Source of the DNA: Eubacteriales bacterium
GTDB lineage: Bacteria; Bacillota; Clostridia; Oscillospirales; CAG-272
Assembly (NCBI GenBank): GCA_045593725.1
Contig: JAZNXE010000026.1
Coordinates: 20,646-84,645, forward strand
Reading direction: 5' to 3'
DNA length: 64,000 bases
The notes below the pieces were generated by a model. That model made no database searches, had not been told where the DNA came from, and saw nothing but the letters and a program-made list of their open reading frames with translations. Positions 1 through 64,000 of this stretch are shown in pieces; positions within the stretch are counted from its first letter, which is position 1; the number at the start of each line of letters is the position of its first letter. The position numbers and the translations under genes were made by a program.

Positions 1-2181
1 AGACCTGAGTCTTGACACAATGGAGCGATAGTGCTCCACGTTCTTACAGCTTATCTTAAGATTTATTATGACTCCGTCATTGCCGTTCTTAAGCGTATTT
101 ATCTGAAGCAGATGTACCTTCATTTCGGAAAGCGCAACCGAAATATCTGCAATAAGACCCATTCTGTCAAGCACGTAGATGCTTATCTGTGCCTCGTAAA
201 GATCTACGCCGCCACCCTTGCTTTCCTCCCAGTGGGCGTTTACCCAGCGCTCCGCGTTTTCGGGGGATTGTCTGCTAATCTTAACGTTGGGACAGTCTGT
301 CTTGTGCACCGACACTCCGTGTCCTCTTGTTATAAAGCCTATTACACTGTCCCCGGGCAAGGGATTGCAGCAACGGGCAAATTTAACCAGACAGCCCTCA
401 AGTCCGTCAACTATTATGCCACCGTTGGATTTGATATTCTTGGGAGCTACGGTCTTTACCTGCTCCACAGTCATTTCTTCCGTGGACTGGTTTTCGCTCT
501 CGTTGGCAAAGCTACGCTCAAACTCATCCTTGAGCTTACCCGCCACCTTAGAGAGGGCTATACCTCCGTAGCCAAGAGTATTGTAAAGGTCGTCGGCGCT
601 CATATATCCAATGCGCTGACCTACCGCGGTGACCACCTCGTTGCGCTGAGCCTCGGTGAAGGAATGAGTCCAACGCTTGAACTCGGCATCCACCATACTC
701 TTTCCCGCTACTATGTTTTCGGGTCTTTTTTCCTTCTTGAACCAGCCTCTTATCTTGGTTCTCGCCTCACTGGTCTTTACTATATTAAGCCAGTCGCGGC
801 TTGGTCCCTTAGATGACGCCGAGGTCAGTATCTCTATGATATCTCCCGTTGAGGGCGCCTTGTCTATGGGAACTATCATTCCGTTTATTTTAGCTCCTAT
901 CATAGAATTTCCCACACCCGAATGTATGGCGTAAGCGAAATCTATGACGGTAGAGCCCTGAGGCAGGGATATAACGTCGCCCTTAGGGGTAAATACGAAG
1001 GTTTCATCCTGAAACAGGTCTGTCTTAAGAGCGTCAAGAAATTCGTCGGGATCTGCCACGTTGGATTCGGTTTCCACAAGCTTGGATATCCATTCCAGCT
1101 TTTGGTCAACCTCTGCCTTAGAGCGCTCTCCGCTCTTATATTTCCAGTGCGCGCAGATACCGTACTCTGCAACGTGGTGCATCTCCTGAGTACGGATCTG
1201 AACCTCGAAGGGTATTCCGTCGCGTCCGATTACAGTGGTATGAAGCGACTGATACATATTGGGCTTAGGCGTTGATATATAGTCCTTGAACCTTCCGGGT
1301 ACAGACTTGAACATCTCGTGGATGAGTCCCAGAGCGGTATAGCACTCAAGCTCTGTTTCCACTATTATGCGCATAGCGTAAAAATCGTATATCTCGTCAA
1401 ACGCCTTATTCTGATTAAACATCTTGCGGTAAATACTGTAAACCGACTTGATTCTTCCCGAAAGCTCGAAGTGTATTGTGTTTTCCCTGAGCTTGGCATC
1501 CACCGCGTGGCTTACGTTGTCTATAAAGCCAACGCTTTGACCGTATTTTTCCTCAATATATTTTTCTATCTGCGCGTATCCTATGGGGTCAAGGTAGGAT
1601 ATACAAAGATTCTCAAGCTCCTGCTTTATCTTCTGCATACCGAGTCGATGCGCCAAAGGCGCGTAAACGTACATAGTTTCAAGCGCCGTTGACCTTCTCT
1701 TGGGGTCGGGCTTTACCGACAGGGTCCTCATATTGTGGAGTCTGTCGCAGAGCTTTACGAAAATAACGCGCACGTCCTTGGACATAGCAAGAAGCATCTT
1801 TCTTATATTCTCTATATGAGCCTCTTCCTTGTCCTCAATATACATAGTAACCATCTTGGTAAGTCCATCAACCAGCATGGTTACCTCTGTGCCGAATCTC
1901 GCCTCTATGTCCTTTAAGCTGGTCCTGTCCGCGCAATCCTCCACCGTGTCGTGCAGAAGCGCCGCGCAGATAGACGCGGTATCAAGTCCAAGGTCGGCAA
2001 CTATCTCCGCAACCGCCACGGGATGGGATATATAAGGATCCCCGCTTACGCGGAACTGTCCCTCATGCAGGCTCTCGGCATAATCTCCCGCCGCCTTTAT
2101 TTTTTCCATATCGTACTTTCTTCCCGAAGCCGCAAGCTTATCTATAAGCTGCTGCACGGTCGCGCACGTATTAGCTACCAT
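1..2181 (-). CDS. relA: Bifunctional (p)ppGpp synthetase/hydrolase RelA/SpoT, 3' end runs off the left edge of the window (727 codons visible)
   Basis: I translated the minus strand myself from the ATG at 2181-2179: MVANTCATVQQLIDKL. It shows an HD hydrolase region (HPVAVAEIV...LHDTVED), a synthetase region (YQSLHTTVIG..FEVQIRT), a TGS region and an ACT-like C-terminus. The frame stays open to position 1. It is absent from the supplied ORF track, apparently because there is no in-window stop. The plus-strand ORFs listed for 31-2241 are antisense artefacts. Confidence 0.93.
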   Translation of the reverse strand, partial: MVANTCATVQQLIDKLAASGRKYDMEKIKAAGDYAESLHEGQFRVSGDPYISHPVAVAEIVADLGLDTASICAALLHDTVEDCADRTSLKDIEARFGTEVTMLVDGLTKMVTMYIEDKEEAHIENIRKMLLAMSKDVRVIFVKLCDRLHNMRTLSVKPDPKRRSTALETMYVYAPLAHRLGMQKIKQELENLCISYLDPIGYAQIEKYIEEKYGQSVGFIDNVSHAVDAKLRENTIHFELSGRIKSVYSIYRKMFNQNKAFDEIYDFYAMRIIVETELECYTALGLIHEMFKSVPGRFKDYISTPKPNMYQSLHTTVIGRDGIPFEVQIRTQEMHHVAEYGICAHWKYKSGERSKAEVDQKLEWISKLVETESNVADPDEFLDALKTDLFQDETFVFTPKGDVISLPQGSTVIDFAYAIHSGVGNSMIGAKINGMIVPIDKAPSTGDIIEILTSASSKGPSRDWLNIVKTSEARTKIRGWFKKEKRPENIVAGKSMVDAEFKRWTHSFTEAQRNEVVTAVGQRIGYMSADDLYNTLGYGGIALSKVAGKLKDEFERSFANESENQSTEEMTVEQVKTVAPKNIKSNGGIIVDGLEGCLVKFARCCNPLPGDSVIGFITRGHGVSVHKTDCPNVKISRQSPENAERWVNAHWEESKGGGVDLYEAQISIYVLDRMGLIADISVALSEMKVHLLQINTLKNGNDGVIINLKISCKNVEHYRSIVSRLRS

Positions 2182-2212
2182 AAAGAAATCCTTTCCGCAG
2201 GAGATTTTCCCG

Positions 2213-4402
2213 CTACTTTCGGTCCACGCACTGGGACCTGAGCTTTTTCAGTATCGCAGATTTATCTATACTTGTCTTGTTTGCCTGAAAAATGACCTCA
2301 AAGCTGTATATATCGCTGTCAAGCTCGGATATTTCGCATATCCTAAGCTCGTTAAGTATCTCGAATATATATTTCAGCTTTACGTAATTTATCTTCTTGC
2401 TGTCAGAGGCGTTAAGCTCTCTTAAAACTCTTTTGGTGTCGGTAAGGCTGTTGCCGCTTCTGTACTCCCTGCGAAGAAGCATATAAACCTTGGCGCAATC
2501 CTCTCGGTCGGGAAGAATATTCTCGGCGGCAAGGTAGCGCTCGCCGCCCCTTATCTGGGCGTACCGCTTCTTTTCCTCCGCCATTTTTGCGGTATATTCC
2601 TCGGCAAGCCTTGCGTCACGCACTATCATTTGCGCGGACACAACGTCCTTGTAATCGTTTATATCGATATTAAACAAAAGGTCAACCGTATCCCCTGCCT
2701 CAAAGCCCAGCTCGATAGGGTGCTTTCCAAAGTACATAGCGCTGACTGTTATATTATCCTTTTCCACCAGCAGTCTGGTATGGTCACCGCCTCTGGTAGT
2801 GCTTACTCTCCTTACCGTTACGTTTCTCATAATAAAGAGAGGGGTGGCATTTCCCGTTCCGTATGGCTCAAGATACTGAAGCTCCTTGGCAAACTTTACG
2901 CTCACGTCAGCCATAGATATCTCACAGTCGGCGTCAAGCTTTATCTTAAACGCCTCCTCGTCAAGGTGTTCGCGGGCATACTCATTTATACGGCAACAAA
3001 ATTCGTCGAGATTTCCCCGCTTTACCGTAAGACCTGCCGCAAGCTCGTGTCCGCCGTACTTTACAAGGAGGTCCTCGCAATGCGCCAGTGCCTCTACGAG
3101 ATTTAGCCCTTTTATGCTACGTCCCGAGCCCTTTCCGTCATCAAATGCGCTCTCCTCCAAGCCAACAGAGCCGTCAAAGGAGATAAGTATTGAGGGAAGC
3201 CCGTATTTCTCGGTTATCTTTGAGGAAACTATACCGATTATTCCCTGCTGCCATTCGTTGCTATCAAGAACTATCACGGGATTTTTATCAAGGTCGGCAA
3301 TATCCTCTATCATTGCGTATGCCTGCTCGGCTATTCTGTTCTCCTCCACCTGACGTCTTTTATTGATAGCGCAAAGCTCCTCGGCATAAGCGTAAGCCTC
3401 GTCCTCGTCGGTAGAAAGCAACATTTTGACCGCGATTGACGCATCTGAAATTCTTCCTGCCGCATTTATTCGGGGAGCAAGACCGAAACCGATGAAATTA
3501 GAATTTATTTTCCTTTTTTTGTTATCCTCTCCTACCTTTTTGGCAGATGATACGTCTATAAGAGCCTTTATTCCCGCGCGGGGACTCTGCTCCATGCGGT
3601 GTAAGCCTATCCTTACTATAAGTCTGTTCTCATCCACTATTGGCATTACGTCGGCGATAGTACCCAGTGCGGTTAAGTCAGCATACGTAAGACAAGCATC
3701 TCTTACGCCCTCCACTACTGCTCTACCCTGCTCTCGGCACTTTTTCATAGCGCAGGCGCAAACCAGCTTGAACACTACTCCAACTCCCGCAAGCTCCTTA
3801 AAGGGATAGGGACAATCGGGTCTGTGGGGATTTACCACCGCGCAGGCATTAGGAAGCTCGTTGCGACACTCGTGATGGTCGGTAACAACGAAATCCACCC
3901 CAAGAGTTTTGGCGTATTCCACCTCAGCGCCGGCAGTGATACCCGTATCAACTGTAATTATCAGCTTTACCCCCTCATTGGCAAGAGCCTCTACCGCCGC
4001 ACAGGAAACTCCGTAGCCCTCGCCCTCTCGCTTTGGTATCTTCATACATACGTCAGCGCCCATAGAGTCAAGGTAAAGATACAGCATGCTGACCGAGGTA
4101 ACTCCGTCCACGTCATAATCCCCGTATATACATATTTTTTCGCCTCTGCTTACCGCGAGAAGCACTCTCTCCACTGCCTTATCCATATCAGCAAGAAGAT
4201 AAGGGTCGTGAAAATCAGCCTCCTTAAAATGCAAGAAACGTTCCGCGTCCTCGGCACTTCGGTAGCCGCGGTTGTAAAGCAGTACGGCAAACAGCCGACT
4301 TCTCCCCAGCTTTTCTGCCATATCCCGTACTATACCGTCGCTTTGCTCATTGCCAAACACGTAGAGCTCGTTCCACACCTTCTCTCTTTTATCGTTTCTC
4401 AT
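2213..4402 (-). CDS. recJ: Single-stranded-DNA-specific exonuclease RecJ
   Basis: The 741-aa ORF carries DHH-family motifs (GDYDVDG, VVTDHHE) and DHHA1 (GGHELAAG). I moved the start to the ATG at 4402 (MRNDKRE), which sits behind a GAGGTAG RBS. It lies 31 nt upstream of relA, the usual recJ-relA arrangement. Confidence 0.9.
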   Translation of the reverse strand: MRNDKREKVWNELYVFGNEQSDGIVRDMAEKLGRSRLFAVLLYNRGYRSAEDAERFLHFKEADFHDPYLLADMDKAVERVLLAVSRGEKICIYGDYDVDGVTSVSMLYLYLDSMGADVCMKIPKREGEGYGVSCAAVEALANEGVKLIITVDTGITAGAEVEYAKTLGVDFVVTDHHECRNELPNACAVVNPHRPDCPYPFKELAGVGVVFKLVCACAMKKCREQGRAVVEGVRDACLTYADLTALGTIADVMPIVDENRLIVRIGLHRMEQSPRAGIKALIDVSSAKKVGEDNKKRKINSNFIGFGLAPRINAAGRISDASIAVKMLLSTDEDEAYAYAEELCAINKRRQVEENRIAEQAYAMIEDIADLDKNPVIVLDSNEWQQGIIGIVSSKITEKYGLPSILISFDGSVGLEESAFDDGKGSGRSIKGLNLVEALAHCEDLLVKYGGHELAAGLTVKRGNLDEFCCRINEYAREHLDEEAFKIKLDADCEISMADVSVKFAKELQYLEPYGTGNATPLFIMRNVTVRRVSTTRGGDHTRLLVEKDNITVSAMYFGKHPIELGFEAGDTVDLLFNIDINDYKDVVSAQMIVRDARLAEEYTAKMAEEKKRYAQIRGGERYLAAENILPDREDCAKVYMLLRREYRSGNSLTDTKRVLRELNASDSKKINYVKLKYIFEILNELRICEISELDSDIYSFEVIFQANKTSIDKSAILKKLRSQCVDRK

Positions 4403-4441
4403 TGGGACTACCTCTATATAAACACAAATTATAAACACATA

Positions 4442-6058
4442 TCACACAGGAGAATATCTCTCCATTATCTTCAGCGCGACTCTTATTCCGTCAATAGCCG
4501 CACTGGTTATTCCCCCCGCATATCCCGCGCCTTCTCCGCAAGGATATATATTACCCTTGCCTATGGCGCGCAGGTCCTCTCCCCTGAGTACACGCACCGG
4601 GGCAGAGGTCCTTGTTTCGGCTCCCGTAAGAACAGCGTCGCTTACGGCGAAGCCCGAAAGCTTACGCTCAAAGCTGCGCAGTCCTCTTTTCAGCTCCTCT
4701 GTAACAAAGGGTGGGAAAATATTATTAAAATCGGCAGGTCTTACAAGACCGCTTCTGTAAGTGGGCAAAATACGGGTGGGTTCACTTCCCCATCTTCCGT
4801 CCAAAAGGTCGCCAACAGTCATCATGGGAGCGTAATAATCCGAGCCGCCCTGCTTATACGCCGCGCGCTCTATTCTTCTCTGAAATTCTATGGCGCCCAT
4901 TGGAGTTCCGTCATAGTCGCTCTTGAATACCGACACAGCCACCGCGCTGTTGGAATTTCTTCCCTCACGGGCGTTCTTGCTCATTCCGTTGACTACCACC
5001 CCTCCATCCTCGGATGCGGCGGCCACTACCTCTCCGCCCGGGCACATACAAAAGGTATAAACGCCTCTGCCCGACGAAGTGTCGGAAAGATGATATTCTC
5101 CCTTCCCAAGGCGGGGATGACCTGCCATATCTCCGTACATAGCTCTGTCTATATCCTCACGCAAATGCTCCACGCGCACACCCACAGAAAAGGATTTGGC
5201 ATCAATGGCATAGCCATTGTCTATAAGCATAGCATAGGTATCTCTTGCGCTGTGACCCGTAGCCAGAAGCAACGACGAGCACACTATCTCGCCCTTTGTG
5301 GTCTGTGCCGCTACGCTTCCGTCAGAAAGCTCACGAATCCCGTCAAGCCGTGCGCGGTAAAGCACTCTGCCTCCAAGCTCGGCTATCCTTAGGAGCATCC
5401 GGTCAACTATACCCATAAGCAAATCTGTTCCTATGTGGGGCTTCGCCGCCTTCAGTATCTCCTCGGGCGCTCCAAAATCACAAAAACGGCGCAGCACATA
5501 GCCTATCTTTGGGTCGTTTATGCGAGTAAGAAGCTTCCCGTCCGAAAACGTACCCGCTCCTCCCGCTCCAAACTGTATATTTGATTCGGTATCAAGAATA
5601 CCGAATTTTGAGAACATCTCATATTTTTTCTGCCTGTCGGCAATAGAATCTCCGCGGTCTATGATAACAGGGCGATATCCGTTCTCAGCCAAAATCAGAG
5701 CAGCAAAAAGCCCCGCGGGTCCCATTCCCACTATCAAAGGGGGAAAGCTCATTTTTTCGCTTCCCTTTATTATCTCAAGCTCCTCGGACTCAAGAGCCGT
5801 AATGCGGTATTTTCTGCCCTTGGGCATTTCCACGCACACAGGCTCATCAAAGCGGGCAGCTACCGAATATACCAAACGGATATCGTTCTTCTTTCTCGCA
5901 TCCACAGAACGCTTATACACGTCAAAACGAAGTCGTGCAGGGCACATCCCTGCACGCTTCAGCTCATCCGCGGCTATTTTACAAGCCGTATCATCCTCAA
6001 CATCAGGCGGCAGGCTAATGCCGCTTACGATAAATCCGTTGTATCTTATCTTAGCCAA
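4442..6058 (-). CDS. NAD(P)/FAD-dependent oxidoreductase of the uncharacterised COG2509 type
   Basis: A 538-aa ORF with the dinucleotide-binding motif VGMGPAGLFAAL. The overall layout is an N-terminal ferredoxin-like segment followed by an FAD domain, which I recall for this family. Confidence 0.7.
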   Translation of the reverse strand: MAKIRYNGFIVSGISLPPDVEDDTACKIAADELKRAGMCPARLRFDVYKRSVDARKKNDIRLVYSVAARFDEPVCVEMPKGRKYRITALESEELEIIKGSEKMSFPPLIVGMGPAGLFAALILAENGYRPVIIDRGDSIADRQKKYEMFSKFGILDTESNIQFGAGGAGTFSDGKLLTRINDPKIGYVLRRFCDFGAPEEILKAAKPHIGTDLLMGIVDRMLLRIAELGGRVLYRARLDGIRELSDGSVAAQTTKGEIVCSSLLLATGHSARDTYAMLIDNGYAIDAKSFSVGVRVEHLREDIDRAMYGDMAGHPRLGKGEYHLSDTSSGRGVYTFCMCPGGEVVAAASEDGGVVVNGMSKNAREGRNSNSAVAVSVFKSDYDGTPMGAIEFQRRIERAAYKQGGSDYYAPMMTVGDLLDGRWGSEPTRILPTYRSGLVRPADFNNIFPPFVTEELKRGLRSFERKLSGFAVSDAVLTGAETRTSAPVRVLRGEDLRAIGKGNIYPCGEGAGYAGGITSAAIDGIRVALKIMERYSPV

Positions 6059-6079
6059 ATCCGCTCCTCCGTACCGTGT

Positions 6080-6289
6080 TTACGCTTTTTGAGCCGTGCC
6101 TAATTCTTCCCTAAGCGTTTCGAGATTTTTCTTTTCGTTTAATTCCACGTTGGTGGCGTATATCCATATAACAAGAGCCACCAAAAGACATATTCCGAAG
6201 GCTACGATATCCCATTTTTTAAACTTTTTACTTTTTACTACCAGCTGGCCTTTCTTTAAAAGACCGCCTCCGCGCTTTTTATCAGCCAT
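6080..6289 (-). CDS. Small single-pass membrane protein (69 aa) in the position normally held by cdaR
   Basis: It has a strong RBS (GGAGGAAGAT-ATG) 18 nt after the cdaA stop. It has a basic N-terminus and one TM helix (WDIVAFGICLLVALVIWIYA). No YbbR domains are present. Confidence 0.6.
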   Translation of the reverse strand: MADKKRGGGLLKKGQLVVKSKKFKKWDIVAFGICLLVALVIWIYATNVELNEKKNLETLREELGTAQKA

Positions 6290-6307
6290 ATCTTCCTCCG
6301 AATAATA

Positions 6308-7201
6308 TCACTTTTTGCTTGGTCCTTGAACGGGTCTTTGCTTCTTCGTTCTCCTGCTACGCTTATCCTTGGCGGCAGGGACAAGAATACCTTCCAGTCT
6401 ATTGCGAAGCGAGGTATAGTTAAAGCCGCGCTCCAGATTTCCGTCTATGGATATGGATATATTTCCCGTTTCCTCAGAAACGACTACCACTACCGCATCA
6501 CTGACCTCAGAGGTGCCTATGGCAGCTCTGTGACGCGTTCCCAGCTCACTGTCTATATCTACTCTGTCGGTCATACGCAGAACACACGCCGCCGAGTCGA
6601 TTTTTCCGTTGCGTACTATAACGGCTCCGTCGTGAAGCGCTCCTCCCTTGTAGAATATAGAGCAAAGCAGGTCGGGGGATATGGTAGCGTCAAGAGTAGT
6701 TCCCGTACGCTTATATTCCGAAAGGCTGTTAACTCGCTCTATAACTATAAGCGCGCCGTGACCCATAGTAGAAAGTCTTTGAGCCGCACGGGATACCGAT
6801 TCCACAACGTAATGAGAGCCTACGTCCTTTTTTTCGGCGTGGTTTATATTCTGCAAGCCGATAAAGGTTGTGCCGCCTATCTTTTCAAGTGCGGAACGAA
6901 GTTCGGGCTGAAAGATTATAAGTATCGCTATCACTCCAAGCTGCCTGAAGTCCCCGAACACAAAGCTCAAAGCCGTAAGATTTATGGCGTCACCAATAAA
7001 CATTACCAGCAAAAAGAGCAGAACTCCCATAACAAGTCTTATGGCACTGCGCTTTTTAGCGAACCGATAAAGGAAATAGAACAATGATGCCAGAGCTATT
7101 ATGTCTATAAAATCATTAAGACCCATATCTAAAAGAACTTTAAATATACTGTCATTAAAAAATCTCACTGCTATCTCCCACATTTGAGCAAAAATTTCCA
7201 C
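6308..7201 (-). CDS. cdaA: Diadenylate cyclase CdaA (c-di-AMP synthase)
   Basis: It has three N-terminal TM helices plus DisA_N motifs (GALIVIER, DGAVIVRNGKI, LGTRHRAAIG). I prefer the GTG start at 7201 behind GGAGGTG. The ORF track begins at a TTG at 7255. Confidence 0.9.
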   Translation of the reverse strand: MEIFAQMWEIAVRFFNDSIFKVLLDMGLNDFIDIIALASLFYFLYRFAKKRSAIRLVMGVLLFLLVMFIGDAINLTALSFVFGDFRQLGVIAILIIFQPELRSALEKIGGTTFIGLQNINHAEKKDVGSHYVVESVSRAAQRLSTMGHGALIVIERVNSLSEYKRTGTTLDATISPDLLCSIFYKGGALHDGAVIVRNGKIDSAACVLRMTDRVDIDSELGTRHRAAIGTSEVSDAVVVVVSEETGNISISIDGNLERGFNYTSLRNRLEGILVPAAKDKRSRRTKKQRPVQGPSKK

Positions 7202-7329
7202 TAAAAGCTCACCTCCGTATTGTTCAAAAAGCAAAAATTCCGACACTGACCCCAAATACTAATCATATTATAACATATATAATTTGCAATTTCAATAAAA
7301 AACTAAAAAAATTATAAGAGCGCAAAAAA

Positions 7330-7362
7330 AAGATGAGCAGATTTCTCCGCTCATCAAAAATT
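7330..7362 (-). terminator. Intrinsic terminator after the nuclease gene
   Basis: On the minus strand: GATGAGCGG-agaaat-CTGCTCATC followed by TTTTTTTT. Confidence 0.7.
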
Positions 7363-7366
7363 CATA

Positions 7367-8326
7367 TTATGCCGCAGGCTTACATATACCGCAGGCGCTG
7401 TACTCATCTGATATAAGGTCTTGAATGTCACCCGTATATTCATCCCTATTAGCCTCGCTTATAGAAGCAGCACTCCTGCAGCTTGGCAAATGTATCTTTT
7501 TCGTGTTTGTGTTAAGTACGTAGGTCTTAACCGTATTCTCAGTTACCTTATTAGTTTCGGTCGCCTTGGGCGTCTCGGTAGAAAGCCAGTTCTCTCCCGT
7601 GGCATAGTCAATAACTATCCCCGGTTGAACGTTGTAAACGTACACGTTGAAGCAAATTCCTTCTCCCTCGTCCTCTACCGAGTAAGCCTCCAGCCGGACT
7701 CCGCACGCAACCAGATCCTTACCGTCATAAATGGGCGTAACGCGATACATAACGTGATTATTTGTTTCCTTTACGTAGTCGGCAACCATATTTTCAAATG
7801 GAAGCATACCCTCTACGTTCATATAGCGAGTTCCCGTAATAAGATTTTTCTTATTAGCATTCTCGCCCGTAAGCTGAAAGCCTATAAGGTGACAACGGTT
7901 GTATATGTAGCCACCATCCACCAGCTCGGAATCATACTTGTTGTTTACCCAGCCCGAGGGCTTTACGCTTGAAATACTCTCACGCTCCTCGGTAGGCATA
8001 ATATCCTTTCCCACACAGGCCTCGGTATATCCGCATCTTCCCAAGGAATCAAGCTCACTGTAAAATTCATAGGATACGGTAGTTATTTTCTCAGCTCCGA
8101 AATTGGGAATACCGTCATTAAGAACAGCGAAGGGACTTCCCGAAAACTTAGGCACTCCAAGCGCTTTTTCTGCATCCCTCTGCTCCCCGATATTTACGTC
8201 CAAGTTATTGGTCGTGCTGCCGCCCTGAGTATCGCCGTCAAGCATATCACACCCTGTAAATACAAGGCAGAGCGCAAGCACTAAGGCAAGCAGCCAAAGA
8301 GAGCCTTTCACAAATCCTTTTATCAT
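7367..8326 (-). CDS. Secreted lipoprotein DNA/RNA non-specific endonuclease (EndA/DNA-entry-nuclease type) with a C-terminal Cys/His metal-binding tail
   Basis: It has a lipobox (LVFTGC). The core RCHLIGFQLTGENANKKNLITGTRYMN is typical of the streptococcal EndA-like family. The C-terminus has H-x3-C...C-x2-C (HLPSC...CGIC). Confidence 0.8.
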   Translation of the reverse strand: MIKGFVKGSLWLLALVLALCLVFTGCDMLDGDTQGGSTTNNLDVNIGEQRDAEKALGVPKFSGSPFAVLNDGIPNFGAEKITTVSYEFYSELDSLGRCGYTEACVGKDIMPTEERESISSVKPSGWVNNKYDSELVDGGYIYNRCHLIGFQLTGENANKKNLITGTRYMNVEGMLPFENMVADYVKETNNHVMYRVTPIYDGKDLVACGVRLEAYSVEDEGEGICFNVYVYNVQPGIVIDYATGENWLSTETPKATETNKVTENTVKTYVLNTNTKKIHLPSCRSAASISEANRDEYTGDIQDLISDEYSACGICKPAA

Positions 8327-8733
8327 TTTCTGAATATCTCCTTAGTTATCTTTTCGTGGGAATACCCCTCAAAATCTCCCGAATAAACACACTTGAAGCC
8401 CTGCTCCTCGGGGGATATATCAAAGTAAAGGTCGGCAGGATAATGTCTGTTCCAACGGTATATGACTATTTCGTCCACTCGGTCGATATACTGCGTCGGT
8501 ACTCTGTCCTCAAGAAAGCAATAATCATCCCTCCCTGCCTCAAGCAGCATATTTTCGCTAACCGTATATGCGCTTCCAAGCTCCGTGAGAAGCTTTTCGG
8601 AATAAGGCGCTATAAAAAGCTTATTGTTTTGGGCGGTTTTCAAAATATCCTCTGTAACTACTCTGTCGCGGCTCTGTCGGCGGCGATTGAGCATCATACC
8701 GTTTCTATCGTCAAGGCAAACTATTATCTTCAT
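8323..8733 (-). CDS. Hypothetical cytoplasmic protein (136 aa). Its stop overlaps the nuclease start by 4 nt (ATGA)
   Basis: The ORF begins MKIIVCLDDRNGMMLNRRRQSRD, which is vaguely like a DHFR-type N-terminus. There is no signal peptide. It lies immediately upstream of the nuclease gene, and its TGA stop overlaps the nuclease ATG (8323-8326). Confidence 0.55.
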   Translation of the reverse strand: MKIIVCLDDRNGMMLNRRRQSRDRVVTEDILKTAQNNKLFIAPYSEKLLTELGSAYTVSENMLLEAGRDDYCFLEDRVPTQYIDRVDEIVIYRWNRHYPADLYFDISPEEQGFKCVYSGDFEGYSHEKITKEIFRK

Positions 8734-8736
8734 AGC

Positions 8737-10182
8737 TTACTTCTTTGCGCTTCTGTGCTTCGCAAGCATATCGTGCTTCAGCGTCCACAGCTTCTCGGAA
8801 AGGTCAACGTAATAGTTGTGAGGATTGGTAAATCTCCTTACCTCCTCCCACATTCCCTCTATCTCTTCCTTGCAATGAGCGCGTATTTCTTCGATAGTGG
8901 GAAGCTTGTACACCTGCTCTCCATTCTTGAAAATGGGAACGAGAAGCTCGGTGGCGGTATAATTATCAAAGGTCTTACGCTTCCACGTAGCAACGGGGTC
9001 GAATATCTCAAGAGGCTTGCTCTGGTCAATGACCTCATCATAAACGCATATTAGGTCAGCCTCCGCCTTTCCGCTTTCCCTGTCGCGGATACGGTAAACC
9101 TTCTTAAAATGAGGAGTCGTTATCTTGCCTACGTTCTCGCTTATCTTTATCTTGGGGATAACCTTTCCATTCTCATCCTCAACTGCGCAAACCTTGTAAA
9201 CTCCGCCGAAAACAGGGTCGCTCTTTGCGGTTATAAGACGCTCGCCAACGCCAAACGCGTCAATCTCCGCGCCCTGACGTATAAGCTCTCTGATTATATA
9301 TTCGTCAAGAGAATTAGATACGACTATCCTACACGCGGAAAGCCCCGCCTCGTCAAGCTTCTTGCGTATCTTTTTGGTAAGGTAGGTAACGTCACCCGAA
9401 TCAAGGCGAACCGCACCGTTGGTTATTCCCTGCTCCTTAAACACGCGTATAGCATTGGGAAGACCGCTTTCAAGCACGTTGTAGGTATCTATAAGCAAGG
9501 TAGCATTATTGGGATATATGTCGCAATACGTCTTGAACGCCTCGTACTCGGTATCAAAAAGCTGCACCCAAGCGTGCGCCATAGTTCCTCCGGCGGGAAC
9601 TCCGTAAGCCTCGTCGGAAATAGCGCAGGCGGTAGAGCCACAGCCGCCTATATAAGCAGCTCTCGCGCCAAGCATTGCCGCGTCCGCGCCCTGAGCGCGT
9701 CTTGAGCCGAATTCACTTACAGGTCTGCCCTTAGCCGAACGGGTAATTCTTGCCGCCTTTGTGGCTATGAGCGACTGGTGATTTATCATCATAAGCACGT
9801 AGGTTTCAATAAACTGAGCCTCGATTATAGGCGCTCTTACGGTCATAAGAGGCTCTCCCGGGAATACTACCGTACCTTCGGGGATTGCCCAGATATCACC
9901 GCTGAATTTAAATCCCTTAAGATATTCGAGAAACTCCTCGGAAAAGCACCCTCTTCCGCGTAAATACTCAATATCCTCATCCTCGAACCTAAGGTCCTTG
10001 ATATATTCCACCACCTGCTCAAGACCCGCGCAGATAGCGTATCCTCCGTTGTCGGGATTGTCGCGGTAGAACACGTCAAAATATACTATTTTATCCTTCA
10101 TTCCGTTCACGAAATAACCGTTGCTCATAGTAAGCTCGTAATAATCGCAAAGCATTGTCAGATTTCTTTTGATGTCTTTCAT
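8737..10182 (-). CDS. pncB: Nicotinate phosphoribosyltransferase
   Basis: A 481-aa ORF with CDYYELTM and GGTMAHAWV motifs. The RBS is GGAGTG. Confidence 0.9.
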   Translation of the reverse strand: MKDIKRNLTMLCDYYELTMSNGYFVNGMKDKIVYFDVFYRDNPDNGGYAICAGLEQVVEYIKDLRFEDEDIEYLRGRGCFSEEFLEYLKGFKFSGDIWAIPEGTVVFPGEPLMTVRAPIIEAQFIETYVLMMINHQSLIATKAARITRSAKGRPVSEFGSRRAQGADAAMLGARAAYIGGCGSTACAISDEAYGVPAGGTMAHAWVQLFDTEYEAFKTYCDIYPNNATLLIDTYNVLESGLPNAIRVFKEQGITNGAVRLDSGDVTYLTKKIRKKLDEAGLSACRIVVSNSLDEYIIRELIRQGAEIDAFGVGERLITAKSDPVFGGVYKVCAVEDENGKVIPKIKISENVGKITTPHFKKVYRIRDRESGKAEADLICVYDEVIDQSKPLEIFDPVATWKRKTFDNYTATELLVPIFKNGEQVYKLPTIEEIRAHCKEEIEGMWEEVRRFTNPHNYYVDLSEKLWTLKHDMLAKHRSAKK

Positions 10183-10310
10183 TTTTCATCACTCCGTTTT
10201 CAGTTATCTATTGAGATAAGTATAGCTTTTTTTATTATTTTTGTCAATATATATCACATAAATTTAATAAAAGTAGGGCTGCTCATAAACAGAACAGCCC
10301 TTTGCAGATA

Positions 10311-11531
10311 TTATTTTGCAATCACTTTTCTAAAGCTCTTCTTACCTCTGCGGAAAACCTTTCCGTCCTTAAGGTCAGCCTTAGTAAAGGTGCGCTTAAA
10401 GTCACTTATCTTTTCGTCGTCAGCCGCAACTCCGCCCTGCTCTATGGCTCTTCTCGCCTCGGATTTAGAAGGAACGAGTCCCGCCTTTACAAGAAGCGAG
10501 CCGATATCTATTACACCGTCAACGAAATCGGCATCAGTAAGCTCTGTCATAGGTATCTCGGCAGACGCACCGCTTCCAAAGAGCGCCCTTGCGCTCGCCT
10601 GAGCCTTATTAGCCTCGTCCTCTCCGTGAACAAGCTTTGTAAGCTCGTAAGCAAGTATTTCCTTAGCCTTGTTAAGCTGCGCGCCCTCCCAGCTATCCAT
10701 AGCGTCGATTTCCTCAAGAGGAAGGAAGGTCAGCATTCTTATACACTTGAGAACGTCCGCATCAGCCACGTTTCTCCAGTACTGGTAGAAATCGTAGGGA
10801 GTAGTCTTTTTAGGATCGAGCCATACGGCACCCGACTGGGTTTTACCCATCTTCTTACTCTCGGAATTGAGAAGGAGATTGATGGTCATAGCATAAGCGT
10901 CCTTGCCAAGCTTGCGGCGGATAAGCTCTGTTCCGCCAAGCATATTAGACCACTGGTCATCTCCTCCGAACTGCATATTACAGCCGTACGTCTTGAAAAG
11001 GTGATAGAAGTCGTAGGACTGCATTATCATATAGTTGAATTCAAGGAATGAGAGTCCCTTTTCCATTCTCTGCTTGTAGCACTCTGCGGAAAGCATACGG
11101 TTTACCGAAAAACACGCGCCAACGTCACGGAGGACCTCAATATAGTTAAGTCCCATAAGCCAATCGGCATTGTTTATCATCATAGCCTTTCCCTCGGAAA
11201 AGTCTATAAATCTGCTCATCTGCTCCTTAAAGCACTCGCAGTTATGGGCAATGGTTTCCTCGGTCATCATCTGACGCATATCGGTGCGTCCCGAGGGGTC
11301 GCCAACCATAGCCGTGCCGCCCCCTATAAGAGCGATGGGCTTATTACCCGCCATCTGCAATCTCTTCATAAGGCAGAGCGCCATAAAGTGACCTACGTGA
11401 AGGCTGTCAGCCGTAGGGTCGAAGCCTATGTAGAACACGGCTTTACCGTTGTTCACCATTTCCTTAATTTCTTCCTCGTCGGTGACCTGAGCGATAAGTC
11501 CTCTCGCCACCAGCTCGTCATAAATCGTCAT
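10311..11531 (-). CDS. tyrS: Tyrosine--tRNA ligase
   Basis: It has the HIGH motif (HVGH), the KMSKS motif (KMGKT) and a C-terminal S4 domain. The start is at MTIYDEL (11531), behind GGGAGG. Confidence 0.93.
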   Translation of the reverse strand: MTIYDELVARGLIAQVTDEEEIKEMVNNGKAVFYIGFDPTADSLHVGHFMALCLMKRLQMAGNKPIALIGGGTAMVGDPSGRTDMRQMMTEETIAHNCECFKEQMSRFIDFSEGKAMMINNADWLMGLNYIEVLRDVGACFSVNRMLSAECYKQRMEKGLSFLEFNYMIMQSYDFYHLFKTYGCNMQFGGDDQWSNMLGGTELIRRKLGKDAYAMTINLLLNSESKKMGKTQSGAVWLDPKKTTPYDFYQYWRNVADADVLKCIRMLTFLPLEEIDAMDSWEGAQLNKAKEILAYELTKLVHGEDEANKAQASARALFGSGASAEIPMTELTDADFVDGVIDIGSLLVKAGLVPSKSEARRAIEQGGVAADDEKISDFKRTFTKADLKDGKVFRRGKKSFRKVIAK

Positions 11532-11575
11532 AATATACCTCCCGCGCAAGCGCAAATAATCTTAATATCCCGTAT

Positions 11576-11604
11576 ATTATAACCTATACTCCTCTTTTTG
11601 TCAA
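11576..11604 (-). promoter_or_regulatory. Consensus sigma-A promoter of tyrS (TTGACA-17-TATAAT)
   Basis: On the minus strand it reads TTGACAaaaagaggagtataggtTATAAT. This leaves a leader of only about 38 nt, with no room for a T-box. Confidence 0.65.
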
Positions 11605-11625
11605 TAATCAGAAGAATTTTAATTT

Positions 11626-11663
11626 ACAAAAAGCAAGAGAGCGCCGCGCTCTGCGCGGCACTC
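11626..11663 (-). terminator. Intrinsic terminator after the SASP gene
   Basis: On the minus strand: GAGTGCCGCGC-aga-GCGCGGCGCTC followed by TCTTGCTTTTT. Confidence 0.75.
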
Positions 11664-11682
11664 CCTCACGTGGATACCCAAC

Positions 11683-11871
11683 TTACTTAGTACCCTTTGT
11701 CTGGCTGTTCTCGTAGCTCTCGATCATCTTCTTAACCATCTGACCGCCGATAGAGCCTGCCTGACGGGAAGTGAGATCGCCGTTGTAACCGTTGTTGAGG
11801 TTAACTCCAACCTCGCTTGCTGCCTGCATCTTGATCTGCTCAAGAGCCTGCTTTGCCTGCTTGTTTGCCAT
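11683..11871 (-). CDS. Alpha/beta-type small acid-soluble spore protein
   Basis: A 62-aa ORF containing ...ASEVGVNL...GDLTSRQAGSIGGQMVKKMIE, the typical SASP core. The RBS is AAGGAG. Confidence 0.88.
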   Translation of the reverse strand: MANKQAKQALEQIKMQAASEVGVNLNNGYNGDLTSRQAGSIGGQMVKKMIESYENSQTKGTK

Positions 11872-12118
11872 AGCTATTCTCCTTACTTCCGTAATAACTT
11901 ACGGTTTTGTTTTCGAACTTTCTATAATAATCGAGTTAACACCGCAGAACGACTGCGGTGTTCCGCTGTCGCTTGCTTTGCAACTCTGCTATTATTTTGC
12001 TACGGCTCTGATTTTATATGTATGGAAAAATAAGGCGATTTTTACGGTTAAAAAATCAATTGAACAACCGCTATTTACTTTCGTGTGTTTTTGTTCTGCG
12101 CTAAATGAGACAGTCCCA

Positions 12119-12565
12119 TCAGTTATTTTCTTTCAGTCTGCTAAGCTCTGTAAGGAAGGTTTCTATATCCTTAAATTCTCTGTAAACCGAAGCAAAGCGC
12201 ACGTACGCCACCTCATCTCTTGTCTTCAGCTTGTTCATAACCAGCTCGCCTATCTCGTTAGTGGTTATCTCGTTGCGAAGAGAGTTCTGAAGCTCGGTTT
12301 CTATCTCCACTGCTATCTCCTCGGCATCAACAGGTCTTTTCTGACAAGCCTTAAGAAGTCCCGAAAGCAGCTTGTTCTTATCAAAAAGCTCCTTGCTTCC
12401 ATCCTTCTTTTCCACGATTATCTGCACCGTTTCTATTATTTCAAATGTGGTGTAGCGCTTCTGACAGGCAAGACATTCTCTTCTTCTGCGAATGCTGTTG
12501 CCCTCCTCCACGTGTCTTGAGTCTATTACCTTACTATCCGCAAAACCGCATACGGGACATTTCAT
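12119..12565 (-). CDS. nrdR: Transcriptional repressor NrdR
   Basis: MKCPVCG...CLAC forms a zinc ribbon, followed by an ATP-cone. The start at 12565 sits behind GAGGAAGG. Confidence 0.92.
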
Positions 12566-12657
12566 TTTTTGTAGCCTTCCTCTCAAAGTTTGTCAAAATA
12601 TATCTCATATATTTTACCACAAAGATCCCGCTAAGTAAATAGTTTTCTGCTATTTTT

Positions 12658-12951
12658 TTAAAAACCTTCAATGTCCTTTGCTTTTCTGAAATCGCTGACC
12701 ACGTCCAAAATATGAGAGGGTGAAACTCCTCCCTCAACCACAGTGCAGAACAGTCCCTCCGCCTCCTCCAGAGACGCGCCTACCGTTTCAAAAGCGTAAT
12801 CCTCTCCAAGAGCGCACAAGGCATATACGTTCACTCCAAAAAGTCCCACCTTCAGAAGTGCGTAGTGAGTTGCCCTGTCCTCGGTCTCTTTCAGCACCGA
12901 TATGCTGATGTTCTCTCCCAACAAAAAATTTTCAGTCTGTGTTTTGTACAT
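12658..12951 (-). CDS. Hypothetical protein (97 aa) upstream of nrdR
   Basis: It has a good RBS (AAGGAG, 8-nt spacer) and normal codon usage. I see no recognisable motif. Confidence 0.6.
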   Translation of the reverse strand: MYKTQTENFLLGENISISVLKETEDRATHYALLKVGLFGVNVYALCALGEDYAFETVGASLEEAEGLFCTVVEGGVSPSHILDVVSDFRKAKDIEGF

Positions 12952-13336
12952 TTCAATTTTCTCCTTTCTGTGAGGTATGCCGTTGGTTACGTCCTCAATT
13001 ATACACTACTCAAAATACTAATGAATAATTAAGCTTTTTTAACCACTAAGCACTTTTTTTACAATATTTTGTGTCGTTCTATTACTCATATAACAAGAAA
13101 AAGAGAATTTTTTGTTAGATTATGCATAAATATACACTTTTTTGCTGTCTGTAATATTTGTATATCAAAAAAGCGGTGTCAAAAATTGGGAATTATTTCC
13201 TTTCCAAAATATGTTCCTTGAAATATCATGCGCTTTTTGCTATAATATTACCGAAAAGCAAAGTTTTTTCTATAATTTTTATAAATCATATTTTTTGCTA
13301 AAAAACGTATAAAAATCAATCTAAAAGGAGAAAAAA

Positions 13337-13582
13337 GTGCATATTTTTACATTTTCACGCCCCACAATACAGCTTTTACACTACGGACTGTTCGCCGTTA
13401 TATGCCATCTGACCGCTATTCTTTTTTTTGCGTTAAATATGCCAAGCCACTCACCTCTGCTATACCATTACAGAATATTCCCTATGATAGAGCACTCCCT
13501 CATAAGCTTCGTAGCCATATTCATAGGCGCGTTGGGGCTGGAATACATATTCAAAGATATTGACCAACAGCGAAGCAGGTGA
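13337..13582 (+). CDS. Hypothetical small membrane protein (81 aa, GTG start)
   Basis: It has an AAGGAG RBS 7 nt before the GTG and two hydrophobic helices. A plausible promoter, TTGAAA-17-TATAAT, lies at about 13218-13246. Confidence 0.35.
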   Translation: MHIFTFSRPTIQLLHYGLFAVICHLTAILFFALNMPSHSPLLYHYRIFPMIEHSLISFVAIFIGALGLEYIFKDIDQQRSR

Positions 13583-13621
13583 TATGACCGATTCCATATT
13601 TTCGCGGAGCATTTTTACAGC

Positions 13622-13655
13622 AAAAAAGAGGAAGACCGAAGTCTTCCTCTTTTTA
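13622..13655. terminator. Bidirectional intrinsic terminator (AGAGGAAGAC-cgaa-GTCTTCCTCT flanked by A and T runs)
   Basis: A perfect 10-bp stem flanked by a run of six A on the left and five T on the right. It follows rnpB on the minus strand and the 81-aa ORF on the plus strand. Confidence 0.8.
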
Positions 13656-13658
13656 TTT

Positions 13659-14011
13659 GAACTCTATCTATAAGCCGGGTTCTGTCGTGAACGGTCATCT
13701 ATCTTTGCTTTGCGTCGCCGCAAAGCTCAAAGGCAAAAGCCTTCTGCCACCCGCGGATATACGTCGGGCAAACAATCCGCATACGGTGTTGCTTCGGATA
13801 GGGTTTACAGCAAACCTATGTTACCATAGGAGTGGGTGAGCTCTTACCTCGCCTTTCCATCCTTACCTCATACGAGGCGGTTTATTTCTGTTGCACTTTC
13901 CCGGGAGTCGCCTCCGACTGACGTTATCAGTTACCCTGCCCTGTGAAGCCCGGACTTTCCTCACGGTAATACCTTTCGGCAACATACCGCGCGACCGTTT
14001 AATAAAGTTCC
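13659..14011 (-). ncRNA. rnpB: RNase P RNA (bacterial type A)
   Basis: The minus strand contains GAGGAAAGTCCGGGCTTCACAGGGCAGGGT...GGAAAGTGCAACAGAAATAAACCGCC...ACAGAACCCGGCTTAT. The P1 stem pairs GAACUUU (5') with AGAGUUC (3'). The ends are approximate, within about 5 nt. Confidence 0.93.
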
Positions 14012-14052
14012 TTTAGATTGTAACACAAAAAACGCTTATTGTCAAGAATACA

Positions 14053-14724
14053 TCAGTTCTTTTTTATGACGGGAAGCTTGCTGACCGCAATTGCCGCCAC
14101 CGCTGTAATTACTATCTCGGGAATCATATAGAGTCCGTTATAGAATATAGAATATACCAACGCTAATCCCTTACCGCTGAAGCTGTCCAGTATCCACCCG
14201 CCGATAGCGTAAAAGTTATCCTGAGTAAAGAACCATTCAGCCCACGCTCCGTAGAATATATATCCCGAGATTATATGGGCAATATATCTCAGTGAGAGCG
14301 CAAGCACAGCACCTAAGGTCAGAGCAACAGTCTTATTTTTTATCTTATTTCTGAAGATACCTCCAAAGCCCAACAGCGTGTACGCTACAAGGTAGTCTAT
14401 GATAAGTATCGCCACCGCCGCTCCGTAGCCCATAAAATCGTCACTGTTAGGCATAAAAAGAGCCATTATGGTGGAGCCCTTTCCAAGATAAAGGTCCATA
14501 ACTATCTGTATAGCCGAATATACTCCCGCGGTAAAGAAGCCCCATTTCATACCGTACATATACGCTATGATAACTACGGGAAGCATGCTGGCTATGGTAA
14601 ATCCTCCGCCAAAGGGCAGATTCAAGAATGGAATGATTGCGCACACCATAGCCAAAATGGTAGCGAGAGCTATCATAACGGCAGAGGTGGTCAATCTCTG
14701 TGTGTTAAATTTTGTCTGACTCAT
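14053..14724 (-). CDS. thiT: ECF-transporter S component for thiamine (ThiT-like)
   Basis: A 223-aa polytopic membrane protein of the ECF S-component type. It lies directly downstream of a TPP riboswitch. Confidence 0.8.
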   Translation of the reverse strand: MSQTKFNTQRLTTSAVMIALATILAMVCAIIPFLNLPFGGGFTIASMLPVVIIAYMYGMKWGFFTAGVYSAIQIVMDLYLGKGSTIMALFMPNSDDFMGYGAAVAILIIDYLVAYTLLGFGGIFRNKIKNKTVALTLGAVLALSLRYIAHIISGYIFYGAWAEWFFTQDNFYAIGGWILDSFSGKGLALVYSIFYNGLYMIPEIVITAVAAIAVSKLPVIKKN

Positions 14725-14750
14725 ACATCAAACCTCCGAAAATAAATTTA

Positions 14751-14905
14751 AAAACCGCACGGAAATCTCCGTGCGGTAAATTCTTCATCTTCGGTATCTC
14801 GAGCTACCAAATTGAAATCATCTCCCTACGCCGGCATTATCCGTATCAGGTTAAAGGGTTCGGCTCTCGCCATCTCAGCCATAATGGGCACCCCCGACTT
14901 CTATG
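14751..14905 (-). promoter_or_regulatory. TPP (THI-box) riboswitch with terminator expression platform
   Basis: The minus strand reads GGGGTGCCCATTATGGCTGAGATGG...ACCCTTTAACCTGATACGGATAATGCCGGCGTAGGGA. This is followed by the terminator ACCGCACGGAgatTTCCGTGCGGTTTTT (14751-14778). Confidence 0.92.
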
Positions 14906-14921
14906 CGGTTTTTATGAGTGG

Positions 14922-14950
14922 ATTATATCACAAAAAATCCCGTATGTCAA
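14922..14950 (-). promoter_or_regulatory. Consensus promoter of the riboswitch-thiT unit (TTGACA-17-TATAAT)
   Basis: On the minus strand it reads TTGACAtacgggattttttgtgaTATAAT. Confidence 0.65.
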
Positions 14951-14968
14951 TAGTATTATCAGAATTTA

Positions 14969-16285
14969 TCAATAATAATAATTTATACCCGCTCTCTTTA
15001 TGTCTGCTGTGGCAAGTACCTTTTCATCTACTACTATTTTAGACTTATACGGCTCAAGATACTCCGCCAACAGCTCCGATATAAGGTCGTTAATAAACAC
15101 ATAAGTACCGGTGCTTGGACTTATAAACAGATCCTCGTATTCGCTGTCGGTATAAGCCGCAGGCTCCGTTTCATAGCGCATCACTATATGTATTCCGTAA
15201 TCGCTCTTTACCATCTTTACATCGCCTACCGCCATCTCGAACAGAGCCTTTATAACCTCGGGAGATTCGTAATTAGTGTCCTCGGTCACATAATATCCGT
15301 TTGGGAAATCCTGAATGCCCGTATCCTCGCTGTACTTTGTTACAAGGGCGTCAAAGCCTATTGTATCCCCCTTTTTGGTAAGGTCGAATATGTCATTTGC
15401 CTCGTCGGTAAGGACTTCCATTTCGGTATCATTGTATGGTCTGGTAACAGCGTTGCCCTTTTCGTCGGTCACGGGCTTTCTGGTCGCTCCCTCCAGCTTA
15501 TAGGCTATTCTTTCCTTTCCGTCCTCGTCGGTATATACGTATATCCTATCTCCGTTAGCGTCGGTGGCGTAGCTTCCGTCAGCATTTTTCTTTGCTGTCT
15601 TTTTCGTATCATAAGATATATGGGTAGCATCTCTGTAATACACTATATCTTCGTTGTCATCCACCTCGTAAATATATTCATAGGAATAAAGGAATATCTG
15701 CTTGAAGCGAGCGTAATTTTCAAGATAGTATTCCTCTATAAGATTAGCTCCTATCTTGTTTCCGTTAACTCCGAAAAGACTTTCCTCAAGATAATCTATC
15801 TTAGCTTCCACTATATACGCCTCGCGAAGCATCTCGTAGTTTACTCCGTATTCTCCGATTATGGCATTAAATGCCGTCTTTGAACCGTCGGCTTCCTTAA
15901 GAACAAGCTCCTCCATCTCGGCGTCTATCTCCTCTATATACGAATCGGGAAGCTTAAGTCCCCTCTCCTCAAACAGAGCTACCGCCGCAAGATAGGTCTT
16001 GGATGCCTCAAGCACCACCTTGGTATAATGGTCGTTATAGGTAGTCCATGTATCGGCATCCATCCAGGTATCCCAAAACTCACTGCCCGTAGCGCTGTTG
16101 CCAAAATAAGCGGTAGTGCAAAGCATACCCTTCATTCTCGAAAGATAGAGCCAGAACAGATTTACCGACATTTCGCTTCCGTCAAGCTTCATCAGTGTCT
16201 TGCCCTTAGACGCGCATCCCGCAAATCCTACCGCAAGAAGCGCAAGCATAAGAATTACTGCAATTAATCTTTTTACCGATTTCAT
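14969..16285 (-). CDS. PrsA/SurA-like lipoprotein with a parvulin-type peptidyl-prolyl isomerase domain
   Basis: It has a lipobox (FAGC). The C-terminal segment ...YSEDTGIQDFPNGYYVT...ALFEMAVGDVKMVKSDYGIHIVMRY matches the parvulin pattern. It sits downstream of mfd, as in many Clostridia. Confidence 0.7.
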   Translation of the reverse strand: MKSVKRLIAVILMLALLAVGFAGCASKGKTLMKLDGSEMSVNLFWLYLSRMKGMLCTTAYFGNSATGSEFWDTWMDADTWTTYNDHYTKVVLEASKTYLAAVALFEERGLKLPDSYIEEIDAEMEELVLKEADGSKTAFNAIIGEYGVNYEMLREAYIVEAKIDYLEESLFGVNGNKIGANLIEEYYLENYARFKQIFLYSYEYIYEVDDNEDIVYYRDATHISYDTKKTAKKNADGSYATDANGDRIYVYTDEDGKERIAYKLEGATRKPVTDEKGNAVTRPYNDTEMEVLTDEANDIFDLTKKGDTIGFDALVTKYSEDTGIQDFPNGYYVTEDTNYESPEVIKALFEMAVGDVKMVKSDYGIHIVMRYETEPAAYTDSEYEDLFISPSTGTYVFINDLISELLAEYLEPYKSKIVVDEKVLATADIKRAGINYYY

Positions 16286-16312
16286 TTTCGGTTCCTTCCT
16301 TTTTTACAACAG

Positions 16313-19300
16313 TTATATATATTGAGTCAATAAAACAGCGTATTTCTCAAAAAGGGTGAGTAACATATCGGGTACGTTATCCCCTCTCTGCTTTTTAAGC
16401 ACAACGCTTGGAGGCTCGGACATTATCACCTTTATACGTCCCTTGTATTCAGGGTCATCAGAAAGCTCCGACCAGACCTCAAAATCAAAGGCGGAGGGTA
16501 AGATCCTTATCTCGCTCTGCTCCTCGACTATATTGAGTATGCCGCATTTCATAGCCGCGGCACGTACCAGCGCTATGGTCAACAGGTCCATAGTCGCCTT
16601 GGGGATATCCCCGTATCTGTCGATAAGCTCGTCGATTATATCCTCCTTATCCTCTCTGGTCTGAAGCATAGCTATACGCTTGTAAAGCCCCATTCTCTGT
16701 GCCGAATACGGCACGTATTTTTCGGATATAAAGGCGTCGCATCTGAGAGTCACCGTGCACTCCTTCTTCTCGGGTATTGCCTCGCCCTTCTCCTCAAGAA
16801 CTGCCTCGTTAAGCAGCTTGATATAAAGCTCGTAGCCCACAGCGTCAAGATGTCCGTGCTGCTCCGCACCGAGAAGATTTCCCGCTCCTCTTATCTCAAG
16901 GTCGCGTATAGCTATCTTAAAGCCCGCTCCGAACTCAGCGTAATCTCTTATAGCCTCAAGACGCTTTGTGGCTATCTCATTTACCGTTCTGTCCTTGGGA
17001 TAGGTAAAATAAGCGTACGCCCTTCTTGAGGAGCGTCCAACGCGCCCTCTTATCTGGTGAAGCTGGGAAAGTCCGAGCCGCTGAGCGTTTTCAACTATAA
17101 GCGTATTAGCGTTTGGAATATCAACACCCGTTTCTATTATGGTAGTACATACGAGTATATCTATCTCCCCCGAAAGCATTTCGCTCCATATATCCTCAAG
17201 CTCTTCCTTATCCATCCGTCCGTGAGCGACGGTGATACGCGCATCGGGAATAGCCTTGGCTATCTTCGCGGCGCAGCTGTCTATACTCTCCACAAAATTG
17301 TAGAGGTAAAATACCTGACCGCCTCTGCGAAGCTCACGGCGTATAGCCTCTATGAGTATAAGCTCGTCGTGCTCAAGAACGTAGGTCTGAACGGGAAGCC
17401 TGTCACCCGGCGCCTCATCAAGAACAGAGATATCGCGGATTCCGCCCATAGCCATATTCAGAGTTCTCGGGATGGGTGTCGCCGTCAGGGTAAGAACGTC
17501 GATATTTCCCGACATCTGCTTGAGCTTTTCCTTTTGAGCGACGCCGAAGCGTTGCTCCTCGTCAACTATCAAAAGACCTAAATCCTTGAATTCTATATCC
17601 TTGCCTATAAGTCTGTGAGTCCCCACTATAACGTCGGTATCCCCTCTTTTAAGCTTACGCAGTGAGAGCGCCTGTTGCTTAGGGGTACGGAAACGGGATA
17701 TCATATCCACGTTTACAGAGAATGCTCTCATTCGGCTCACCAACGTCTGATAATGCTGAAGCGCAAGAATAGTGGTAGGAACAAGTATTGCCACCTGCTT
17801 TCCCCCAAGCACCGCCTTATAAGCGGCTCTCATAGCCACCTCAGTCTTGCCGAAGCCAACGTCACCGCAAAGAAGTCGGTCCATGGGCACGGGCTTCATC
17901 ATATCTTCCTTGATATCCTCAATAGCCGCAAGCTGTCCTTCGGTTTCATCATAATCAAACGCCGCCTCAAAATCCGCCTGAAGCTCGTCGTCCTCGGGAA
18001 AAGCAAATCCGGGGCGGCGCTCTCTTTCGGCATATAGCTTGATAAGGTCCTTAGCAATATCCTTAACAGCTGCCTTGGCGCGGGATTTTGCCCTGCCCCA
18101 CTCGCCGCCTCCAAAGCGTGAAAGCTTCACAAGACCGTCGTCCGAGTGCGCTCCGATATATTTGGACACCATATCCAGCTTATCCACAGGCAAAAACAGT
18201 CTGTCGCTTCCCGCGTAGCGGATATTTATATAGTCACGGCTGACGCCGTCAACCTTAAGATTTTCAATTCCCATATACTGACCGATACCGTGTATCTCGT
18301 GTACCACGAAATCTCCGACCTCAAGGTCGTTGTAGGAAAGAATGGTTTCTGCTCCGCTTCTCTTCTTTTTTCTCTTTTTAAGCTTTGAGGATGCGGTATA
18401 AGCACCCTCTCTGCTTTCGGGCACGGTAGAAAGAACTGCCACGCGCGGTGTGGTCATTTCGTAGCCCTTTACTATATATCTCCACCCCACCAGTATAACA
18501 CTCTTGGGAAGAGTTTCAAAGGTATATTCACCGCTGTCGGTTTCGCTCACCGCGCTTATTCCCTTGCCATTAAGGACCGAGCAGAGATTTTTCGCGGCAG
18601 CCTCGTTCTCAGCGAGGATATACAGCCTGTACCCTCCTCGCTTGTAGCTCTCAATATCCTCACACAAAAGCTCAAGGTTTTCGCTGTACGACACCATATG
18701 CTTGGTTCTGAAATTAAACATAGCGCCAAGCCTTTTGCCCGACATTCCCTGTCCGAGAGAATCAAAATGCACTACTGCCGCGCCGTCAAGAAAGAGATTG
18801 AACATTTCCTCGCTTTTGGTGTAATCGGTATATTTCGGGGCAATAGTTCCGCCCTCAAGCAGCTCCTCAACCGTCTGGTCTATATGCCACTGCGCCGCCT
18901 TTATACGCTCGTAAACCGCAGTGGTATTGCGGATAAACACAGTGCTTTGTCTGCTGAAATAATCAAGCAAGCACACTCTTTCGGGATACACGAAGGTGAG
19001 ATATTTATCAAGGAAGTTAAGCTCATTTCTTCCCTCAATAGCCGATATCTCGCGCCACATCTCCTCCCGCGCTCTTTCGTCCTTGGACTTTTCCCGCCAA
19101 GAAATTACGGTCTGCTTCAATGCTTCTTTGCCCTGCTCGTCAAGCAAAAGCTCTCTTGCGGGTGGAAATTCCACCTTGTCAAGAGTAAGGGTCATTCTTT
19201 GAGTCTCGGGGTCGAATATTTCCATACGGTCTATCTCGTCACCGAAAAGCTCTATCCTGAAGGGAGCGGTTTCAACGCTCACGTTCCCGTCTATATCGGT

Positions 19301-19891
19301 ATAGGTAGCCACGGCGGGATAAATATCAAAAATTCCTCCTCGGAGAGCGAACTGCCCCGCCGCGTCAACAAGCTCCACCCTTACGTAGCCCGCATCGGTG
19401 AGCGCCTGTGCCAGCACGGTTGGCTCTATAACAGTCTTTCCGTATTCGATAACCTGATTTGCCGCTATAAGCCGCTCGGGCGGTATCGTATATCCAAGCG
19501 CCGCATCGGGTGTGGTCACCACTGCGTCATACTGTCCGTAAAGCAGTCCCGAAAGCACCTTAAGCCTCTCATGCTCGTACTCATGGGAGGCTGTAATGTT
19601 ATAAAAGGTCAGGTCCCTGCCTGTGAAAAATCCTACTCGGAAGCCCTGTTTCTTGAGAAAAGAACGAAGTCTTACACACTCCTTCTCGTCGGAGCAGATA
19701 AGAAGCGCCGCTCTCTTGTCCTTGACCTTAAGGTCTGAAAGCAACGACGCATATACCGCGTCGGTAGCGCCGTCGCAAAGGCCCGAAACCAGAGTAGGCA
19801 TAGGTGTGCGAGCGGCTTTAGTATTCACTATCGCCGAAAAAAGCTGTGAATACTCCCTGTCACTTCGCACAAAATCTGTTACTGTACTCAT
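16313..19891 (-). CDS. mfd: Transcription-repair coupling factor Mfd
   Basis: A 1192-aa ORF with a CarD-like region (VVHEIHGIGQY), a Walker A motif (GDVGFGKTEV), DEEQRFGV and a helicase C-terminal domain. Confidence 0.95.
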   Translation of the reverse strand: MSTVTDFVRSDREYSQLFSAIVNTKAARTPMPTLVSGLCDGATDAVYASLLSDLKVKDKRAALLICSDEKECVRLRSFLKKQGFRVGFFTGRDLTFYNITASHEYEHERLKVLSGLLYGQYDAVVTTPDAALGYTIPPERLIAANQVIEYGKTVIEPTVLAQALTDAGYVRVELVDAAGQFALRGGIFDIYPAVATYTDIDGNVSVETAPFRIELFGDEIDRMEIFDPETQRMTLTLDKVEFPPARELLLDEQGKEALKQTVISWREKSKDERAREEMWREISAIEGRNELNFLDKYLTFVYPERVCLLDYFSRQSTVFIRNTTAVYERIKAAQWHIDQTVEELLEGGTIAPKYTDYTKSEEMFNLFLDGAAVVHFDSLGQGMSGKRLGAMFNFRTKHMVSYSENLELLCEDIESYKRGGYRLYILAENEAAAKNLCSVLNGKGISAVSETDSGEYTFETLPKSVILVGWRYIVKGYEMTTPRVAVLSTVPESREGAYTASSKLKKRKKKRSGAETILSYNDLEVGDFVVHEIHGIGQYMGIENLKVDGVSRDYINIRYAGSDRLFLPVDKLDMVSKYIGAHSDDGLVKLSRFGGGEWGRAKSRAKAAVKDIAKDLIKLYAERERRPGFAFPEDDELQADFEAAFDYDETEGQLAAIEDIKEDMMKPVPMDRLLCGDVGFGKTEVAMRAAYKAVLGGKQVAILVPTTILALQHYQTLVSRMRAFSVNVDMISRFRTPKQQALSLRKLKRGDTDVIVGTHRLIGKDIEFKDLGLLIVDEEQRFGVAQKEKLKQMSGNIDVLTLTATPIPRTLNMAMGGIRDISVLDEAPGDRLPVQTYVLEHDELILIEAIRRELRRGGQVFYLYNFVESIDSCAAKIAKAIPDARITVAHGRMDKEELEDIWSEMLSGEIDILVCTTIIETGVDIPNANTLIVENAQRLGLSQLHQIRGRVGRSSRRAYAYFTYPKDRTVNEIATKRLEAIRDYAEFGAGFKIAIRDLEIRGAGNLLGAEQHGHLDAVGYELYIKLLNEAVLEEKGEAIPEKKECTVTLRCDAFISEKYVPYSAQRMGLYKRIAMLQTREDKEDIIDELIDRYGDIPKATMDLLTIALVRAAAMKCGILNIVEEQSEIRILPSAFDFEVWSELSDDPEYKGRIKVIMSEPPSVVLKKQRGDNVPDMLLTLFEKYAVLLTQYI

Positions 19892-19915
19892 ATCCCTCTT
19901 TAATCTGTGTGTATG

Positions 19916-20548
19916 TTATTTGCCGTTACATATCTGCATTGCAGCCTCGGTATCTCCCATAAGCATCTTACAAAGTCCCTCATAGACCTTGGGGTGACAT
20001 TCCGAGATAGATTGCATATCTTTGGCATCGAAGCTTGAAAGCACCCAGCTTGCAAGGTCATAATCGGGATGAGGCTTTGCGCCTATTCCTACCTTTATGC
20101 GCTGATAATCCTGTGAGCCTAAGTGCTGCTCTATACTGCGCAGACCGTTCTGACCTCCGTGGCTACCCTTGCGGCGTATGCGAACACGCCCCACGTCAAG
20201 GCTGATGTCGTCAGATATTACTATTATATTTTCGGGAGGTATCTTGTAAAACTTAGCCGCCGCCCCTACTGCCTCTCCAGATGAATTCATAAAGGTCTGA
20301 GGCTTCATTAGAAGCACTCTTTTTCCTTCTATCACCGCTTCTCCCACGAGGGCTGAGAACCTTGCCCTGTCTATTCTTGCGTTGCAGCGACCTGAAATAT
20401 AATCTATTGCCATAAATCCCGCGTTGTGTCTGGTCTTGGCATATTCCGCCCCTGGATTTCCCAAGCCTGCCACTATATATTCCACGTTACCCTTAGGCTC
20501 ATCGCCGCCCGAAGATATCTGCTTAAATAAATCAAAAATATTAGCCAT
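19916..20548 (-). CDS. pth: Peptidyl-tRNA hydrolase
   Basis: It contains VAGLGNPGAEYAKTRHNAGF. I prefer the start at MANIF (20548), because a TGTATAAT -10 box lies inside the longer ORF-track version. Confidence 0.88.
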   Translation of the reverse strand: MANIFDLFKQISSGGDEPKGNVEYIVAGLGNPGAEYAKTRHNAGFMAIDYISGRCNARIDRARFSALVGEAVIEGKRVLLMKPQTFMNSSGEAVGAAAKFYKIPPENIIVISDDISLDVGRVRIRRKGSHGGQNGLRSIEQHLGSQDYQRIKVGIGAKPHPDYDLASWVLSSFDAKDMQSISECHPKVYEGLCKMLMGDTEAAMQICNGK

Positions 20549-20810
20549 ATCAACTACCCGTATCTTTATACTTATCTTAACCATTATATTATACAAATGT
20601 TAAAAAATCAACCGACAAAAGAGCTTTTTTATGCCGTTCATAAAAAATTTACATGTTATGCTTCTTTTATTTTTAAAAATAAGGTGGTCTTTTTGGGAAA
20701 AATATGGTATAATATACAGCGCGCTGCGGCGTATAGGGTGTTTTATGCCCAAAAAATCCCGTGCGCAGATAGCAATGTCAAAAATTTTATTTATATGGAG
20801 GTACATTCCA

Positions 20811-23435
20811 ATGGCAAAGAAGTATTGTTATCTCTTCTCCGAGGGTAACGCAAGTATGCGTGAGATCCTTGGCGGTAAGGGAGCAAACCTCGCTGAGATG
20901 ACCAATATCGGTCTTCCCGTTCCCCAGGGCTTCACAATTTCTACCGAAGCCTGCACTCAGTACTATGAAGACGGCCGTCAGATCAATGATGATATTATGG
21001 CTGAAATCATGGAGTACATCGTAAAGATGGAAGGCGTTACCGGCAAAAAGTTCGGTGACCTTGAGAACCCCCTTCTCGTTTCCGTTCGTTCCGGTGCGCG
21101 CGCATCCATGCCCGGTATGATGGACACCATCCTCAACCTCGGTCTTAACGAGGATGTTGTTGAGGTTATGGCTAAAAAGTCAGGAAACGCTCGTTGGGCA
21201 TATGACTGCTACAGAAGATTTATCCAGATGTACTCCGACGTCGTTATGGAAGTCGGCAAGAAGTACTTCGAGGAGCTTATCGACGAGATGAAGGCTGCTA
21301 AGGGAGTTACCCTTGACGTTGACCTCACCGCTGATGACCTCAAGGAGCTTGCTAACCAATTCAAGGCTGAGTACAAGTCCAAGATCGGTCAGGACTTCCC
21401 CTCCGATCCTAAGGAGCAGCTCATTGGCGCAGTTAAGGCTGTATTCCGTTCTTGGGACAACCCCAGAGCAAACGTGTACCGCCGCGACAACGATATTCCC
21501 TACTCTTGGGGTACCGCTGTAAACGTACAGGCAATGGCATTCGGTAACATGGGTGATAACTGTGGTACCGGAGTTGCATTCACCCGCGACCCCGCTACCG
21601 GCGAGAAGAAGATGATGGGTGAGTTCCTTACCAACGCACAGGGTGAGGACGTTGTTGCAGGTGTTCGTACGCCTATGCCTATCGCGGAGATGGCTAACAA
21701 GTTCCCCGCAGCTTACGAGCAGTTCGTAAAGGTTTGCGACATTCTTGAGAACCACTATCACGATATGCAGGATATGGAGTTCACCATTGAGAACGAAAAG
21801 CTCTACATGCTCCAGACCAGAAACGGTAAGAGAACCGCTCAGGCTGCTCTCCAGATCGCTGTTGACCTCGTTGCAGAGGGACACAAGACCGAGCAGGAAG
21901 CTGTTCTTATGATAGACCCCAGAAACCTCGATACTCTTCTCCATCCCCAGTTTGACGCAAAGGCTCTCAAGGCTGCTACTCCTATGGGTAAGGGTCTTGG
22001 CGCATCTCCCGGTGCGGCTTGCGGTCAGGTAGTATTCTCTGCTGAGGATGCTGAGGCTTGGAAAAATGCAGGTAAGAAGGTAATTCTCGTTCGCCTTGAG
22101 ACTTCTCCCGAGGATATCACGGGTATGAAGGCTGCTCAGGGTATCCTCACCGTTCGCGGCGGTATGACCTCTCACGCAGCTGTTGTTGCAAGAGGTATGG
22201 GTAAGTGCTGCGTTTCCGGTTGTGGCGATATCGCTATGGACGAGGAAAACAAGAAGTTCACTCTTAACGGTAAGACCTACGTTGAAGGCGACTACATCTC
22301 CATCAACGGTTCTACCGGTGCAATCTACGACGGCATCATTCCTACCGTTGACGCAGAGATTTCCGGCAACTTCGGAACCATCATGGGCTGGGCAGACAAG
22401 TTCCGTACCCTTAAGGTAAGAACTAACGCTGATACTCCCGCTGATGCGAAGAAGGCTCGTGAGCTGGGCGCTGAGGGTATCGGTCTTTGCCGTACCGAGC
22501 ACATGTTCTTTGAGGCTGACAGAATCGCGGCATTCAGAGAGATGATCTGCGCTGACACCGCTGCCGAGAGAGAAGTTGCTCTTGAAAAGATCCTTCCCTA
22601 CCAGCAGTCTGACTTCGAGAAGCTCTACGAGGCACTCGAGGGAACTCCCGTATGTATCAGATTCCTTGATCCCCCTCTCCACGAGTTCGTTCCTACCACC
22701 GAGGAGGACATCGCTCTCCTTGCAAAGGCACAGGGCAAGACCGTTGAAGATATCAAGGCTATAATCGCTTCTCTCCACGAGTTCAACCCCATGATGGGTC
22801 ACCGTGGATGCCGTCTTGCAGTTACCTACCCTGAGATCGCAGCAATGCAGACCAAGGCAGTTATCCGCGCGGCTATCAACACCAAGAAGGCACACGCTGA
22901 CTGGAACGTTGTTCCCGAAATTATGATTCCTCTCGTAGGCGACGTTAAGGAGCTTAAGTACGTTAAGAGCGTAGTTGTTGCTACCGCTGACGCTGAGATC
23001 GCAGCAGCAGGCGTTGAGCTTAAGTACGAGGTTGGTACCATGATCGAGATTCCCAGAGCATGTCTTACCGCTGATGAGATCGCTGCTAACGCAGACTTCT
23101 TCTGCTTCGGTACTAACGACCTTACTCAGATGACCTACGGCTTCTCACGTGACGACGCAGGTAAGTTCCTTGAGGCTTACTATGATGCTAAGATCTTCGA
23201 GAACGATCCCTTCGCTAAGCTCGACACCACCGGTGTTGGTAAGCTCATGAACATGGCTATCCAGCTCGGCAGACCCGTTAACCCCAAGCTCCACGTAGGT
23301 ATCTGCGGTGAGCACGGTGGCGACCCCACGTCTGTTGAGTTCTGCCATAACATTGGACTTGATTACGTATCCTGCTCTCCCTTCCGTGTTCCGATTGCTC
23401 GTCTTGCTGCTGCTCAGGCTGCTCTTAAGAAGTAA
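20811..23435 (+). CDS. ppdK: Pyruvate, phosphate dikinase
   Basis: It starts MAKKYCYLFSEG...GGKGANLAEM and contains the phospho-His loop GGMTSHAAVVARG and CGEHGGDP. The true start at 20811 sits behind GGAGGT. The 60-codon N-terminal extension in the ORF track is not credible. Confidence 0.95.
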   Translation: MAKKYCYLFSEGNASMREILGGKGANLAEMTNIGLPVPQGFTISTEACTQYYEDGRQINDDIMAEIMEYIVKMEGVTGKKFGDLENPLLVSVRSGARASMPGMMDTILNLGLNEDVVEVMAKKSGNARWAYDCYRRFIQMYSDVVMEVGKKYFEELIDEMKAAKGVTLDVDLTADDLKELANQFKAEYKSKIGQDFPSDPKEQLIGAVKAVFRSWDNPRANVYRRDNDIPYSWGTAVNVQAMAFGNMGDNCGTGVAFTRDPATGEKKMMGEFLTNAQGEDVVAGVRTPMPIAEMANKFPAAYEQFVKVCDILENHYHDMQDMEFTIENEKLYMLQTRNGKRTAQAALQIAVDLVAEGHKTEQEAVLMIDPRNLDTLLHPQFDAKALKAATPMGKGLGASPGAACGQVVFSAEDAEAWKNAGKKVILVRLETSPEDITGMKAAQGILTVRGGMTSHAAVVARGMGKCCVSGCGDIAMDEENKKFTLNGKTYVEGDYISINGSTGAIYDGIIPTVDAEISGNFGTIMGWADKFRTLKVRTNADTPADAKKARELGAEGIGLCRTEHMFFEADRIAAFREMICADTAAEREVALEKILPYQQSDFEKLYEALEGTPVCIRFLDPPLHEFVPTTEEDIALLAKAQGKTVEDIKAIIASLHEFNPMMGHRGCRLAVTYPEIAAMQTKAVIRAAINTKKAHADWNVVPEIMIPLVGDVKELKYVKSVVVATADAEIAAAGVELKYEVGTMIEIPRACLTADEIAANADFFCFGTNDLTQMTYGFSRDDAGKFLEAYYDAKIFENDPFAKLDTTGVGKLMNMAIQLGRPVNPKLHVGICGEHGGDPTSVEFCHNIGLDYVSCSPFRVPIARLAAAQAALKK

Positions 23436-23472
23436 TCTACACTCGGTAAGAGAAAACTAAAAAAGCAAAAAT

Positions 23473-23503
23473 GCTCCCCGACAACAGTCGGGGAGCGATT
23501 TTT
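23473..23503 (+). terminator. Intrinsic terminator of ppdK
   Basis: GCTCCCCGAC-aaca-GTCGGGGAGC followed by GATTTTT. Confidence 0.8.
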
Positions 23504-23510
23504 ATGACAA

Positions 23511-23540
23511 CAAAAAGGCTGTTGCTTCGGCAACAGCCTT
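23511..23540 (-). terminator. Intrinsic terminator of gap
   Basis: On the minus strand: AGGCTGTTGC-cgaa-GCAACAGCCT followed by TTTTTG. Confidence 0.8.
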
Positions 23541-23554
23541 TTCTTATACAAAGA

Positions 23555-24574
23555 TTAGTTAAGCTCTGCGAAGTACTTGATTGTACGAACCATCTGGCTG
23601 GTGTAGGAGTTCTCGTTGTCGTACCAAGAAACAACCTGTACCTGATATGTGTCGTCATCAATCTTAGCTACCATAGTCTGAGTAGCGTCGAAGAGAGAAC
23701 CGTAGGTAATACCAATAACGTCAGAGGAAACGATCTGATCCTCGTTGTATCCGAAGGAAGCGGAAGAAGCAGCCTTCATAGCAGCGTTGATACCGTCAGC
23801 GGTGATGTCCTTACCCTTAACAACAGCTACGAGAATAGTGGTAGAACCTGTGCAGGTAGGAACTCTCTGAGCAGAACCGATGAGCTTGCCGTTAAGCTCG
23901 GGAATAACAAGACCGATTGCCTTTGCAGCGCCGGTAGAGTTAGGAACGATGTTCTGTGCGCCAGCGCGTGCGCGGCGGAGGTCACCCTTTCTGTGAGGAC
24001 CGTCGAGGATCATCTGGTCACCTGTGTAAGCGTGAACAGTGGTCATGATACCGCTCTGGATAGGAGCGTAGTCATTGAGAGCCTTAGCCATAGGAGCGAG
24101 GCAGTTGGTTGTACAAGAAGCAGCGGAGATGATCTTGTCATCAGCTGTAAGAGTCTTCTCGTTAACAGAGTAAACGATGGTCTTGAGGTCCTTTCCTGCG
24201 GGAGCGGAAATAACTACCTTCTTAGCGCCTGCGTTGATGTGAGCCATGGACTTCTCGGTAGAGCAGTAGAAGCCTGTGCACTCGAGGACAACGTCAACAC
24301 CAAGCTCACCCCAAGGGCAGTTAGCAGCATCCTTCTCAGCGTAGATCTTAAGAACCTTACCGTCAACAGTGATGGTGTTTGCCTCGTCGTCAGCAACAAC
24401 GGTGTGACCGTCGTAGCGACCCTGAGCGGTGTCGTACTTAAGAAGGTGAGCGAGCATAGAAGCCTTGGTAAGGTCGTTGATAGCAACGATCTCGTAACCC
24501 TCTGCGCCGAACATCTGTCTGAACGCAAGACGACCGATACGGCCAAAGCCGTTAATAGCAACTTTAACTGACAT
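23555..24574 (-). CDS. gap: Glyceraldehyde-3-phosphate dehydrogenase (type I)
   Basis: It contains NGFGRIGR and the active site [10 protein letters not shown]. The RBS is GGAGGA. Confidence 0.95.
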
Positions 24575-24751
24575 AATGAAATTCCTCCATTTTTATAATA
24601 AAAATTTTTTCATTTTTACGGGAAGCCCACGCTTCCTCAATTATATATTTTAACTCATTTTCCACAAATATACAAGAGGTTTGACGAAATTTTCTCAATT
24701 TTGTATAAGTGCACTATTTTTTGTTAATAATCAACCAATTTATCATACATT

Positions 24752-25213
24752 TTAATAACATATTGCACAAATATTTATTATTCTTTTCTTTCTTCGTCTT
24801 GCCACCTGTAGTGATTTATATGCCCCACCGTAATTATGATCCACATATGCTATTATCAGATCCGCATTTTCCATCATCCATTCATTCCTTTTCGATATAG
24901 CAAATTTCGGCGGCACCTTCTCAATAGGCGGATATATCGAAGCGTCGAACAAGCCATATTCTTGCATTTCTTTTATTTTAGCCTGCTCTGATAAATTAAT
25001 ATAAGGAGTGACATAAACTATCTCTATACAGTTATATTTCTTTTTCAATTCCCTACAGACGCAAGAACAGATATCATCGAATTCGCCATAACCTCCAATA
25101 TAGCAGATTACTTTCTCTGCGTCAATAATATTATTTTCTATCTTCTCCCTTACCATTTCTTTTACTTTATTCCTCTCTGGGATAAAGGAATGCCCTGCAA
25201 AAGTAATTGTCAT
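24752..25213 (-). CDS. SLOG-fold protein of the DUF1273 / YpsA-YoqJ type
   Basis: The N-terminal half contains TFAGHS...GGYGEFDDIC, and the C-terminal half contains RNEWMMENADLIIAYVD..GGAYKSLQVARRRKKRIINI. Both match my memory of DUF1273. The start at 25213 (MTITFAGH) sits behind GAGAGG. The local region is AT-rich. Confidence 0.65.
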   Translation of the reverse strand: MTITFAGHSFIPERNKVKEMVREKIENNIIDAEKVICYIGGYGEFDDICSCVCRELKKKYNCIEIVYVTPYINLSEQAKIKEMQEYGLFDASIYPPIEKVPPKFAISKRNEWMMENADLIIAYVDHNYGGAYKSLQVARRRKKRIINICAICY

Positions 25214-25230
25214 AATATACCTCTCATCTT

Positions 25231-25349
25231 TCGTGGAATTCCACAATTTTCAAAGATATTATACAACTAAACAAAAACTTTGTCAATATCGTGGAATTCC
25301 ACGAGATAAATTTTTTATATTTACCTATAATAATTGTGGAATTCCGCAA
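25231..25349. promoter_or_regulatory. Divergent control region with three copies of the palindrome TYGTGGAATTCCRCRA
   Basis: The GTGGAATTCCAC core occurs at 25233-25244 and 25291-25302, and GTGGAATTCCGC at 25336-25347. The SLOG promoter TTGACA(25281-25286)-17-TATAAT(25258-25263) lies on the minus strand. A TATAAT at 25326-25331 lies on the plus strand. Confidence 0.7.
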
Positions 25350-25371
25350 AAAAGGTAGGTAAGATACAGTT

Positions 25372-25608
25372 ATGAAATTAAATGATGCTATCGTAAAGCG
25401 CATAGATGAAATTTGCAAGGAGCATAACAGCAATGTGTGTGATATTGCCCTACGCGGCGGAATGTCACCCTCCGCTATCTATGACCTTATCAAGGGAAGA
25501 ACGAAATGCTCCAAAATAATTACGGTAAAGCGCTTTTGCGAAGGAGCAGGCATTACTCTGTCCGAGTTCTTTGACAAAGAATACTTTAACGAACCCGAAG
25601 AGGATTGA
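25372..25608 (+). CDS. XRE-family helix-turn-helix transcriptional regulator (78 aa)
   Basis: The HTH_3-like segment is CDIALRGGMSPSAIYDLIKGRTKCSKIITVKRFCEGAGITLSEFF. Confidence 0.8.
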   Translation: MKLNDAIVKRIDEICKEHNSNVCDIALRGGMSPSAIYDLIKGRTKCSKIITVKRFCEGAGITLSEFFDKEYFNEPEED

Positions 25609-25616
25609 TTTTGAAA

Positions 25617-25658
25617 GCAAAAAAGCACTTATGGAAAGCCTTCCATAAGTGCTTTTTC
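25617..25658. terminator. Bidirectional terminator shared by the XRE gene and gdhA
   Basis: AAGCACTTATGGAA-agcc-TTCCATAAGTGCTT flanked by A and T runs. Confidence 0.8.
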
Positions 25659-25680
25659 ACTATATATTTACATATGATTA

Positions 25681-27033
25681 TCAGACCACGCCCTGAGCCT
25701 TCATAGCCTCAGCAACCTTGATAAAGCCCGCGATATTCGCGCCCGCTACAAGGTCGTCGCCAAGACCGTAGTCGTTTGCAGCCTTTACAGATGCCTCGAA
25801 GATATTCTTCATAATCATCTTAAGCTTCTCGTCAACCTCTTCCGCGGTCCAGCTGTAACGCATAGAGTTCTGGGACATCTCAAGACCCGAAACAGAAACA
25901 CCGCCCGCGTTAACTGCCTTGGAAGGAGCTATGATAACGCCGTTAGCCTTAAGATATGCAACAGCCTCGTTGGTAGTAGGCATATTGGATACCTCAACGT
26001 AGTACTTAACGCCGTTAGCAACTATCATCTGGGCTTCCTTCATATCTACCTCATTCTGAGTTGCGCAAGGCATAAGGATATCTGCCTTTACGCCCCAAGG
26101 CTTCTGACCTGCGAAGAACTCAACGCCGAACTTGTCAGCGTAGTCCTGAACTCTGTTACGGCAGGATGCTCTCATCTCGAGCATAAAGTCTATCTTCTCG
26201 GGAGTGCTGATTCCGTCGGGATCGTAGATATATCCGTCAGGACCCGAAATAGTAACTACCTTACCGCCAAGCTCGTTGACCTTCTTAACAGTACCCCAAG
26301 CAACGTTACCGAAGCCCGAAACCGCAAAGGTCTTGCCCTTTATATCATCGCCGAAGTGCTTGAGCATCTCCACAGTGTAGTAAACAGCGCCGTAGCCTGT
26401 CGCCTCGGGACGGATGAGAGAGCCGCCGTATGTAAGTCCCTTGCCTGTAAGAACGCCGGTGAACTCGTCGCGGAGTCTCTTGTACTGACCGTAGAGGTAG
26501 CCAATCTCACGCGCGCCAACGCCGATATCACCTGCGGGAACGTCGGTATCAGCGCCGATATACTTCTGAAGCTCGGTCATAAAGCTCTGGCAAAAGCGCA
26601 TAACCTCTGCGTCGGACTTGCCCTGAGGGTCGAAGTCGGAGCCACCCTTACCGCCGCCCATAGGAAGCGATGTAAGAGAGTTTTTGAAGGTCTGCTCAAA
26701 GCCGAGGAACTTTATAATGCTCTCGTTTACGGAAGGATGGAAGCGCAGACCTCCCTTGTAAGGACCGATAGCGCTGTTGAACTGAATACGGAAGCCGCGG
26801 TTTACCTGAACGTTTCCGTTGTCATCAACCCACGGAACACGGAACTTGATTATTCTCTCGGGCTCTACCATTCTTTCGATAACGCCTGCCTTAACAAGGT
26901 CGGGGCGAGCCTCGATAACAGGCTCGATAGACTCAAGAACTTCCTTTACTGTCTGGTGAAATTCGGGCTCATTGGGGTTTCTCTTGATTACTCTCTCCAT
27001 GAGCTCATTGAGATACTGATTTTTGAAACTCAT
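25681..27033 (-). CDS. gdhA: NADP-specific glutamate dehydrogenase
   Basis: It contains KGGLRFHPSVN and GGGKGGSDFDP. The start at MSFKNQY (27033) sits behind AGGAAGG. The 37-codon extension in the ORF track covers the promoter. Confidence 0.94.
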   Translation of the reverse strand: MSFKNQYLNELMERVIKRNPNEPEFHQTVKEVLESIEPVIEARPDLVKAGVIERMVEPERIIKFRVPWVDDNGNVQVNRGFRIQFNSAIGPYKGGLRFHPSVNESIIKFLGFEQTFKNSLTSLPMGGGKGGSDFDPQGKSDAEVMRFCQSFMTELQKYIGADTDVPAGDIGVGAREIGYLYGQYKRLRDEFTGVLTGKGLTYGGSLIRPEATGYGAVYYTVEMLKHFGDDIKGKTFAVSGFGNVAWGTVKKVNELGGKVVTISGPDGYIYDPDGISTPEKIDFMLEMRASCRNRVQDYADKFGVEFFAGQKPWGVKADILMPCATQNEVDMKEAQMIVANGVKYYVEVSNMPTTNEAVAYLKANGVIIAPSKAVNAGGVSVSGLEMSQNSMRYSWTAEEVDEKLKMIMKNIFEASVKAANDYGLGDDLVAGANIAGFIKVAEAMKAQGVV

Positions 27034-27115
27034 TTTCAAATACCTTCCTAAAAATAGATTTACGAAAATCTCGGAATTGCAAGTTTTGCTTTTCGATATT
27101 TCAAATAATGGAATA

Positions 27116-27144
27116 ATTATAGCACAAGCGCAATCTCTTGTCAA
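27116..27144 (-). promoter_or_regulatory. Consensus promoter of gdhA (TTGACA-17-TATAAT)
   Basis: On the minus strand it reads TTGACAagagattgcgcttgtgcTATAAT. Confidence 0.65.
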
Positions 27145-27155
27145 TAAATTTGCGC

Positions 27156-27188
27156 AAAAAAATCCGCACTATTTTCATAGTGCGGAGC
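27156..27188 (-). terminator. Intrinsic terminator of serA
   Basis: On the minus strand: CTCCGCACTAtgaaaaTAGTGCGGA followed by TTTTTTT. Confidence 0.8.
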
Positions 27189-27205
27189 TTTTGTTCAGGT
27201 TAAAG

Positions 27206-28354
27206 TCAAATAGCGTAAGCCTTGTAAACCTCATCCATTGCGTTCAACGCCTTAACAGCGTCGCAAGCGCATCCGTTTACGTCAACGATAGTATAAGCAT
27301 TCTCGCCGCGAGTCTTGCTCGTGATAGCAACAACACTACCGACTGCCGCGGTAATCTTTGCAACCATATCGTCACCTGCAACGTGGAGAACGCAAATCCT
27401 CTTCTCGCCGCTTCTCGCCATTTCAAGGTTGGGAAAGTTTACGCTGTTCTTGATGTTTCCGTTGCGAAGGAAATCGTCAAGCTGGAGAGCAGCCATAACC
27501 GCGCAGTTATCCTCGGACTCTGCGGTAGATGCGCCAAGATGAGGAATAGCAACTATTCCCTTTACGCCCACGGTTTCCTCTGTGGGGAAATCGGTAACGT
27601 AAGAAGCTACCTTTCCGCTCTCAAGAGCTGTCTTTATATCAGCGTTGTTAACAAGGTCAGCACGCGCAAGGTTTATAACTCTTACGCCGTCCTTCATTGT
27701 AGCCAGAGTGTCCGCGTTTATCATTCCCTTAGTGTCCTTGGTTGCGGGAACGTGGAGAGTAAGGTAATCAGCCTTTGCGAATACCTCGTCAAAGGTAGCA
27801 GCCTTCTGTACCGCGGGATTGAGCTTCCAAGCGGCGTCAACGCTCATAAAGGGGTCACAGCCCACAACCTTCATACCAAGGTCGATAGCAGCGTTAGCAA
27901 CCAAAGCTCCAATTGCGCCAAGACCGATAACACCAAGGGTCTTACCCTTAACCTCAACGCCCGCGAACTTGGACTTGCCCGCCTCAACAGCCTTAGCAAC
28001 GCCCTCTGTTCCAACGAGAGTATCCGCCCACTTGATAGCGCCCGCTACGTCACGGGAAGCCAGCATAAGAGCGCATACAGCAAGCTCCTTAACTCCGTTT
28101 GCGTTAGCGCCGGGAGTATTGAAAACAACGATACCCTCCTTCGCGCAGCGGTCAACGGGAATATTGTTTACACCCGCTCCGGCTCTCGCGATAGCCTTAA
28201 GCTCCGCGCCAAAGGTCATTTCGTGCATAACCGCGGAACGAACCATAATAGCGTCGGGGGCGTCTATATCGGCGGTAGCAACGTTATATTCGTTCTTGTC
28301 GAGAAGGTCGGTGCCGCAAGCGGCAATCTTATTAAGACAAAGTATGTTCTTCAT
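27206..28354 (-). CDS. serA: D-3-phosphoglycerate dehydrogenase with a C-terminal ACT-like domain
   Basis: A 382-aa 2-hydroxyacid dehydrogenase with an NAD-binding motif (GVIGLGAIG). It lies adjacent to serC. Confidence 0.88.
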   Translation of the reverse strand: MKNILCLNKIAACGTDLLDKNEYNVATADIDAPDAIMVRSAVMHEMTFGAELKAIARAGAGVNNIPVDRCAKEGIVVFNTPGANANGVKELAVCALMLASRDVAGAIKWADTLVGTEGVAKAVEAGKSKFAGVEVKGKTLGVIGLGAIGALVANAAIDLGMKVVGCDPFMSVDAAWKLNPAVQKAATFDEVFAKADYLTLHVPATKDTKGMINADTLATMKDGVRVINLARADLVNNADIKTALESGKVASYVTDFPTEETVGVKGIVAIPHLGASTAESEDNCAVMAALQLDDFLRNGNIKNSVNFPNLEMARSGEKRICVLHVAGDDMVAKITAAVGSVVAITSKTRGENAYTIVDVNGCACDAVKALNAMDEVYKAYAI

Positions 28355-28420
28355 TTTGTTTTCCTCATTAAATAATTATAAATTGAGGGCAGGACAACGC
28401 CCTGCCCTTTCGGTTTCAAT

Positions 28421-29512
28421 TTAAGCCTTGGGATTCTCTTCTGCAAACTTCTTCATGAATGCGACGAGAGCCTCAACACCCTCGTAAGGCATAGCGTTGT
28501 AGATAGAAGCTCTCATTCCGCCAACAGAACGGTGACCCTTAAGGTTCTTAAGTCCTGCCTTTCCTGCCTCGGAAGCAAACTTCTTGTCAAGGTCAGCGTC
28601 GCCTGTTACGAAGGTAACGTTCATCATAGAACGGCTTTCCTTCTTAACGGGAGCCTTGTAGTAATCCTGACTGTCGAGGTAGTCGTAAAGAAGAGCTGCC
28701 TTCTTTACGTTCTTATCCTTCATAACCTCAAGACCGCCCATACCGAGTATCCACTCGTAAACCAGCTTAGCCATATAAATGGTGTAGCAAGGAGGAGTAT
28801 TGTACATAGAACCGTTCTCCGCCATAGTCTTCCACTCAAGCATTGTGGGCATCTTCTCCTCTGCGTAGTCGAGAAGGTCCTCACGAACGATAACGAGAGT
28901 AAGTCCTGCGGGAGCCATATTCTTCTGCGCGCCCGCGTAGATAACACCGAACTTGCTTACGTCAACAGGCTCGGAGATGATGCAGGAGGACATATCCGCA
29001 ACAAGGGGAATATCACCGATTTCGGGAATATAGGGATACTTTGTGCCGTAGATGGTGTTGTTGAAGCAGATGTGGAGATAAGCCGCATCTTCTCTTACCA
29101 TGTCCTTAGTAACAACGGGAACGTGGTCAAAGTTATCTTCCTTGGTGGTAGCTATGCACTTAACGTCGTAGCCCAGCTTCTGAGCCTCCTTGAATGCCTT
29201 GCCAGAGAACTGACCCGATACTACGTAGTCAGCCTTACCCGTTCTCTTGATGAGGTTGAGGGGTACTGCCGCGAACTGTGTGGATGCGCCACCCTGAAGG
29301 AAGAGCACCTTGTAGTTGTCGGGAATGTTCATAAGCTTGCGAAGCATTGCCTCAGCGTCGTTTATGATTGCTTCATAGTCCGGAGATCGGTGTGACATCT
29401 CCATAACCGACATCCCGGAAGTACCGTAGCAAACGAGCTCCGCTGCTGCTTTTTCAAGGACTTCAAGAGGTAGCATAGAAGGGCCCGCCGAAAAGTTGTA
29501 AACTCTGTTCAT
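28421..29512 (-). CDS. serC: Phosphoserine aminotransferase
   Basis: It starts MNRVYNFSAGPSMLP... and is a 363-aa class-V aminotransferase. Confidence 0.93.
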   Translation of the reverse strand: MNRVYNFSAGPSMLPLEVLEKAAAELVCYGTSGMSVMEMSHRSPDYEAIINDAEAMLRKLMNIPDNYKVLFLQGGASTQFAAVPLNLIKRTGKADYVVSGQFSGKAFKEAQKLGYDVKCIATTKEDNFDHVPVVTKDMVREDAAYLHICFNNTIYGTKYPYIPEIGDIPLVADMSSCIISEPVDVSKFGVIYAGAQKNMAPAGLTLVIVREDLLDYAEEKMPTMLEWKTMAENGSMYNTPPCYTIYMAKLVYEWILGMGGLEVMKDKNVKKAALLYDYLDSQDYYKAPVKKESRSMMNVTFVTGDADLDKKFASEAGKAGLKNLKGHRSVGGMRASIYNAMPYEGVEALVAFMKKFAEENPKA

Positions 29513-29701
29513 AATAAATGAACCTCCGTAAAATGAAATGTTTGTATCTTAAATAATATAAAAATACATCTACTATTATACTTTATTTTTAAAAATTGTC
29601 AATAGCTTTTTACTAATTTTTCGGAAAATTCGTCATTTTTTTGTCAAAGCAAAAAGACCGCGGATATACAGCTATACCACACGGTCCTTTATGCACATTT
29701 A

Positions 29702-29790
29702 TTAGTCCTTTTCCTTAACGAGTATTATATCCGCATCATACGGCAGACTCTCTATCCAATCGCAGAGTGTATGCCGTTCACCGCAAAATA
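29702..29790 (-). pseudogene. Orphan 3'-terminal fragment of a thyX-like gene (about 26 codons plus a stop), with its own terminator at about 29650-29690
   Basis: The minus-strand translation is ERHTLCDWIESLPYDADIILVKEKD*. The intact gene ends AEWHTLCDWIESLPYAKDIILVKN*. Homology is lost about 15 bp beyond the 39-bp identical core. Confidence 0.8.
29737..29775. repeat. 39-bp perfect direct repeat, copy A (CATACGGCAGACTCTCTATCCAATCGCAGAGTGTATGCC)
   Basis: It is identical to 30442-30480, 705 bp away. Confidence 0.95.
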
Positions 29791-29798
29791 CAAAAGAC

Positions 29799-30377
29799 TT
29801 ACTTCATATATGATGGCAAATACTCTGACAAAATATACTTTCGCTCATTTGCATAATCTTTTTTATTAGTTACTCCAACTTCAAAACGAGTTTTAGCAAC
29901 CTTTAACTTTTCTTCAATTTTCTTATGCTCAAGAATCGGTATTTCCTTGGACACTTTCAACAGATTAATCTCATCTTTTTCTATAAGGTTGGAAAGCCAA
30001 AGATAATCGCCAAATATAATATTATCTTTACTAACCTTCACCGTCTCCGTAAAATTATATACATCCTCAACGCTTTTCCTATATGAGCTGTTCTGACCGA
30101 TATCGTCTGTGGTATGTTTAGCGTATAAGTCCACATCTCTAGTGTCGCTTGATGGAGGTGAATCCCCTCTAAGTTCTTCATCCTTAATACACAGCATAAA
30201 GATCCCTGCCAATGGGCTACACAAAAATATAGTCAATATTCCCATCGTCTGCAATTCTTCTTTTTTTGTTGCAGTACTGAGTTTGTTAAGTGCAAGTGCC
30301 CCAACAACTATGGGGAAAATCAAAAAGAACTGTATTACCATTCCTATCCATATGAATACTTTCGCTGCTGTCTTCAT
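29799..30377 (-). CDS. Hypothetical membrane protein (192 aa): two N-terminal TM helices plus a SHOCT-like C-terminal helix
   Basis: The two TM helices are VFIWIGMVIQFFLIFPIVVGALAL and GILTIFLCSPLAGIFMLCI. The C-terminus reads EEKLKVAKTRFEVGVTNKKDYANERKYIL. The ORF is AT-rich and lies between the two repeat copies. Confidence 0.6.
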   Translation of the reverse strand: MKTAAKVFIWIGMVIQFFLIFPIVVGALALNKLSTATKKEELQTMGILTIFLCSPLAGIFMLCIKDEELRGDSPPSSDTRDVDLYAKHTTDDIGQNSSYRKSVEDVYNFTETVKVSKDNIIFGDYLWLSNLIEKDEINLLKVSKEIPILEHKKIEEKLKVAKTRFEVGVTNKKDYANERKYILSEYLPSYMK

Positions 30378-30412
30378 TTTTTGTCCTCTTTTCTATCTTT
30401 AGTATTTATATT

Positions 30413-31036
30413 TTAGTTCTTCACCAATATTATATCCTTTGCATACGGCAGACTCTCTATCCAATCGCAGAGTGTATGCCACTCCGCAAGCTTGTGAGTC
30501 CTTCTCGCGTAGTAAATATTGATTAGATTTTCGTAGTTAAGCGTTACCGTTCTCATCTGGTTATAGCTTGAGGGCAGAAGCTGTATCATATTATGCCAAG
30601 CCTGCTTATCCGTCTTATCCTCGCAGAATTTAACTCTCTCCCCTTCAAGATACGCCACAAGGGCGTCAAGCGCCGCCAGACCGCCCTCGTCAAGTCGGTC
30701 ACAGGAAAAATCCTCCCTCTCAAACGCCTTTGCGTGTATCTTGTGCATAGTACTGCAGGAGTTGGCCACCGTCCCCACCTTGTAGGTGTCAAATTCCTTC
30801 CACCAATAGAGGGGAGCTGTTATATCCACCGATACAAATATCTGTCGGAGAAATTTTCTGTGGTCACTGCCCGCGTGAGCAAGCTTCCTCGCAAGTCCGA
30901 GGTCGTTCTCTCCAAGGATATAATTTCCCTTTTCGTCGTACTCGCTATCCATTCTGCTCCAGCTATTGAGGGGATTTCTCGCTCCTCTGATAGCATTTTC
31001 AAGGTTCATTACCGAACTTCTCTCTATTTTTATCAT
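30413..31036 (-). CDS. ThyX-fold (Thy1 family) protein, divergent and without the canonical RHRxxS...SxRY motif
   Basis: By eye it aligns to Thermotoga ThyX as I remember it. GSDHRKFLRQIFVSVDITAPLYWWKEF aligns with [26 protein letters not shown], and RTVTLNYENLINIYYARRTHKLAEW aligns with [25 protein letters not shown]. The motif positions read TYK...NSCSTMH here. Confidence 0.6.
   Translation of the reverse strand: MIKIERSSVMNLENAIRGARNPLNSWSRMDSEYDEKGNYILGENDLGLARKLAHAGSDHRKFLRQIFVSVDITAPLYWWKEFDTYKVGTVANSCSTMHKIHAKAFEREDFSCDRLDEGGLAALDALVAYLEGERVKFCEDKTDKQAWHNMIQLLPSSYNQMRTVTLNYENLINIYYARRTHKLAEWHTLCDWIESLPYAKDIILVKN
30442..30480. repeat. 39-bp perfect direct repeat, copy B (inside the 3' end of the intact thyX-like gene)
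   Basis: It is identical to 29737-29775. Confidence 0.95.
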
Positions 31037-31078
31037 ATTTTCGCTCCGTATGTTGATTTTGTCCCTAATATCAATAAT

Positions 31079-31136
31079 AATATATCACATTTTAACGCAA
31101 AAGTCAATTGACTTTTAGAATAATCTGTGATATTAT
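31079..31136. promoter_or_regulatory. Symmetric back-to-back divergent promoters sharing an 18-bp perfect palindrome (AAAAGTCAATTGACTTTT, 31099-31116)
   Basis: Plus strand: TTGACT(31108-31113)-17-gTGaTATTAT(31131-31136). Minus strand: TTGACT(31102-31107)-17-gTGaTATATT(31079-31084). Confidence 0.6.
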
Positions 31137-31170
31137 TATAAGGAGATAGAATATCCAAGGAGTGTCCAAT

Positions 31171-32364
31171 ATGGAATACAAGTTTTCAAGAAAAACTGCC
31201 GACCTTAAGCCTTCGGCTATAAGAGAAATATTTAAAAGCCTTACCGACCCTACCATAATATCCTTTGCGGCGGGAAATCCCTCACCCGAGTCCTTCCCCG
31301 TCAGCGAGCTGGCAAGGCTTTCTGCAGACATATTCGAGAACCAATCAACCGCGGCTCTGCAATACGGTATTACCGAGGGATACGCTCCCCTGCGTGACGC
31401 CATAGCGGCACGTCAGAAAAAGCGCTTTGGCGAAAATATGGTCCGCGAGGATGACAGCGTTATCGTGGTATCGGGCGGTCAGCAGGGTATCGAGCTTGCT
31501 TGTAAGGTGTTCTGCAATGAGGGCGATGCCATTATCTGTGAAAATCCCAGCTTCATAGGCTCTCTCAACTCCTTCCGCTCTAACGGCGCTACTCCAGTGG
31601 GAGTTGATATGGAGGAGGACGGAATTTCCCTTTCGGGACTTGAAGAAGCTCTTAAGAATACGCCGAGCGCAAGGCTTATGTATCTCATACCCACCTTCCA
31701 TAATCCCACGGGTATTACCACAAGCCTTAGGAAGCGACTTGCCATACTTGAGCTGGCTAAAAAGTACGATATGATTATAATAGAGGATAACCCTTACGGC
31801 GAGCTGCGCTTTGCGGGTGAGGATATCCCAACTCTTAAGAGCCTTGATACCGACGGACGCGTAATTTATTGCTCCTCATTCTCAAAGATACTCTCCGCGG
31901 GTATGAGAGTCGGATTTATCGTCGCCCCCTCGGCTATCTGCTCAAAGATGGCTGTGGCAAAGCAGGGCGAGGACGTTCACACCAACGGATTTTTCCAGAT
32001 GCTCTGCTACAAATATATGACCGAATGCGACATAGACGCCCACATCGCGGGTATAAACGACCTCTACCGCAGAAAATGCAGCCTTATGCTTGAGTGTCTT
32101 GACAAGTATGTTCCCGCGGATAAGGTGACCTTTACCCGTCCCGAGGGCGGACTGTTTATCTGGGGTACTGTAAAGAATTGCGACGATGCGTCGGATATCG
32201 TAAAGAAAGCAATCGAAAAGAAGGTAGCCGTTGTTCCGGGCACGGCATTCAACTGCGATACCGAGGCGAAGTCACCCTCCTTCCGTCTTAACTATTCCAC
32301 ACCCTCGGACGAGCAAATAATAGAGGGCGTTAAGCGCCTTGGCGAAGTTTTCGCATCACTTTGA
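31171..32364 (+). CDS. PLP-dependent aminotransferase, class I/II (COG1167-like catalytic domain only)
   Basis: It starts MEYKFSRKTADLKPSAIREI and has the PLP-lysine motif SFSKILSAGMRVGF. The ATG at 31171 lies 8 nt after AAGGAG. Confidence 0.8.
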   Translation: MEYKFSRKTADLKPSAIREIFKSLTDPTIISFAAGNPSPESFPVSELARLSADIFENQSTAALQYGITEGYAPLRDAIAARQKKRFGENMVREDDSVIVVSGGQQGIELACKVFCNEGDAIICENPSFIGSLNSFRSNGATPVGVDMEEDGISLSGLEEALKNTPSARLMYLIPTFHNPTGITTSLRKRLAILELAKKYDMIIIEDNPYGELRFAGEDIPTLKSLDTDGRVIYCSSFSKILSAGMRVGFIVAPSAICSKMAVAKQGEDVHTNGFFQMLCYKYMTECDIDAHIAGINDLYRRKCSLMLECLDKYVPADKVTFTRPEGGLFIWGTVKNCDDASDIVKKAIEKKVAVVPGTAFNCDTEAKSPSFRLNYSTPSDEQIIEGVKRLGEVFASL

Positions 32365-32388
32365 TTTCTCACGGAGGCTTTATTCAAT

Positions 32389-33387
32389 ATGTTTCAAAAT
32401 CAGAAAATCTCATACTCGGGTGTTCAACCCAGCGGAAACCTAACCATAGGAAATTATCTGGGTGCTATCCGAAACTTCGCTACATACTCGAAGGACTACA
32501 AGTGCTTCTACTGCGTGGTTGACCAGCACGCTATAACCGTGCGTCAGGTTCCAGCCGAGCTGCGCCGCAGAACCTACGAAACCCTCGCTCTCTATATGGC
32601 GTGCGGTCTTGACCCCGAGAAGAACACTCTTTACGTTCAATCCCACGTTCACGAGCACGCTCAGCTCGCTTGGCTTCTCAACTGCTTCACTATGTTCGGC
32701 GAGCTTTCACGAATGACTCAGTTCAAGGACAAAAGCTCCAAGCATTCCGACAACATAAACGCGGGTCTTTTCACCTATCCCGTTCTTATGGCGGCGGATA
32801 TACTTCTCTACCAGACCGACGTTGTTCCCGTGGGAATAGACCAGAAGCAGCACGTTGAGCTTTGCCGCGACATTGCGGAAAGATTCAATCAGATATACCC
32901 CGACACCTTCACCGTGCCCGAGCCTATAATATCAAAATCGGGAATGAAGATAATGTCACTTTCCGAGCCGCAAAAGAAGATGTCCAAATCCGACGAGAAC
33001 CCCAACGCGGTGGTCTATATTCTTGACGACAAGGATACTATCATCCGCAAGTTCAAGAGAGCGGTTACAGACTCGGACACCTGCGTCCGCTTTGCCGAGG
33101 GCAAGGACGGAATAAACAATCTTATGACCATCTACTCCTGCTACACGGGCAAGACCTTTGAGGAAATAGAGCGTGAATTTGAGGGTAAGGGCTACGGAGA
33201 TTTCAAGCTTGCCGTTGGCGAGGCGTGTGCGGACGCTCTTGCTCCCGTTCAGCAGAAGTTCAAGGAGCTTATGGCTGACAAGGCATTCCTTGAGGCTCAA
33301 ATGAAAAAGGGCGCGGAGGAAGCCTCCTACTACGCTCGCAGAACCTTGAGCAAGGTTGAGAAAAAGCTCGGTTTTGTGAAATTATAA
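32389..33387 (+). CDS. trpS: Tryptophan--tRNA ligase
   Basis: It contains SGVQPSGNLTIGNYLGA and an exact KMSKS motif (KKMSKSD). It lies 24 nt downstream of the aminotransferase. Confidence 0.93.
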   Translation: MFQNQKISYSGVQPSGNLTIGNYLGAIRNFATYSKDYKCFYCVVDQHAITVRQVPAELRRRTYETLALYMACGLDPEKNTLYVQSHVHEHAQLAWLLNCFTMFGELSRMTQFKDKSSKHSDNINAGLFTYPVLMAADILLYQTDVVPVGIDQKQHVELCRDIAERFNQIYPDTFTVPEPIISKSGMKIMSLSEPQKKMSKSDENPNAVVYILDDKDTIIRKFKRAVTDSDTCVRFAEGKDGINNLMTIYSCYTGKTFEEIEREFEGKGYGDFKLAVGEACADALAPVQQKFKELMADKAFLEAQMKKGAEEASYYARRTLSKVEKKLGFVKL

Positions 33388-33434
33388 TTTAAAAATCGAA
33401 AAGTATAAATATATTATGAAAGGTTGAATTTTTC

Positions 33435-34262
33435 ATGGAACAGACAAAGCTTAACTTTTTGAAAAGCACGGCGGCTAAAATACGCCTTGGCGCTCTCAAG
33501 GGAGTACACGCCGCGGCATCGGGACATCCCGGCGGCTCACTTTCCATCGCCGACATAATGGCATACCTTTATTTTGAGGAAATGAGTGTTGACCCCAAGA
33601 ACCCCAAGTGGGAGGACAGGGACAGATTCGTCCTCTCTAAGGGACACACCGCTCCCGCACTCTACGCTACCCTTGCGCTCAAGGGCTTCTTCGACGAGTC
33701 CGAGCTTTCAAAGCTCCGTCAGGTAGATTCCTTCCTTCAGGGACACCCCGATATGAAGGGCACTCCGGGCGTGGATATGTCCACGGGGTCTTTGGGACTT
33801 GGCATCTCTACCGCCTGCGGAATGGCACTGGCCGCAAAGCTTGACGGCAAGAACCACAGAGTTTACACTATCGTAGGCGACGGAGAAAGCGAGGAGGGTC
33901 AGGTATGGGAGGCTGCAATGTTTGCCGCTCATTACAAGCTTGACAATCTGTGCGTTATTATCGACTGGAACGGACTTCAGATAGACGGTGCCGTAGCCGA
34001 GGTAATGAACCCCACCCCCCACGACAAAAAGCTTGAAGCCTTCGGGTTCCATGTTATCAGCATAGACGGTCACGATTTCGAGCAAATCGAGGCGGCGTTC
34101 AACGAGGCTAAGACCGTAAAGGGTAAGCCCACCGCAATCATTGCTACCACCGTTAAGGGTAAGGGCGTATCCTTCATGGAAAATCAGGTTGGTTGGCACG
34201 GAAGCGCGCCTAATGACGAGCAGTATGAAAAAGCAGTTGCCGAAATAAAGGCAGCTATGTAA
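33435..34262 (+). CDS. Transketolase, N-terminal (TPP-binding) subunit
   Basis: It contains GHPGGSLS and GDGESEEGQVWEA and is 275 aa long, the split form. Confidence 0.92.
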   Translation: MEQTKLNFLKSTAAKIRLGALKGVHAAASGHPGGSLSIADIMAYLYFEEMSVDPKNPKWEDRDRFVLSKGHTAPALYATLALKGFFDESELSKLRQVDSFLQGHPDMKGTPGVDMSTGSLGLGISTACGMALAAKLDGKNHRVYTIVGDGESEEGQVWEAAMFAAHYKLDNLCVIIDWNGLQIDGAVAEVMNPTPHDKKLEAFGFHVISIDGHDFEQIEAAFNEAKTVKGKPTAIIATTVKGKGVSFMENQVGWHGSAPNDEQYEKAVAEIKAAM

Positions 34263-34274
34263 GGAGGCAGAAAA

Positions 34275-35219
34275 ATGGCAGATAAAATAGCAACAAGAGA
34301 AGCCTACGGCAATTCCCTTGCCGAGTTTGGCTCCGATTACGATTTTGTGGTGCTTGACGCAGACCTTGCGGCAGCTACCAAGACAGGCGTTTTTAAGAAG
34401 AAGTTTCCCGAAAGATTTTTCGATTGCGGTATAGCGGAGGGCAATATGATGAGCGTTGCCGCAGGTATCGCCGCTTCGGGTAAAACAGTTTTCGCTTCCT
34501 CCTTTGCAATGTTCGCGGCGGGAAGAGCCTTTGAGCAGATTCGCAACTCCATAGGCTACCCTCACCTCAACGTAAAGATAGGCGCGACCCACGCGGGTAT
34601 TTCCGTCGGCGAGGACGGAGCTACCCACCAGTGCCTTGAGGATATAGCTCTTATGCGCTCTATCCCCGGTATGGTAATAATAAACCCCGCAGACGCAGTA
34701 GAGGCAAGAGCCGCTGTAAAGGCAGCGCTGGAATATAACGGACCTATGTATCTGCGCTTCGGCAGACTTGCCGTTCCCGTTTTCAACGACCCCGAAACCT
34801 ACAAGTTTCAGCTTGGCAAGGGAATATGCCTGAAGGACGGAAGCGACGTTACCATAGTAGCCACAGGTCTTATGGTTGGTATGGCTGTTGATGCCGCAAA
34901 AATGCTTGAGGAAAAGGGCATCAGCGCCAGAGTTATAAATATCCACACCATCAAGCCTCTTGACAAGGATATCATCCTTAAGGCTGCCGCAGAAACAGGC
35001 GCTATCGTTACCGCAGAGGAGCACAATATCATAGGCGGTCTGGGAAGCGCGGTGGCAGAAGCGGTTTGTGAGGGAAATCCCGTGCCCGTTGTTCGTGTCG
35101 GCGTAAACGACAGCTTCGGTCACTCGGGCAAGGTTCCTCCCCTTCTCCAAATGTACGGTCTGACTGCGGAAAATATAGTAGAAAAAGCCGAGCTGGCTAT
35201 TTCCATGAAAAAGAAATAA
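34275..35219 (+). CDS. Transketolase, C-terminal (pyrimidine-binding) subunit
   Basis: It contains FDCGIAEGNMMSVAAG and is 314 aa long. The RBS is AAGGAGG. Confidence 0.92.
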   Translation: MADKIATREAYGNSLAEFGSDYDFVVLDADLAAATKTGVFKKKFPERFFDCGIAEGNMMSVAAGIAASGKTVFASSFAMFAAGRAFEQIRNSIGYPHLNVKIGATHAGISVGEDGATHQCLEDIALMRSIPGMVIINPADAVEARAAVKAALEYNGPMYLRFGRLAVPVFNDPETYKFQLGKGICLKDGSDVTIVATGLMVGMAVDAAKMLEEKGISARVINIHTIKPLDKDIILKAAAETGAIVTAEEHNIIGGLGSAVAEAVCEGNPVPVVRVGVNDSFGHSGKVPPLLQMYGLTAENIVEKAELAISMKKK

Positions 35220-35270
35220 AAACAAGAAGTCCGTTTGCAATGCAAACGTACTTCTTTCTTTACTCATTAA

Positions 35271-35321
35271 CGGGCTTCCGAATCCACGTTCAATATCCCC
35301 CACCAACAAAAAGAGGATTGC
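35271..35321 (+). repeat. 51-bp repeat copy 1: an inverted partial copy of the tRNA-Tyr T-loop/acceptor 3' end plus its terminator arm
   Basis: The sequence is CGGGCTTCCGAATCCACGTTCAATATCCCCCACCAACAAAAAGAGGATTGC. It matches 35428-35478 at 50 of 51 positions. Confidence 0.9.
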
Positions 35322-35427
35322 TTTGCAATCCTTTGTTCCCGCATTTTTCCTCAGTGCGAACCCACATAAAGTCCACGCCCTAAAAACGACACACTGTGTC
35401 GTTTTTGCGCCGCATACGCGATGCGCA

Positions 35428-35478
35428 CGGGCTTTCGAATCCACGTTCAATATCCCCCACCAACAAAAAGAGGATTGC
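35428..35478 (+). repeat. 51-bp repeat copy 2, abutting the real tRNA-Tyr gene tail to tail
   Basis: The same sequence with one C/T difference. Its right part forms the left arm of the 25-bp hairpin at 35454-35506. Confidence 0.9.
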
Positions 35479-35506
35479 AAAGCAATCCTCTTTTTGTTGG
35501 TGGGGG
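35454..35506. repeat. Perfect 25-bp-stem palindrome (CCCCCACCAACAAAAAGAGGATTGC-aaa-GCAATCCTCTTTTTGTTGGTGGGGG)
   Basis: I read it directly from the sequence. The right arm includes the last 9 nt of tRNA-Tyr (..CCCCCACCA on the minus strand). The inner part acts as the tRNA operon terminator. Confidence 0.9.
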
Positions 35507-35582
35507 ATGGTGGATTCGGACCACCGAAGTCAGTGACAACAGATTTACAGTCTGCCCCCTTTGGCCGCTCGGGAAATCCCCC
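35498..35582 (-). tRNA. tRNA-Tyr (anticodon GTA), CCA encoded
   Basis: The minus strand reads GGGGGATTTCCCGAGCGGCCAAAGGGGGCAGACTGTAAATCTGTTGTCACTGACTTCGGTGGTCCGAATCCACCATCCCCCACCA. It has a 7-bp acceptor stem, a long variable arm and the anticodon loop CU-GUA-AA. Confidence 0.92.
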
Positions 35583-35613
35583 ATATTTCAGGCTCCGTTG
35601 TGTGGAGCCTTTT

Positions 35614-35688
35614 TGGAGCTGGTGATCGGAGTCGAACCAACAACCTGCTGATTACAAATCAGCTGCTCTGCCATTGAGCCACACCAGC
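35614..35688 (-). tRNA. tRNA-Thr (anticodon TGT), CCA encoded
   Basis: The minus strand reads GCTGGTGTGGCTCAATGGCAGAGCAGCTGATTTGTAATCAGCAGGTTGTTGGTTCGACTCCGATCACCAGCTCCA. It folds as a cloverleaf with the anticodon loop UU-UGU-AA. Confidence 0.92.
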
Positions 35689-35699
35689 GGAACGAGAGT

Positions 35700-35728
35700 A
35701 TTATATCATAAAAGAAATGTAATGTCAA
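35700..35728 (-). promoter_or_regulatory. Consensus promoter of the tRNA-Thr/tRNA-Tyr unit (TTGACA-17-TATAAT)
   Basis: On the minus strand it reads TTGACAttacatttcttttatgaTATAAT, ending 11 nt before the tRNA-Thr 5' end. Confidence 0.7.
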
Positions 35729-35838
35729 GCGTTTTCTGAAAGTTTTTTTAATAATTTTTGTTATACCCAAAATGCCCTGAAATTTACATTAAACAAAAAA
35801 GCGTAGCTGTTACAGCTACGCTTTTTACTTTATCTTTA

Positions 35839-36480
35839 TCATTTATCGGTATCAATATACTTCCAGTAAGCCGCGATATAATTTACACCCGACCAGACGG
35901 TCATAACCAGTGAAAGGACTATGGATATCCAGCTCAGCGGTATTATATCGGTTCTCCACGCAACTGCCTCCCCGCTTATTGCGCCGACGATAAGACGCGC
36001 TATATACTGCACTACGGGTTCAAGAAATACCGTAGATATAGCAACAATCTGTGTAACAGTCTTTATTTTACCCAGCATATTTGCCGCCACAACGATATTC
36101 TTGCCCGAGGATACCACAAGCCGCATAGAGGTCACCGCAAGCTCGCGGAACACAACTATTATCAAGGTTGCTATCATCAAAAGCTGGAGCTGCGGGAACT
36201 TATGAAGTATAACGAACAGCGCGCCAATTACCATAAATTTATCGGCTACTGGGTCCATAAACTTCCCAAAATCGGTCACAAGTCCATCTCTGCGGGCTAT
36301 TTTTCCGTCAAGCATATCTGTAACCGATGCAATAATAAACACAGCGGCGCACAGAGCGCTTGATATGTAGAATTCAAGTGCGTCAGCGCTTTTAGGTGTC
36401 AGAAACCCTATCAATAAAATAACGGGTACAAGGCACATTCTTACCACTGTCAGTCTGTTTGGCAAATTCATCTTACTCAT
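35839..36480 (-). CDS. pgsA: CDP-diacylglycerol--glycerol-3-phosphate 3-phosphatidyltransferase
   Basis: It carries the CDP-alcohol phosphatidyltransferase motif DMLDGKIARRDGLVTDFGKFMDPVADK and is polytopic. Confidence 0.88.
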   Translation of the reverse strand: MSKMNLPNRLTVVRMCLVPVILLIGFLTPKSADALEFYISSALCAAVFIIASVTDMLDGKIARRDGLVTDFGKFMDPVADKFMVIGALFVILHKFPQLQLLMIATLIIVVFRELAVTSMRLVVSSGKNIVVAANMLGKIKTVTQIVAISTVFLEPVVQYIARLIVGAISGEAVAWRTDIIPLSWISIVLSLVMTVWSGVNYIAAYWKYIDTDK

Positions 36481-36492
36481 ATATTCTCTCCT

Positions 36493-37842
36493 TTATACCG
36501 TTTCGGTTATGGCTCTGCCCATAAGGTCGTAATCCAGCACCTCACGCACCTTGACCTTCACGAAGGAGCCGGGGGCAATTCGCTTCTCTGCCCTGAAATA
36601 AACCTTTCCGTCTATCTCGGGAGCATCTGCGGGACTTCTTCCAAAATGCACCGAACTTACGGGGTCGTAGTCCTCGCATAGCACGGTTACGGTCTTTCCA
36701 ACCATTCTTTCGTTGTTTGCGGTATTGATATCCAACTGCTCACGCATAATTATATCGGCTCTGTCCTGCTTGACCTGCTCGTCTATCTGGTCCTCCATAT
36801 CGTATGCGGGAGTTCCCTCCTCTCTGGAATAGGGGAAAACACCCATATGCTCAAACTTAGCTTCCTTTACAAACTCGCAAAGCTCAAGGAAATCCTCCTC
36901 GCTCTCCCCCGGGAAGCCCACGATAAAGGTGGTACGTATAACGATGTCGGGTATCTCTTTGCGAAGCTTCTTTATAACCCCGCGAACCATTGCGCTGTCC
37001 CCGTGGCGGTTCATCGCTCTGAGCATATTATCGCTGATATGCTGTATGGGCAGGTCGATATACTTAAGTATTCTGGGGTTATCTCTTATCTCTGCCACAA
37101 GCTCGTCGGTTATCTTATCGGGATAGCAATAGAGCAGTCTTATCCAGGGTATCTCGGTCGCCTCGGTTATTCTGCGAAGCAGCTGGGCAAGTCTGTACTC
37201 ACCGTAAAGGTCAAGCCCGTATCTCGTGATATCCTGAGCCACTATATTAAGCTCCCTGACGCCAAGAGCCTCAAGCTCCTTAGCCTCCTTTACGATATCC
37301 TCCATAGTACGGCTGCGGAATTTTCCTCTGATAGAGGGTATAGCGCAATAGGCGCAACGGTTGTCACAGCCCTCGGCTATTTTGAGATACGCCGTATATT
37401 CGGGAGTAGTAAGTATTCTATCGCCCCCAAGACGCACACAATCCTTGTCCTCAAAGGACGTATATTTTCTGTGAGAGCCCTTCTTTTTCTTTACCGTAAC
37501 AGCCTCAACAGCCTCAACTATGTTATGTATGCTGCCTACGCCAAGGACCGCGTCCACCTCGGGCATCTCCTCGAGTATGCTCTCGCGGTATCTCTCCGCA
37601 AGACATCCCGTAACGATTATAGCCTTCAAGGAACGATTTTTCTTCAGCCACGCAATATCAAGTATATTCTCTATTGCTTCCTTCTTAGCGCTCTCTATAA
37701 ATCCGCAGGTGTTGATTATAACAACGTCTGCCTCGATCTCATCGGGAGTTATCTCATATCCCGCACTTGCCACCTCGTGAAGCATCACCTCGGTATCAAG
37801 CTGATTTTTTGGACATCCCAGAGAAACGAATCCAACCTTCAT
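36493..37842 (-). CDS. rimO: Ribosomal protein S12 methylthiotransferase RimO
   Basis: It starts MKVGFVSLGCPKNQLDTE and has a radical-SAM motif (CDNRCAYC) and a C-terminal TRAM domain. The start is at 37842. Confidence 0.88.
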   Translation of the reverse strand: MKVGFVSLGCPKNQLDTEVMLHEVASAGYEITPDEIEADVVIINTCGFIESAKKEAIENILDIAWLKKNRSLKAIIVTGCLAERYRESILEEMPEVDAVLGVGSIHNIVEAVEAVTVKKKKGSHRKYTSFEDKDCVRLGGDRILTTPEYTAYLKIAEGCDNRCAYCAIPSIRGKFRSRTMEDIVKEAKELEALGVRELNIVAQDITRYGLDLYGEYRLAQLLRRITEATEIPWIRLLYCYPDKITDELVAEIRDNPRILKYIDLPIQHISDNMLRAMNRHGDSAMVRGVIKKLRKEIPDIVIRTTFIVGFPGESEEDFLELCEFVKEAKFEHMGVFPYSREEGTPAYDMEDQIDEQVKQDRADIIMREQLDINTANNERMVGKTVTVLCEDYDPVSSVHFGRSPADAPEIDGKVYFRAEKRIAPGSFVKVKVREVLDYDLMGRAITETV

Positions 37843-37884
37843 GTGTTTTCCTTTCACACAAGCCTATGAAAAACAGGGCTTGTA

Positions 37885-38535
37885 TTATGTTTCAAAGTAA
37901 TTTAAAAGCTCCTTCGGAGTATCAACAATGACCTCGGGAGAAGCGGCCTGAAGAGCAACTCTGTCACGGAAGCCCCAAGAAACGCATACCGAATGCATAC
38001 CCGCATTTTTAGCGGTAAGAGCGTCCACCTCGCTGTCGCCTACAAAATAGGCGTTACTTACCTTACAGCCTATCTGCTCAGCTATCATAAGCGGAACGGT
38101 GGGGTCTGGCTTTCGTGGAAGCTCGGTTTGCCCCATAGCTACTTCCATAACTCCCTCGGGGAAAAGCTTTTGGATTATTCCCTTTACTAACGGATCGGGC
38201 TTATTTGAAAGCACCGCCAACCTGTATCCCCTACGGTAAAGCTCCATTACCACGTCGTAAAGCCCCTCATAGCAGCCCTCAATTTTATCGTGGGTAAGTC
38301 GATAGCAGGATTGGAAATAAGTAAGTATCTCCTCAAATCTTTCATCCTCCACGCTTTCGGGCAGAGAATGCTTTATGAGATAACGCACACCGTTTCCAAC
38401 ATTCTTTCTTACCTCTGCATAACCTAACCTCGGATACCCAAAATGCTCCATACACATATTCACAGCATCCCGTATAGTGTGCAGGGTATCGGCAAGTGTA
38501 CCGTCAAGGTCAAATATCAAAAGCTTGACTTCCAT
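37885..38535 (-). CDS. HAD-family hydrolase (phosphoglycolate-phosphatase-like)
   Basis: It contains FDLDGTLADT and ...VGDSEVD. The start at MEVKLLIF (38535) sits behind AAGGAG. The ORF-track extension is AT-rich promoter sequence. Confidence 0.8.
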   Translation of the reverse strand: MEVKLLIFDLDGTLADTLHTIRDAVNMCMEHFGYPRLGYAEVRKNVGNGVRYLIKHSLPESVEDERFEEILTYFQSCYRLTHDKIEGCYEGLYDVVMELYRRGYRLAVLSNKPDPLVKGIIQKLFPEGVMEVAMGQTELPRKPDPTVPLMIAEQIGCKVSNAYFVGDSEVDALTAKNAGMHSVCVSWGFRDRVALQAASPEVIVDTPKELLNYFET

Positions 38536-38777
38536 AACAGCTCCTTGGCTCATCATTTTTATCCATTGTATATTATAACACAATTCGACTTTTATGTCAA
38601 TGCATACTTTAACACTAAGAACAAGTAACCAAAAAGATATTTTGTTGTAAATTTGCACAACAACTTTCCCCCAGGGATGTCAAAAATCGTCATTTCATAC
38701 CTTTTATATATTGACAAAATGTGATATAATATTAAATTGTGATATTGGATTTTTACAACATAAAGGAGATAAGTTCT

Positions 38778-40616
38778 GTGATTCGTAACGATTTAAGAAA
38801 TATTGCTATAATCGCCCACGTTGACCACGGCAAGACCACTCTTGTTGACGAGATGCTCAAGCAAGGCGGTATATACCGTGAAAATCAGGAAACAGTTACC
38901 CGTGTAATGGACTCGGGCGACCTTGAAAAGGAGAGAGGTATCACCATTCTCGCCAAGAACACCGCCGTTCACTATAAGGATATAAAGATAAATCTTATCG
39001 ACACCCCAGGTCACGCCGATTTTGGAGGTGAGGTAGAGCGTATCCTTAAGATGGTTAACGGAGTTATCCTTCTGGTAGATGCGGCGGAGGGTCCTATGCC
39101 CCAGACCCGCTTCGTTCTTCAGCGAGCGCTGGAGCTTAATCACAGAGTTATCATAGTTATAAACAAGATAGACAAGCCCGACGCCCGCCTTGGCGAGGTG
39201 GAGGACGAAATACTTGAGCTTCTTATAGACCTTAACGCCTCCGACGAGCAGCTGGACAGCCCTATGCTCTACTGCTCGGGCAGAGCGGGTACGGCTACTG
39301 AAAATGCCGACGAAGCCGGAAAAGACCTTGTTCCTCTTTTTGAGAAGATAATCAATTACATCCCCGCTCCCGAGGGAGATGAAAACGGTGAGCTTCAGCT
39401 CCTCGTATCCTCTATCGACTACAACGAGTACGTGGGAAGAATAGGTATCGGACGTATCGAGCGCGGCTCTATACGCACAAATCAGGAGGCGTACATCTGT
39501 AATTACCACACAGGCGGAACACCCAAAAGAACTAAAATAGTAGCACTCTTTCAAATAGACGGTCTTGTAAGAGTTCCCGTGGAAAACGCAAAAATGGGTG
39601 ACATCGTCTGCTTCTCGGGCGCGGAAAACATCACTATCGGTGACACTATAACAAGCCTGAGCGCTCCCGAGCCTCTTGAATTTGTAAAGGTCAGTGAGCC
39701 AACCCTTGAAATGACCTTTGCCGTCAACGACAGCCCCTTTGCGGGTAAGGAGGGTAAATTCGTTACCTCCCGCCAGCTCCGCGACAGACTTTATAAGGAG
39801 CTGCTTAAGGACGTTTCTCTCAGAGTTGAGGACGGAGATACCACCGACGAATTTAAGGTTGCGGGACGTGGCGAGATGCACCTCTCTATACTCATTGAAA
39901 CTATGCGTCGAGAGGGCTATGAAATGACCTGCTCCAACCCCCGTGTACTCTACAAGGAGATAGACGGCGTTAAGTGTGAGCCTATGGAGCGTGTAACCCT
40001 TGACGTTCCTTCAGAGTACGTAGGCGCAGTAGTTGAAAAGCTCGGTCAGCGCAAGGGCGACCTTCTTGAGATGAACCCCATTGGAAGTCGTATGAGAATA
40101 GAATATTCTATTCCCTCCAGATGCCTTTTCGGTTACCGCTCGGAATTCCTTACCGCTACTCACGGCGAGGGTATAATGAATACTCTCTTTGACGGATATC
40201 AGCCTTACAGAGGAGAGGTAGTAATGAGATTTACAGGCTCTCTGGTTGCCTCCGAAACGGGAGAGACCACACGCTACGGCCTGTATAACACTCAGGACAG
40301 AGGAAATCTTTTCGTAGGTCCTCAGACTCCCGTTTACGAGGGAATGATAGTGGGTGAGAACCCCAAAAACGACGATATCGCGGTGAACCCCTGCAAGAAA
40401 AAGCAGCTTACCGCTATCCGCTCGGCGGGAGCGGACGAAAAGCTTCTCCTTACTCCCCCCATCATTTTCTCCCTTGAGGAAGCTATCGAATTTATAACCG
40501 ATGACGAGCTTATCGAGGTAACCCCAAAATCCATACGCCTTCGCAAGAAGATACTCAACACCGAGGAGCGTATGAAGGCAATGATGAAAAAGCGCCGCGA
40601 GTTGGCGAAGAACTGA
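38778..40616 (+). CDS. typA: Translational GTPase TypA/BipA
   Basis: It has a GTG start behind AAGGAG and begins IRNDLRNIAIIAHVDHGKTTLVD. It has an EF-G-like domain order and is 612 aa long. Confidence 0.93.
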   Translation: MIRNDLRNIAIIAHVDHGKTTLVDEMLKQGGIYRENQETVTRVMDSGDLEKERGITILAKNTAVHYKDIKINLIDTPGHADFGGEVERILKMVNGVILLVDAAEGPMPQTRFVLQRALELNHRVIIVINKIDKPDARLGEVEDEILELLIDLNASDEQLDSPMLYCSGRAGTATENADEAGKDLVPLFEKIINYIPAPEGDENGELQLLVSSIDYNEYVGRIGIGRIERGSIRTNQEAYICNYHTGGTPKRTKIVALFQIDGLVRVPVENAKMGDIVCFSGAENITIGDTITSLSAPEPLEFVKVSEPTLEMTFAVNDSPFAGKEGKFVTSRQLRDRLYKELLKDVSLRVEDGDTTDEFKVAGRGEMHLSILIETMRREGYEMTCSNPRVLYKEIDGVKCEPMERVTLDVPSEYVGAVVEKLGQRKGDLLEMNPIGSRMRIEYSIPSRCLFGYRSEFLTATHGEGIMNTLFDGYQPYRGEVVMRFTGSLVASETGETTRYGLYNTQDRGNLFVGPQTPVYEGMIVGENPKNDDIAVNPCKKKQLTAIRSAGADEKLLLTPPIIFSLEEAIEFITDDELIEVTPKSIRLRKKILNTEERMKAMMKKRRELAKN

Positions 40617-40651
40617 TAACAAAAAACAGCTTGTTTTCACAAGCTGTTTTT

Positions 40652-41077
40652 TTACGGTGCAAGATATGTCAGGGGAAATACGGGAATATTCCGCAATATC
40701 CAAAAAAAAAGCACGAATATAAGTATTCCCAAGCCTATGCCCCACCTCACCTTGAAAAACGGGAGCACGTCCTTCCCGAAAACGTAAGCTATATAAAGCT
40801 TCAGCAAATAATAGACAGCGAAGGGCAAAAGCAATACGAAGAATAAATTGTAGCTGAGTGCTGAAAGTATATCTCCGTGCAGCAGTGCCACACAAGCGCG
40901 CCCCGCGCCGCACCCCGGACAATATATGCCGCTTATCTTATAAAACATACAGGGCATTCCCTCTTTAAAATAATAAAGACAAAATGCTACAAAAGCCACG
41001 AGCAAGGGTGCCGTTATTCCTACGGCTATTCTCCACCCTTTTCTTTTAAAATCCATCTTCATTTTCCTTAACGTCAA
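40652..41077 (-). CDS. DUF2752-type membrane protein
   Basis: It contains CMFYKISGIYCPGCGAGRACVALLHGD, the CPGCG signature I associate with DUF2752. It has four TM helices. Confidence 0.7.
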   Translation of the reverse strand: MTLRKMKMDFKRKGWRIAVGITAPLLVAFVAFCLYYFKEGMPCMFYKISGIYCPGCGAGRACVALLHGDILSALSYNLFFVLLLPFAVYYLLKLYIAYVFGKDVLPFFKVRWGIGLGILIFVLFFWILRNIPVFPLTYLAP

Positions 41078-41117
41078 AGTCTAAGACCGACCGCAAATGC
41101 GGTCGGTCATTCTCTCT

Positions 41118-41507
41118 TTAATAGTAATATGTAGGCACAGATGCCGCCATTCCGAAAGCAAGAATTATCATAAAGATATAGAATACTACCAAGAACAGCA
41201 CCAATACCGCCGCGCATATAGTTCCAACGATATTTGCTATCTTCGCTATCTTATTGTATCTCGCAGACTTCTCATCTGTCTCTCCCTTCGCAAGCAAGGT
41301 AAAGATAAGTGCGATAACGCCCGCCGCAACCTGAGAGCAGAGCACCAAATTTATCAGCGACCAAACGAGCATTCCTATATTAAGGTCCTTCTTATTGGAC
41401 GGGGCAACCGTTTCTATCTTAACTTCCTCAACTGCAGGAGCACCGCATCCCGTACAAACGGTCTGGTCAACTCCGAGTTCTTTTCCGCAATTTCTGCAAA
41501 AAGCCAT
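41118..41507 (-). CDS. Zinc-ribbon plus CD225/dispanin-family membrane protein
   Basis: MAFCRNCGKEL...CTGCG forms a zinc ribbon, followed by a two-TM CD225-like core (LVWSLINLVLCSQVAAGVIALIFTLLAKGE). The start at 41507 sits behind AAGGAG. Confidence 0.7.
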   Translation of the reverse strand: MAFCRNCGKELGVDQTVCTGCGAPAVEEVKIETVAPSNKKDLNIGMLVWSLINLVLCSQVAAGVIALIFTLLAKGETDEKSARYNKIAKIANIVGTICAAVLVLFLVVFYIFMIILAFGMAASVPTYYY

Positions 41508-41587
41508 TATAATATCTCCTTTCAAGTCAAACTTACAGTTTTCCTATGAAATTATGATATCATATTTCAGAGGATTTGTCAATAGCT

Positions 41588-42082
41588 TTATCTCTGGGGC
41601 TTGTCAAAGCCGTGTATAAATCCCTTTACGTCTGCCGAGCATATATCTCCGCCTATTACCTTGTTTCTATAAACAATAATATTGGCATATACCTTACCCT
41701 CCTCGCCCTCGTAGTTGCTTATCTCGTAGGTGTATCGGGTAACGTTTTTATTTTTATATTTAGAGAGGTCGAGTCCCTGACGCTTCTGTATCTCGTTGTA
41801 GCCCGTAAATATCTTGTCAAACTCCTTAGGAATAGTTATATCTGCCGTTTCAACAGGGTCGCCGCTTACCTTCCAGCCAAACTGAGCAAGAAAATCAATC
41901 CTGTCCTGATTGGTCTTTATTTTGTCATAGCTTATCTCCTTTTCGCTTCCCGTCGTTATGTAGCTCAGCTCCCCTCCGTCATACCCCGGAATAAAGGCTA
42001 TCATAGCTATAAGCGCCGTCAGCGCCACGCATACGACGGCAAAAAATTTCAACGTGCTGGCGCGAAGTGAATATACAAACAT
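41588..42082 (-). CDS. DUF4830-type protein (N-terminal TM anchor)
   Basis: The segment RIDFLAQFGWKVSGDPVETADITIPKEFDKIFTGYNEIQKRQGLDLSKYK matches my memory of DUF4830. The start at 42082 sits behind GGAGGA. Confidence 0.6.
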   Translation of the reverse strand: MFVYSLRASTLKFFAVVCVALTALIAMIAFIPGYDGGELSYITTGSEKEISYDKIKTNQDRIDFLAQFGWKVSGDPVETADITIPKEFDKIFTGYNEIQKRQGLDLSKYKNKNVTRYTYEISNYEGEEGKVYANIIVYRNKVIGGDICSADVKGFIHGFDKPQR

Positions 42083-42184
42083 GGTGATTCCTCCAAAATT
42101 GATTTCTACCACATTTATATGTATCCTCACCCCGCTTTATGAAATTTTTTATTCTTTTGAATAAGAATAAATCTTTATGAGGGA

Positions 42185-42213
42185 TTGACATAAAAAGCTT
42201 TGGATGATATAAT
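42185..42213 (+). promoter_or_regulatory. Consensus promoter of alaS (TTGACA-17-TATAAT)
   Basis: It reads TTGACAtaaaaagctttggatgaTATAAT. The leader is only about 35 nt. Confidence 0.65.
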
Positions 42214-42253
42214 AAAGTGATATATTATTTTGAGAAAGGCAAGGCTTTTTAAT

Positions 42254-44884
42254 ATGAAATGGACGTCACTTAACGACCTTCGGGAAAAGTATCTTTCATT
42301 TTTTGAATCAAAGGGACACTTAAGACTCCCCTCTTTCCCCTTGGTACCTATAAATGACAAATCTCTTCTTCTTATAAACTCGGGTATGGCACCTATGAAG
42401 AAATACTTCACAGGAGAGGAAATACCTCCCCGCAACAGAGTTACCACCTGCCAGAAGTGCATCCGTACCCCCGACCTTGAGCGCGTGGGACCCACAGCAA
42501 GACCCGGCACGTTCTTTGAGATGCTTGGAAACTTCTCTTTCGGTGATTACTTTAAGGACGAGGCTATTCCGTGGGCTTGGGAGTTCCTTACCCAGTGGTT
42601 GGAAATACCCGCGGACCTTCTCTGGCCCTCTATATACGAGAACGACGAGGAGGCATACGTTATCTGGCGCGACAAGATAGGCGTTCCCGAGGAGCATATC
42701 GTTCGTCTTGGCAAGGCTGATAACTTCTGGGAGCACGGCTCAGGTCCCTGCGGTCCCTGCTCCGAGATTTACTTCGACAGAGGTATAAAGTACGGCTGCG
42801 GCTCTCCCGACTGTAAGCCCGGATGCGACTGCGACAGATTTATGGAGATATGGAACAACGTATTCTCCCAGTTCAATAACGACGGCAACGGAAACTACAC
42901 CGAGCTTGCTCAGAAGAACATAGATACGGGTATGGGCCTTGAGCGTCTTGCTTGCGTAATGCAGGGCGTTGACAATATGTTCGAGGTAGATACCATACGC
43001 AAGGTAATAGACAAGGTTTGCGAGATTTCGGGCAAGACCTACGGCAATGACGCCGACAACGACATTTCAATCCGTGTTATCACCGACCACTCCAGAAGCG
43101 CTATGTTTATGATATCCGACGGAGTTATCCCCTCCAACGAGGGTCGCGGATACGTGCTCCGAAGAATTATCCGCCGCGCTTGCCGCCACGGAAAGCTGCT
43201 GGGTATCGACCATCCCTTCCTTGTAGAAACCGTAACCACCTCTATTGAGGAGAGCAAGGGCGCATATCCCGAGCTTGACGAAAAGAGAGATTATATCCTC
43301 AAGGTCATCTCTATGGAGGAGGATCGCTTCGACGCGACTATCGACGCGGGTCTTTCAATTCTCTCCGACCTTATCCGCGGCGCGCTGGCTGACAACGCTG
43401 ACGTAATTTCGGGCGAGGAGGTATTCAAGCTTTACGATACCTTTGGATTCCCCATAGACCTCACCCGTGAGATAGCGGCTGAGAGTCACCTCAATATTGA
43501 CGAGGACACCTTTGCTTCTCTTATGACCGCGCAGAAGAAGCGCGCAAGAGAGGCAAGAGCAAATATCGGCGGTTGGGACGAGTCCTCAAAATCCCTCCTT
43601 TCAGACCTTCCTAAGACCGAGTTTACGGGATATACCGACTACAAGAGCGAGGCAAAGGTTATTGCTATACTTACCGACGCGGGAAGCGTGGACGAGATAA
43701 ACGAGGGCGACTGCTCCATAGTTCTTGACCGTACCCCCTTCTACGGAGAGGGCGGCGGACAGATAGGCGACACGGGTACTATCTACAACGACGGATTTAT
43801 TGCTAGGGTCTATGACACAAAGAAGACCGACGGAGTATATATACACATCTGTACCGTAGCTAACGGCTCGGTAAAGGTGGGCGACACCGTAAGCGCAGAT
43901 ATAGAGGATGCAAGACGTATGGCTATCTGCCGCAATCACTCTGCGGCTCACCTGCTTCAGGCGGCTCTCCGCAGCGTTCTGGGCAGCCACGTTGAGCAGG
44001 CAGGCTCTTACGTCAGCGAGGACGTATGCCGCTTTGACTTCACGCACTTTGCGGCACTCACATCCGATGAGATAGCAAGAGTTGAAACTCTTGTTAACGC
44101 AAATATCCTTGTTGCCAACGACATAGTTACTATGGAAACAGATATAGAAACCGCAAAGAAGCACGGAGCTATGGCGCTCTTTGGAGAGAAGTACGGCAAT
44201 ACCGTCCGTATGGTCAAGATGGGCAGCTTCTCCACCGAGCTTTGCGGAGGAACTCACTGTAAAAACACGGGCAATATCGGTCTGTTCAAGATAGTATCCG
44301 AGAGCAGTGTGGCCGCAGGCGTGCGCCGTATCGAGGCTGTAACAGGAACGGGAGTTCTCAAGCTTATCGCTGATAAGGATGCGCTTATCGCGGACACTGC
44401 CGCAGAGCTTAAGGCGCAGAATCCTATGGACATCGCAAAAAGAGCCGCTCAGCTCCAGACCGAGCTCCACACGGCAAAGAGAGATATAGACGCGCTCAAC
44501 TCTAAGCTGGCTTCCTCGAAGCTTGGTGATATTCTGGCATCGGCAAAGGCGATAGGCTCTGTAAGGCTCATAGCAAGTAAGCTCTCCGATATGGCAATAG
44601 ACGCGGCAAGAACACTTGCTGACGATATAAAGGCTAATAACCCCGACGCGGTAGCAATTCTCGCGGTTGCAAACGCTGACAAGCTCAACTTTATCGCGGT
44701 TGCGGGTAAGGATGCCGTAAGCGCAGGCGCGCACGCAGGAAAGCTTGTTGGAGCGGTAGCAGCAGCCACAGGCGGAAAGGGCGGCGGACGTCCCGACAGC
44801 GCAATGGCAGGCGGTAAGGATGCGTCAAAGATAGACGAGGCACTTGCTCTTGCAGAAGGCACTCTTGCTTCTATGCTTAAGTAA
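42254..44884 (+). CDS. alaS: Alanine--tRNA ligase
   Basis: It starts MKWTSLNDLREKYLSFFESKGH and has an editing-domain HxxxH (HSAAHLL) and a C-terminal DHHA1 domain. It is 876 aa long. Confidence 0.95.
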   Translation: MKWTSLNDLREKYLSFFESKGHLRLPSFPLVPINDKSLLLINSGMAPMKKYFTGEEIPPRNRVTTCQKCIRTPDLERVGPTARPGTFFEMLGNFSFGDYFKDEAIPWAWEFLTQWLEIPADLLWPSIYENDEEAYVIWRDKIGVPEEHIVRLGKADNFWEHGSGPCGPCSEIYFDRGIKYGCGSPDCKPGCDCDRFMEIWNNVFSQFNNDGNGNYTELAQKNIDTGMGLERLACVMQGVDNMFEVDTIRKVIDKVCEISGKTYGNDADNDISIRVITDHSRSAMFMISDGVIPSNEGRGYVLRRIIRRACRHGKLLGIDHPFLVETVTTSIEESKGAYPELDEKRDYILKVISMEEDRFDATIDAGLSILSDLIRGALADNADVISGEEVFKLYDTFGFPIDLTREIAAESHLNIDEDTFASLMTAQKKRAREARANIGGWDESSKSLLSDLPKTEFTGYTDYKSEAKVIAILTDAGSVDEINEGDCSIVLDRTPFYGEGGGQIGDTGTIYNDGFIARVYDTKKTDGVYIHICTVANGSVKVGDTVSADIEDARRMAICRNHSAAHLLQAALRSVLGSHVEQAGSYVSEDVCRFDFTHFAALTSDEIARVETLVNANILVANDIVTMETDIETAKKHGAMALFGEKYGNTVRMVKMGSFSTELCGGTHCKNTGNIGLFKIVSESSVAAGVRRIEAVTGTGVLKLIADKDALIADTAAELKAQNPMDIAKRAAQLQTELHTAKRDIDALNSKLASSKLGDILASAKAIGSVRLIASKLSDMAIDAARTLADDIKANNPDAVAILAVANADKLNFIAVAGKDAVSAGAHAGKLVGAVAAATGGKGGGRPDSAMAGGKDASKIDEALALAEGTLASMLK

Positions 44885-44898
44885 AAATAAACGCGCTA

Positions 44899-44934
44899 AG
44901 CGCGGTCACAAACGTGACCGCGCTTTTGTTATTT
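44899..44934 (+). terminator. Intrinsic terminator of alaS
   Basis: AGCGCGGTCAC-aaac-GTGACCGCGCT followed by TTTGTTATTT. Confidence 0.8.
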
Positions 44935-44943
44935 AAAAAGTAC

Positions 44944-44971
44944 TTTACAACTCCAAAAAAGTGTGATATAA
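44944..44971 (+). promoter_or_regulatory. Promoter of the LRR-protein gene (TTTACA-16-TGaTATAAT, extended -10)
   Basis: It reads TTTACAactccaaaaaagtgTGaTATAAT. The predicted TSS at about 44978 coincides with the base of the leader hairpin. Confidence 0.6.
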
Positions 44972-44977
44972 TTGGGT

Positions 44978-45105
44978 TGCAACATAAATCTAATATTTTA
45001 TCTAATAATAAAGGTGTGTATTTTTATTTTGGTAAAAATGCAGACTCCCTTTTTGACGCACCTTTATTAGATAAAACGTACGCTAAAAAGTAGATTTATG
45101 TTGCA
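44978..45105 (+). promoter_or_regulatory. 128-nt leader hairpin (a 15-bp perfect outer stem, an inner stem of about 20 bp with G-U pairs, and a 38-nt loop)
   Basis: The outer stem pairs TGCAACATAAATCTA (44978-44992) with TAGATTTATGTTGCA (45091-45105). The inner stem pairs 44996-45018 with 45057-45076, with a 3-nt bulge and one U-G pair that is compatible only with plus-strand RNA. Confidence 0.6.
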
Positions 45106-45128
45106 GTAAACGGAGCTATGCATTTTTC

Positions 45129-45160
45129 ATGCGCAGCTTCGTGCTGCGCATTTTTTATTT
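45129..45160 (+). terminator. Leader (attenuator-type) intrinsic terminator 20 nt upstream of the LRR gene start
   Basis: ATGCGCAGC-ttcgt-GCTGCGCAT followed by TTTTTATTT. The AGGAGGA RBS at 45167-45173 comes next. Confidence 0.7.
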
Positions 45161-45179
45161 ATCATCAGGAGGACAGAAA

Positions 45180-47249
45180 ATGAAAAGAGTTTTGGCGTGT
45201 ATTTTGGTGGCAATTATGATATTACCCCTTTTTGCTTCGTGTAATAAGGATGATGACAGCACAACGGGTACTACCGCCGCCACAAAGCAAACCTCGAATA
45301 CCGAGCAAAATAAGCCCGATAACGAGGAAAACGACAACAACGAGAACAACAAGGAAAACGAAGATAATTCAGACGAGGAAGAAAACGAGGAAAATAAAAC
45401 TCCCGAAATAGACGTTAGCCATCTTCCCGAAAGCTCAGAGGGCTTAGAGTTTGAATTAAACGACGACGGCAAAGGATATACCGTTACGGGAATTGGAACT
45501 TGCACAGATACAGAAATAGTTATCGGTAAATATAACAACTTGCCTGTTACCAGCATTGGAGGGCGTGCGTTCGAGGATTGCACAAGCCTTACCGGTATAA
45601 CCATATCCGACAGCGTCACGAGCATTGGAGATTGTGCGTTCTACAATACAGCATACTATAACAATGAATCAAATTGGGATAACGGTGTGTTGTATATTGG
45701 AAATCATTTGATAAAGGCAAAGGAAACTATATCGGGTGCATATACGGTAAAAGAAGGAACTAAAACTATTGCAGATTATGCGTTCTACGAGTGCACAGGA
45801 CTTACGAGTATAACTATACCCGACAGCGTTACGAGCATTGGAACCGTTGCGTTCGACCAGTGCACAGGACTTGAGCAAGTGCATATAAATGATATATCAA
45901 GTTGGTGTAATATTGAATTTAAATACGGTAATCCTCTCTATTACGCTAACAAATTGTATCTCAAAGGAGAACTTGTTACAAATTTGATAATACCCAACAG
46001 CGTTACCAGCATTGGAGATTATGCGTTCTACTGGTGCACAGGACTTACAAGTGTAACAATAGGCAATAGCGTCACGAGCATTGGAGATTATGCGTTCGAC
46101 CAGTGCACAGGACTTATGAGTGTAACGATAGGCAATAGCGTCACGAGCATTGGAGATTGTGCGTTCAGAGGTTGCACAGAACTTACGAGTGTAACCATAC
46201 CCGACAGCGTTACGAGCATTGGAACTGGTGCGTTCGAAGTTTGCACAGGACTTACGAGTATAACTATACCCGACGGCATCACCAGCATTGGAGATTATGC
46301 GTTCTCCAGTTGCACAGGACTTACGAGTATAACCGTATCTGAAGGAAATAGCGTTTATCACGGTAAGGGTAATTGTTTAATAGAAACTGCTACAAAAACT
46401 CTGATATCAGGCTGTAAAACGAGCGTAATCCCCACAGACGGAAGCGTTACCAGAATTGGAGCTGGAGCGTTCTGGGGTTGCGACGGACTTACCAGTATAA
46501 CTATACCCAACAGCGTTACGAGCATTGGAGAGTGGGTGTTCGCAAATTGCACAGGACTTACGAGTATAACTATACCCGACAGTGTCACGAGCATTGGAGG
46601 TAGTGCGTTCGGCCAGTGCTACGGACTTACGAGTATAACTATCCCCAACAGCGTTACGAGCATTGGAGATTATGCGTTCTACGGTTGCACAGGACTTACG
46701 AGTATAACTATACCCAACAGCGTTACAAGCATTGGATATTATGCATTCAAAGATACAGCATACTATAACAACGAATCAAATTGGGATAACGGTGTGTTGT
46801 ATATTGGAAACCATTTGATAGAGGCAAAGAAAACTATATCGGGTGCATATACGGTAAAACAAGGAACTAAAACTATTGCAGGTGCTGCGTTCGGGGGTTG
46901 CACAGGACTTACGAGTATAACTATACCCGACAGCGTTACGAGCATTGGAGTTTATGCGTTCGCCTTATGCACAGGACTTACAAGTATAACTATACCGGAC
47001 AGCGTAACGAGCATTGGAGAGTGGGCGTTCTCCAGTTGCACAGGACTTACGAGTGTAACCATACCCGACAGCATCACCAGCATTGGAGATTGTGCGTTCT
47101 GGGATTGCACAGGACTTACTACGATAAACTTCCAAGGCACAAAGGCAGAGTGGGAAACCATTGAAAAGGGGAGTTCTTGGAACAGCGGAACTGACAACTA
47201 CACTGTAAAATGCACCGACGGCGATATTGCCAAGGCGGATGATAATTAA
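45180..47249 (+). CDS. BspA-type leucine-rich-repeat (LRR_5-like) surface lipoprotein, 689 aa
   Basis: It has a lipobox (LFASC) and an acidic Asn/Glu/Asp linker. About 20 repeat units follow, of the form I(T/P)IPxSVTSIGxxAFxxCTGLTS. Confidence 0.85.
45646..45774 (+). repeat. Intragenic 129-bp duplication, copy 1 (124 of 129 identical to 46753-46881)
   Basis: I compared the two directly. Both encode [39 protein letters not shown]. Confidence 0.9.
46753..46881 (+). repeat. Intragenic 129-bp duplication, copy 2
   Basis: See copy 1. The offset is 1107 bp, which is in frame. Confidence 0.9.
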
Positions 47250-47270
47250 AGATAGCAAAATCTTTGAGTA

Positions 47271-47683
47271 GATCCTGACAGCGTTGCTGTCGCGCTACGC
47301 GTTCGACTACGCCCCGCCCGTGTCATTCTGAGTGAAGCGAAGCGAAATCGAACCCGAACGCAGTGAGGGCGCGTAAGCGGAATCTCGGCGGGGCTACGCT
47401 CAGGATGACATTATAAAAGCGAGGCACCGAATTGGTGCCTCGTTTTCTTTCATAGGACAAAACCTCGAAAACAATATTAAGCTCTGTAGGGACAGGCGTC
47501 CTCTACAATTTTTGTGCGCAAGCCCTATTTAAGCGGGTCATCCTGAGCGAAACGGCGAGATATTATTGCCGTTGTGACACATAATAAAAACCGCCGTGAA
47601 GTCGAACCTTTGCGAAGCGTGGTAGCGAAGCAAAGGCGTGAAGCGAAGCGAAACGGGATCTCCTGACAGCTTTGCTCTGTCGG
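47271..47683. repeat. Cluster of REP-like GC-rich palindromic repeat modules in a 690-bp noncoding gap
   Basis: GTCATYCTGAGYG occurs at 47322 (+) and 47537 (+), and inverted at 47399-47410. GTGAAGCGAAGCGAAA occurs at 47332-47347 and 47638-47653. The GATC(TC)CTGACAGC hairpins lie at 47271-47292 and 47657-47683. Confidence 0.75.
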
Positions 47684-47886
47684 GTAGGTCGTGGCGTAAA
47701 AAAATAACGTTTATGGGCCTTGCTCCTCCCGCCTTTTTATACTTTTTTTGAACGGGAACACCAAGGCGCTCCCCTACCGCACGAAAGAAGAAAATGCGAA
47801 CATAGCTTTTCGCACCATTTGTCCATACGAGGTAATATATACCCGAGAACATCGCTTAACCTAAGGCTTTCTCTGCGTGAAAGCCT

Positions 47887-47936
47887 AAATACAACCCCGA
47901 GGCACTTCATTGAGCGCCTCGGGGTTTCGTTTATTT
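47887..47936. terminator. Hairpin terminator downstream of galT (CCCCGAGGC...GCCTCGGGG)
   Basis: A 9-bp GC stem at 47895-47903 and 47916-47924, with T-rich tracts on both sides. Confidence 0.6.
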
Positions 47937-47938
47937 AA

Positions 47939-49438
47939 TTATCTTATAGTAGCAATAAATCTAAGGAAGGCTTCGTGTCCCTCGGGAGTGCACTTATATA
48001 CTCCCGCATCCTCAAGAACTCTCTCGAAAGTGCGTCCTATTTCCTTCTTGATTATCTGCTCGGTATTCTCTGCGGTAAACTCATAGCTATCCTTAAATCC
48101 GTCAAACCACTCCTTGTGCTTTGCGATATTCTCATCATCGGCGAAATCCTTGCCCTCGGCAATAGCCTTGCACATAAGGGCTATCTCGTCACGGAGTCTT
48201 GCGGGAAGCACAGCCAGCCCCATAACCTCTATAAGACCGATATTCTCCTTCTTTATATTGTGAAGGTCGGCGTGAGGATGGTAAACTCCCAAGGGATGCT
48301 CCTCGGTGGTGATATTGTTACGAAGTACGAGGTCAAGCTCAAGCTTTCCGTCACGTGTACGCGCTATGGGCGTTATAGTATTATGAGGCTCTCCGTCGGT
48401 ATTGGCAAATACAAAGGCATTCTCGTCGGTGTATGCTCTCCAAGCCTTAAGTATCTTATCTGCAAGCTCTACAAGGCTTTCCTTGTTTGCGCTGCGGAGT
48501 CTGATAACCGACATAGGCCAGTTTACAATACCCGCCTCAACGTCCTCAAAGCACTCAAATTTTATCTCTGTATCAATAGGCGCTTTAGCCATAGCAAAGG
48601 TATAGTGTCCGCCCTGAGTATGGTCGTGGGACAAAATAGAGCCGCCTACGATAGGAAGGTCTGCATTGGAGCCGAGGAAATAGTGAGGATACTGCTCCAC
48701 GAAATCAAGCAATCTCTCAAAGGTTCCCCGCTCTATCTTCATAGGGGTATGCTCCTTGGAAAGCACGATACAATGCTCGTTATAGTAAACGTAGGGAGAA
48801 TACTGCATATACCACTGCTTACCAGAAAGAGTGGTAGGAATAAGACGCAGCGTCTGGCGCGCGGGTCTGCCAACGTTACCCTCAAAGCCCTCGTTCTCGG
48901 GACAAAGGAGGCACTTAGGATATCCGCTCTGAGGCAAAAGCTTGGCAGCCGCGATAGCCTTGGGGTCCTTTTCGGGCTTAGAAAGATTTACGGTTATATC
49001 AAGCTCACCGTATTTGCCCTCGTATGTCCACTTCAAATCCTTTGCCACGCGGTATGTACGGATATAGTCGCTGTTACGGCAAAGAGCGTAGAAATAGTCG
49101 GTAGCCTTTACGGGGGACTCGGCGTACAGCTCCTTAAATTTTCTGATTACCTCGCTGGGACGGGGAGTGAGAATACCCATCAGCTTTGTATCGAACAGGT
49201 CGCGGTAAACCACGCTGTTATTTTCAAGCAAGCCGTTCTGGGCGGCATAGTCGCATAGAGATGCCAGTATCTCCTCAAGGGGCGTGTGCTCAACCTCGTT
49301 GGGTTCAACATATTCCCCAACCTTAAGCGCCGACATCAGCGAGTTGGTCATATAAAGTCTGTCCTCTTGGGTTATAAGCTCCTTATCTATGGCATAATCC
49401 ACGAGCTGTTTAATCTTAGCAGAAATATTAACTGACAT
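47939..49438 (-). CDS. galT: UDP-glucose--hexose-1-phosphate uridylyltransferase (type 2 GalT, Firmicutes form)
   Basis: A 499-aa ORF with GGSILSHDHTQGG and the overall family-2 GalT layout. Confidence 0.88.
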   Translation of the reverse strand: MSVNISAKIKQLVDYAIDKELITQEDRLYMTNSLMSALKVGEYVEPNEVEHTPLEEILASLCDYAAQNGLLENNSVVYRDLFDTKLMGILTPRPSEVIRKFKELYAESPVKATDYFYALCRNSDYIRTYRVAKDLKWTYEGKYGELDITVNLSKPEKDPKAIAAAKLLPQSGYPKCLLCPENEGFEGNVGRPARQTLRLIPTTLSGKQWYMQYSPYVYYNEHCIVLSKEHTPMKIERGTFERLLDFVEQYPHYFLGSNADLPIVGGSILSHDHTQGGHYTFAMAKAPIDTEIKFECFEDVEAGIVNWPMSVIRLRSANKESLVELADKILKAWRAYTDENAFVFANTDGEPHNTITPIARTRDGKLELDLVLRNNITTEEHPLGVYHPHADLHNIKKENIGLIEVMGLAVLPARLRDEIALMCKAIAEGKDFADDENIAKHKEWFDGFKDSYEFTAENTEQIIKKEIGRTFERVLEDAGVYKCTPEGHEAFLRFIATIR

Positions 49439-49605
49439 TTCTTAATCTCCTTATACCTTTTTCACCTTATTATACCACTTATTCTTTATGCTGTCAAAGG
49501 AAATATAAAATTTCTTTTAAATTTATACCCAAATGTGTTTTTTGATTGACATTTTGCCTTTTAAATGATAAAATATATAGGCGCACTATTTATTGGAGGA
49601 TAGAA

Positions 49606-50094
49606 ATGTCACTTGCCAAGGAAACAAGAATAAAAATACTTTCCGAGCTGTACGAGGTCGAGGCTTCCCTCTTCACCGATACTGACGACGCCCCTGAGCT
49701 TTTCGAGGACGGCAGCGTGACCGTTGAGCCGGAAATATTAGAAATAAATTCAGTGGGAAATATTCAGGACGATGGAGAGCGAATCACTATAAGCTATGAG
49801 GAAAGCGAGGCAACGGGAATGCAAGGCTCTCTTACCTCTCTCAGCTTCCTCAAAAAAGAACCGTCGGTAGTTACTATGATTAGAAGCGGCGTTGTTTCCG
49901 CCACCCTTGTATTCGAGGAAGGAAAACGGCATCACTGTATATACAAAACTCCCTTTATGCCCTTCGAGGTGTGCGTTCACACCACCAAGGTGGTAAACGC
50001 TCTACTCGTAGGAAACACCTTAGAGCTTGATTACATAGTGGAAATACGCGGCGCTAAGGCAGAGCGGACGAAATTCAAAATGCAGCTACTGTAA
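49606..50094 (+). CDS. DUF1934 (YwiB-like) beta-barrel protein
   Basis: The start at 49606 sits behind GGAGGA. The promoter TTGACA-17-TAAAAT lies at 49546-49574. The sequence pattern (...LVFEEGKRHHCIYKTPFMPFEV...LELDYIVEI) fits DUF1934 as I recall it. Confidence 0.65.
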   Translation: MSLAKETRIKILSELYEVEASLFTDTDDAPELFEDGSVTVEPEILEINSVGNIQDDGERITISYEESEATGMQGSLTSLSFLKKEPSVVTMIRSGVVSATLVFEEGKRHHCIYKTPFMPFEVCVHTTKVVNALLVGNTLELDYIVEIRGAKAERTKFKMQLL

Positions 50095-50265
50095 AAAGCA
50101 GTCATTTTATCTAAAATGACTGCTTTTCTTCATATTTGTACATAAGCGACAAAAACAAAGAAAAACTTTGGTAAATTTTACCATTGGTAATTTTTGTAAA
50201 TTCCTTGCATTTTGGTTGGAAATATGGTAAAATATGGATGTTGAGAAAAAATATGGAGGATAACA

Positions 50266-51045
50266 ATGAGAAAAGCAATTAAAATATTGATAGCAGACGA
50301 AAACGCATCCGACCGTCAGGCACTGTGTGCGGAGCTTCGCAAGGCGGGATTTACAAATCTTCTTGAAGCAGGAAACGGAGAGGAGGCTCTTATACAAATA
50401 GGCAAAAACCATCCCGACGTAGCCATAATAGACGTGTGGCTGTCAAAGCTGGACGGAATAGGAGTACTCAATAACTGTCAAAATATCAAATTTGCCCCCG
50501 ATAAGCCTCCCGCATTTATAGTAGTATCTATGGTATCCAAGCAAAGCATATTTGTTGAGGCTACAAATTCAGGAGCAGACCTCTGCCTACTTAAGCCTTA
50601 CAACGTAGAAAGCCTTTGTAGGCATATCAATTCCCTTGCCAAGACACGGGACGGAGAAACAGTAGCCGCACCTGAGGACGAAAGCGTTCCCGATATGGAA
50701 TCACAGGTAACAAAGATAATCCACCAGATAGGTGTTCCCGCGCACATAAAGGGATATCAGTATCTACGTACAGCCATTCTCCTTACTATAAAGGACAGCG
50801 ATATTATAAACAGCGTTACCAAAATTCTCTACCCCAGCGTGGCAAAGCAGTATCAGACCACAACCAGCCGAGTTGAGCGCGCCATCCGTCACGCCATCGA
50901 GGTAGCATGGGATAGAGGCGACGTGGATACCCTCAATTCCTATTTTGGTTATACCATTCAAAACAACAGAGGTAAGCCCACAAATAGTGAGTTTATTGCA
51001 ATGATAGCTGATAATTTGAGGCTGAAATATAAGATGTATAAATAA
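50266..51045 (+). CDS. spo0A: Sporulation master regulator Spo0A
   Basis: It has a receiver domain and the signature Spo0A C-terminal domain ([20 protein letters not shown]...[18 protein letters not shown]...[13 protein letters not shown]). Confidence 0.95.
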
Positions 51046-51067
51046 AAGAGGGCTTCTGCCCTCTTTT
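51044..51067. terminator. Bidirectional terminator between convergent spo0A and the carboxypeptidase gene
   Basis: AGAGGGC-ttct-GCCCTCT flanked by AAAA and TTTT. It overlaps both stop codons. Confidence 0.75.
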
Positions 51068-52178
51068 ATTCTGCGTATGTATTATAAATATATTTAACCT
51101 CTTGGGTAGAGATGGACTCTGACAGTCCACTTCCCTTGGGCTTACCGACTATAACGTTTACGTATCCCTTCCCCGTGGTTTTTGACACAGCATAGGAAAC
51201 AAGGCAAACTCCCGCCTCATCGGTATATCCTGTCTTAGCAGCTCTCACAGTAACCGTATTCAACTCTACCTCGCCGTTAAACCGAACAGAGTACCACTCA
51301 CAATGCGCCCAGTAGCTTACAGGCTGTCCGCTGCTGTTCACAGATAGGTCGTTGCTGTTTCCCACGTAGGCAGGTATCTTTCTGGTATCGGTAGAGAGCA
51401 ATATTCTCTTAGCCAACTGGTTCTCAAGCGCGTAAGACATCATTGCCGCCATTTCTCGGCAGGTGGTAACGTGCTCCGTGTGGTGGAGTCCTGTACAGTT
51501 CTTGAAATTAGTTTGATTAAGACCAAGCTCTTCCGCCTTATCGTTCATCATCTCTACGAACCTTGCTTCGCTTCCCGCAATTTCCTTAGCTATCATAAGG
51601 CAGGCAATTGTATCCGATTTGTAGGATATCATATACAGAAGGTCTTCTATTGTAAATCCGTCGCCAAGGGATGACGCCACCAAAAGCCCCGAACCTCCGT
51701 TCTGGTCCTTATAATCGATATCTTCCTGAGTTACCACAAGCTTTTTGTTAAGACTTGTAACGTTCTCACAGGCTACAAGCAGAGTCATTACCTTTGTCAT
51801 TGAGGCGGGGTATATGGTCTGGTCCGCTTCCTTCTCCGCTATGGAGGTATAGCCGCCAAGCTCCACCAGAATGGCATTATTAGACCTGATGCTATCACCT
51901 ATCTGCGCCGCGTTCCCCGAGCTGGTGCTTAAATAGCTGCTTCTACTCGGAATAGTAGGATATAACGCCAACTTGTTGGTATTAGTCACAGGGTCTTTAC
52001 CCGTACCTTGGGGTATATCCTCCATATCGTCATCCTCAATAGCAAGAATAACGAATAGAGAAGCGGTGAGGGCTACCAGCAGTATTATAGTTGTAAAAAG
52101 TATTATAAAATACCCTTTTCCTGGCCATCTCTGCCTTTTTTGTTTTTTTAGTTCCATATATTGTTTAGGCGTAAACAT
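51066..52178 (-). CDS. D-alanyl-D-alanine carboxypeptidase (S11 family, DacB-like)
   Basis: It has an N-terminal TM anchor and the SxxK active site (PASMTKVMT). It is 370 aa long. Confidence 0.8.
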   Translation of the reverse strand: MFTPKQYMELKKQKRQRWPGKGYFIILFTTIILLVALTASLFVILAIEDDDMEDIPQGTGKDPVTNTNKLALYPTIPSRSSYLSTSSGNAAQIGDSIRSNNAILVELGGYTSIAEKEADQTIYPASMTKVMTLLVACENVTSLNKKLVVTQEDIDYKDQNGGSGLLVASSLGDGFTIEDLLYMISYKSDTIACLMIAKEIAGSEARFVEMMNDKAEELGLNQTNFKNCTGLHHTEHVTTCREMAAMMSYALENQLAKRILLSTDTRKIPAYVGNSNDLSVNSSGQPVSYWAHCEWYSVRFNGEVELNTVTVRAAKTGYTDEAGVCLVSYAVSKTTGKGYVNVIVGKPKGSGLSESISTQEVKYIYNTYAE

Positions 52179-52249
52179 CCATGCTCTCCTTAGTGAGAAA
52201 TCTTATTTATATTTTATCATATATACAAGCTTTTTTCAAGTAGATAATA

Positions 52250-52286
52250 ATAAAAAATTTGAGGTTGCCGCACAAGCAGCAACCTC
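52250..52286 (-). terminator. Intrinsic terminator closing the 7-gene operon
   Basis: On the minus strand: GAGGTTGC-tgcttgtgcg-GCAACCTC followed by AAATTTTTT. Confidence 0.65.
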
Positions 52287-52298
52287 TTTTTAAGTAAA

Positions 52299-53438
52299 TT
52301 AATCCGCGGTAAGACCCGATCTTTCGATACCCTGTACAAGGTATTTCTGACAGAACAGATACATAACCACCAAGGGAGCAATAACCATAAGTCCCGCGGT
52401 GTTTCTCACAACACCATTATATGCTTCCTGTCCCTTAAAGTTCTTATCTATCAAGGTCTTAGGTACATCCTTCTCTATGAAGTTTATCAGCAGGTAAGGA
52501 GCCTCAAACTCATCAAAGAAAAACATCGTTCTTCCTGTATAGAAGTCATCGGTCCAGCACCAAGAAAAGGCAAACAGGAATACCGTTATCATCATAGGTA
52601 CGGATATAGGAAGAATTATGGTAAAGAATGTACGGAATACACCCGAACCATCTATATAAGCCGACTCCTCAAGCTCATCGGGAACGCCCATAAAGAACTG
52701 ACGAAGTAGGAATATATACAGACCGTTCTTAAAGGCAAGACCTGTCAACGAAAGCAAGATAAAAGGCCACATGGTATTAATGGTATTTATACCGTTGGAG
52801 GTAAACATCTTCCAGCTATCAGGAAATACGTTTATACTTGACAGTATTTCATTGTTAAATTCAAAGCCGAGTATATTTATTCCGCCGCCCTCTAAGAAGC
52901 TGAATATCCCGAAGATATCAAAGCCATTAAATCTTGAAAACATCGCCAGCTGTATTGTTCGGTGAGGTATTACCATAGTTAATATAACCAGTCCAAACAA
53001 CAGCTTGTTGCCCTTAAACCTGAATTTTGCAAATCCGTAAGCTACCAAGCTACATATAAACATCTGTATTAACGCCGTAGTCAATGAAAGACCTAAGGTA
53101 TTCATAAATGCTTCTATGTATTCCTGCTTAAGCCACAGCTCTCTATATATTTCAACAGTGAAGTTCTTCGGAATAAGCTTTACCGAGGAGTCTGCAAGGT
53201 CATACTTTTCCATGAATGAAGCTGCTATCTTTGAGATAAAGGGGAAAAGCACGATATACGCAACACCAACCAGCAGCACGTAACGAACTATCCACCAAAC
53301 GAACTTTTTAAGGAAAAACATCGACAAGAATTTAGCCTTCAGACGTTCTTTAAGAGGTGTTCTTTCAAAATCAACCTTTATTTTTCTCTTACTTTCTTTG
53401 CGAATCTTAGGTTGTTCCATAGTCTTTTCAGAATTCAT
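52299..53438 (-). CDS. ABC transporter permease (MalG/UgpE-like, unusually long at 379 aa), second pair
   Basis: It has the EAA-loop motif ESAYIDGSGVFRTFFTIILPISVP. The RBS is AAGGAGGTG. Confidence 0.8.
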   Translation of the reverse strand: MNSEKTMEQPKIRKESKRKIKVDFERTPLKERLKAKFLSMFFLKKFVWWIVRYVLLVGVAYIVLFPFISKIAASFMEKYDLADSSVKLIPKNFTVEIYRELWLKQEYIEAFMNTLGLSLTTALIQMFICSLVAYGFAKFRFKGNKLLFGLVILTMVIPHRTIQLAMFSRFNGFDIFGIFSFLEGGGINILGFEFNNEILSSINVFPDSWKMFTSNGINTINTMWPFILLSLTGLAFKNGLYIFLLRQFFMGVPDELEESAYIDGSGVFRTFFTIILPISVPMMITVFLFAFSWCWTDDFYTGRTMFFFDEFEAPYLLINFIEKDVPKTLIDKNFKGQEAYNGVVRNTAGLMVIAPLVVMYLFCQKYLVQGIERSGLTAD

Positions 53439-53453
53439 AACTATACACCTCCT

Positions 53454-54449
53454 TTAATTCTTTCTCTGGTAGAAGACATATGCCGAGAATATGGCAGCTA
53501 CCAAGCCGAGTATGCCAATTACCACAAGGAAGTATATCCACGACATTGCCGTAGCAATAGCAATAGAATTCGTTGAACTTCCCGCAAGGTCTCCGGATTT
53601 TATTCCTGTGATATACCGCATCACCGAACTGTTCGTGGTAAATGCGTCAATTACCGTATAAACAGCGTTAACAAGTATCATCGGGCTTATCATAGGGAAT
53701 GTTATTTTCCAGAAGGTCTCCCAAGAGGTCGCACCGTCTATCTGAACCGACTCGTATATCGCGGGGGATATTGACTGCAATCCCGCAAGGAATATCAGCA
53801 TCTGCACTCCCGATCTGTTTACGATATCATAAATACGGTTAATAATATCCGCTACGTATGTAAGCATTCCTTCGCCTATTGCCATTCCCGAGAAAAGCTC
53901 CTGAACGTCAAGTGCCGAAACTATCTGGGTAGCCGCATCCTGTCCCGAGCCGTCATCAATACCTGCGGAGGAGTTCATATAGGTATCTATACTCTGATTT
54001 CCCATGGTATTCATAATACCCGTGGAAAGTATAACGGGAACAAAGAATATCGCTCTGAACACTGCTCTTCCCCCCATCTTCTGGTTAAGCAATACTGCCA
54101 TAAACAGAGAGAACAACAATATCATCGGGATATCAAGTATCATGTCAGTAACACCGGTTATAAGTATCTCAAGAAAGTCAACTCCTTCCTTGGATGTGGC
54201 AGTAAACGCCTGAGCGTAAGACTTCCAACCTACAAACTCCTTGATTATCTCTCCCGTCTTGGGATCCTTGTTACTAAATATCATACTGCTGGAAATGGAA
54301 TCGTAGATCATAGGTATGTATATGAGTATAAATCCTATGACGAAAGGCAGTATAAATATCCAACCTGCGCGAGCCTTTCTCTTGTCAAGAGAGGCATTCT
54401 TTTTTCTTTTTGCGGGTTTGACTTTTTTCAATTCAATCTCGTTAGTCAT
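53454..54449 (-). CDS. ABC transporter permease (MalF/UgpA-like, 331 aa), second pair
   Basis: It has the EAA-loop motif ESVQIDGATSWETFWKITFPMISP. The RBS is AAGGAGAGG. Confidence 0.8.
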   Translation of the reverse strand: MTNEIELKKVKPAKRKKNASLDKRKARAGWIFILPFVIGFILIYIPMIYDSISSSMIFSNKDPKTGEIIKEFVGWKSYAQAFTATSKEGVDFLEILITGVTDMILDIPMILLFSLFMAVLLNQKMGGRAVFRAIFFVPVILSTGIMNTMGNQSIDTYMNSSAGIDDGSGQDAATQIVSALDVQELFSGMAIGEGMLTYVADIINRIYDIVNRSGVQMLIFLAGLQSISPAIYESVQIDGATSWETFWKITFPMISPMILVNAVYTVIDAFTTNSSVMRYITGIKSGDLAGSSTNSIAIATAMSWIYFLVVIGILGLVAAIFSAYVFYQRKN

Positions 54450-54466
54450 TTTCTACCTCTCCTTTC

Positions 54467-57400
54467 TTAGTCTAGGATAACATATCCGTATGCGCCTACG
54501 GTATAATATACGTCATTAACAGATACCTTAACAGCGTAATTGTTGAAATTAAGGATAAATGCTGTGCCGTTGGAATAACGCTCATATACTATGGAATTAG
54601 CGGGTACTGCGTACTTATTAAAGCCTTCCTTGGATGCTTCTGTACCGTCATCCTCGTTATTTTCTCCACCACCTATTTCTTCAGCGTATTTATTTTCTAT
54701 CTCAACTACGGTAGCATCTTCCTGCTCATCCGCCATATTGTCAGCAAAGTCCGTAAGCTTATCATACTCTGACTTGGTGCTATCAAGTATATTCTTGAGT
54801 CCTGCTACTATGTCAGGCGTGTAAGCATCGTTCTCTGCGTCGTAAAGCTTATCAAAGTTATCATTAGCAAACTCATATTTTTCGATATAGCCGGCTGCGA
54901 TTTCCTTTGCAAGCGCTACGGTATCCTTATACTCATAGTACTTAGTAAGCATATCCTCAAGTGCCTCGCCATACTTCACCTTTGCATCATCACGTGCCGT
55001 TTGTGCCGCCTGCAGCTGCTCCGGGGTTTTATCGGTAGTAGCTTCAAGGTCCTTAAGAGCCTTATCCGCTTCATCGAGAGCTGTCTCAGCCGCATTCAAA
55101 GCCGCATAAGAGTCGGTAAGCTCGGTGAGCTTCTCGGTCTTGGTGTCATATACCTTCTGCGCAGTCTGGAACTCGGGAGCTACGTACTTTTCCCAATCAA
55201 GCAAATTCTTTCTTATTGCCTGAAGCGTTGCCCTAAGCTCTTCCTTATCCTCAGCGGCATCCTGAATATCCTTGTAGATGGAGTTGAAGAGTTCATTGAA
55301 GGAATCTCCCTCTATTTCATCCGCGTTAGGTATTCTAAGACCGTCTATAAACTGGTGAACGTCAATAGTGCTGGTCTGCACGTCCTTAAGCGCTTTGTTT
55401 ATCTCGGAATAATTAGCTATAAGGTCATCAAGCCAGATATCATAGCGTACAGAGTAATAAACGCTGGTATCCTCGTTTTCCTTGAGCAACGAAGTGTTGC
55501 GGTAAGAAAGAATGAACTTAAGCGCAGATCCATTTTCTATGGCTCTGAGAAGCGCGTAGTCTGTATTTCCTTCCATATTAATGGGAGTTGCCGCTGTCTG
55601 TACGTATCCGTGAAGTACAATTCCAAGGAAAGGAACAGTAGCCGCAGAGCTCGCATGACGGCTGGAGTCGGTAGCTATATCAGTGATATAGTCAACGTAT
55701 TTCCATGAGTAAGCGTTTCCTCCCGAGGTCATTACCTTATTGTAATGCTCGTCAAAATACTTGAAGGAATCTATAACAAATCCCTTGGAGTCCTCGCGAT
55801 GGTAAGGCTCATCCTCATCAAAGTCGGAATTAAGATAAGATGCCATTGTGGAAACTGAAATTCCTATGGGATCGTACTCGCTATAATTCTTAGTCAGCTT
55901 TTCATAGAAGCGGCTAAAGTAAGCAGGGGATATAGCAAGCTCAAAATAGTTGATGTATGCCTGTCTTGAAGCACTGTATTCTCTCTTACTGGTATAGCGG
56001 TCGTCTATGGTCCTCGCCGCGTGGGATATAAGAGAAAGTCCGTCGAACATCTTGTTATCAGAGGCGAAAGCAAAATCGAAGTCAGGGTAGAGTCCAAATC
56101 CATTATCCTTAGCGTACTTCAACAGCTCCTCGAACTTCATCTCCTTTTCCACAGAGTTATCCCAATTTAGGTGATAAGGCACCTGGTCAGTGGTAAGTCC
56201 GCCCTTATTATACCCTGTAAGAATAAAGTTGATGTTCTTTATGTCAGAGCCAGAAAGCTCGTCGTACATCCTCTTAATATCATCAAAGCTTGTGAGAGCC
56301 TTCATGGTATTATATGGAATAGACATAAACTTTTCTGTTGTTTCTATTGCTCCAAAGGTTTCGATGTAAAGAGGTATGTCTGCCTTTACATCGTCATCGG
56401 TAAGCTTTGAGAGAGTTCCGTTATTTATTAAATACTCTCTGTATGCCTTTGCCATTCCAACGTAACTGGTGTCATAATAGCCATCACCCGTCTTTACGTC
56501 AGGGTCGGTAAGCATAGTATAGCGTATTCTGAAGTCTCCTGTGTATTTTCTGGGAGACGCTACAACAAATGCTCCGCTTGTAGCTACTGAGATAGCATTA
56601 GAAAGCTTGTATTCGTCGTATGGTCTAGGAGAAATAGACATACGAACGGTATTATAGTACGTAGAATGGTGCGCCGAGAGCGTCATCAGCGACTCACCCT
56701 CTTCTATAACAGCCAGATATCCTCTCGACCGCTCACTTCCATCCGCAAGTGTCTCATCCTCTACCAAGCCAAACACGGGATACCGAACCACTTGGTTGTG
56801 GGGCGCCTGTGTGTTTATCTTGGAGTAAGCGAAGTCGTGTCCATATACGGAACCGTGGAACAAAGTAGGAGAAGACAGCTTTGCCAGCTCCTCAAAATCG
56901 AACAGAGCGCCTGAACCGTCGGGGAAGAATGTGTATCCCGAGTTAGGATTTGAGCCGGATCCCATATAAGGAAGAATCTCTATATCATCCAAACGGTAAA
57001 TAGATTCATCAAATCTTATACCGTTAGCGGGTACACGGACAGTAAGCCCATCCTTATCAAGGGTATATTCAAGAGATATCTTGAACAGGGGTTCGTTCAT
57101 CTCTCTGGGGCTAACACCAAGCTCAAGATGCTCTGAGTCAATATCCTCAAAGGTATATTCGGGGAAATAGGTCTTTATTATATTTTCAATAGTCGCATAC
57201 TCTCTCTTTGTAGCGCAAGTACACTCGTAGAATACAATGTACTCACCGTTTTCATCCGTCATGTCAGCAAAAGGATATTGTTCAAGATAGGCTTTCTTTT
57301 TCTCTTCCTTCTTTGCTTCATCCTTATACGGTGCCAGCTCCTCGGTAAGACCTCGCTTTTCTATAAATGTAAAGAACTGCCCCTTTTCAAAACTTAACAT

Positions 57401-58066
57401 GGACTCGTTATTCTGGACATCACCGAATTCGCGGTCATAGGTTTCAGCTGTAATAAACTTTGGCACCAGATATCTTGAGTCGGTACGGCCAATCTGATAT
57501 TCAACGCGAATACCGTTCTTTATGTACTTTACGTCAATCTGGCTAGTGGAAAGCTTATCCGTGCTCTGACTATTAAGTTCAGTGTCGCCGCCTCTTACCG
57601 AGTAAGTATAGCTGTTATAGGTCTTAGGGTTGTCACCATCACTTGTATCAACGAAGGATATTATAATCTGCGAAAGCATCTCCGCTTTTGTCTTGTCGTC
57701 TTTAACCTTTGTTCCCAAATCGTATGGATTGGAGAAAAGAACATCCCCGGTTACAACGTTTTCTACCGCAACCTCTCCGCTATAAGCGTCAACGTACAGA
57801 CGATAGCCCTCGTGTTCAAGGCGAAGGTCCATAGTTTCAAGCTTCTGCTGCTTTGTATCTACCGTTACTTCAACGGTACCGTCTTCGCCCTTCTTCTCAT
57901 ATTTACCGTTTAGGTAGTCCATCGTAGGAGCATATTTGCTTGTATTGTACTCATACACGGGTGCGTTAGACTCAGTTGAAGTCTCCTGCGCGCTTACCAC
58001 CATAGACAGAGCACTTATAAGCATCAGAAGCGCTAAGAAAGTCGATATTATTCTTTTAATTAACAT
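54467..58066 (-). CDS. Large secreted protein of unknown function (1199 aa) with a long C-terminal coiled-coil insertion. It may be DUF5696-like, but that rests on recollection only
   Basis: It has a signal peptide (MLIKRIISTFLALLMLISALSMVVSAQE) and a GGAGGAGG RBS. A large globular region is followed by a stretch of about 250 aa rich in Ala/Glu/Lys/Asp. A beta-rich tail follows (AFILNFNNYAVKVSVNDVYYTVGAYGYVILD). Confidence 0.75.
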   Translation of the reverse strand: MLIKRIISTFLALLMLISALSMVVSAQETSTESNAPVYEYNTSKYAPTMDYLNGKYEKKGEDGTVEVTVDTKQQKLETMDLRLEHEGYRLYVDAYSGEVAVENVVTGDVLFSNPYDLGTKVKDDKTKAEMLSQIIISFVDTSDGDNPKTYNSYTYSVRGGDTELNSQSTDKLSTSQIDVKYIKNGIRVEYQIGRTDSRYLVPKFITAETYDREFGDVQNNESMLSFEKGQFFTFIEKRGLTEELAPYKDEAKKEEKKKAYLEQYPFADMTDENGEYIVFYECTCATKREYATIENIIKTYFPEYTFEDIDSEHLELGVSPREMNEPLFKISLEYTLDKDGLTVRVPANGIRFDESIYRLDDIEILPYMGSGSNPNSGYTFFPDGSGALFDFEELAKLSSPTLFHGSVYGHDFAYSKINTQAPHNQVVRYPVFGLVEDETLADGSERSRGYLAVIEEGESLMTLSAHHSTYYNTVRMSISPRPYDEYKLSNAISVATSGAFVVASPRKYTGDFRIRYTMLTDPDVKTGDGYYDTSYVGMAKAYREYLINNGTLSKLTDDDVKADIPLYIETFGAIETTEKFMSIPYNTMKALTSFDDIKRMYDELSGSDIKNINFILTGYNKGGLTTDQVPYHLNWDNSVEKEMKFEELLKYAKDNGFGLYPDFDFAFASDNKMFDGLSLISHAARTIDDRYTSKREYSASRQAYINYFELAISPAYFSRFYEKLTKNYSEYDPIGISVSTMASYLNSDFDEDEPYHREDSKGFVIDSFKYFDEHYNKVMTSGGNAYSWKYVDYITDIATDSSRHASSAATVPFLGIVLHGYVQTAATPINMEGNTDYALLRAIENGSALKFILSYRNTSLLKENEDTSVYYSVRYDIWLDDLIANYSEINKALKDVQTSTIDVHQFIDGLRIPNADEIEGDSFNELFNSIYKDIQDAAEDKEELRATLQAIRKNLLDWEKYVAPEFQTAQKVYDTKTEKLTELTDSYAALNAAETALDEADKALKDLEATTDKTPEQLQAAQTARDDAKVKYGEALEDMLTKYYEYKDTVALAKEIAAGYIEKYEFANDNFDKLYDAENDAYTPDIVAGLKNILDSTKSEYDKLTDFADNMADEQEDATVVEIENKYAEEIGGGENNEDDGTEASKEGFNKYAVPANSIVYERYSNGTAFILNFNNYAVKVSVNDVYYTVGAYGYVILD

Positions 58067-58085
58067 TTTAAATACCTCCTCCTTA

Positions 58086-60320
58086 TTACATTCTGTATCG
58101 AAGCTCTGTAGCTATATTGGTAACAAAGCTTACAAGCTTTCCAAGAAGTGTCGTAAACAGAATTGCAATAAACATAATACAAATCATTCCGACAATCGTG
58201 GAAATGGTTATTACAACGTTCTTTCCGATACTGTAATCGTGAGTTATCATCATACCGAAGAAGAGCAATATACCAAGCCATATAAATCCGAGCGCTGTTA
58301 TCAGAGAAACCGTCTTAAGCTCCGCCTGAACAACAAAGTTGGACGCCAGTGTTGCGGGAACAATCGTAAGTATCAACGGCATCAAGGAATAAGTACAAGC
58401 GATATAAATATCCTTGAAGTTTCCTTCACCGTCAAATAGTGTAGTAAGGCACCAGTTAGCTATCATAAAGAGAGCCAAGGGAACGCACAAGCTGGTAAGT
58501 GCCTCAAAGAAGGACAGGTAATTGCCCTGAGGATTTGAAACGTAACCCGCTCCTACAGATTGATAGTAGAATACAAGCACCGCAACTGCGAGTATAGTTG
58601 AACCCGCCCTTACCGAGCCTCTCTTTTCGTGCTTCAAATCCCAGAATCCGTCAAAGGGATGCATAATGAGGTGGAATACAAAGAGCAGTTCCTGTACGTA
58701 GGTTCTCTTTCCAACGGCAGTCGCTGTTTCCTTGTTCACCTTGTTAGCATATTTCATAAACTTAGAAAGCGCGAAGCAAAGAACAAACACTATAATAGGA
58801 ATTGTCCACAGATACTTGGATATCCACTGCTGTCTTAATTCGGTATAGGTAGTTGAGTAGTTAGCAACATCGTATGCGTTCTTATACTGGTCTATTGCCT
58901 TAGTGTACTCGTGACTTCTATAATACGCATTACCCATTCCAATATAAGCTGCATCGAAGTTAGAGTTTCTCTTAATAACCTCTTGCCAGTCATTTATTGC
59001 ATCGTCATATCTACGGTTATTCTGATTTTCAATAGCTCCCATAAGCACGTTTCCGTAGGGAGTTCTTTCATAAACCGTAAACGAACCCGCATCAGAGTGT
59101 CCGTCAAGGAGAAGCATATCGGTTCCCTGATATACTATCGCTTCTGCCTTCTCGATATTTCCAAGAAGCGCTCCTTTATCACCGAAGGCAAAGAGCAGAT
59201 TTCCGTCAAAATCGTATGTAAATACCTTGCTTCTCTCCTGGTCAATTATTGACCAAGTATTCTCAGGACCAACCGCAACGTCAACTATTCTGGAAGGTCC
59301 TACGTACGTAGCGTCATCAGAGTTAATAGCGTTGAAGAAATCAACTTCTCCTGAAGGTGGATAAAATCCGTTTCTTCTCATAAGCTCTGATCCCGCTGCG
59401 TTAAGCATTCTTACAGGAGCAAAGTCTCCGCTCTTGCTCTTATTCCTGATAGCATTAGCTACGTCATCTGTATTGGAAAGGGTAATAGTAGCGTACACAA
59501 AGTCCCCTGCCAGTGCAATGTTATTAAACGGAGGTGCAATTTCCTTGGAATTACTAATCTTCTGCTCTTCTGTCTGGAATCTTCTCCAGATTTTGTCCCA
59601 AAGGGACAGCGAGCTCTTCTGAGCACCGATATATCCGGTAAACTCTCCCTCCTCGGTTATTACCTCGATACCACCCGTAGAGTTACTATTTACGACGTAA
59701 AGTCTGTCGTATCTGTCAACGGCTACTGCGATTGGCATATAGTCGGATGATGCATCAAGAATCTCAGATTTAGGCTTTCCTATCTCCTTAATGAACTTTC
59801 CATCCAGATCGAACACAAGAATTCTTGCGTTACCGGTATCGCATACGTAAATCTTACCGGGAACACCAACACCGTTTACTGTCTTAGAAGCAGAAACAAA
59901 TATTCCCTCAGGAGAATTAAACGTGTCACTGTTTCCATTTGCGTTATCAAAGGTATGTATAACATTCTTTACCGCATAATAAGGGTCGAGTATTATAACT
60001 CTGCCGTTGGCCTTATCAACAACATATACGTTATTGTTTTCATCCACCTCAAGGTCAACGAGGCCAAGCTTGGCTTTCGCAATGTTCTCAAGCTCTTCTT
60101 CAGTCTTGTTAGGATAAAATTGTGAAAGCTTCTCCGTATCCTTAAGGCCCATATACTCTGTGTCTATCTCGGCCTCAGGCGTATAAGCGTGAGGCGAATG
60201 GAGTGCTGTTCCCGATATTGAATATGTGTAAGTGTAATACGATGTTGCTGCGCTTATAGGAAGAGACAAAAGCATTACAACAACGAACACTATACATAAA
60301 ATAGATGTTGTCTTTTTCAT
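58086..60320 (-). CDS. Signal peptide + NHL-repeat beta-propeller + TPR + C-terminal Yip1-type polytopic membrane domain (744 aa)
   Basis: The NHL-like blades include YVVDKANGRVIILD, IYVCDTGNARILVFD and LYVVNSNSTGGIEVI. The TPR-like segment is YDDAINDWQEVIKRNSNFDAAYIGMGNAYYRSHEYTKAIDQYKNAY. The last 230 aa or so hold about 6 TM helices. Confidence 0.75.
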   Translation of the reverse strand: MKKTTSILCIVFVVVMLLSLPISAATSYYTYTYSISGTALHSPHAYTPEAEIDTEYMGLKDTEKLSQFYPNKTEEELENIAKAKLGLVDLEVDENNNVYVVDKANGRVIILDPYYAVKNVIHTFDNANGNSDTFNSPEGIFVSASKTVNGVGVPGKIYVCDTGNARILVFDLDGKFIKEIGKPKSEILDASSDYMPIAVAVDRYDRLYVVNSNSTGGIEVITEEGEFTGYIGAQKSSLSLWDKIWRRFQTEEQKISNSKEIAPPFNNIALAGDFVYATITLSNTDDVANAIRNKSKSGDFAPVRMLNAAGSELMRRNGFYPPSGEVDFFNAINSDDATYVGPSRIVDVAVGPENTWSIIDQERSKVFTYDFDGNLLFAFGDKGALLGNIEKAEAIVYQGTDMLLLDGHSDAGSFTVYERTPYGNVLMGAIENQNNRRYDDAINDWQEVIKRNSNFDAAYIGMGNAYYRSHEYTKAIDQYKNAYDVANYSTTYTELRQQWISKYLWTIPIIVFVLCFALSKFMKYANKVNKETATAVGKRTYVQELLFVFHLIMHPFDGFWDLKHEKRGSVRAGSTILAVAVLVFYYQSVGAGYVSNPQGNYLSFFEALTSLCVPLALFMIANWCLTTLFDGEGNFKDIYIACTYSLMPLILTIVPATLASNFVVQAELKTVSLITALGFIWLGILLFFGMMITHDYSIGKNVVITISTIVGMICIMFIAILFTTLLGKLVSFVTNIATELRYRM

Positions 60321-60336
60321 TTTTCTCCTCCTTATA

Positions 60337-61209
60337 TTAATCCTTCATACCACTGGAGCCCATAGTCTCAATGATATTTGACTGCGATACAACGAATACC
60401 AAAATAGGTACTAGCATCATTACCACGGTTGCCGCCGCACTGGCACCGGCACGTCTTATACCGCCCGCGGTTATCTGACCTATTGCATAGTTGAGCGATT
60501 TGAGCTGCTCGGAGTGTATGTATATACTCGAACCCTGATTCCAGAGTCCCTGGAATGAGTACACTATAAGTGTAAGCCAACCGGGCTTTACCATAGGCAT
60601 AGCTATAACCCAGAAGGTCCTAAACTCGCCCGCGCCGTCAAGTCTGGCACTCTCAAGCACTGAATCATTAACGTTGGATTCCATAAACTGCTTCATCAGG
60701 TAAAGTCCCAACGTAGAGCCCCACGCGGGAACTATAATAGCCCAATAGGTATCAACCATTCCCAAAGCACTCATAAGAATGAAGCTACAAAGTGCCGTTA
60801 CCGTCTGGTGGAACATAAGAGAGGTCTGTACCGTCTTAAACATAAGCTTTCCGCCGGGGAACTTTATCTTTGCAAGAGCGTAAGCCGCAAGCGACGCGAA
60901 GAGAAGGTGTCCCAGAGTACCTGCAAATGATGTAAACACCGTGTTGAATATGTAACGTGAGAAAGGCACCATATTTCCACTCATCAGGGTAAACAGGTCC
61001 TTAAAGTTCTTACCCGTGGGAGCTACTACGTAGAATCTTGGGGGGAACATCCAAAGCTCGTCAAGAGGTTTAAACGCCTGTATTATACAATAATACATAG
61101 GAAGCACCATGAATACTCCGAGCAAAGCAAGGATAACCGTGATACCCGCGTCTCCGCTTCTGGATCGAGCAAATACAACTTTATGTTTTCTTGTTCTTAA
61201 CTTTGCCAT
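60337..61209 (-). CDS. Carbohydrate-type ABC transporter permease (MalG/UgpE-like, 290 aa), first pair
   Basis: It has the EAA-loop motif ESARLDGAGEFRTFWVIAMPMVKP. It lies 1 nt after the upstream stop. Confidence 0.85.
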   Translation of the reverse strand: MAKLRTRKHKVVFARSRSGDAGITVILALLGVFMVLPMYYCIIQAFKPLDELWMFPPRFYVVAPTGKNFKDLFTLMSGNMVPFSRYIFNTVFTSFAGTLGHLLFASLAAYALAKIKFPGGKLMFKTVQTSLMFHQTVTALCSFILMSALGMVDTYWAIIVPAWGSTLGLYLMKQFMESNVNDSVLESARLDGAGEFRTFWVIAMPMVKPGWLTLIVYSFQGLWNQGSSIYIHSEQLKSLNYAIGQITAGGIRRAGASAAATVVMMLVPILVFVVSQSNIIETMGSSGMKD

Positions 61210-61210
61210 A

Positions 61211-62158
61211 TCACGATCCTACCTTTGAAATTATCTTCTTAACAAGCATATTTGAGCCTATCATTATCACGAACAGAACTACGGCTATGGCAGAGGCGTA
61301 ACCGGTTTCAAATCTGATTCCTCCGTAGTCATCGAGGTGGTGAACTATGGTATGCGCCGCATAGTCAACAGACGGGAATCCGCAAAGAGCTGTAACGACT
61401 CCGCCAAATCCGAACGCGCCGGTAATAGCCATAATAGCACCAAACATAAGCTGATTCTTCATATTTGGAAGCGTTATGTAATAAAGCTCCTGCCATCTGT
61501 TCTTAATACCGTCAACCGCACCTGCCTCAAACTGCGCCTTGTCTATTCCCTGAAGACCCGCGATAAACGCAAGGAAGGATGTTCCCAGCGAGGTCCAGAG
61601 GGCAACCACAATACACAAGGGCATTACGTAATCCGCATCCTGGAAGAATACAATCTCTTCATTTATTATTCCCAGCTCCAAAAGCCATGCGTTTACCCAA
61701 CCGTAGCGGTCACCCGAGAAAAGTGTACCCCAGATAAGATATACCTGACCCGATATAGAGGGAGCATAGAATACGAGGGTTACGATAGCTCTTATTCTCG
61801 GTGAAAGCTCGTTGATAAACCAAGCAACCAAGAAGGACATTATGTACGAAACAGGTCCAACGATGGCGGCAAATATCAAAGTGTTCTGACAAGCTATGAT
61901 GAATATATCATCGTCAAGGAAAAGTCTTATATAGTTATCGAACCATATAAAATCAGGAACCTGCAACAGGTTAAAGTTAGTAAAGCTTATAACCAGTGAA
62001 AGTACGACAGGAAGGACGGTAAAGCAGGTAAAGATGAGCATATACGGTGCTACCATCAGGTACGCCACCTTATTTCTCTTCATTTCGTGCCATGTCCATT
62101 GCGCCATCGTCATATCCTTGCGCACCACAGCTTTCTTTTTCGCTGTATTTTGTGACAT
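61211..62158 (-). CDS. Sugar-type ABC transporter permease (MalF/UgpA-like, 315 aa), first pair
   Basis: It has the EAA-loop motif EAGAVDGIKNRWQELYYITLPNMKN. The RBS is AAGGAG. Confidence 0.85.
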   Translation of the reverse strand: MSQNTAKKKAVVRKDMTMAQWTWHEMKRNKVAYLMVAPYMLIFTCFTVLPVVLSLVISFTNFNLLQVPDFIWFDNYIRLFLDDDIFIIACQNTLIFAAIVGPVSYIMSFLVAWFINELSPRIRAIVTLVFYAPSISGQVYLIWGTLFSGDRYGWVNAWLLELGIINEEIVFFQDADYVMPLCIVVALWTSLGTSFLAFIAGLQGIDKAQFEAGAVDGIKNRWQELYYITLPNMKNQLMFGAIMAITGAFGFGGVVTALCGFPSVDYAAHTIVHHLDDYGGIRFETGYASAIAVVLFVIMIGSNMLVKKIISKVGS

Positions 62159-62186
62159 GAGTTTTTCTCCTTAATTATAATGCAGA

Positions 62187-64000
62187 TTATTTGTAAGCTT
62201 CATAGGATCTAAGGCACTTAGCCGCTTGCTCCAGATAGTCAGCCGCCTTGGCAAACAACGCCGAGTTAAGTGACTTAAGCTCCTCGGCATAGGCTTCAAG
62301 CGCTCCGTAATCCTGTGTCTTATAATCTCTCAATTCTTTCATTAAAGAATTATATACATTGTCATAAGCCGAGGTATAGCGGCTGTCGCTCTTAGCAATC
62401 TCCAGCTCCTCCTCTGCCTGTTGCATACGCTTTATTGCGAGAGTGGACTGTTTTTTATCCTTATCAAGGGTTTCAAGATCGAACTCGTCACGCTTTCTCG
62501 TGATCTCGTCGTTAATGTAATCTATATATCCCAGAAGGCTCTCTACGGGGTTAAGATTATCGTTGTAAGCATCAAGGAACGCGAATCCCGTATAACGCGA
62601 TATAATATACGCGCCGGGATAGTTAGGAACTGCGGCAAGATTATCAAATTGAAGCTTTATCTGCTCGTATTCCTCACGGGTCCAAGGCAAGCTCTCGAGC
62701 GCCGTAGAGTTAGCGGTAGGATGCTTTGCTGAAGGACCGAGAATAGCAACCATTTCGTTGGAGTAGTCGGTCTGGCAATCCGCGCCCACATACCATCTCA
62801 TAAATTTCCATGCATCCTGCTTCCGCTCTGTACCGGATATCATTACCACCGCGCTGACTCCCGAAACGGTCTCAAAATTTATATCACCGTTTTCATCCTC
62901 CATACCCGGCAGCGGATAGAAGGACCAAAGGCCCTCAATCTCAGTAGCGAAAACCTTAAGGTGATTATACGTTCCTGTATAATCCGCAAATCCTATGGGC
63001 ATCTCACCCGTTCTGAAACGGTTAGCGAAGTTATACTGATATGGGAAGGAGTACATAGTGAACATCTCGCACATACTCTCAAAAGCGGTAAGCGCCAGAT
63101 TCGAATCGAGGTTGATTCTCATACCTCCGTCAGCAAAAAGCTCACCGCCCATCTGGTACAGGAAGATATTACTATCGTTGCTCATTGCGATTTCCATGTT
63201 ATTAGCCTGGAGAACAGGAACAGCTTCCTTAACGTCATTCCAAGTCTTGGGAACCTCCAAGTCAAGCTCTGCAAGGATATCCTCGCGAACAAACATCATT
63301 GAGAACGTTTGCGTTTCAGGGAGTCCGTAACAGTGTAGCTGACCCGTGCCGCACTGCTGATGCTCCTCAGCATCTCCGTTAGTACCAGCACATTCTATTC
63401 TAAGCACCATCATGGCGCTCTGATTAAAGTTCGAGCAGGCTTCGTCATAGCCTTCCATGGTCTCTATGGACTCAAGGGCGCCTCTGATAGCGTAGTTAAT
63501 AGTATCACCCGCGCCAAGTCCCAGATAAACGTCAGGACCCTGTCCCGATAATATAGAAGGAAGCAGAGTTCCCGCCGCAACCAGCTTAAGGTTGACTGTA
63601 ATGTTACTGCTGGGAGTAAAGTTATTGTTTATAAGGTTTCTGATAACCTGTGATTGGTCACGTCCGTAAGCCAACCAAACCTCAACGCTCTCATCCGAAT
63701 CCTCCTCGGTAAGAGCGCCCATTCTGTCGTACTTACGGAAGAAGCTCTGGAAGAAGCCCGATATTTCGTGCCACAGCGCTTCAAAGAATCCCGCTCTCGC
63801 TCTGGGATCCTCCTCATCAACCGCCTGTATGGAAATAAAGTCAAGAAGGAGAGGCTGTGTCTTCGCGTTGCCTATCCATGTACCGAGAGAACCAATATAT
63901 GTTTTAAGCTGCTCCATATTTTTAGCAACTTCTTCTTCATCCCTTGCCATCTCCTCAAGAAGCTCAGCAACGTTTATCAGCGTAGCTGTCATAGAGCTCT
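62187..64000 (-). CDS. Large extracellular solute-binding-like protein, 5' end beyond the right edge of the window (more than 604 codons visible)
   Basis: A family-1 SBP-like core (VEVWLAYGRDQSQV...LPSILSGQGPDVYLGLG...WSFYPLPG...) is followed by a helical tail of about 90 aa. The frame is still open at 64000, so the ATG at 63992 is not the true start. Confidence 0.75.
   Translation of the reverse strand, partial: SSMTATLINVAELLEEMARDEEEVAKNMEQLKTYIGSLGTWIGNAKTQPLLLDFISIQAVDEEDPRARAGFFEALWHEISGFFQSFFRKYDRMGALTEEDSDESVEVWLAYGRDQSQVIRNLINNNFTPSSNITVNLKLVAAGTLLPSILSGQGPDVYLGLGAGDTINYAIRGALESIETMEGYDEACSNFNQSAMMVLRIECAGTNGDAEEHQQCGTGQLHCYGLPETQTFSMMFVREDILAELDLEVPKTWNDVKEAVPVLQANNMEIAMSNDSNIFLYQMGGELFADGGMRINLDSNLALTAFESMCEMFTMYSFPYQYNFANRFRTGEMPIGFADYTGTYNHLKVFATEIEGLWSFYPLPGMEDENGDINFETVSGVSAVVMISGTERKQDAWKFMRWYVGADCQTDYSNEMVAILGPSAKHPTANSTALESLPWTREEYEQIKLQFDNLAAVPNYPGAYIISRYTGFAFLDAYNDNLNPVESLLGYIDYINDEITRKRDEFDLETLDKDKKQSTLAIKRMQQAEEELEIAKSDSRYTSAYDNVYNSLMKELRDYKTQDYGALEAYAEELKSLNSALFAKAADYLEQAAKCLRSYEAYK

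What the first reader, a model, noticed from the sequence alone, without database searches (positions are those of the whole stretch)
29702..30480. A 192-aa gene cassette bracketed by a 39-bp perfect direct repeat derived from the thyX-like 3' end (attL/attR-like scar)
The last 25 codons or so of the thyX-like gene occur twice. One copy is the real gene end (30413-30490). The other is an orphan fragment 705 bp downstream (29702-29790) that still has its stop codon and a downstream terminator-like hairpin (about 29650-29690). The two share a 39-bp identical core (29737-29775 and 30442-30480), flanked by diverged but recognisable homology. Between them lies a single AT-rich ORF encoding a 2-TM protein with a SHOCT-like tail, 35 nt behind the thyX-like stop and so co-transcribed with it. 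This is the footprint expected when DNA integrates into the 3' end of a gene while supplying a replacement end. No integrase is present, so it is either a decayed element or a cassette mobilised in trans.
Basis: partly seen in the sequence, partly recalled or inferred. Interest (0 to 1): 0.55.

Follow-up and report, generated by a model that had tools for sequence, protein, structure and literature searches.

The report
Single-gene cassette duplicating a gene end
A 705-base piece of foreign DNA carrying one small membrane-protein gene sits inside the end of a conserved gene and supplies a replacement end; some strains of this uncultured gut Clostridia population have it and others lack it, so it is a clean but fairly ordinary case of gene gain by recombination.

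Summary
A 39-nt perfect repeat (29737-29775 / 30442-30480; 62 nt at 89%) brackets a 192-aa ORF. The downstream copy is an orphaned end of the 207-aa gene, with its own stop and the ancestral terminator.

- **Empty sites:** about 28 related species, and 13 contigs of the same population, have the gene followed directly by terminator, serC promoter and serC. One empty allele is 99.6% identical to a filled one.
- **Recurrence:** four other metagenome contigs carry the same insertion in at least three diverged backgrounds.
- **Age:** cassette DNA is nearly identical between backgrounds (dS 0.017). The adjacent gene has dS 0.32-1.13, and the orphan tail is only 71% identical.
- **Foreign origin:** the cassette is low-GC and has no promoter or terminator. 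It is found nowhere else, including phages, plasmids and integrase neighbourhoods.
- **Mechanism:** recombination end points fall in the repeated segment but not at one fixed point. This favours homologous (Campbell-type) exchange over a dedicated integrase; a recombinase acting in trans is not excluded.
- **Labels:** "thyX-like" holds at fold level only. The SHOCT-like tail rests only on alignment to longer paralogues.

Verdict: a genuine, recently spread accessory cassette of a known footprint type. Moderate-to-low interest.

The parts
30413..31036 (-). 207-aa ThyX-fold gene (target gene). Its last 9 codons plus stop (30413-30441) are supplied by the cassette.
   Evidence: ORF. More than 8000 homologues and 3770 clusters at 50% identity. 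PHROG 6721, E 4e-72. No Pfam or NCBIfam hit. AF2 pLDDT 94 with Foldseek hits only to ThyX, TM 0.65-0.71.
31079..31107 (-). Promoter-like site upstream of the 207-aa gene (TTGACT-17-TATATT with TG). Presumed to drive both that gene and orf192.
   Evidence: Consensus scan, 10 of 12 matches. Its function is inferred.
30442..30480 (-). Left copy of the 39-nt perfect repeat, inside the intact gene (codons ...W-HTLCDWIESLPY...). Extended imperfect repeat 30419-30480.
30413..30441 (-). Cassette-borne replacement gene end (…AKDIILVKN*). Identical in three backgrounds and different from each host's own tail.
   Evidence: 0/29 differences WIN/L081/L082 and 1/29 vs L083. Host tails differ.
30378..30412 (-). 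35-nt spacer with an AGAGGA ribosome-binding site. No terminator, so orf192 is read as co-transcribed.
29799..30377 (-). orf192: 192-aa protein with two N-terminal TM helices, a variable linker (codons 67-107) and a SHOCT-like C-terminal tail.
29776..29798 (-). Right arm of the cassette: 23 nt between the orf192 stop and the right repeat copy.
   Evidence: Identical in WIN, L081 and L082; 3 differences in L083.
29737..29775 (-). Right copy of the 39-nt perfect repeat, forming the start of the orphan fragment. Extended imperfect repeat 29714-29775.
29702..29736 (-). Orphan tail: the displaced original end of the gene (…DADIILVKEKD*, stop 29702-29704). It is lineage-specific host DNA.
   Evidence: Orphan tail plus terminator is 71% identical WIN/L081, while L081's is 92% identical to the functional tail of the empty allele L095. 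The L081 orphan encodes the same …VKEKSE* end as the intact protein P0002.
29651..29690 (-). Ancestral intrinsic terminator of the 207-aa gene, now ending the two-gene transcript.
   Evidence: RNA fold -26.3 kcal/mol, z -4.3, followed by a U-run. Terminator hairpins occupy the same place in the empty sites.
29575..29602 (-). serC promoter (TTGACA-16-TATAAT). It marks the conserved right-hand border of the site.
   Evidence: 12 of 12 consensus matches. Aligned and conserved in empty sites.
28421..29512 (-). serC (phosphoserine aminotransferase), the conserved downstream neighbour.
   Evidence: Pfam Aminotran_5, E 1.7e-47. Synteny.

Best explanation
**What it is.** A compact piece of foreign DNA was recombined into the last ~25 codons of a conserved ThyX-fold gene. 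It has 666 bp of unique sequence and adds 705 bp net. It consists of a replacement gene end, a 35-nt spacer with a ribosome-binding site, one 192-aa membrane-protein gene, and 23 nt of trailing sequence.

**What the insertion did.** The cassette carries its own ~75-nt copy of the gene end. The host gene therefore stays intact, with a slightly different C-terminus (…AKDIILVKN instead of …DADIILVKEKD). The original end, with its terminator, was pushed 705 bp downstream as a dead fragment. The cassette has no promoter or terminator of its own. orf192 is read as expressed by read-through from the host gene's promoter and ended by the host gene's old terminator (inferred).

**How it spreads.** The insertion arose once, recently. 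It now segregates as a presence/absence allele in a recombining population of uncultured gut Clostridia (MAG titles: Oscillospiraceae/Eubacteriales). It reaches new backgrounds, or is lost from them, by homologous recombination through the 40-56-nt gene-end repeat. This could be Campbell-type insertion or loop-out of a circle, or equivalently exchange of flanks ending at the repeat. No dedicated integrase is required.

**Shown:** the insertion, the empty sites, foreign composition, recurrence in diverged backgrounds, much younger cassette than flanks, and end points within the repeat.

**Inferred:** RecA-type mechanism, co-transcription, and a single origin.

**Function of orf192.** The best guess is a small oligomerising membrane protein related to SHOCT-tailed accessory proteins found in mobile or defence-type neighbourhoods. 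Its role is unknown.
For: **Empty sites**
- About 28 species-level genomes have gene, then a 120-350-nt spacer, then serC. The spacer was read as terminator plus serC promoter in the six closest loci. None has orf192 or a duplicated end.
- 13 contigs of the same population carry the intact 210-aa allele P0002, followed after 187 nt by serC.
- The filled contig L083 differs from the empty L095 by 2/556 nt in the gene body.

**Recurrence**
- The identical junctions occur in L081, L082, L083 and L104.

**Cassette younger than flanks**
- orf192 dS is 0.017 (WIN/L081), against 0.32 for the adjacent gene.
- For WIN/L083, orf192 dS is 0.01-0.10 outside the variable patch, against 1.13 for the adjacent gene.
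- Nucleotide identity is 99.6-100% in the cassette, 93% or 85% in the gene body, and 71% in the orphan tail plus terminator.

**Orphan tail is host DNA**
- L081's orphan tail plus terminator is 92% identical to the functional tail and terminator of L095, and encodes the same …VKEKSE* end as P0002.

**Foreign, compact, promoterless**
- GC is 31-40% against about 50%.
- No promoter or terminator hits lie on the coding strand inside the cassette.

**Crossover position is not fixed**
- In L083 the left junction keeps host-specific bases through GCG, so the switch lies in AAGGATAT.
- In L081 the right junction switches in the same interval.
- In the window the host tail already differs at that point (GATGCG vs GCAAAG), so the switch must lie inside the 39-nt core (alignments).

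**No recombinase or transposon signature**
- No recombinase in the window or in the syntenic neighbourhood.
- No terminal inverted repeats at the cassette ends.
Against: - Only five filled contigs exist, and only three show the right junction (L083 is cut inside it). Crossover mapping therefore rests on very few informative sites, and it assumes the incoming cassette carried the WIN/L081-type core.
- In L083 both repeat copies carry host-type bases. That needs either gene conversion or a donor of the same lineage.
- A 39-56-nt segment is a short substrate for RecA-dependent recombination.
- The first insertion event is not explained by homologous recombination alone. The cassette must already have carried a gene-end copy, which is exactly what site-specific elements do.
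- The empty allele of the window's own lineage was not found.
- Lower diversity in a rare accessory segment is also expected if flanks were overwritten by imports around a resident cassette. That is formally the same process seen from the other side, and I cannot tell the two apart.
Confidence: 0.55

Rival explanations
1. The repeats are true attL/attR sites. The cassette would be a minimal cis-mobilisable element (CIME-like): either the decayed remnant of an integrative element that targets the 3' end of the ThyX-fold gene, or a cassette moved in trans by a tyrosine or serine recombinase encoded elsewhere in the genome.
For: - The cassette carries a ~75-nt mimic of the target gene's end. Identity is concentrated in a central core and the homology is diverged on both sides. 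This is the classical attP/attB layout of elements that integrate into gene ends.
- Empty and filled alleles coexist.
- Recombination end points lie within the repeat in every background.
- The core contains an imperfect dyad, GGCAtACaCTCT-10 nt-AGAGaGTcTGCC (sequence; weak DNA hairpin).
Against: - No integrase lies in the 64-kb window or in syntenic loci.
- No element with an integrase sits downstream of this gene in 80 related species, and none of them has a second gene-end copy.
- The cassette and its protein occur only at this site. They are never next to a recombinase, and never in phage, plasmid or IMG/VR collections.
- Inferred crossover intervals are not the same in the window as in L081 and L083.
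- The dyad's fold is not significant (z -1.9), and it lies in coding sequence.
Confidence: 0.25
2. This was a one-off accident with no continuing mobility. For example, a larger replicon carrying a paralogue of the ThyX-fold gene (phages do carry them) integrated by a single homologous crossover and was then almost wholly deleted. Homology-facilitated illegitimate recombination is another possibility. The present distribution would reflect only vertical descent plus ordinary recombination of the flanks.
For: - Phage homologues of the 207-aa protein exist (PHROG 6721; 19 phage records).
- All five copies share the same right junction, which fits a single founding event.
- The population is visibly mosaic. 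For example, the serC 5' region is 85% identical WIN/L081 but 98% WIN/L095.
Against: - orf192 has no phage or plasmid relative.
- The filled allele L083 and the empty allele L095 are 99.6% identical in the gene body, so gain or loss has happened very recently in that lineage, not only at the founding event.
- The tight coincidence of identity breaks with the repeat on both sides requires recombination at the repeat itself.
Confidence: 0.15
3. The arrangement is a local tandem duplication of the gene end with a spurious or de novo ORF between the copies, or an assembly artefact.
For: Direct repeats 705 bp apart can arise by duplication. The C-terminal 122 residues of orf192 have no homologue outside the cassette.
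Against: - Five independent assemblies from several samples share the structure.
- The 39-nt repeat is shorter than the final assembly k-mer implied by the contig names (k141).
- The N-terminal 70 residues of orf192 are 55-65% identical to a family of ~298-aa membrane proteins.
- orf192 evolves under purifying selection outside the linker (dN 0-0.03).
- GC is 10-15 points below the flanks.
- The replacement end differs from the host's own tail.
Confidence: 0.03

Closest known systems
Prophage e14 (and phage 21) integrated in the 3' end of icd in Escherichia coli (from my own knowledge, not checked here)
   Same: Integration inside the end of a protein-coding gene. The element supplies a slightly different replacement end, so the gene stays functional. 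The displaced original end remains as an orphan fragment at the far junction.
   Different: e14 is a ~15-kb prophage remnant with its own integrase and a defined crossover site. Here the insert is 0.7 kb with one promoterless gene and no recombinase, and the switch points do not coincide.
CIMEs (cis-mobilisable elements): att-flanked remnants of ICEs/IMEs that have lost their integration and transfer genes, often at the 3' end of a target gene (definition in PMC5704250)
   Same: [quoted passage not shown] Presence/absence polymorphism between strains.
   Different: A CIME is defined relative to a cognate ICE/IME whose integrase recognises its att sites. No such element was found for this site in 80 related species or in any context of the cassette's protein. 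The size (0.7 kb, single ORF) is far below described CIMEs.
Integron gene cassettes
   Same: A roughly 0.7-kb promoterless single ORF with minimal non-coding DNA, expressed from an upstream promoter and bounded by a recombination sequence.
   Different: No attC-type imperfect palindrome with GTTRRRY core sites, no IntI or attI, and no cassette array. The bounding repeats are direct copies of a coding gene's end.
C-terminal displacement with orphan modules in Rhs/CDI polymorphic-toxin loci (from my own knowledge)
   Same: The same topology. An incoming segment recombines in the conserved part of a gene and brings a new end plus a downstream gene. The old end is left downstream as an orphan that keeps a stretch of homology usable for further recombination.
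   Different: Only 9-12 C-terminal residues are replaced. There is no toxin domain and no immunity-gene logic, and the target is a ThyX-fold protein.
SHOCT-tailed multi-pass membrane proteins of ~298 aa (P0123-P0142; SHOCT domain described in PMC3581485)
   Same: The N-terminal two TM helices of orf192 are 55-65% identical to them, and the C-terminal ~35 residues align with their SHOCT domain.
   Different: orf192 lacks their central four TM segments. Its residues 70-190 have no other homologue, and its tail does not reach any Pfam SHOCT threshold.

Membership tests
Site-specific integrative element scar / CIME | [quoted passage not shown] | tested here: met
   39-nt perfect and 62-nt imperfect repeat of the gene end.
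Site-specific integrative element scar / CIME | Empty sites in relatives with one copy of the repeat | tested here: met
   About 28 species plus 13 same-population contigs.
Site-specific integrative element scar / CIME | A cognate integrase-bearing element using the same att site | tested here: not met
   None downstream of the gene in 80 species. The cassette protein is never next to a recombinase. The only recombinase context found (L084) belongs to a distant paralogue without gene-end repeats.
Site-specific integrative element scar / CIME | Strand exchange at one fixed short overlap region | tested here: inconclusive
   Switch intervals differ (window: inside the core; L081 and L083: in AAGGATAT just right of it). 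This rests on few sites and three backgrounds.
Site-specific integrative element scar / CIME | Excised circular form | not testable with these tools
   Needs raw reads or PCR.
Integron gene cassette | attC recombination site, with IntI and attI nearby | tested here: not met
   No terminal palindrome at the cassette ends, no tyrosine-recombinase motif in the window, and no Rfam hit in 29500-31200. No dedicated attC model was available.
IS / MITE / transposon | Terminal inverted repeats, a short target-site duplication, and a transposase | tested here: not met
   No inverted repeats joining the two cassette ends. The duplication is 39-62 nt and extends as diverged homology. There is no transposase.
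ThyX (flavin-dependent thymidylate synthase, Pfam Thy1 PF02511) | Sequence match above the Pfam threshold | tested here: not met
   0 Pfam families for the window protein. Thy1 hits only 8 of 46 family members, best E 3e-4. The PDB profile search gives ThyX at E 0.62 only.
ThyX (flavin-dependent thymidylate synthase, Pfam Thy1 PF02511) | ThyX fold | tested here: met
   AF2 pLDDT 93.9. The 50 listed Foldseek PDB hits are ThyX, apart from one ThyX-like UMP/dUMP methylase (PolB). TM 0.65-0.71, E 6.5e-9.
ThyX (flavin-dependent thymidylate synthase, Pfam Thy1 PF02511) | ThyX motif RHR(x7)S and the dUMP-binding arginines | not tested
   By eye the corresponding stretch reads TYKVGTVANSCSTMH, which suggests the arginines are lost. 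No residue-level structural alignment was made.
SHOCT domain protein (PF09851 / PF20612) | Pfam match in the C-terminal tail | tested here: inconclusive
   No hit for the orf192 tail even at E 10. It does align column for column with the SHOCT regions of paralogues (P0124 SHOCT_2 at E 1.4e-5, above threshold).

The most novel reading that the evidence does not exclude
The cassette could represent an unrecognised way of moving genes: integrase-free, promoterless single-gene cassettes that carry a short mimic of the end of a conserved host gene. They would insert behind that gene by host recombination (or by a still unknown recombinase that reads the dyad in the core). They would be expressed by hitch-hiking on its transcript and would repair the gene they interrupt. 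That would be functionally an integron-like cassette economy without an integron.
Probability: 0.1. Interest if true: 0.65.

Novelty: new member of a known kind. Interest (0 to 1): 0.3.

Why it matters
The locus gives a very clean natural before/after pair. The filled and empty alleles are 99.6% identical in the flank, for an insertion that repairs the gene it enters. It also shows a 20- to 100-fold contrast in synonymous divergence between the cassette and its flanks.

This is useful as a worked example of how small accessory genes enter operon ends in uncultured gut Clostridia. It is also a caution that attL/attR-like repeats need not imply an integrase.

If more such cassettes were found behind other conserved genes, it would point to a general, integrase-independent route of gene gain. 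As a single locus in one population, carrying a gene of unknown function, its importance is modest.

Side value: the target gene belongs to a very large, unannotated ThyX-fold family (3770 clusters at 50% identity, no Pfam model) that deserves a family description.

Tried and rejected
- **Other copies of the cassette.** I searched for the cassette or its protein elsewhere.
  - The 5.8-billion-protein search gave only P0121 and P0122 as full-length hits.
  - The C-terminal 122 aa alone gave the same two.
  - JGI metagenomes gave only N-terminal paralogues.
  - IMG/VR, the phage collection and the plasmid collection gave nothing.
- **Repeats around paralogues.** I looked for gene-end duplications or flanking direct repeats around the 298-aa paralogues. 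None was found.
- **Second copies in other species.** I looked for a second gene-end copy downstream of the gene in 80 species, using an exact 14-mer test and a peptide-motif test. None was found.
- **Larger inserts at the same spacer.** L001, L003, L004, L034, L038 and L066 carry unrelated genes or rearrangements there, with no duplicated end and no integrase. L034 has an IS200/RAYT-like gene.
- **"…VKN*" alleles as a source.** Alleles that naturally end in …VKN* (L006, P0018/L105) were checked as a possible source of the replacement end. Codon usage and downstream DNA are unrelated.
- **Core as a conserved hot spot.** It is not. It ranks 405 of 580 among 39-nt windows of the gene across species.
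- **Core dyad as a structured site.** The DNA fold gives z -1.9, which is not significant.
- **RNA, IS and defence signatures.**
  - Rfam hits in the region: none.
  - Terminal inverted repeats: none.
  - PADLOC: only a weak "2TM effector" hit at E 0.008.
- **First structure model.** The model built on a shallow alignment was unusable (pLDDT 55), so I repeated it with diverse representatives.
Full report
**1. Observation**

All genes discussed lie on the minus strand. The direct repeat is real. It covers 29714-29775 and 30419-30480 (62 nt, 89%), 705 nt apart. The perfect 39-nt core lies at 29737-29775 and 30442-30480. The core occurs only twice in the 64 kb at up to 3 mismatches, against 0.00 expected by chance.

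The upstream copy is the true end of a 207-aa ORF (30413-31036), reading ...EWHTLCDWIESLPYAKDIILVKN*. The downstream copy reads ...HTLCDWIESLPYDADIILVKEKD*, with its own stop at 29702-29704. It has no start codon and is not part of any longer ORF. A strong intrinsic terminator follows it at 29651-29690 (-26.3 kcal/mol, z -4.3). After that comes a perfect sigma-70-type serC promoter (29575-29602) and then serC.

Between the copies lies one 192-aa ORF (29799-30377). It starts 35 nt after the upstream stop, behind an AGAGGA site, and no terminator-like site separates the two genes. This stretch is 31-40% GC, against about 50% in the neighbouring genes.

**2. The two genes**

*The 207-aa protein.* It has no Pfam, NCBIfam or PDB sequence match. 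It matches PHROG 6721, of unknown function, at E 4e-72. Its family is very large: more than 8000 close hits and 3770 clusters at 50% identity.
- With a diverse alignment, AlphaFold gives pLDDT 93.9.
- The 50 listed Foldseek matches in the PDB are flavin-dependent thymidylate synthases (ThyX), apart from one ThyX-like UMP/dUMP methylase (PolB). TM is 0.65-0.71 and E about 1e-8, at 14-18% identity.
- Pfam Thy1 weakly hits 8 of 46 family members.

So "thyX-like" is right for the fold. Membership of the enzyme family is not shown.

*orf192.* It has two N-terminal TM helices. Its first ~70 residues are 55-65% identical to a family of ~298-aa multi-pass membrane proteins whose C-termini are SHOCT domains.
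- The orf192 tail aligns with those SHOCT segments but scores nothing in Pfam itself.
- Residues 70-192 have no homologue other than the two cassette variants among 5.8 billion proteins.

**3. Empty sites**

A scan of one genome per species returned 80 loci with the 207-aa gene.
- In about 28 of them the gene is followed after 120-350 nt by serC. In the six closest loci that spacer reads as a terminator hairpin plus the conserved serC promoter.
- None contains orf192 or a second gene-end copy.

Within the same population as the window, the intact 210-aa allele P0002 ends …AKDIILVKEKSE*. It sits on 13 contigs with identical synteny (tkt, trpS, aminotransferase, gene, serC, serA, gdh) and a 187-nt spacer.

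Relatives do not all share the arrangement, and the fragment is not part of a longer gene.

**4. Recurrence and age**

The same insertion, with the same two junctions, is present in four further metagenome contigs: L081, L082, L083 and L104. These represent different genetic backgrounds.

| Segment | WIN/L081 | WIN/L083 |
|---|---|---|
| Gene body, nt identity | 93% | 85% |
| Cassette, nt identity | 99.6-100% | 98% (outside a 120-nt patch) |
| Orphan tail plus terminator, nt identity | 71% | not available (contig cut) |
| orf192 dS | 0.017 | 0.01-0.10 (outside the patch) |
| 207-aa gene dS | 0.32 | 1.13 |

Identities are and dS values.

L081's orphan tail plus terminator is 92% identical to the functional tail and terminator of the empty allele L095, and its orphan encodes the same …VKEKSE* end as P0002. 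The filled contig L083 differs from the empty L095 by only 2 of 556 nt in the gene body, which makes them a genuine filled/empty pair.

The cassette is therefore far younger than the DNA on either side of it, and the orphan tail is host DNA of each lineage. The breaks in identity coincide with the repeat on both sides.

**5. Mechanism**

The cassette is bounded by a replacement gene end (30413-30441) and a 23-nt right arm (29776-29798). Both are constant between backgrounds. Joined through the core, they form a ~75-nt mimic of the gene's end. That is the layout of elements that integrate into gene ends.

Nothing points to a dedicated recombinase, however:
- The window and the syntenic loci contain only housekeeping genes, and no tyrosine-recombinase motif.
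- No integrase-bearing element sits behind this gene in 80 species.
- The cassette is never seen elsewhere.
- It has no terminal inverted repeats.

Lineage-specific bases give the switch points:
- In L083 the left junction keeps host bases through GCG, so the switch lies in AAGGATAT.
- In L081 the right junction switches in the same interval.
- In the window the host tail already differs there (GATGCG against GCAAAG), so the switch must lie inside the 39-nt core.

Variable switch points within a shared 40-56-nt segment are what homologous recombination gives. The route could be Campbell-type insertion or loop-out of a circle. Equivalently, imported flanks could stop where homology is interrupted by the cassette. 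I cannot distinguish "cassette enters new backgrounds" from "backgrounds are replaced around a resident cassette"; both are homologous exchange at the repeat.

The very first event, which created a cassette already carrying a gene-end copy, remains unexplained. It is the strongest argument for an ancestral site-specific element. My weights are: homologous exchange of a once-inserted foreign cassette 0.55, trans-acting site-specific recombination 0.25, one-off accident with no further gain or loss 0.15, artefact or local duplication 0.03.

**6. Expression logic (inferred)**

The cassette has neither a promoter nor a terminator. It sits exactly between the coding end of the 207-aa gene and that gene's terminator. 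orf192 should therefore be transcribed from the promoter-like site at 31079-31107 and terminated at 29651-29690. The host protein's C-terminus changes from …DADIILVKEKD to …AKDIILVKN. Both fall within the natural variation of the family.

**7. Comparison with known systems**

The footprint matches gene-end integration with a supplied replacement end (e14 in icd, from my own knowledge) and integrase-less att-flanked CIMEs (definition in PMC5704250). The cassette's compact promoterless form recalls integron cassettes. Its topology recalls C-terminal displacement with orphan modules in Rhs/CDI loci.

Membership fails or is unproven in each case. There is no cognate integrase element, no attC or IntI, no inverted repeats or transposase, and no toxin/immunity logic. 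I file it as a new member of the known kind "accessory insertion flanked by a duplicated gene end". It is unusually small and probably integrase-independent.

**8. Limits**

- There are five filled contigs, three with the right junction.
- The window's own empty allele was not found.
- No reads were available to look for circles.
- The function of orf192 is unknown. PADLOC gives only a weak "2TM effector" hit at E 0.008.

**9. Verdict**

The insertion with gene-end replacement and the empty sites hold. An attL/attR scar of site-specific recombination is not shown and is less likely than homologous exchange. Interest 0.3.

Noticed in passing
window 35270-35337 and 35427-35494 (next to tRNA-Tyr 35498-35582 and tRNA-Thr 35614-35688, minus strand): A 68-nt direct repeat (91%, 157 nt apart) lies immediately downstream of tRNA-Tyr. 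Each copy holds a terminator-like palindrome plus an inverted copy of the tRNA-Tyr 3' end (tggtgggggat...). It could be another recombination relic or a structured spacer.
   Followed up: partly
window 30413-31036 (and family P0001-P0295): The target gene belongs to a very large, unannotated ThyX-fold family. It has no Pfam or NCBIfam model, forms 3770 clusters at 50% identity, and has phage copies in PHROG 6721. It is often syntenic with serC-serA in gut Clostridia. The ThyX RHR motif position appears to read TYK, so it may not be a thymidylate synthase.
   Followed up: partly
L034 4630-5366; L001 3906-6002; L003 4685-7614; L066 and L073 spacers: The spacer between the ThyX-fold gene and serC is a recurrent insertion point in related species. 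L034 has an IS200/RAYT-like 178-aa gene. L001 has a 698-aa secreted-looking protein, and L003 has two large hypothetical proteins on the opposite strand. None has a duplicated gene end.
   Followed up: partly
window 30060-30179 (orf192 codons 67-107): The linker after TM2 is a diverged patch between the two cassette variants (70% nt identity, dS 0.74, dN 0.30). It is flanked by 98-100% identical DNA, which suggests a recombined or fast-evolving segment.
   Followed up: partly
window 45087-47249 (+): A 720-aa ORF with a lipoprotein-like N-terminus contains about 69-nt periodic internal repeats and a 300-nt duplication 1107 nt apart.
   Followed up: no
window 13655-14010 (-) and 14806-14905 (-): RNase P RNA (class A, 247 bits) and a TPP riboswitch, in the ORF-poor stretch 12.5-14.9 kb.
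   Followed up: no
L084 1750-9289; L085 1-5025: The 298-aa SHOCT-tailed paralogues of orf192 sit in mobile or defence-type neighbourhoods. L084 has a large serine recombinase, HTH regulators, a second SHOCT protein and a PARG-like gene. L085 lies next to an N6/N4 methyltransferase and a DEAD/ResIII helicase.
   Followed up: no

What the first reader, a model, noticed from the sequence alone, without database searches (positions are those of the whole stretch)
44944..45179. Riboswitch-like architecture upstream of the LRR adhesin gene: promoter, 128-nt hairpin starting at +1, intrinsic terminator, RBS
A strong extended -10 promoter (TTTACA-16-TGaTATAAT) places the TSS at about 44978, exactly at the base of a long imperfect hairpin. 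Its outer stem is 15 bp and perfect, its inner stem is about 20 bp, and its loop is 38 nt. The imperfections in the stem are U-G pairs on the plus-strand RNA and would be A-C mismatches on the other strand, which favours an RNA structure over a DNA inverted repeat. Twenty-three nt later lies a canonical terminator (9-bp GC stem plus a U tract, 45129-45160), immediately before the AGGAGGA RBS. The hairpin loop contains AAAAATGCAG, which partly mimics the terminator's left arm (..CATGCGCAG). It could therefore pair with the right arm and U tract as an antiterminator. I do not recognise any Rfam aptamer here (not c-di-GMP-I/II, TPP, SAM, purine or T-box). One alternative is that the 15-bp inverted repeats are recombinase sites of a cwpV-like invertible switch placed between the promoter and a surface-protein gene.
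Basis: partly seen in the sequence, partly recalled or inferred. Interest (0 to 1): 0.6.

Follow-up and report, generated by a model that had tools for sequence, protein, structure and literature searches.

The report
Conserved terminator-switch leader RNA, effector unknown
The stretch in front of the surface-protein gene is a real, evolutionarily conserved folded leader RNA that can switch between a "stop" and a "read-through" shape; it belongs to a family absent from the RNA-family library, found in uncultured gut Clostridia, and its trigger is unknown.

Summary
The fold is far stronger than shuffles (z = -6).

It is not a one-off. I found 22 distinct homologous leaders in about 10 lineages of uncultured gut Clostridia. 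All have the same promoter-to-hairpin spacing and the same orientation. On a model-fitted alignment, 91% of cells are paired and 47 of 68 pairs show compensatory changes.

Three mutually exclusive helices are kept in every lineage examined:
- The hairpin's terminal loop (45034-45048) pairs with the segment just upstream of the terminator (45112-45127).
- That segment alternatively pairs with the terminator's left arm, forming an antiterminator (45106-45147).
- The terminator itself (45129-45151).

This is a transcription attenuator with a loop-to-tail pseudoknot acting as anti-antiterminator. No Rfam family matches it.

Downstream genes are mixed: BspA-type LRR lipoproteins, an uncharacterised small Cys-rich protein family, and small membrane proteins or lipoproteins. 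The effector therefore cannot be inferred.

The invertible-switch alternative is disfavoured. No inverted copy was seen, the stems vary in sequence and use G-U pairs, and no recombinase lies nearby.

Verdict: a new family within a known kind of regulator. Whether a ligand binds is untested.

The parts
44898..44935 (+). Intrinsic terminator of the upstream alaS gene (42254-44884). It insulates the leader from upstream transcription.
   Evidence: 12-bp stem with 8 G-C pairs plus a T run. AlaRS domains were identified.
44944..44972 (+). Sigma-A-type promoter: -35 TTTACA (44944-44949), 17-nt spacer, TG-extended -10 TGATATAAT (44964-44972). The predicted TSS is about 44979, the second base of the outer stem.
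   Evidence: One search gives 11 of 12 matches with TG present. A -10 box ends 5-6 nt before the first stem base in 16 of the 18 copies printed; in the other two a variant -10 missed by the search expression sits at the same place, read by eye.
44978..44992 (+). P1, 5' strand (outer stem, TGCAACATAAATCTA).
   Evidence: In the family, P1 is 96% paired and 9 of 15 pairs show compensatory changes. The sister locus L094 has A-U changed to G-C at one pair.
44996..45019 (+). Inner stem, 5' strand. It corresponds to P2/P3 of the family.
   Evidence: (repeats I5, I6) and the MFE fold. In the family, P3 has 13 of 13 pairs and P2 has 8 of 8 pairs with compensatory changes.
45020..45055 (+). Terminal loop. 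It contains the U-rich run plus GGU (45021-45033), which can form a weak local hairpin with the A run, and segment 1.
   Evidence: TTTGG(T/C/A)AAAAA is the most conserved sequence block of the family.
45034..45048 (+). Segment 1 (AAAAAUGCAGACUCC). It pairs with segment 2 as a pseudoknot that acts as anti-antiterminator.
   Evidence: repeat I3. The duplex is 13 bp at -14.9 kcal/mol, z = -3.8 against shuffles. In a hand alignment, 5 of 14 positions covary among 8 variants.
45056..45076 (+). Inner stem, 3' strand.
45077..45090 (+). Asymmetric internal loop (14 nt, opposite 3 nt at 44993-44995). It is a possible hinge that lets the hairpin tip fold back toward segment 2.
   Evidence: The position comes from the MFE fold. 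The hinge role is inference only.
45091..45105 (+). P1, 3' strand (TAGATTTATGTTGCA).
45112..45127 (+). Segment 2 (GGAGCUAUGCAUUUUU), the pivot of the switch. It is complementary both to segment 1 and to the terminator's left arm.
   Evidence: repeats I3 and D7.
45106..45147 (+). Antiterminator hairpin: 45110-45117 pairs with 45135-45142, and 45119-45123 pairs with 45129-45133. It is mutually exclusive with the terminator.
   Evidence: It is the MFE form of the window tail, -18.1 against -15.1 kcal/mol for the terminator alone. An equivalent hairpin is predicted in all 8 tails examined and in the RNAalifold consensus of 8 type-B leaders.
45129..45156 (+). Intrinsic terminator: stem AUGCGCAGC / GCUGCGCAU, loop UUCGU, then a U run.
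   Evidence: In the family the terminator helices are 98-99% paired, and 8 of 11 pairs show compensatory changes.
45167..45173 (+). Ribosome-binding site AGGAGGA, 10 nt after the U run. There is no room for a second promoter.
   Evidence: The same layout appears in most copies printed.
45180..47249 (+). Regulated gene: a 689-aa lipoprotein (lipobox LFASC) with BspA-type leucine-rich repeats.

Best explanation
This is a cis-acting transcription attenuator in the 5' leader of the LRR-lipoprotein mRNA.

Transcription starts at the base of a long hairpin (P1 to P3), which displays segment 1 in its terminal loop. Three helices then compete:
1. Segment 1 (45034-45048) with segment 2 (45112-45127), a loop-to-tail pseudoknot.
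2. Segment 2 with the terminator's left arm and loop, forming the antiterminator (45106-45147).
3. The terminator (45129-45151).

When segment 2 is captured by the loop, the terminator forms and transcription stops before the RBS (OFF). When the loop is unavailable or the pseudoknot is not formed, segment 2 pairs with the terminator's left arm and RNA polymerase reads into the gene (ON).

Segment 1 is made before the terminator's left arm, so the likely default is OFF. An unknown effector acting on the conserved terminal-loop region would then shift the balance. That effector could be a small molecule, a protein or another RNA.

What is shown: the parts, their conservation, their covariation and their mutual exclusivity. 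What is inferred: the direction of the switch, the default state and the existence of an effector.
For: Recurrence:
- The unit recurs as 22 distinct sequences in about 10 lineages.
- Some were found through a loop-motif scan. Others were found independently of it, through downstream proteins: L101, L104, L114, L126-L135 and the two copies in L136.

Constant geometry:
- A -10 box ends 5-6 nt before P1 in 16 of the 18 copies printed; the other two carry a variant -10 at the same place, read by eye.
- The terminator U run is followed within about 8-25 nt by RBS and start codon in most copies.

Covariation on the model-fitted alignment A7:
- 90.7% of cells are paired, against 72.7% in shuffles and 36-50% when partners are slid.
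- 47 of 68 pairs have changes on both sides, and 0 of 500 shuffles reach any of the five measures.
- Per helix: P3 13 of 13, P2 8 of 8, P1 9 of 15, terminator 8 of 11.

Pseudoknot (hand alignment):
- 13-16 bp and -14.9 to -19.4 kcal/mol in all 12 variants, z = -3.6 to -8.2.
- Quite different sequences keep the pairing. Examples: AAAAAGUACAAGUUUC with GGGGCUUGUGCUUUUU in the second L136 copy, UUUCC with GGAAA in L114, and AAAAACGUA with UACGUUUUU in L101.

Antiterminator:
- It is predicted in all 8 tails examined (-10 to -20 kcal/mol).
- It is the RNAalifold consensus of 8 type-B leaders.
- It is close in energy to the terminator, as expected for a switch.

Strand:
- The + strand is more stable in 12 of 14 hairpins.
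- G-U pairs are frequent in the helices.

The alaS terminator upstream, together with the lack of room for a promoter after the leader terminator, makes read-through the only route to LRR expression.
Against: - There is no transcript or termination data of any kind.
- No effector can be named. Downstream genes are heterogeneous, and the small Cys-rich family has no match in Pfam, NCBIfam, PHROGs or the PDB.
- The loop sequence is not strictly conserved (L101 and the second L136 copy), which is unusual for a metabolite aptamer.
- Geometry is a concern. Segment 2 starts only 6 nt after the base of a roughly 40-bp hairpin whose tip carries segment 1, so the pseudoknot needs a sharp fold-back at the internal loop. 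That is plausible but untested.
- The covariation counts come from an alignment fitted to the model and from related sequences, so they lean toward the structure.
- The pseudoknot and antiterminator registers were aligned by hand.
- Half of the members were found with an exact loop motif, so conservation of that motif is partly by construction.
- Some related LRR genes and one orthologous locus (L099) lack the leader, so it is dispensable.
Confidence: 0.7

Rival explanations
1. A cwpV-like invertible DNA switch. The 15-bp inverted repeats would be recombinase sites, and flipping 44993-45090 would convert segment 1 into a copy of segment 2. That would abolish the pseudoknot and turn the gene ON.
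For: Perfect 15-bp inverted repeats lie between the promoter and a surface-protein gene. Inverting segment 1 would indeed give a segment-2-like sequence, so the logic is self-consistent. Recombinases for such switches can be encoded elsewhere in the genome (own knowledge of RecV and cwpV).
Against: - All 22 distinct copies, on more than 50 contigs from many samples, have the loop motif in the same orientation relative to promoter and terminator. The scans covered both strands.
- P1 sequences differ between lineages while pairing is kept, with G-U pairs.
- The internal helices P2 and P3 covary fully, which an invertible segment does not need.
- No recombinase domain was found in the ten neighbouring ORFs scanned between 38.7 and 52.2 kb. 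Three of those ORFs had no Pfam hit at all.
Confidence: 0.04
2. An independent small RNA gene of about 175 nt, with its own promoter and terminator, that acts in trans. The downstream gene would be expressed only by incidental read-through.
For: A strong promoter and an efficient-looking terminator bracket a highly structured RNA. The downstream genes are unrelated to each other, as would be expected if the RNA's job lies elsewhere.
Against: - In most copies the terminator is followed within about 8-25 nt by an RBS and start codon on the same strand, with no separate promoter for the gene.
- An antiterminator competing with the terminator is conserved and covaries. That has no purpose in a plain sRNA.
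- The two L136 units each pair one leader with one gene.
Confidence: 0.1
3. A non-sensing element: a portable promoter-plus-leader cassette, or a MITE-like palindrome, whose hairpin only stabilises the mRNA 5' end and whose terminator merely damps expression constitutively.
For: - The same type-B leader sits in front of unrelated genes and next to IS30, ISL3 and integrase-like ORFs. Those ORFs were identified by eye only.
- Two copies lie head-to-head in L090.
- There is a presence/absence polymorphism between L101 and L099.
- 5' hairpins starting at +1 are known mRNA stabilisers in Firmicutes (own knowledge).
Against: - Only one copy occurs in the 64-kb window, and only two relatives occur in about 1 Mb of related genomes, L080 and the reduced L041 variant.
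- No target-site duplication flanks P1.
- A stabiliser or constant damper does not explain three mutually exclusive, covarying helices of nearly equal energy.
Confidence: 0.12

Closest known systems
Bacillus subtilis pyr operon attenuators (PyrR binding loop as anti-antiterminator, then antiterminator, then terminator)
   Same: Three-tier logic. An upstream structure sequesters the 5' half of an antiterminator so that the terminator forms. The default and induced states are decided during transcription. (Own knowledge.)
   Different: Here the anti-antiterminator is not a local hairpin. It is a pseudoknot between the terminal loop of a hairpin of roughly 110-165 nt and the tail. There is no match to the PyrR binding-site family or any other Rfam model. 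No binding protein is known.
Pseudoknot riboswitches with transcriptional platforms (preQ1-I, ZTP, fluoride)
   Same: A hairpin loop pairs with a downstream strand that overlaps the expression platform. In the B. subtilis preQ1-I switch, pseudoknot formation removes antiterminator nucleotides and gives termination, which is the direction proposed here. (Own knowledge.)
   Different: The pseudoknot helix here is much longer (13-16 bp) and sits on a very long hairpin. Its sequence drifts between lineages rather than forming a fixed ligand pocket. There is no Rfam match and no coherent metabolic regulon.
cwpV phase-variation switch of Clostridioides difficile
   Same: Inverted repeats lie between a sigma-A promoter and a cell-surface protein gene. 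The outcome is decided by whether a terminator forms in the leader RNA.
   Different: No inverted copies were found, the repeats are variable, G-U pairs occur in the stems, and the interior helices covary. The evidence points to an RNA-level switch, not a DNA-level one.
c-di-GMP-I and c-di-GMP-II riboswitches upstream of clostridial adhesin and surface-protein genes
   Same: A leader with a terminator sits in front of surface proteins and other functionally mixed genes in Clostridia. (Own knowledge.)
   Different: There is no similarity to either aptamer (cmscan). Nothing here indicates a nucleotide second messenger.

Membership tests
Conditional-termination leader (attenuator or riboswitch-type expression platform) | A promoter immediately upstream, with the leader as the only route of transcription into the gene. 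| tested here: met
   Promoter at 44944-44972. The alaS terminator lies upstream. Only 10 nt separate the U run from the RBS. The promoter is conserved in the 18 copies printed.
Conditional-termination leader (attenuator or riboswitch-type expression platform) | An intrinsic terminator between the TSS and the RBS that is conserved in homologues. | tested here: met
   The family terminator helices are 98-99% paired, with 8 of 11 pairs covarying.
Conditional-termination leader (attenuator or riboswitch-type expression platform) | A mutually exclusive antiterminator that is conserved in homologues. | tested here: met
   It is the MFE form in the window, is predicted in all 8 tails examined, and is the RNAalifold consensus of 8 type-B leaders.
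Conditional-termination leader (attenuator or riboswitch-type expression platform) | A sensor domain supported by covariation. | tested here: met
   for P1, P2 and P3. for the loop-to-tail pseudoknot. The alignment was fitted to the model, and the pseudoknot was aligned by hand.
Conditional-termination leader (attenuator or riboswitch-type expression platform) | An effector that changes the termination frequency. | not testable with these tools
   This needs in vitro transcription, in-line probing or Term-seq.
Any described RNA family (Rfam 15: c-di-GMP-I/II, T-box, TPP, SAM, preQ1, PyrR site, ribosomal leaders and others) | A covariance-model score at or above the family's gathering threshold. 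| tested here: not met
   The best hit in the region is a miRNA model at 31.7 bits against a 140-bit threshold. Nothing was found on four other member loci at E <= 1, nor on 17 sources at gathering thresholds.
cwpV-like invertible DNA switch | Inverted repeats flanking a segment between promoter and ORF. | tested here: met
   A 15-bp perfect inverted repeat at 44978-44992 and 45091-45105.
cwpV-like invertible DNA switch | Both orientations present in natural populations. | tested here: not met
   None of 22 distinct copies is inverted. The pattern and model searches covered both strands. Assemblies can hide minority orientations, so raw reads remain to be checked.
cwpV-like invertible DNA switch | A site-specific recombinase and conserved recombination sites. 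| tested here: inconclusive
   No recombinase domain was found in the ten ORFs scanned between 38.7 and 52.2 kb, but one could be encoded elsewhere. Stem sequences differ between lineages apart from a shared UGCNACA base.
MITE or REP-like repeated palindrome | Many dispersed copies per genome, with target-site duplications. | tested here: not met
   One copy in the window. Only L080 and the reduced L041 variant were found in about 1 Mb of related genomes. No duplication flanks P1.

The most novel reading that the evidence does not exclude
This is a previously undescribed riboswitch class. Its sensor would be the terminal-loop and tail pseudoknot, possibly a U.A-U triple-helix pocket built from the conserved UUU, A5 and U5 runs. 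It would respond to a cellular signal and set the expression of surface LRR lipoproteins and a very large, uncharacterised family of small Cys-rich proteins in uncultured gut Clostridia.
Probability: 0.25. Interest if true: 0.8.

Novelty: new variant of a known kind. Interest (0 to 1): 0.6.

Why it matters
If the mechanism holds, this is a new family of conditional-termination leaders in abundant but uncultured animal-gut Clostridia.

- It has an unusual design. A long hairpin presents a decoy of the terminator's left arm in its loop.
- It ties together genes that currently have no annotation link: BspA-type LRR surface lipoproteins, a small Cys-rich protein family with more than 785 clusters, and small membrane proteins. 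That defines a putative regulon and gives a handle on their function.
- The switch is compact, and all its helices are now mapped. The hypothesis can therefore be tested directly with standard in vitro transcription and compensatory mutants.
- The covariance model can be used to harvest the full family and look for the effector.

Tried and rejected
- Exact-sequence look-ups of the window's LRR protein (two start choices) and AlaRS (two start choices) found nothing.
- BLASTN and nhmmer with the window leader alone found only L080 among the 80 alaS loci. The orthologous alaS-downstream position in other species does not carry the element.
- The loop-motif scan of viral contigs gave two false positives. 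Six of the 16 metagenome hits were also chance matches inside genes.
- LRR homologues P0002, P0006 and P0013 (loci L099, L100, L124, L125) have no leader. The element is therefore not a general feature of BspA-type genes.
- MAFFT alignments A1, A3 and A6 put stems and the pseudoknot out of register between lineages. I used the covariance-model alignments A5 and A7 for nested helices, and a hand alignment plus RNAduplex for the pseudoknot.
- The leader-peptide idea was rejected. The window has a small ORF (45118-45183) overlapping the LRR start, and a loop ATG, but neither is conserved. A 1-nt indel shifts the frame in type-B leaders.
- The T-box idea (a UGGU in the loop) was rejected. There is no T-box hit, and that loop sequence varies.
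- A function for the Cys-rich protein was sought in Pfam, NCBIfam, PHROGs and PDB sequences without result.
- Two literature searches found no description of this element.
- L041 was considered as a member. It shares only the tail and a palindrome that overlaps its promoter, so I treat it as a reduced relative.

Full report
**1. The observation**

- Promoter: TTTACA, 17 nt, TG-n-TATAAT at 44944-44972, with 11 of 12 consensus matches.
- Outer stem: a perfect 15-bp pairing of 44978-44992 with 45091-45105. It is unique in the window.
- Inner stem: 13 bp plus 14 bp around a 3-nt bulge, closing a loop of about 36 nt.
- Terminator: a 9-bp G+C-rich stem at 45129-45151 with a U run.
- Translation signals: AGGAGGA at 45167-45173 and ATG at 45180.

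The gene encodes a 689-aa lipoprotein with six BspA-type LRR_5 stretches. Upstream lies alaS, which has its own strong terminator at 44898-44925.

The leader folds at -62.9 kcal/mol, against -39.4 +/- 3.9 for shuffles (z = -6.05).

**2. It is a family, not a one-off**

Rfam has nothing here, or on any other member locus searched.

How the members were found:
- Among 80 alaS loci from related uncultured Clostridia or Eubacteriales MAGs, only L080 carried a related leader, and at a different genomic place. It had the same promoter, an outer stem of different sequence that still paired, and the same loop motif.
- A metagenome scan with that loop motif gave 10 more true members and 6 chance hits.
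- One member, L094, is the sister locus of the window, with the same alaS terminator upstream. It has one A-U pair changed to G-C in the outer stem, a different terminator and a different LRR gene.
- Further members were found through downstream proteins, independently of the motif: L101-L103, L104-L113, L114-L123, L126-L135 and two tandem copies in L136-L141.

In total there are 22 distinct sequences in about 10 lineages. The leaders come in a short form (window, L094, L081, L101) and a longer form with an extra branch (here called type B).

Shared layout:
- A -10 box ends 5-6 nt before the first stem base in 16 of the 18 copies printed. The other two carry a variant -10 at the same place, read by eye.
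- The terminator U run is followed within about 8-25 nt by an RBS and start codon in most copies.
- Every copy has the same orientation from promoter to terminator.

**3. Structure and covariation**

I built a covariance model (R1) and used it to align the 22 sequences (A7). Results:
- 90.7% of cells are standard pairs. Shuffles give 72.7%, and slid partners give 36-50%.
- 47 of 68 pairs have changes on both sides.
- 0 of 500 shuffles reach any of the five measures.
- Per helix: P1 has 9 of 15 pairs covarying (96% paired), P2 has 8 of 8, P3 has 13 of 13, and the terminator has 8 of 11.

G-U pairs are common, and the + strand hairpin is more stable than its complement in 12 of 14 cases. This favours RNA over DNA.

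One caveat applies. The alignment is fitted to the model and the sequences are related, so the counts lean toward the structure. The size of the effect, and the wholesale replacement of stem sequences between lineages, are nevertheless hard to explain otherwise.

**4. Three competing helices**

*Loop-to-tail pseudoknot.*
- The terminal-loop segment 1 (window 45034-45048) is complementary to segment 2 (45112-45127), which lies 6 nt after P1 (repeat I3).
- RNAduplex finds 13-16 bp and -14.9 to -19.4 kcal/mol in all 12 variants, with z = -3.6 to -8.2.
- The sequences differ strongly between lineages while staying complementary.

| Copy | Segment 1 | Segment 2 |
|---|---|---|
| Type B | AAAAAUGCG-ACUCC | GGAGU-U-CGCGUUUUU |
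| L114 | ...GCG-A-UUUCC | GGAAA-CGC... |
| L101 | AAAAACGUA-U-GCUCU | GGAGC-UACGUUUUU |
| L136, second copy | AAAAAGUACAAGUUUC | GGGGCUUGUGCUUUUU (four G-U pairs) |

- In a hand alignment of 8 variants, 97% of cells pair and 5 of 14 positions show compensatory changes.

*Antiterminator.*
- Segment 2, plus the linker before it, pairs with the 3' part of the terminator's left arm, its loop, and the first bases of its right arm. In the window this spans 45106-45147.
- It is the MFE form of the window tail.
- It is the RNAalifold consensus of the type-B leaders.
- It forms in all 8 tails examined when the last 7 nt of the terminator are withheld (-10 to -20 kcal/mol).
- Compensatory changes are seen. 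GGAGCU with AGCUUC becomes GGAGUU with GACUUC, and CAAC with GUUG becomes CUAU with GUAG.

*Terminator.* Antiterminator and terminator are close in energy. That is the signature of a switch.

**5. Mechanism**

The segments are made in the order 1, 2, left arm, right arm.
- Pairing of segments 1 and 2, together with the terminator, gives termination.
- Pairing of segment 2 with the left arm gives read-through.

Segment 1 already exists when segment 2 emerges, so I infer a default OFF state. I also infer an effector that acts on the terminal loop. The most conserved block there is UUUGG(U/C/A)AAAAA, which can also form a weak local hairpin that hides the A run.

It is not the pairing that forms first by order of synthesis.

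There is a geometric caveat. Segment 2 sits at the base of the long hairpin and segment 1 at its tip. The pseudoknot therefore needs a fold-back at the large asymmetric internal loop (45077-45090). The two arms on either side of that loop are of similar length in the lineages I inspected, which fits a fold-back. This is inference only.

**6. What it controls**

Downstream genes:
- BspA-type LRR lipoproteins (window, L094, L101).
- A small Cys-rich protein with the motif CLGNG..ECCCDECDYYLLCFPEF. This family has more than 785 clusters and no match in Pfam, NCBIfam, PHROGs or the PDB. It follows most type-B leaders, L114, L126-L135 and both L136 copies.
- A small lipoprotein followed by a SHOCT-domain protein (L081).
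- A zinc-ribbon membrane protein (L090).
- A membrane protein (L092).

No metabolic theme emerges, so the effector cannot be deduced. Several related LRR genes, and one orthologous locus (L099 compared with L101), lack the leader.

**7. Rival explanations**

*Invertible DNA switch.* The logic would work, because flipping turns segment 1 into a segment-2 look-alike. But no inverted copy exists among 22 distinct sequences from many samples. The stems vary and use G-U pairs, and the interior helices covary. No recombinase domain was found in the ten neighbouring ORFs scanned. I rate it about 4%.

*Independent sRNA.* This is contradicted by the fixed terminator-to-RBS junction and by the conserved antiterminator. 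I rate it about 10%.

*Portable, non-sensing cassette or stabiliser.* The cassette does move. It sits in front of unrelated genes, lies head-to-head in L090, and is near IS-like ORFs. But a constant damper does not need three covarying, equal-energy alternative helices. I rate it about 12%.

**8. Comparison with known systems and novelty**

The element works like the three-tier attenuators, such as the PyrR-controlled pyr leaders. It also works like pseudoknot riboswitches in which the pseudoknot strand overlaps the platform; preQ1-I has the same direction. It is not a member of any described RNA family, because the defining model scores are not met.

General descriptions of conditional terminators and riboswitch classes (abstracts of PMC5314783 and PMC10907184, listed) fit the kind but not this family.

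I classify it as a new variant of a known kind. It is a new leader family with an unusual long-range decoy loop. Ligand binding and regulation are untested.

**Scores**

- Interest: 0.6.
- Confidence in the attenuator explanation: 0.7.
- The most novel reading, a new riboswitch class: probability about 0.25, interest if true 0.8.

Noticed in passing
L084:31-106 and L084:262-337 (+): Two copies of the Gut-1 RNA motif (RF01706), each about 85 bits against a 50-bit threshold, lie about 140-450 nt upstream of a type-B leader. They were seen only in this locus.
   Followed up: partly
L114:2074-2235, L104:2078-2241, L080:534-632 (-), L049:10270-10367 (-): A conserved element of about 100-160 nt made of three hairpins (for example ACGGUAUAUCUCGAAAGAGGUAUGCCGU) sits just upstream of the leader promoter in three lineages. 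It also occurs alone, without a leader, in L049. It has no Rfam match and may be another undescribed RNA or a protein-binding region.
   Followed up: partly
L099:1420-1500 versus L101:1420-1640: These are the same locus (PBP gene, LRR lipoprotein, ABC transporter) with the same promoter. L099 lacks the whole leader and has instead a short hairpin that includes the -10 box. This is a natural presence/absence polymorphism. The gene caller's start for the L101 LRR gene (1501) lies inside the leader; the true ATG is at 1640.
   Followed up: partly
L090:1-176 (-) and L090:309-530 (+): Two leaders are arranged head-to-head with divergent promoters about 130 nt apart. The left one is cut by the contig end.
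   Followed up: no
L136:994-1431 and L136:1650-2077: A tandem duplication of leader plus Cys-rich gene. The two leaders have diverged strongly, especially in the pseudoknot strands, yet keep all helices.
   Followed up: yes
L041:13220-13323 (-): A reduced relative. It has segment 2, a terminator and an RBS, but no loop segment 1. A 17-bp palindrome overlaps the promoter spacer and -10 box, upstream of a small membrane protein gene.
   Followed up: partly
L080:140-170 (-): The Cys-rich ORF downstream of this leader is interrupted by a frameshift in an A7 run. This could be an assembly error or slipped-strand variation.
   Followed up: no
window:45118-45183 (+): A small ORF ([21 protein letters not shown]) starts inside segment 2 and runs through the terminator. 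Its TGA overlaps the LRR ATG. It is not conserved in other members.
   Followed up: partly
window:13655-14010 (-), 14806-14905 (-), 35501-35688 (-): An RNase P RNA (class A), a TPP riboswitch and two tRNA genes lie elsewhere in the window. Spo0A at 50266-51045 marks the organism as a spore-former.
   Followed up: no
window:41097-41549, 41576-42070 (+), 47538-47852 (-): Three ORFs flanking alaS and the LRR gene have no Pfam match.
   Followed up: no

What the first reader, a model, noticed from the sequence alone, without database searches (positions are those of the whole stretch)
54467..58066. 1199-aa secreted protein: a large globular region with no catalytic signature I can recognise, interrupted near the C-terminus by about 250 aa of coiled coil
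The protein has a clean Sec signal peptide. Roughly 850 aa of mixed alpha/beta sequence follow. Segments such as YTFFPDGSGALFDFEE and INFILTGYNKGGLTTDQVPYHLNW are reminiscent of TIM-barrel glycosidase accessory regions but are not diagnostic. A low-complexity A/E/K/D-rich heptad-like stretch then begins with ...AEDKEELRATLQAIRKNLLDWEKY and runs on through ...LDEADKALKDLEATTDKTPEQLQAAQTARDDAKVKY... A short beta-rich terminal segment closes the protein. A coiled-coil spacer inserted before a terminal beta-sandwich is unusual. It is mirrored by a helical tail on the SBP-like protein of the same operon (62187-62460), which suggests that the two interact.
Basis: partly seen in the sequence, partly recalled or inferred. 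Interest (0 to 1): 0.55.

Follow-up and report, generated by a model that had tools for sequence, protein, structure and literature searches.

The report
Glycosidase-like secreted protein with helical arm
This is a secreted protein of the uncharacterised family DUF5696, predicted to fold like an alpha-glycosidase, that carries a helical arm of very variable length and sits in a seven-gene sugar-transporter operon conserved across hundreds of gut Clostridia species, so it is probably a new sugar-cleaving enzyme family whose activity nobody has tested.

Summary
The ORF is real: 1199 aa, at 54467-58066, but on the minus strand. Its globular part is Pfam DUF5696 (E 1.9e-138), a family with no known function. 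No enzyme family or solved structure matches by sequence.

AlphaFold2 models (pLDDT 78) match retaining alpha-glycosidases by fold. The best match is the GH129-like DagB (E 8e-19), followed by GH129 NagBb, GH36, GH101 and GH31. Sequence identity is only about 11%.

The "coiled coil" (aa 913-1145) is real. It consists of long helices with 3.5-residue periodicity (8 of 2000 shuffles reach it). It is an insertion inside the C-terminal beta-sandwich, not a spacer in front of it. Across about 70 species the insertion ranges from 9 to 971 aa. It is absent in Butyrivibrio and Paenibacillus homologues.

The gene is fifth in a strictly syntenic seven-gene operon: giant SBP, two permeases, NHL-TPR-Yip1, DUF5696, two permeases. 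This order is conserved from Paenibacillus to gut Clostridia.

The SBP's helical tail is absent in the same two outgroups, and its length correlates with insert length. That is suggestive of an interaction but does not prove one.

Most likely this is an extracellular alpha-glycan-processing enzyme coupled to ABC import. Its activity, its substrate and the arm's partner are all untested.

The parts
54467..58066 (-). Gene for the 1199-aa DUF5696 protein (stop codon included)
   Evidence: ORF list and translation. Pfam DUF5696 at E 1.9e-138. At least 1439 full-length homologues.
57989..58066 (-). Signal peptide, aa 1-26 (MLIKRIISTFLALLMLISALSMVVSA|QE)
   Evidence: Single N-terminal hydrophobic segment at 6-24. 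Ala at -1 is nearly invariant across homologues. Cleavage is inferred, not predicted by a dedicated tool.
57107..57988 (-). N-terminal extension, aa 27-320: beta-sandwich strands plus a helical subdomain, outside the Pfam model
   Evidence: AF2 secondary structure, pLDDT mostly 80-93. Aligns to the Butyrivibrio homologue from aa 79 but is largely absent in Paenibacillus.
55346..57106 (-). DUF5696 Pfam match, aa 321-907: second part of the N-terminal beta-sandwich and the (beta/alpha)8 barrel
   Evidence: Pfam. Foldseek matches to DagB (GH129-like), GH129, GH36, GH101 and GH31. This is the most conserved region, with a mean top-residue frequency of 0.70-0.77.
54632..55330 (-). Helical insertion, aa 913-1145: four to five long helices followed by an acidic linker at about 1131-1145
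   Evidence: AF2 helices. 3.5-residue periodicity. Coiled-coil-type PDB and Pfam hits only. Length varies from 9 to 971 aa in homologues. Least conserved part of the protein, 0.36.
54467..54631 (-). Terminal beta segment, aa 1146-1199, which completes the C-terminal beta-sandwich begun by strands 900-910
   Evidence: AF2 strands 1158-1196. Conserved motif NGTAFILNFNNY, with N1172 conserved even in Butyrivibrio and Paenibacillus. Contiguous with the preceding strands in homologues that lack the insert.
58086..60320 (-). Upstream gene: 744-aa protein with a signal peptide, NHL beta-propeller, TPR and a C-terminal Yip1 membrane domain
   Evidence: Pfam Yip1 at 9.8e-14, plus NHL and TPR. Hydrophobic segments at 7-25, 500-518 and five more between 576 and 720. 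Present next to DUF5696 in 82 of 83 loci.
60337..62158 (-). First permease pair: 315 aa at 61211-62158 (MalF/UgpA-like) and 290 aa at 60337-61209 (MalG/UgpE-like)
   Evidence: Pfam BPD_transp_1 and NCBIfam UgpA/UgpE-like hits. EAA loops present.
62187..64000 (-). C-terminal 601+ aa of the giant solute-binding-like protein; the gene runs off the window
   Evidence: SBP_bac_8 and SBP_bac_1. The frame stays open to the window end. Full-length relatives are 990-1250 aa.
62187..62510 (-). Tail of the SBP-like protein that reads as helical (last ~107 aa)
   Evidence: Sequence. Absent in the Butyrivibrio and Paenibacillus SBPs. Length correlates with the DUF5696 insert. No significant heptad signal.
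52299..54449 (-). Second permease pair: 331 aa at 53454-54449 and 379 aa at 52299-53438
   Evidence: BPD_transp_1 and MalF/MalG-like hits. EAA loops present; the two are paralogous to the first pair.
52261..52286 (-). Terminator-like hairpin that closes the seven-gene operon
   Evidence: 11-bp stem with 7 GC pairs followed by a T-run, 13 nt after the stop of the last permease gene. Intergenic gaps within the operon are 1-28 nt.

Best explanation
The gene encodes a secreted member of the uncharacterised family DUF5696.

Its conserved body (aa ~40-912 plus 1146-1199) is predicted to have three domains: an N-terminal beta-sandwich, a (beta/alpha)8 barrel and a C-terminal beta-sandwich. This is the architecture of retaining alpha-glycosidases of the GH129, GH101, GH36 and GH31 type.

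I propose that it is an extracellular alpha-glycan-cleaving, or possibly transglycosylating, enzyme. It would form the enzymatic arm of a seven-gene surface module. In this model the enzyme trims a polymeric or oligomeric glycan outside the cell. The giant SBP-like protein, which has a faint CBM35-like N-terminal part, captures the products. Two type-I ABC permease pairs import them, energised by a shared MsmK/UgpC-type ATPase encoded elsewhere. The NHL-TPR-Yip1 membrane protein acts as an accessory or scaffold subunit.

The 233-aa helical block is a lineage-specific insertion of very variable length in a loop of the C-terminal beta-sandwich. Because both ends of an insertion must meet, it most likely forms an out-and-back antiparallel helical arm rather than a linear stalk. 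Its most likely role is docking or spacing within the module, possibly against the SBP's tail.

Shown here: family membership, fold class, the insertion topology and its variability, and operon conservation.

Inferred: catalysis, alpha-linkage specificity, coupling to import, and the arm's partner.

My rough probabilities are 0.85 for a glycosidase-fold DUF5696 protein in an ABC import module, 0.5 for an active glycosidase, and 0.3 for an arm that binds the SBP tail.
For: - Family: Pfam DUF5696 at 463 bits.
- Fold: two AF2 models (pLDDT 78; pTM 0.66 and 0.74). Foldseek against the PDB gives 5opq DagB (GH129-like) at E 6.6e-17 and 7.8e-19 with target-normalised TM 0.56-0.58. NagBb (GH129) scores E 1e-11 to 1e-14, GH36 1e-9, GH101 7e-8 and GH31 1e-9 to 1e-5, all at probability 1.0. 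DagB has the same three-domain layout (PMC5698469).
- Conservation: the barrel is the most conserved part (0.77). All invariant acidic and polar barrel residues lie in the loops that follow the strands: D661, D674, H681, D747, D749, E750, R756, N783, N829 and E831. D382, D410, D674, D747, H818, N829 and E843 persist in the homologues that are only 26-28% identical.
- Insertion: its length ranges from 9 to 971 aa, while the ~53-aa terminal strand segment is always kept. Butyrivibrio and Paenibacillus have no insert.
- Operon: gaps are 1-28 nt and a terminator follows the last gene. Synteny is strict in 83 loci. The Butyrivibrio and Paenibacillus plasmids carry the same module; the latter has ugpC immediately upstream and the former has a GH43 gene next door.
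- Transport: all four permeases carry EAA loops, and the SBP domain is family 1/8.
- Family size: 3975 clusters at 50% identity, and at least 532 matched stretches in the species-representative genome collection.
Against: - No sequence-level link to any glycoside hydrolase family. Pfam returns only DUF5696 at E<=10, PDB sequence and profile searches are empty for the globular part, and hhalign against E. coli YihQ finds nothing.
- TM-scores are moderate (0.43 normalised by query, 0.56 by target) and RMSD is 9-10 A.
- The loops holding the best catalytic candidates have pLDDT below 50 (aa 744-752 and 780-808).
- Foldseek gave no residue-level superposition, so no catalytic residue is mapped.
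- The higher density of invariant residues on the catalytic face is not significant (0.22 against 0.13, Fisher p 0.17).
- No ABC ATPase lies in the operon or among the window ORFs that were scanned.
- There is only one SBP for two permease pairs.
- No substrate clue comes from neighbouring genes, which are housekeeping and differ between species.
- The mature protein has no recognisable anchor, so attachment to the cell surface is assumed.
Confidence: 0.55

Rival explanations
1. The protein is a non-catalytic, glycosidase-derived receptor. DUF5696 has kept the fold but works as a glycan-binding or substrate-delivery subunit. It would stand in for the missing second solute-binding protein and dock onto the second permease pair.
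For: - Gene order is SBP-perm-perm, then NHL/Yip1-DUF5696-perm-perm. DUF5696 therefore sits where an SBP gene normally precedes its permeases, and the module has one SBP for two complete permease pairs.
- No glycoside hydrolase sequence signature is present.
- Several subfamily-invariant acids (D661, D749, D791, D795, E831) are not kept in the Butyrivibrio or Paenibacillus proteins.
Against: - The barrel is the most conserved region, and D382, D410, D674, D747, H818 and E843 survive down to 26% identity. This pattern is more typical of a catalytic centre than of a binding surface.
- The Butyrivibrio locus has two additional SBP genes just downstream, so SBPs for the second pair may simply be encoded elsewhere.
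- To my knowledge, no glycosidase-fold protein is known to replace an SBP.
Confidence: 0.2
2. The module serves the cell's own envelope rather than nutrition. It would recycle or remodel an endogenous cell-wall or capsular glycopolymer, with DUF5696 as the trimming enzyme and the ABC systems recovering the fragments.
For: - The module lies among housekeeping genes and next to Spo0A and a D-Ala-D-Ala carboxypeptidase in the window.
- It is near-universal and strictly syntenic across a large lineage, whereas nutrient loci tend to be patchy.
- No regulator, other CAZyme or sugar-catabolic gene is linked in the gut Clostridia loci.
Against: - Flanking genes are not conserved between species: PBP and Spo0A co-occur in only 1 of 83 loci, and GalT in none.
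- In Butyrivibrio the module sits beside a GH43 gene and extra sugar SBPs. In Paenibacillus it sits beside ugpC, on large plasmids. Both are typical nutrient-acquisition settings.
Confidence: 0.15
3. The helical block is a parallel, intermolecular homo-oligomeric coiled-coil stalk. It would dimerise the enzyme or project a separate terminal domain, without involving the SBP.
For: - Heptad periodicity stays in phase over 218 residues.
- PDB and Pfam similarities are to coiled-coil proteins.
- DagB and many GH36 and GH31 enzymes are oligomers (PMC5698469).
Against: - The segment is an insertion between strands of a single small beta-sandwich. With 9-aa linkers, or no insert at all, the flanks are contiguous. 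The chain must therefore return to its starting point, which favours an antiparallel hairpin or bundle. This fits the AF2 pattern of 30-60-residue helices separated by short turns.
- The 900-aa inserts look like non-repetitive all-alpha sequence rather than a uniform stalk.
Confidence: 0.1

Closest known systems
DagB / ZGAL_3152 of Zobellia galactanivorans (GH129-like exo-alpha-1,3-(3,6-anhydro)-D-galactosidase, PDB 5OPQ)
   Same: It is the best structural match (Foldseek E 7.8e-19, target-normalised TM 0.56). [quoted passage not shown]
   Different: - Identity is about 11%, with no sequence-level hit.
- DagB is 693 aa, periplasmic, from a Bacteroidota carrageenan PUL.
- The protein here is 1199 aa, with an extra ~290-aa N-terminal extension and a 233-aa helical insertion in the last domain.
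- Equivalence of DagB's catalytic residues (D486, E517, and D202 from the partner subunit) could not be tested.
NagBb of Bifidobacterium bifidum (GH129 alpha-N-acetylgalactosaminidase, PDB 5WZN/5WZP) and the related GH101 endo-alpha-GalNAc-ases
   Same: Second-best fold match (E 1e-11 to 1e-14, target-normalised TM 0.53-0.59). GH101 also matches, at E 7e-8. NagBb is an enzyme of a Gram-positive gut bacterium and acts on alpha-linked sugars (PMC8106489).
   Different: - Identity is about 10%.
- No match to the Pfam models of these families.
- NagBb uses Ca2+ and a Trp platform. Whether the invariant acidic loop SDFDEDEP (aa 746-753) plays a similar role is speculation.
- None of these enzymes has a helical insertion, and none is encoded in an ABC operon of this kind.
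Clan GH-D alpha-glycosidases (GH36 alpha-galactosidases, GH31 alpha-glucosidases and sulfoquinovosidase YihQ)
   Same: Same overall three-domain fold class, with Foldseek E 1e-9 to 1e-5. The 73-residue spacing between the deeply conserved D674 and D747 resembles the nucleophile-to-acid/base spacing in these families. That comparison rests on my own knowledge (AgaA D478/D548, YihQ D405/D472).
   Different: - TM-scores are lower (0.25-0.43).
- The GH31 and GH36 Pfam models do not match.
- hhalign against E. coli YihQ finds nothing.
CUT1-type carbohydrate ABC importers (MalEFGK2, UgpBAEC)
   Same: Both permease pairs are MalF/UgpA-like plus MalG/UgpE-like and have EAA loops. The SBP domain is family 1/8. 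A UgpC-type ATPase is adjacent in Paenibacillus.
   Different: - There are two permease pairs but only one SBP.
- The SBP is 990-1250 aa, with a large N-terminal extension and a tail that reads as helical.
- No ATPase is encoded in the operon.
- Two extra obligatory partners, NHL-TPR-Yip1 and DUF5696, lie between the permease pairs.
YknWXYZ of Bacillus (an ABC transporter with a Yip1-family fourth subunit)
   Same: It is a precedent for a bacterial Yip1-family membrane protein serving as an accessory component of an ABC transporter (PMC4887032, listed).
   Different: YknYZ is a MacB-type exporter for the SDP toxin, not a binding-protein-dependent importer. YknW has no NHL or TPR ectodomain. 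The relationship here is by analogy only and was not tested.

Membership tests
Pfam DUF5696 (PF18952) | Score above the curated gathering threshold (25.6 bits) over most of the model | tested here: met
   463.1 bits, E 1.9e-138; model positions 15-576 of 612 on aa 321-907.
CAZy GH129 (including the GH129-like DagB group) | Significant sequence similarity to family members | tested here: not met
   phmmer and a profile hmmsearch against all PDB sequences, which include 5OPQ and 5WZN, give no hit for the globular part. Identity in the Foldseek alignments is 10-12%.
CAZy GH129 (including the GH129-like DagB group) | N-terminal beta-sandwich, (beta/alpha)8 barrel and C-terminal beta-sandwich architecture | tested here: met
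   Foldseek probability 1.0, E down to 7.8e-19, target-normalised TM 0.53-0.59. The DSSP order of elements fits.
CAZy GH129 (including the GH129-like DagB group) | Catalytic Asp nucleophile and Glu acid/base at equivalent positions (NagBb D435/E478; DagB D486/E517) | tested here: inconclusive
   The tools gave no residue-level superposition. D747 and D674 are deeply conserved and lie in loops that follow barrel strands, but the assignment is an inference.
CAZy GH129 (including the GH129-like DagB group) | Retaining alpha-glycosidase activity | not testable with these tools
   Needs biochemistry.
Clan GH-D (GH27/GH31/GH36) | Match to family sequence models or signature motifs | tested here: not met
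   No Glyco_hydro_31 or Melibiase hit even at E<=10. hhalign of the family alignment against YihQ gives probability 0.2.
Clan GH-D (GH27/GH31/GH36) | Shared fold | tested here: met
   GH36 and GH31 structures match at E 1e-9 to 1e-5 with probability 1.0, but TM is only 0.25-0.43.
Binding-protein-dependent (type I) carbohydrate ABC importer module | Two transmembrane subunits with EAA coupling loops | tested here: met
   All four permeases have BPD_transp_1 and an EAA-like loop. They form two MalF-like/MalG-like pairs.
Binding-protein-dependent (type I) carbohydrate ABC importer module | Cognate extracellular solute-binding protein | tested here: met
   SBP_bac_8 at 3.3e-16 and SBP_bac_1 at 3e-14 in the upstream gene.
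Binding-protein-dependent (type I) carbohydrate ABC importer module | ABC ATPase subunit | tested here: not met
   None in the operon or among the window ORFs scanned. ugpC is adjacent only in Paenibacillus. Shared orphan ATPases are common for this transporter class, by my own knowledge.
Coiled coil | Heptad (3.5-residue) hydrophobic periodicity over long helices | tested here: met
   Spectrum peak at 3.48. Power 44.7 against 8.9 +/- 8.9 in shuffles; 8 of 2000 shuffles reach it. AF2 helices are 30-60 residues long. No dedicated coiled-coil predictor was available.
Coiled coil | Oligomeric state and strand orientation | not testable with these tools
   Only monomer prediction was available and no coordinates were returned. 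Antiparallel, intramolecular packing is inferred from the insertion topology.

The most novel reading that the evidence does not exclude
The seven genes may encode one stable surface machine, a Gram-positive counterpart of the Bacteroidota Sus 'utilisome'. In this reading, an enzyme from a new glycoside hydrolase family is held at the mouth of two ABC importers. It would be tethered by a hetero-helical bundle formed between its variable arm and the tail of a giant, CBM-bearing solute-binding protein. The NHL-TPR-Yip1 protein would be the membrane scaffold. Arm length would be tuned lineage by lineage, from 9 to 971 aa, to the thickness or architecture of the envelope.
Probability: 0.2. Interest if true: 0.75.

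Novelty: new variant of a known kind. Interest (0 to 1): 0.5.

Why it matters
DUF5696 is a large family. It has about 4000 clusters at 50% identity, and relatives were found at 532 or more places in a collection holding one genome per species, mostly uncultured gut and rumen Clostridia. No paper in the searchable library mentions it.

Placing it in the fold class of retaining alpha-glycosidases turns a DUF into a testable candidate for a new glycoside hydrolase family. Showing that it always travels with one giant SBP, two permease pairs and an NHL-Yip1 protein defines a conserved seven-part uptake module. That module can be studied in culturable carriers (Butyrivibrio fibrisolvens, Paenibacillus cellulosilyticus).

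The helical arm inserted into a small beta-sandwich varies about 100-fold in length, which makes it an unusual natural experiment in domain insertion.

If the module proves to be a physically coupled enzyme-transporter complex, it would change how glycan capture by Gram-positive gut bacteria is pictured. If not, this remains an ordinary, though uncharacterised, secreted glycosidase.

Tried and rejected
- Plus-strand translation of the given coordinates is full of stop codons. The gene is on the minus strand.
- Sequence routes to a known enzyme family all failed. NCBIfam returned nothing. PDB phmmer returned only keratin-type noise at E>0.6. The PDB profile search returned only coiled-coil hits for 906-1136. 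Pfam at E<=10 on three fragments returned only DUF5696 and sub-threshold coiled-coil noise. hhalign of the 51-sequence alignment against E. coli YihQ (GH31) gave probability 0.2.
- Literature searches for 'DUF5696', 'PF18952' and Yip1 combined with SBP, glycoside hydrolase and permease found nothing relevant.
- I considered whether the SufC/SufB-like pair upstream of the module in relatives supplies the missing ATPase. I rejected this because the pair is adjacent in only about 18 of 83 loci, belonging to one clade, and it looks like a minimal Fe-S assembly pair.
- I considered a link to the nearby GalT, Spo0A and PBP genes. I rejected it because these genes are not syntenic in other loci.
- I considered homology between the insert and the SBP tail. 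BLASTP shows none.
- I looked for Pfam domains inside the 340-970-aa inserts and found none. Other long-insert proteins give only sub-threshold coiled-coil-type hits.
- Testing whether invariant residues are enriched on the catalytic face of the barrel showed a trend only (p 0.17).
- I could not obtain model coordinates or residue-level Foldseek alignments. Catalytic residues are therefore not mapped, and packing of the terminal strands against strands 900-910 is inferred from natural variants that lack the insert.

Full report
**Observation**

The coordinates 54467-58066 hold one uninterrupted ORF of 1199 codons, but on the minus strand; the plus-strand frame is full of stops.

The N-terminus is MLIKR, then a single hydrophobic stretch at 6-24, then VSA|QE. 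It reads as a Gram-positive Sec signal peptide, and Ala at -1 is nearly invariant in 51 homologues. I had no signal-peptide predictor, so cleavage is inferred. The hydrophobic core is fairly well conserved (0.62), so a retained signal anchor cannot be excluded.

**Family and fold**

That holds at the sequence level, with one addition: aa 321-907 match Pfam DUF5696 at 463 bits (E 1.9e-138). This family has no assigned function and is not mentioned in any paper in the searchable library.

Other sequence searches gave nothing for the globular part:
- NCBIfam has no match.
- phmmer and a 51-sequence profile against all PDB sequences find nothing.
- Pfam at E<=10 adds no glycosidase family.

I built an alignment of 51 full-length homologues at 45-83% identity and predicted the structure. 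The model has pLDDT 78.0 and pTM 0.66. A second model of aa 35-912 alone has pLDDT 78.2 and pTM 0.74.

Foldseek against the PDB gave a coherent list for both models:

| Match | E-value | Notes |
|---|---|---|
| GH129-like 3,6-anhydro-D-galactosidase DagB (5OPQ) | 6.6e-17 and 7.8e-19 | target-normalised TM 0.56-0.58 |
| GH129 alpha-N-acetylgalactosaminidase NagBb | 1e-11 to 1e-14 | target-normalised TM 0.53-0.59 |
| GH36 alpha-galactosidases | ~1e-9 | |
| GH101 | 7e-8 | |
| GH31 enzymes | 1e-9 to 1e-5 | |

All matches have probability 1.0 and about 10-12% identity. [quoted passage not shown] The order of secondary-structure elements here is the same.

So the globular region belongs to the fold class of retaining alpha-glycosidases. 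It fails the sequence criterion for membership of any of those families.

**Is it likely to be an enzyme?**

The barrel is the most conserved part of the protein, with a mean top-residue frequency of 0.77, against 0.36 for the helical block. Every invariant acidic or polar barrel residue lies in a loop that follows a barrel strand, which is the catalytic face of TIM barrels. These are D661, D674, H681, S746-D747-F748-D749-E750, R756, N783, N829-M830-E831 and N856. The difference in invariant-residue density between the two faces is only a trend (0.22 against 0.13, p 0.17).

I added the Butyrivibrio and Paenibacillus homologues, which are 26-28% identical. The polar residues that survive are E332, E353, D382, D410, R542, D674, D747, R756, N783, H818, N829, E843, W877, H903 and N1172.

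D747 sits in the loop after the fourth barrel strand. D674 lies 73 residues upstream, and by my own knowledge that spacing resembles the GH36 and GH31 catalytic pairs. These two are my best catalytic candidates. The assignment is an inference for two reasons: these loops have pLDDT below 50, and the tools gave no residue-level superposition. hhalign against E. coli YihQ was uninformative.

**The helical block**

AlphaFold2 predicts helices at 914-960, 975-1008, 1014-1073, 1083-1112 and 1117-1130. An acidic, disordered linker follows, then five short strands at 1158-1196. The hydrophobicity spectrum of 913-1130 peaks at period 3.48. Its power at 3.5 is reached by 8 of 2000 shuffles, while a barrel control scores below the shuffle mean. 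The only PDB and Pfam similarities are to coiled-coil or helical-bundle proteins. The observation therefore stands, at about 233 aa rather than 250.

In ORFs from 83 related loci, I located the positions equivalent to residue 912 and to the start of the terminal beta segment. The stretch between them ranges from 9-10 aa (L050, L053, L055), through 65-74, ~200-330 and 340-590, up to 814-971 aa (for example L038). Meanwhile a terminal segment of ~50-65 aa is always retained.

Inserts longer than the 9-10-aa linkers are rich in A, E, D, K and L and mostly poor in Pro and Gly. Five proteins with inserts from 9 to 971 aa show no Pfam domain beyond DUF5696, and the one 971-aa insert checked has no internal repeats. 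In Butyrivibrio and Paenibacillus the flanking strands are contiguous (…IVSHELLSEDLVKVTYDNGTRIYVNYS…).

The two strands at 900-910 and the five at 1158-1196 therefore form one small beta-sandwich, equivalent to the ~70-aa Ig-like C-domain of DagB. The helices are an insertion in one of its loops. An insertion must return to its starting point, which favours an antiparallel helical arm over a linear parallel stalk.

**Genomic setting**

The gene is fifth of seven minus-strand genes separated by 1-28 nt. A strong terminator-like hairpin at 52286-52261 closes the operon. The order is:

1. The SBP-like protein. Only its last 601 aa fall inside the window, and the frame runs off the end.
2. A MalF-like and a MalG-like permease.
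3. A 744-aa protein with a signal peptide, NHL propeller, TPR, one transmembrane helix and a five-helix Yip1 domain.
4. DUF5696.
5. A second MalF-like and MalG-like permease pair.

All four permeases keep the EAA loop. No ABC ATPase lies in the operon or among the window ORFs scanned, which are housekeeping genes: Mfd, PPDK, AlaRS, BipA, RecJ, Spo0A and a D-Ala-D-Ala carboxypeptidase.

The seven-gene order is kept in every one of 83 loci wherever the contig reaches far enough. All are uncultured gut or rumen Clostridia, and flanking genes differ between them. The permeases are more conserved (52-89% identity) than DUF5696 (38-52%).

The annotated plasmids of Butyrivibrio fibrisolvens and Paenibacillus cellulosilyticus carry the same module. 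In Butyrivibrio, NHL and YIP1 are separate genes, a GH43 gene lies upstream and two SBP genes lie downstream. In Paenibacillus, ugpC lies immediately upstream.

The family is large. It has 3975 clusters at 50% identity, with protein lengths from about 930 to 2545 aa among the full-length entries listed.

**The proposed interaction with the SBP tail**

Points in favour:
- The SBP's tail of about 105 aa, which reads as helical, and the DUF5696 insert are both missing in Butyrivibrio and Paenibacillus.
- Across 59 loci the two lengths correlate, with Spearman 0.80.
- Independent contrasts on a rough permease tree give r 0.51-0.57.

Points against:
- Only 10-11 of the 19 largest contrasts agree in sign.
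- A few clades drive the signal.
- L050 and L055 combine a 9-aa insert with a 92-aa tail.
- The tail grows only from ~104 to ~150 aa while the insert grows from ~250 to ~920.
- The tail shows no significant heptad signal.
- The two segments share no sequence similarity.

I rate the interaction as plausible, at about 0.3, and untested.

**Mechanism and rivals**

My best reading is an extracellular alpha-glycan-processing enzyme that feeds a dedicated double ABC importer. The arm would act as a docking or spacing element. Three alternatives remain:
- A glycosidase-derived, non-catalytic receptor that stands in for a second SBP. This is suggested by its SBP-like position in front of the second permease pair.
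- A module that recycles the cell's own envelope glycans.
- A homo-oligomeric coiled-coil stalk.

None is excluded. The submitted fields list the evidence and the refutation test for each.

**Novelty and score**

The protein is a clear member of an existing but uncharacterised Pfam family. I found no published description of its glycosidase fold class, of the insertion topology with its roughly 100-fold length variation, or of the invariant seven-gene module.

I could not run dbCAN. A recent CAZy family built on DUF5696 would lower the novelty.

I classify it as a new variant of a known kind and score interest at 0.5. It is a solid candidate for a new glycoside hydrolase family with an unusual transporter partnership, but it has no demonstrated activity or interaction.

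Noticed in passing
window 62187-64000 (-); L001 2242-5829; L002 2429-5899: The 'SBP-like protein' is cut off by the window end. Full-length relatives are 990-1250 aa with an N-terminal hydrophobic anchor. They carry ~570-740 aa of unassigned sequence before the SBP domain, including a faint CBM35-like stretch (E 0.069, below threshold). Scanned whole, the full-length proteins give no Pfam hit; scanned as fragments, the SBP domain is found.
   Followed up: partly
window 58086-60320 (-); L085 6201-8296: The NHL-TPR-Yip1 protein is a single 744-aa gene here and in Paenibacillus. In Butyrivibrio fibrisolvens it is split into an NHL-repeat gene and a separate YIP1 gene. The ectodomain and the membrane domain are therefore separable modules.
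   Followed up: no
L001 1-1595; L002 16-1648 and about 16 further loci: A SufC-like ABC ATPase and a 305-aa SufB/D-core protein lie directly upstream of the module in one clade of relatives (about 18 of 83 loci). It is probably a minimal Fe-S assembly pair rather than the transporter's ATPase. The window ends before this position, so it cannot be checked here.
   Followed up: partly
window 50266-51045 (+) and 51066-52178 (-): Spo0A and a Peptidase_S11 D-Ala-D-Ala carboxypeptidase lie immediately downstream of the operon, which marks the source as a spore-forming Clostridia member. This neighbourhood recurs in only one related locus (L043).
   Followed up: partly
window 45129-47249 (+): A 706-aa protein made of BspA-type leucine-rich repeats (LRR_5, E 3.7e-158), typical of surface proteins of gut anaerobes.
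   Followed up: no
window 47939-49438 (-): A galactose-1-phosphate uridylyltransferase (GalT) gene lies about 3 kb from the operon. It is not near the module in any of the 83 related loci, so it gives no support for a galactoside substrate.
   Followed up: yes
window 52299-53438 (-): The last permease (379 aa) is unusually long for a MalG-type subunit. Its BPD_transp_1 match is split by an insertion of about 60 aa (roughly aa 180-240). The EAA loop is intact.
   Followed up: no
L038 9983-15988; L027, L028, L041, L056 and others: In one clade the DUF5696 insert reaches 814-971 aa, giving proteins of 1850-2000 aa. In the 971-aa insert that was checked, the sequence is non-repetitive, Ala/Leu/Glu-rich and has no Pfam domain. 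It may be a folded all-alpha domain rather than a simple coiled coil.
   Followed up: partly
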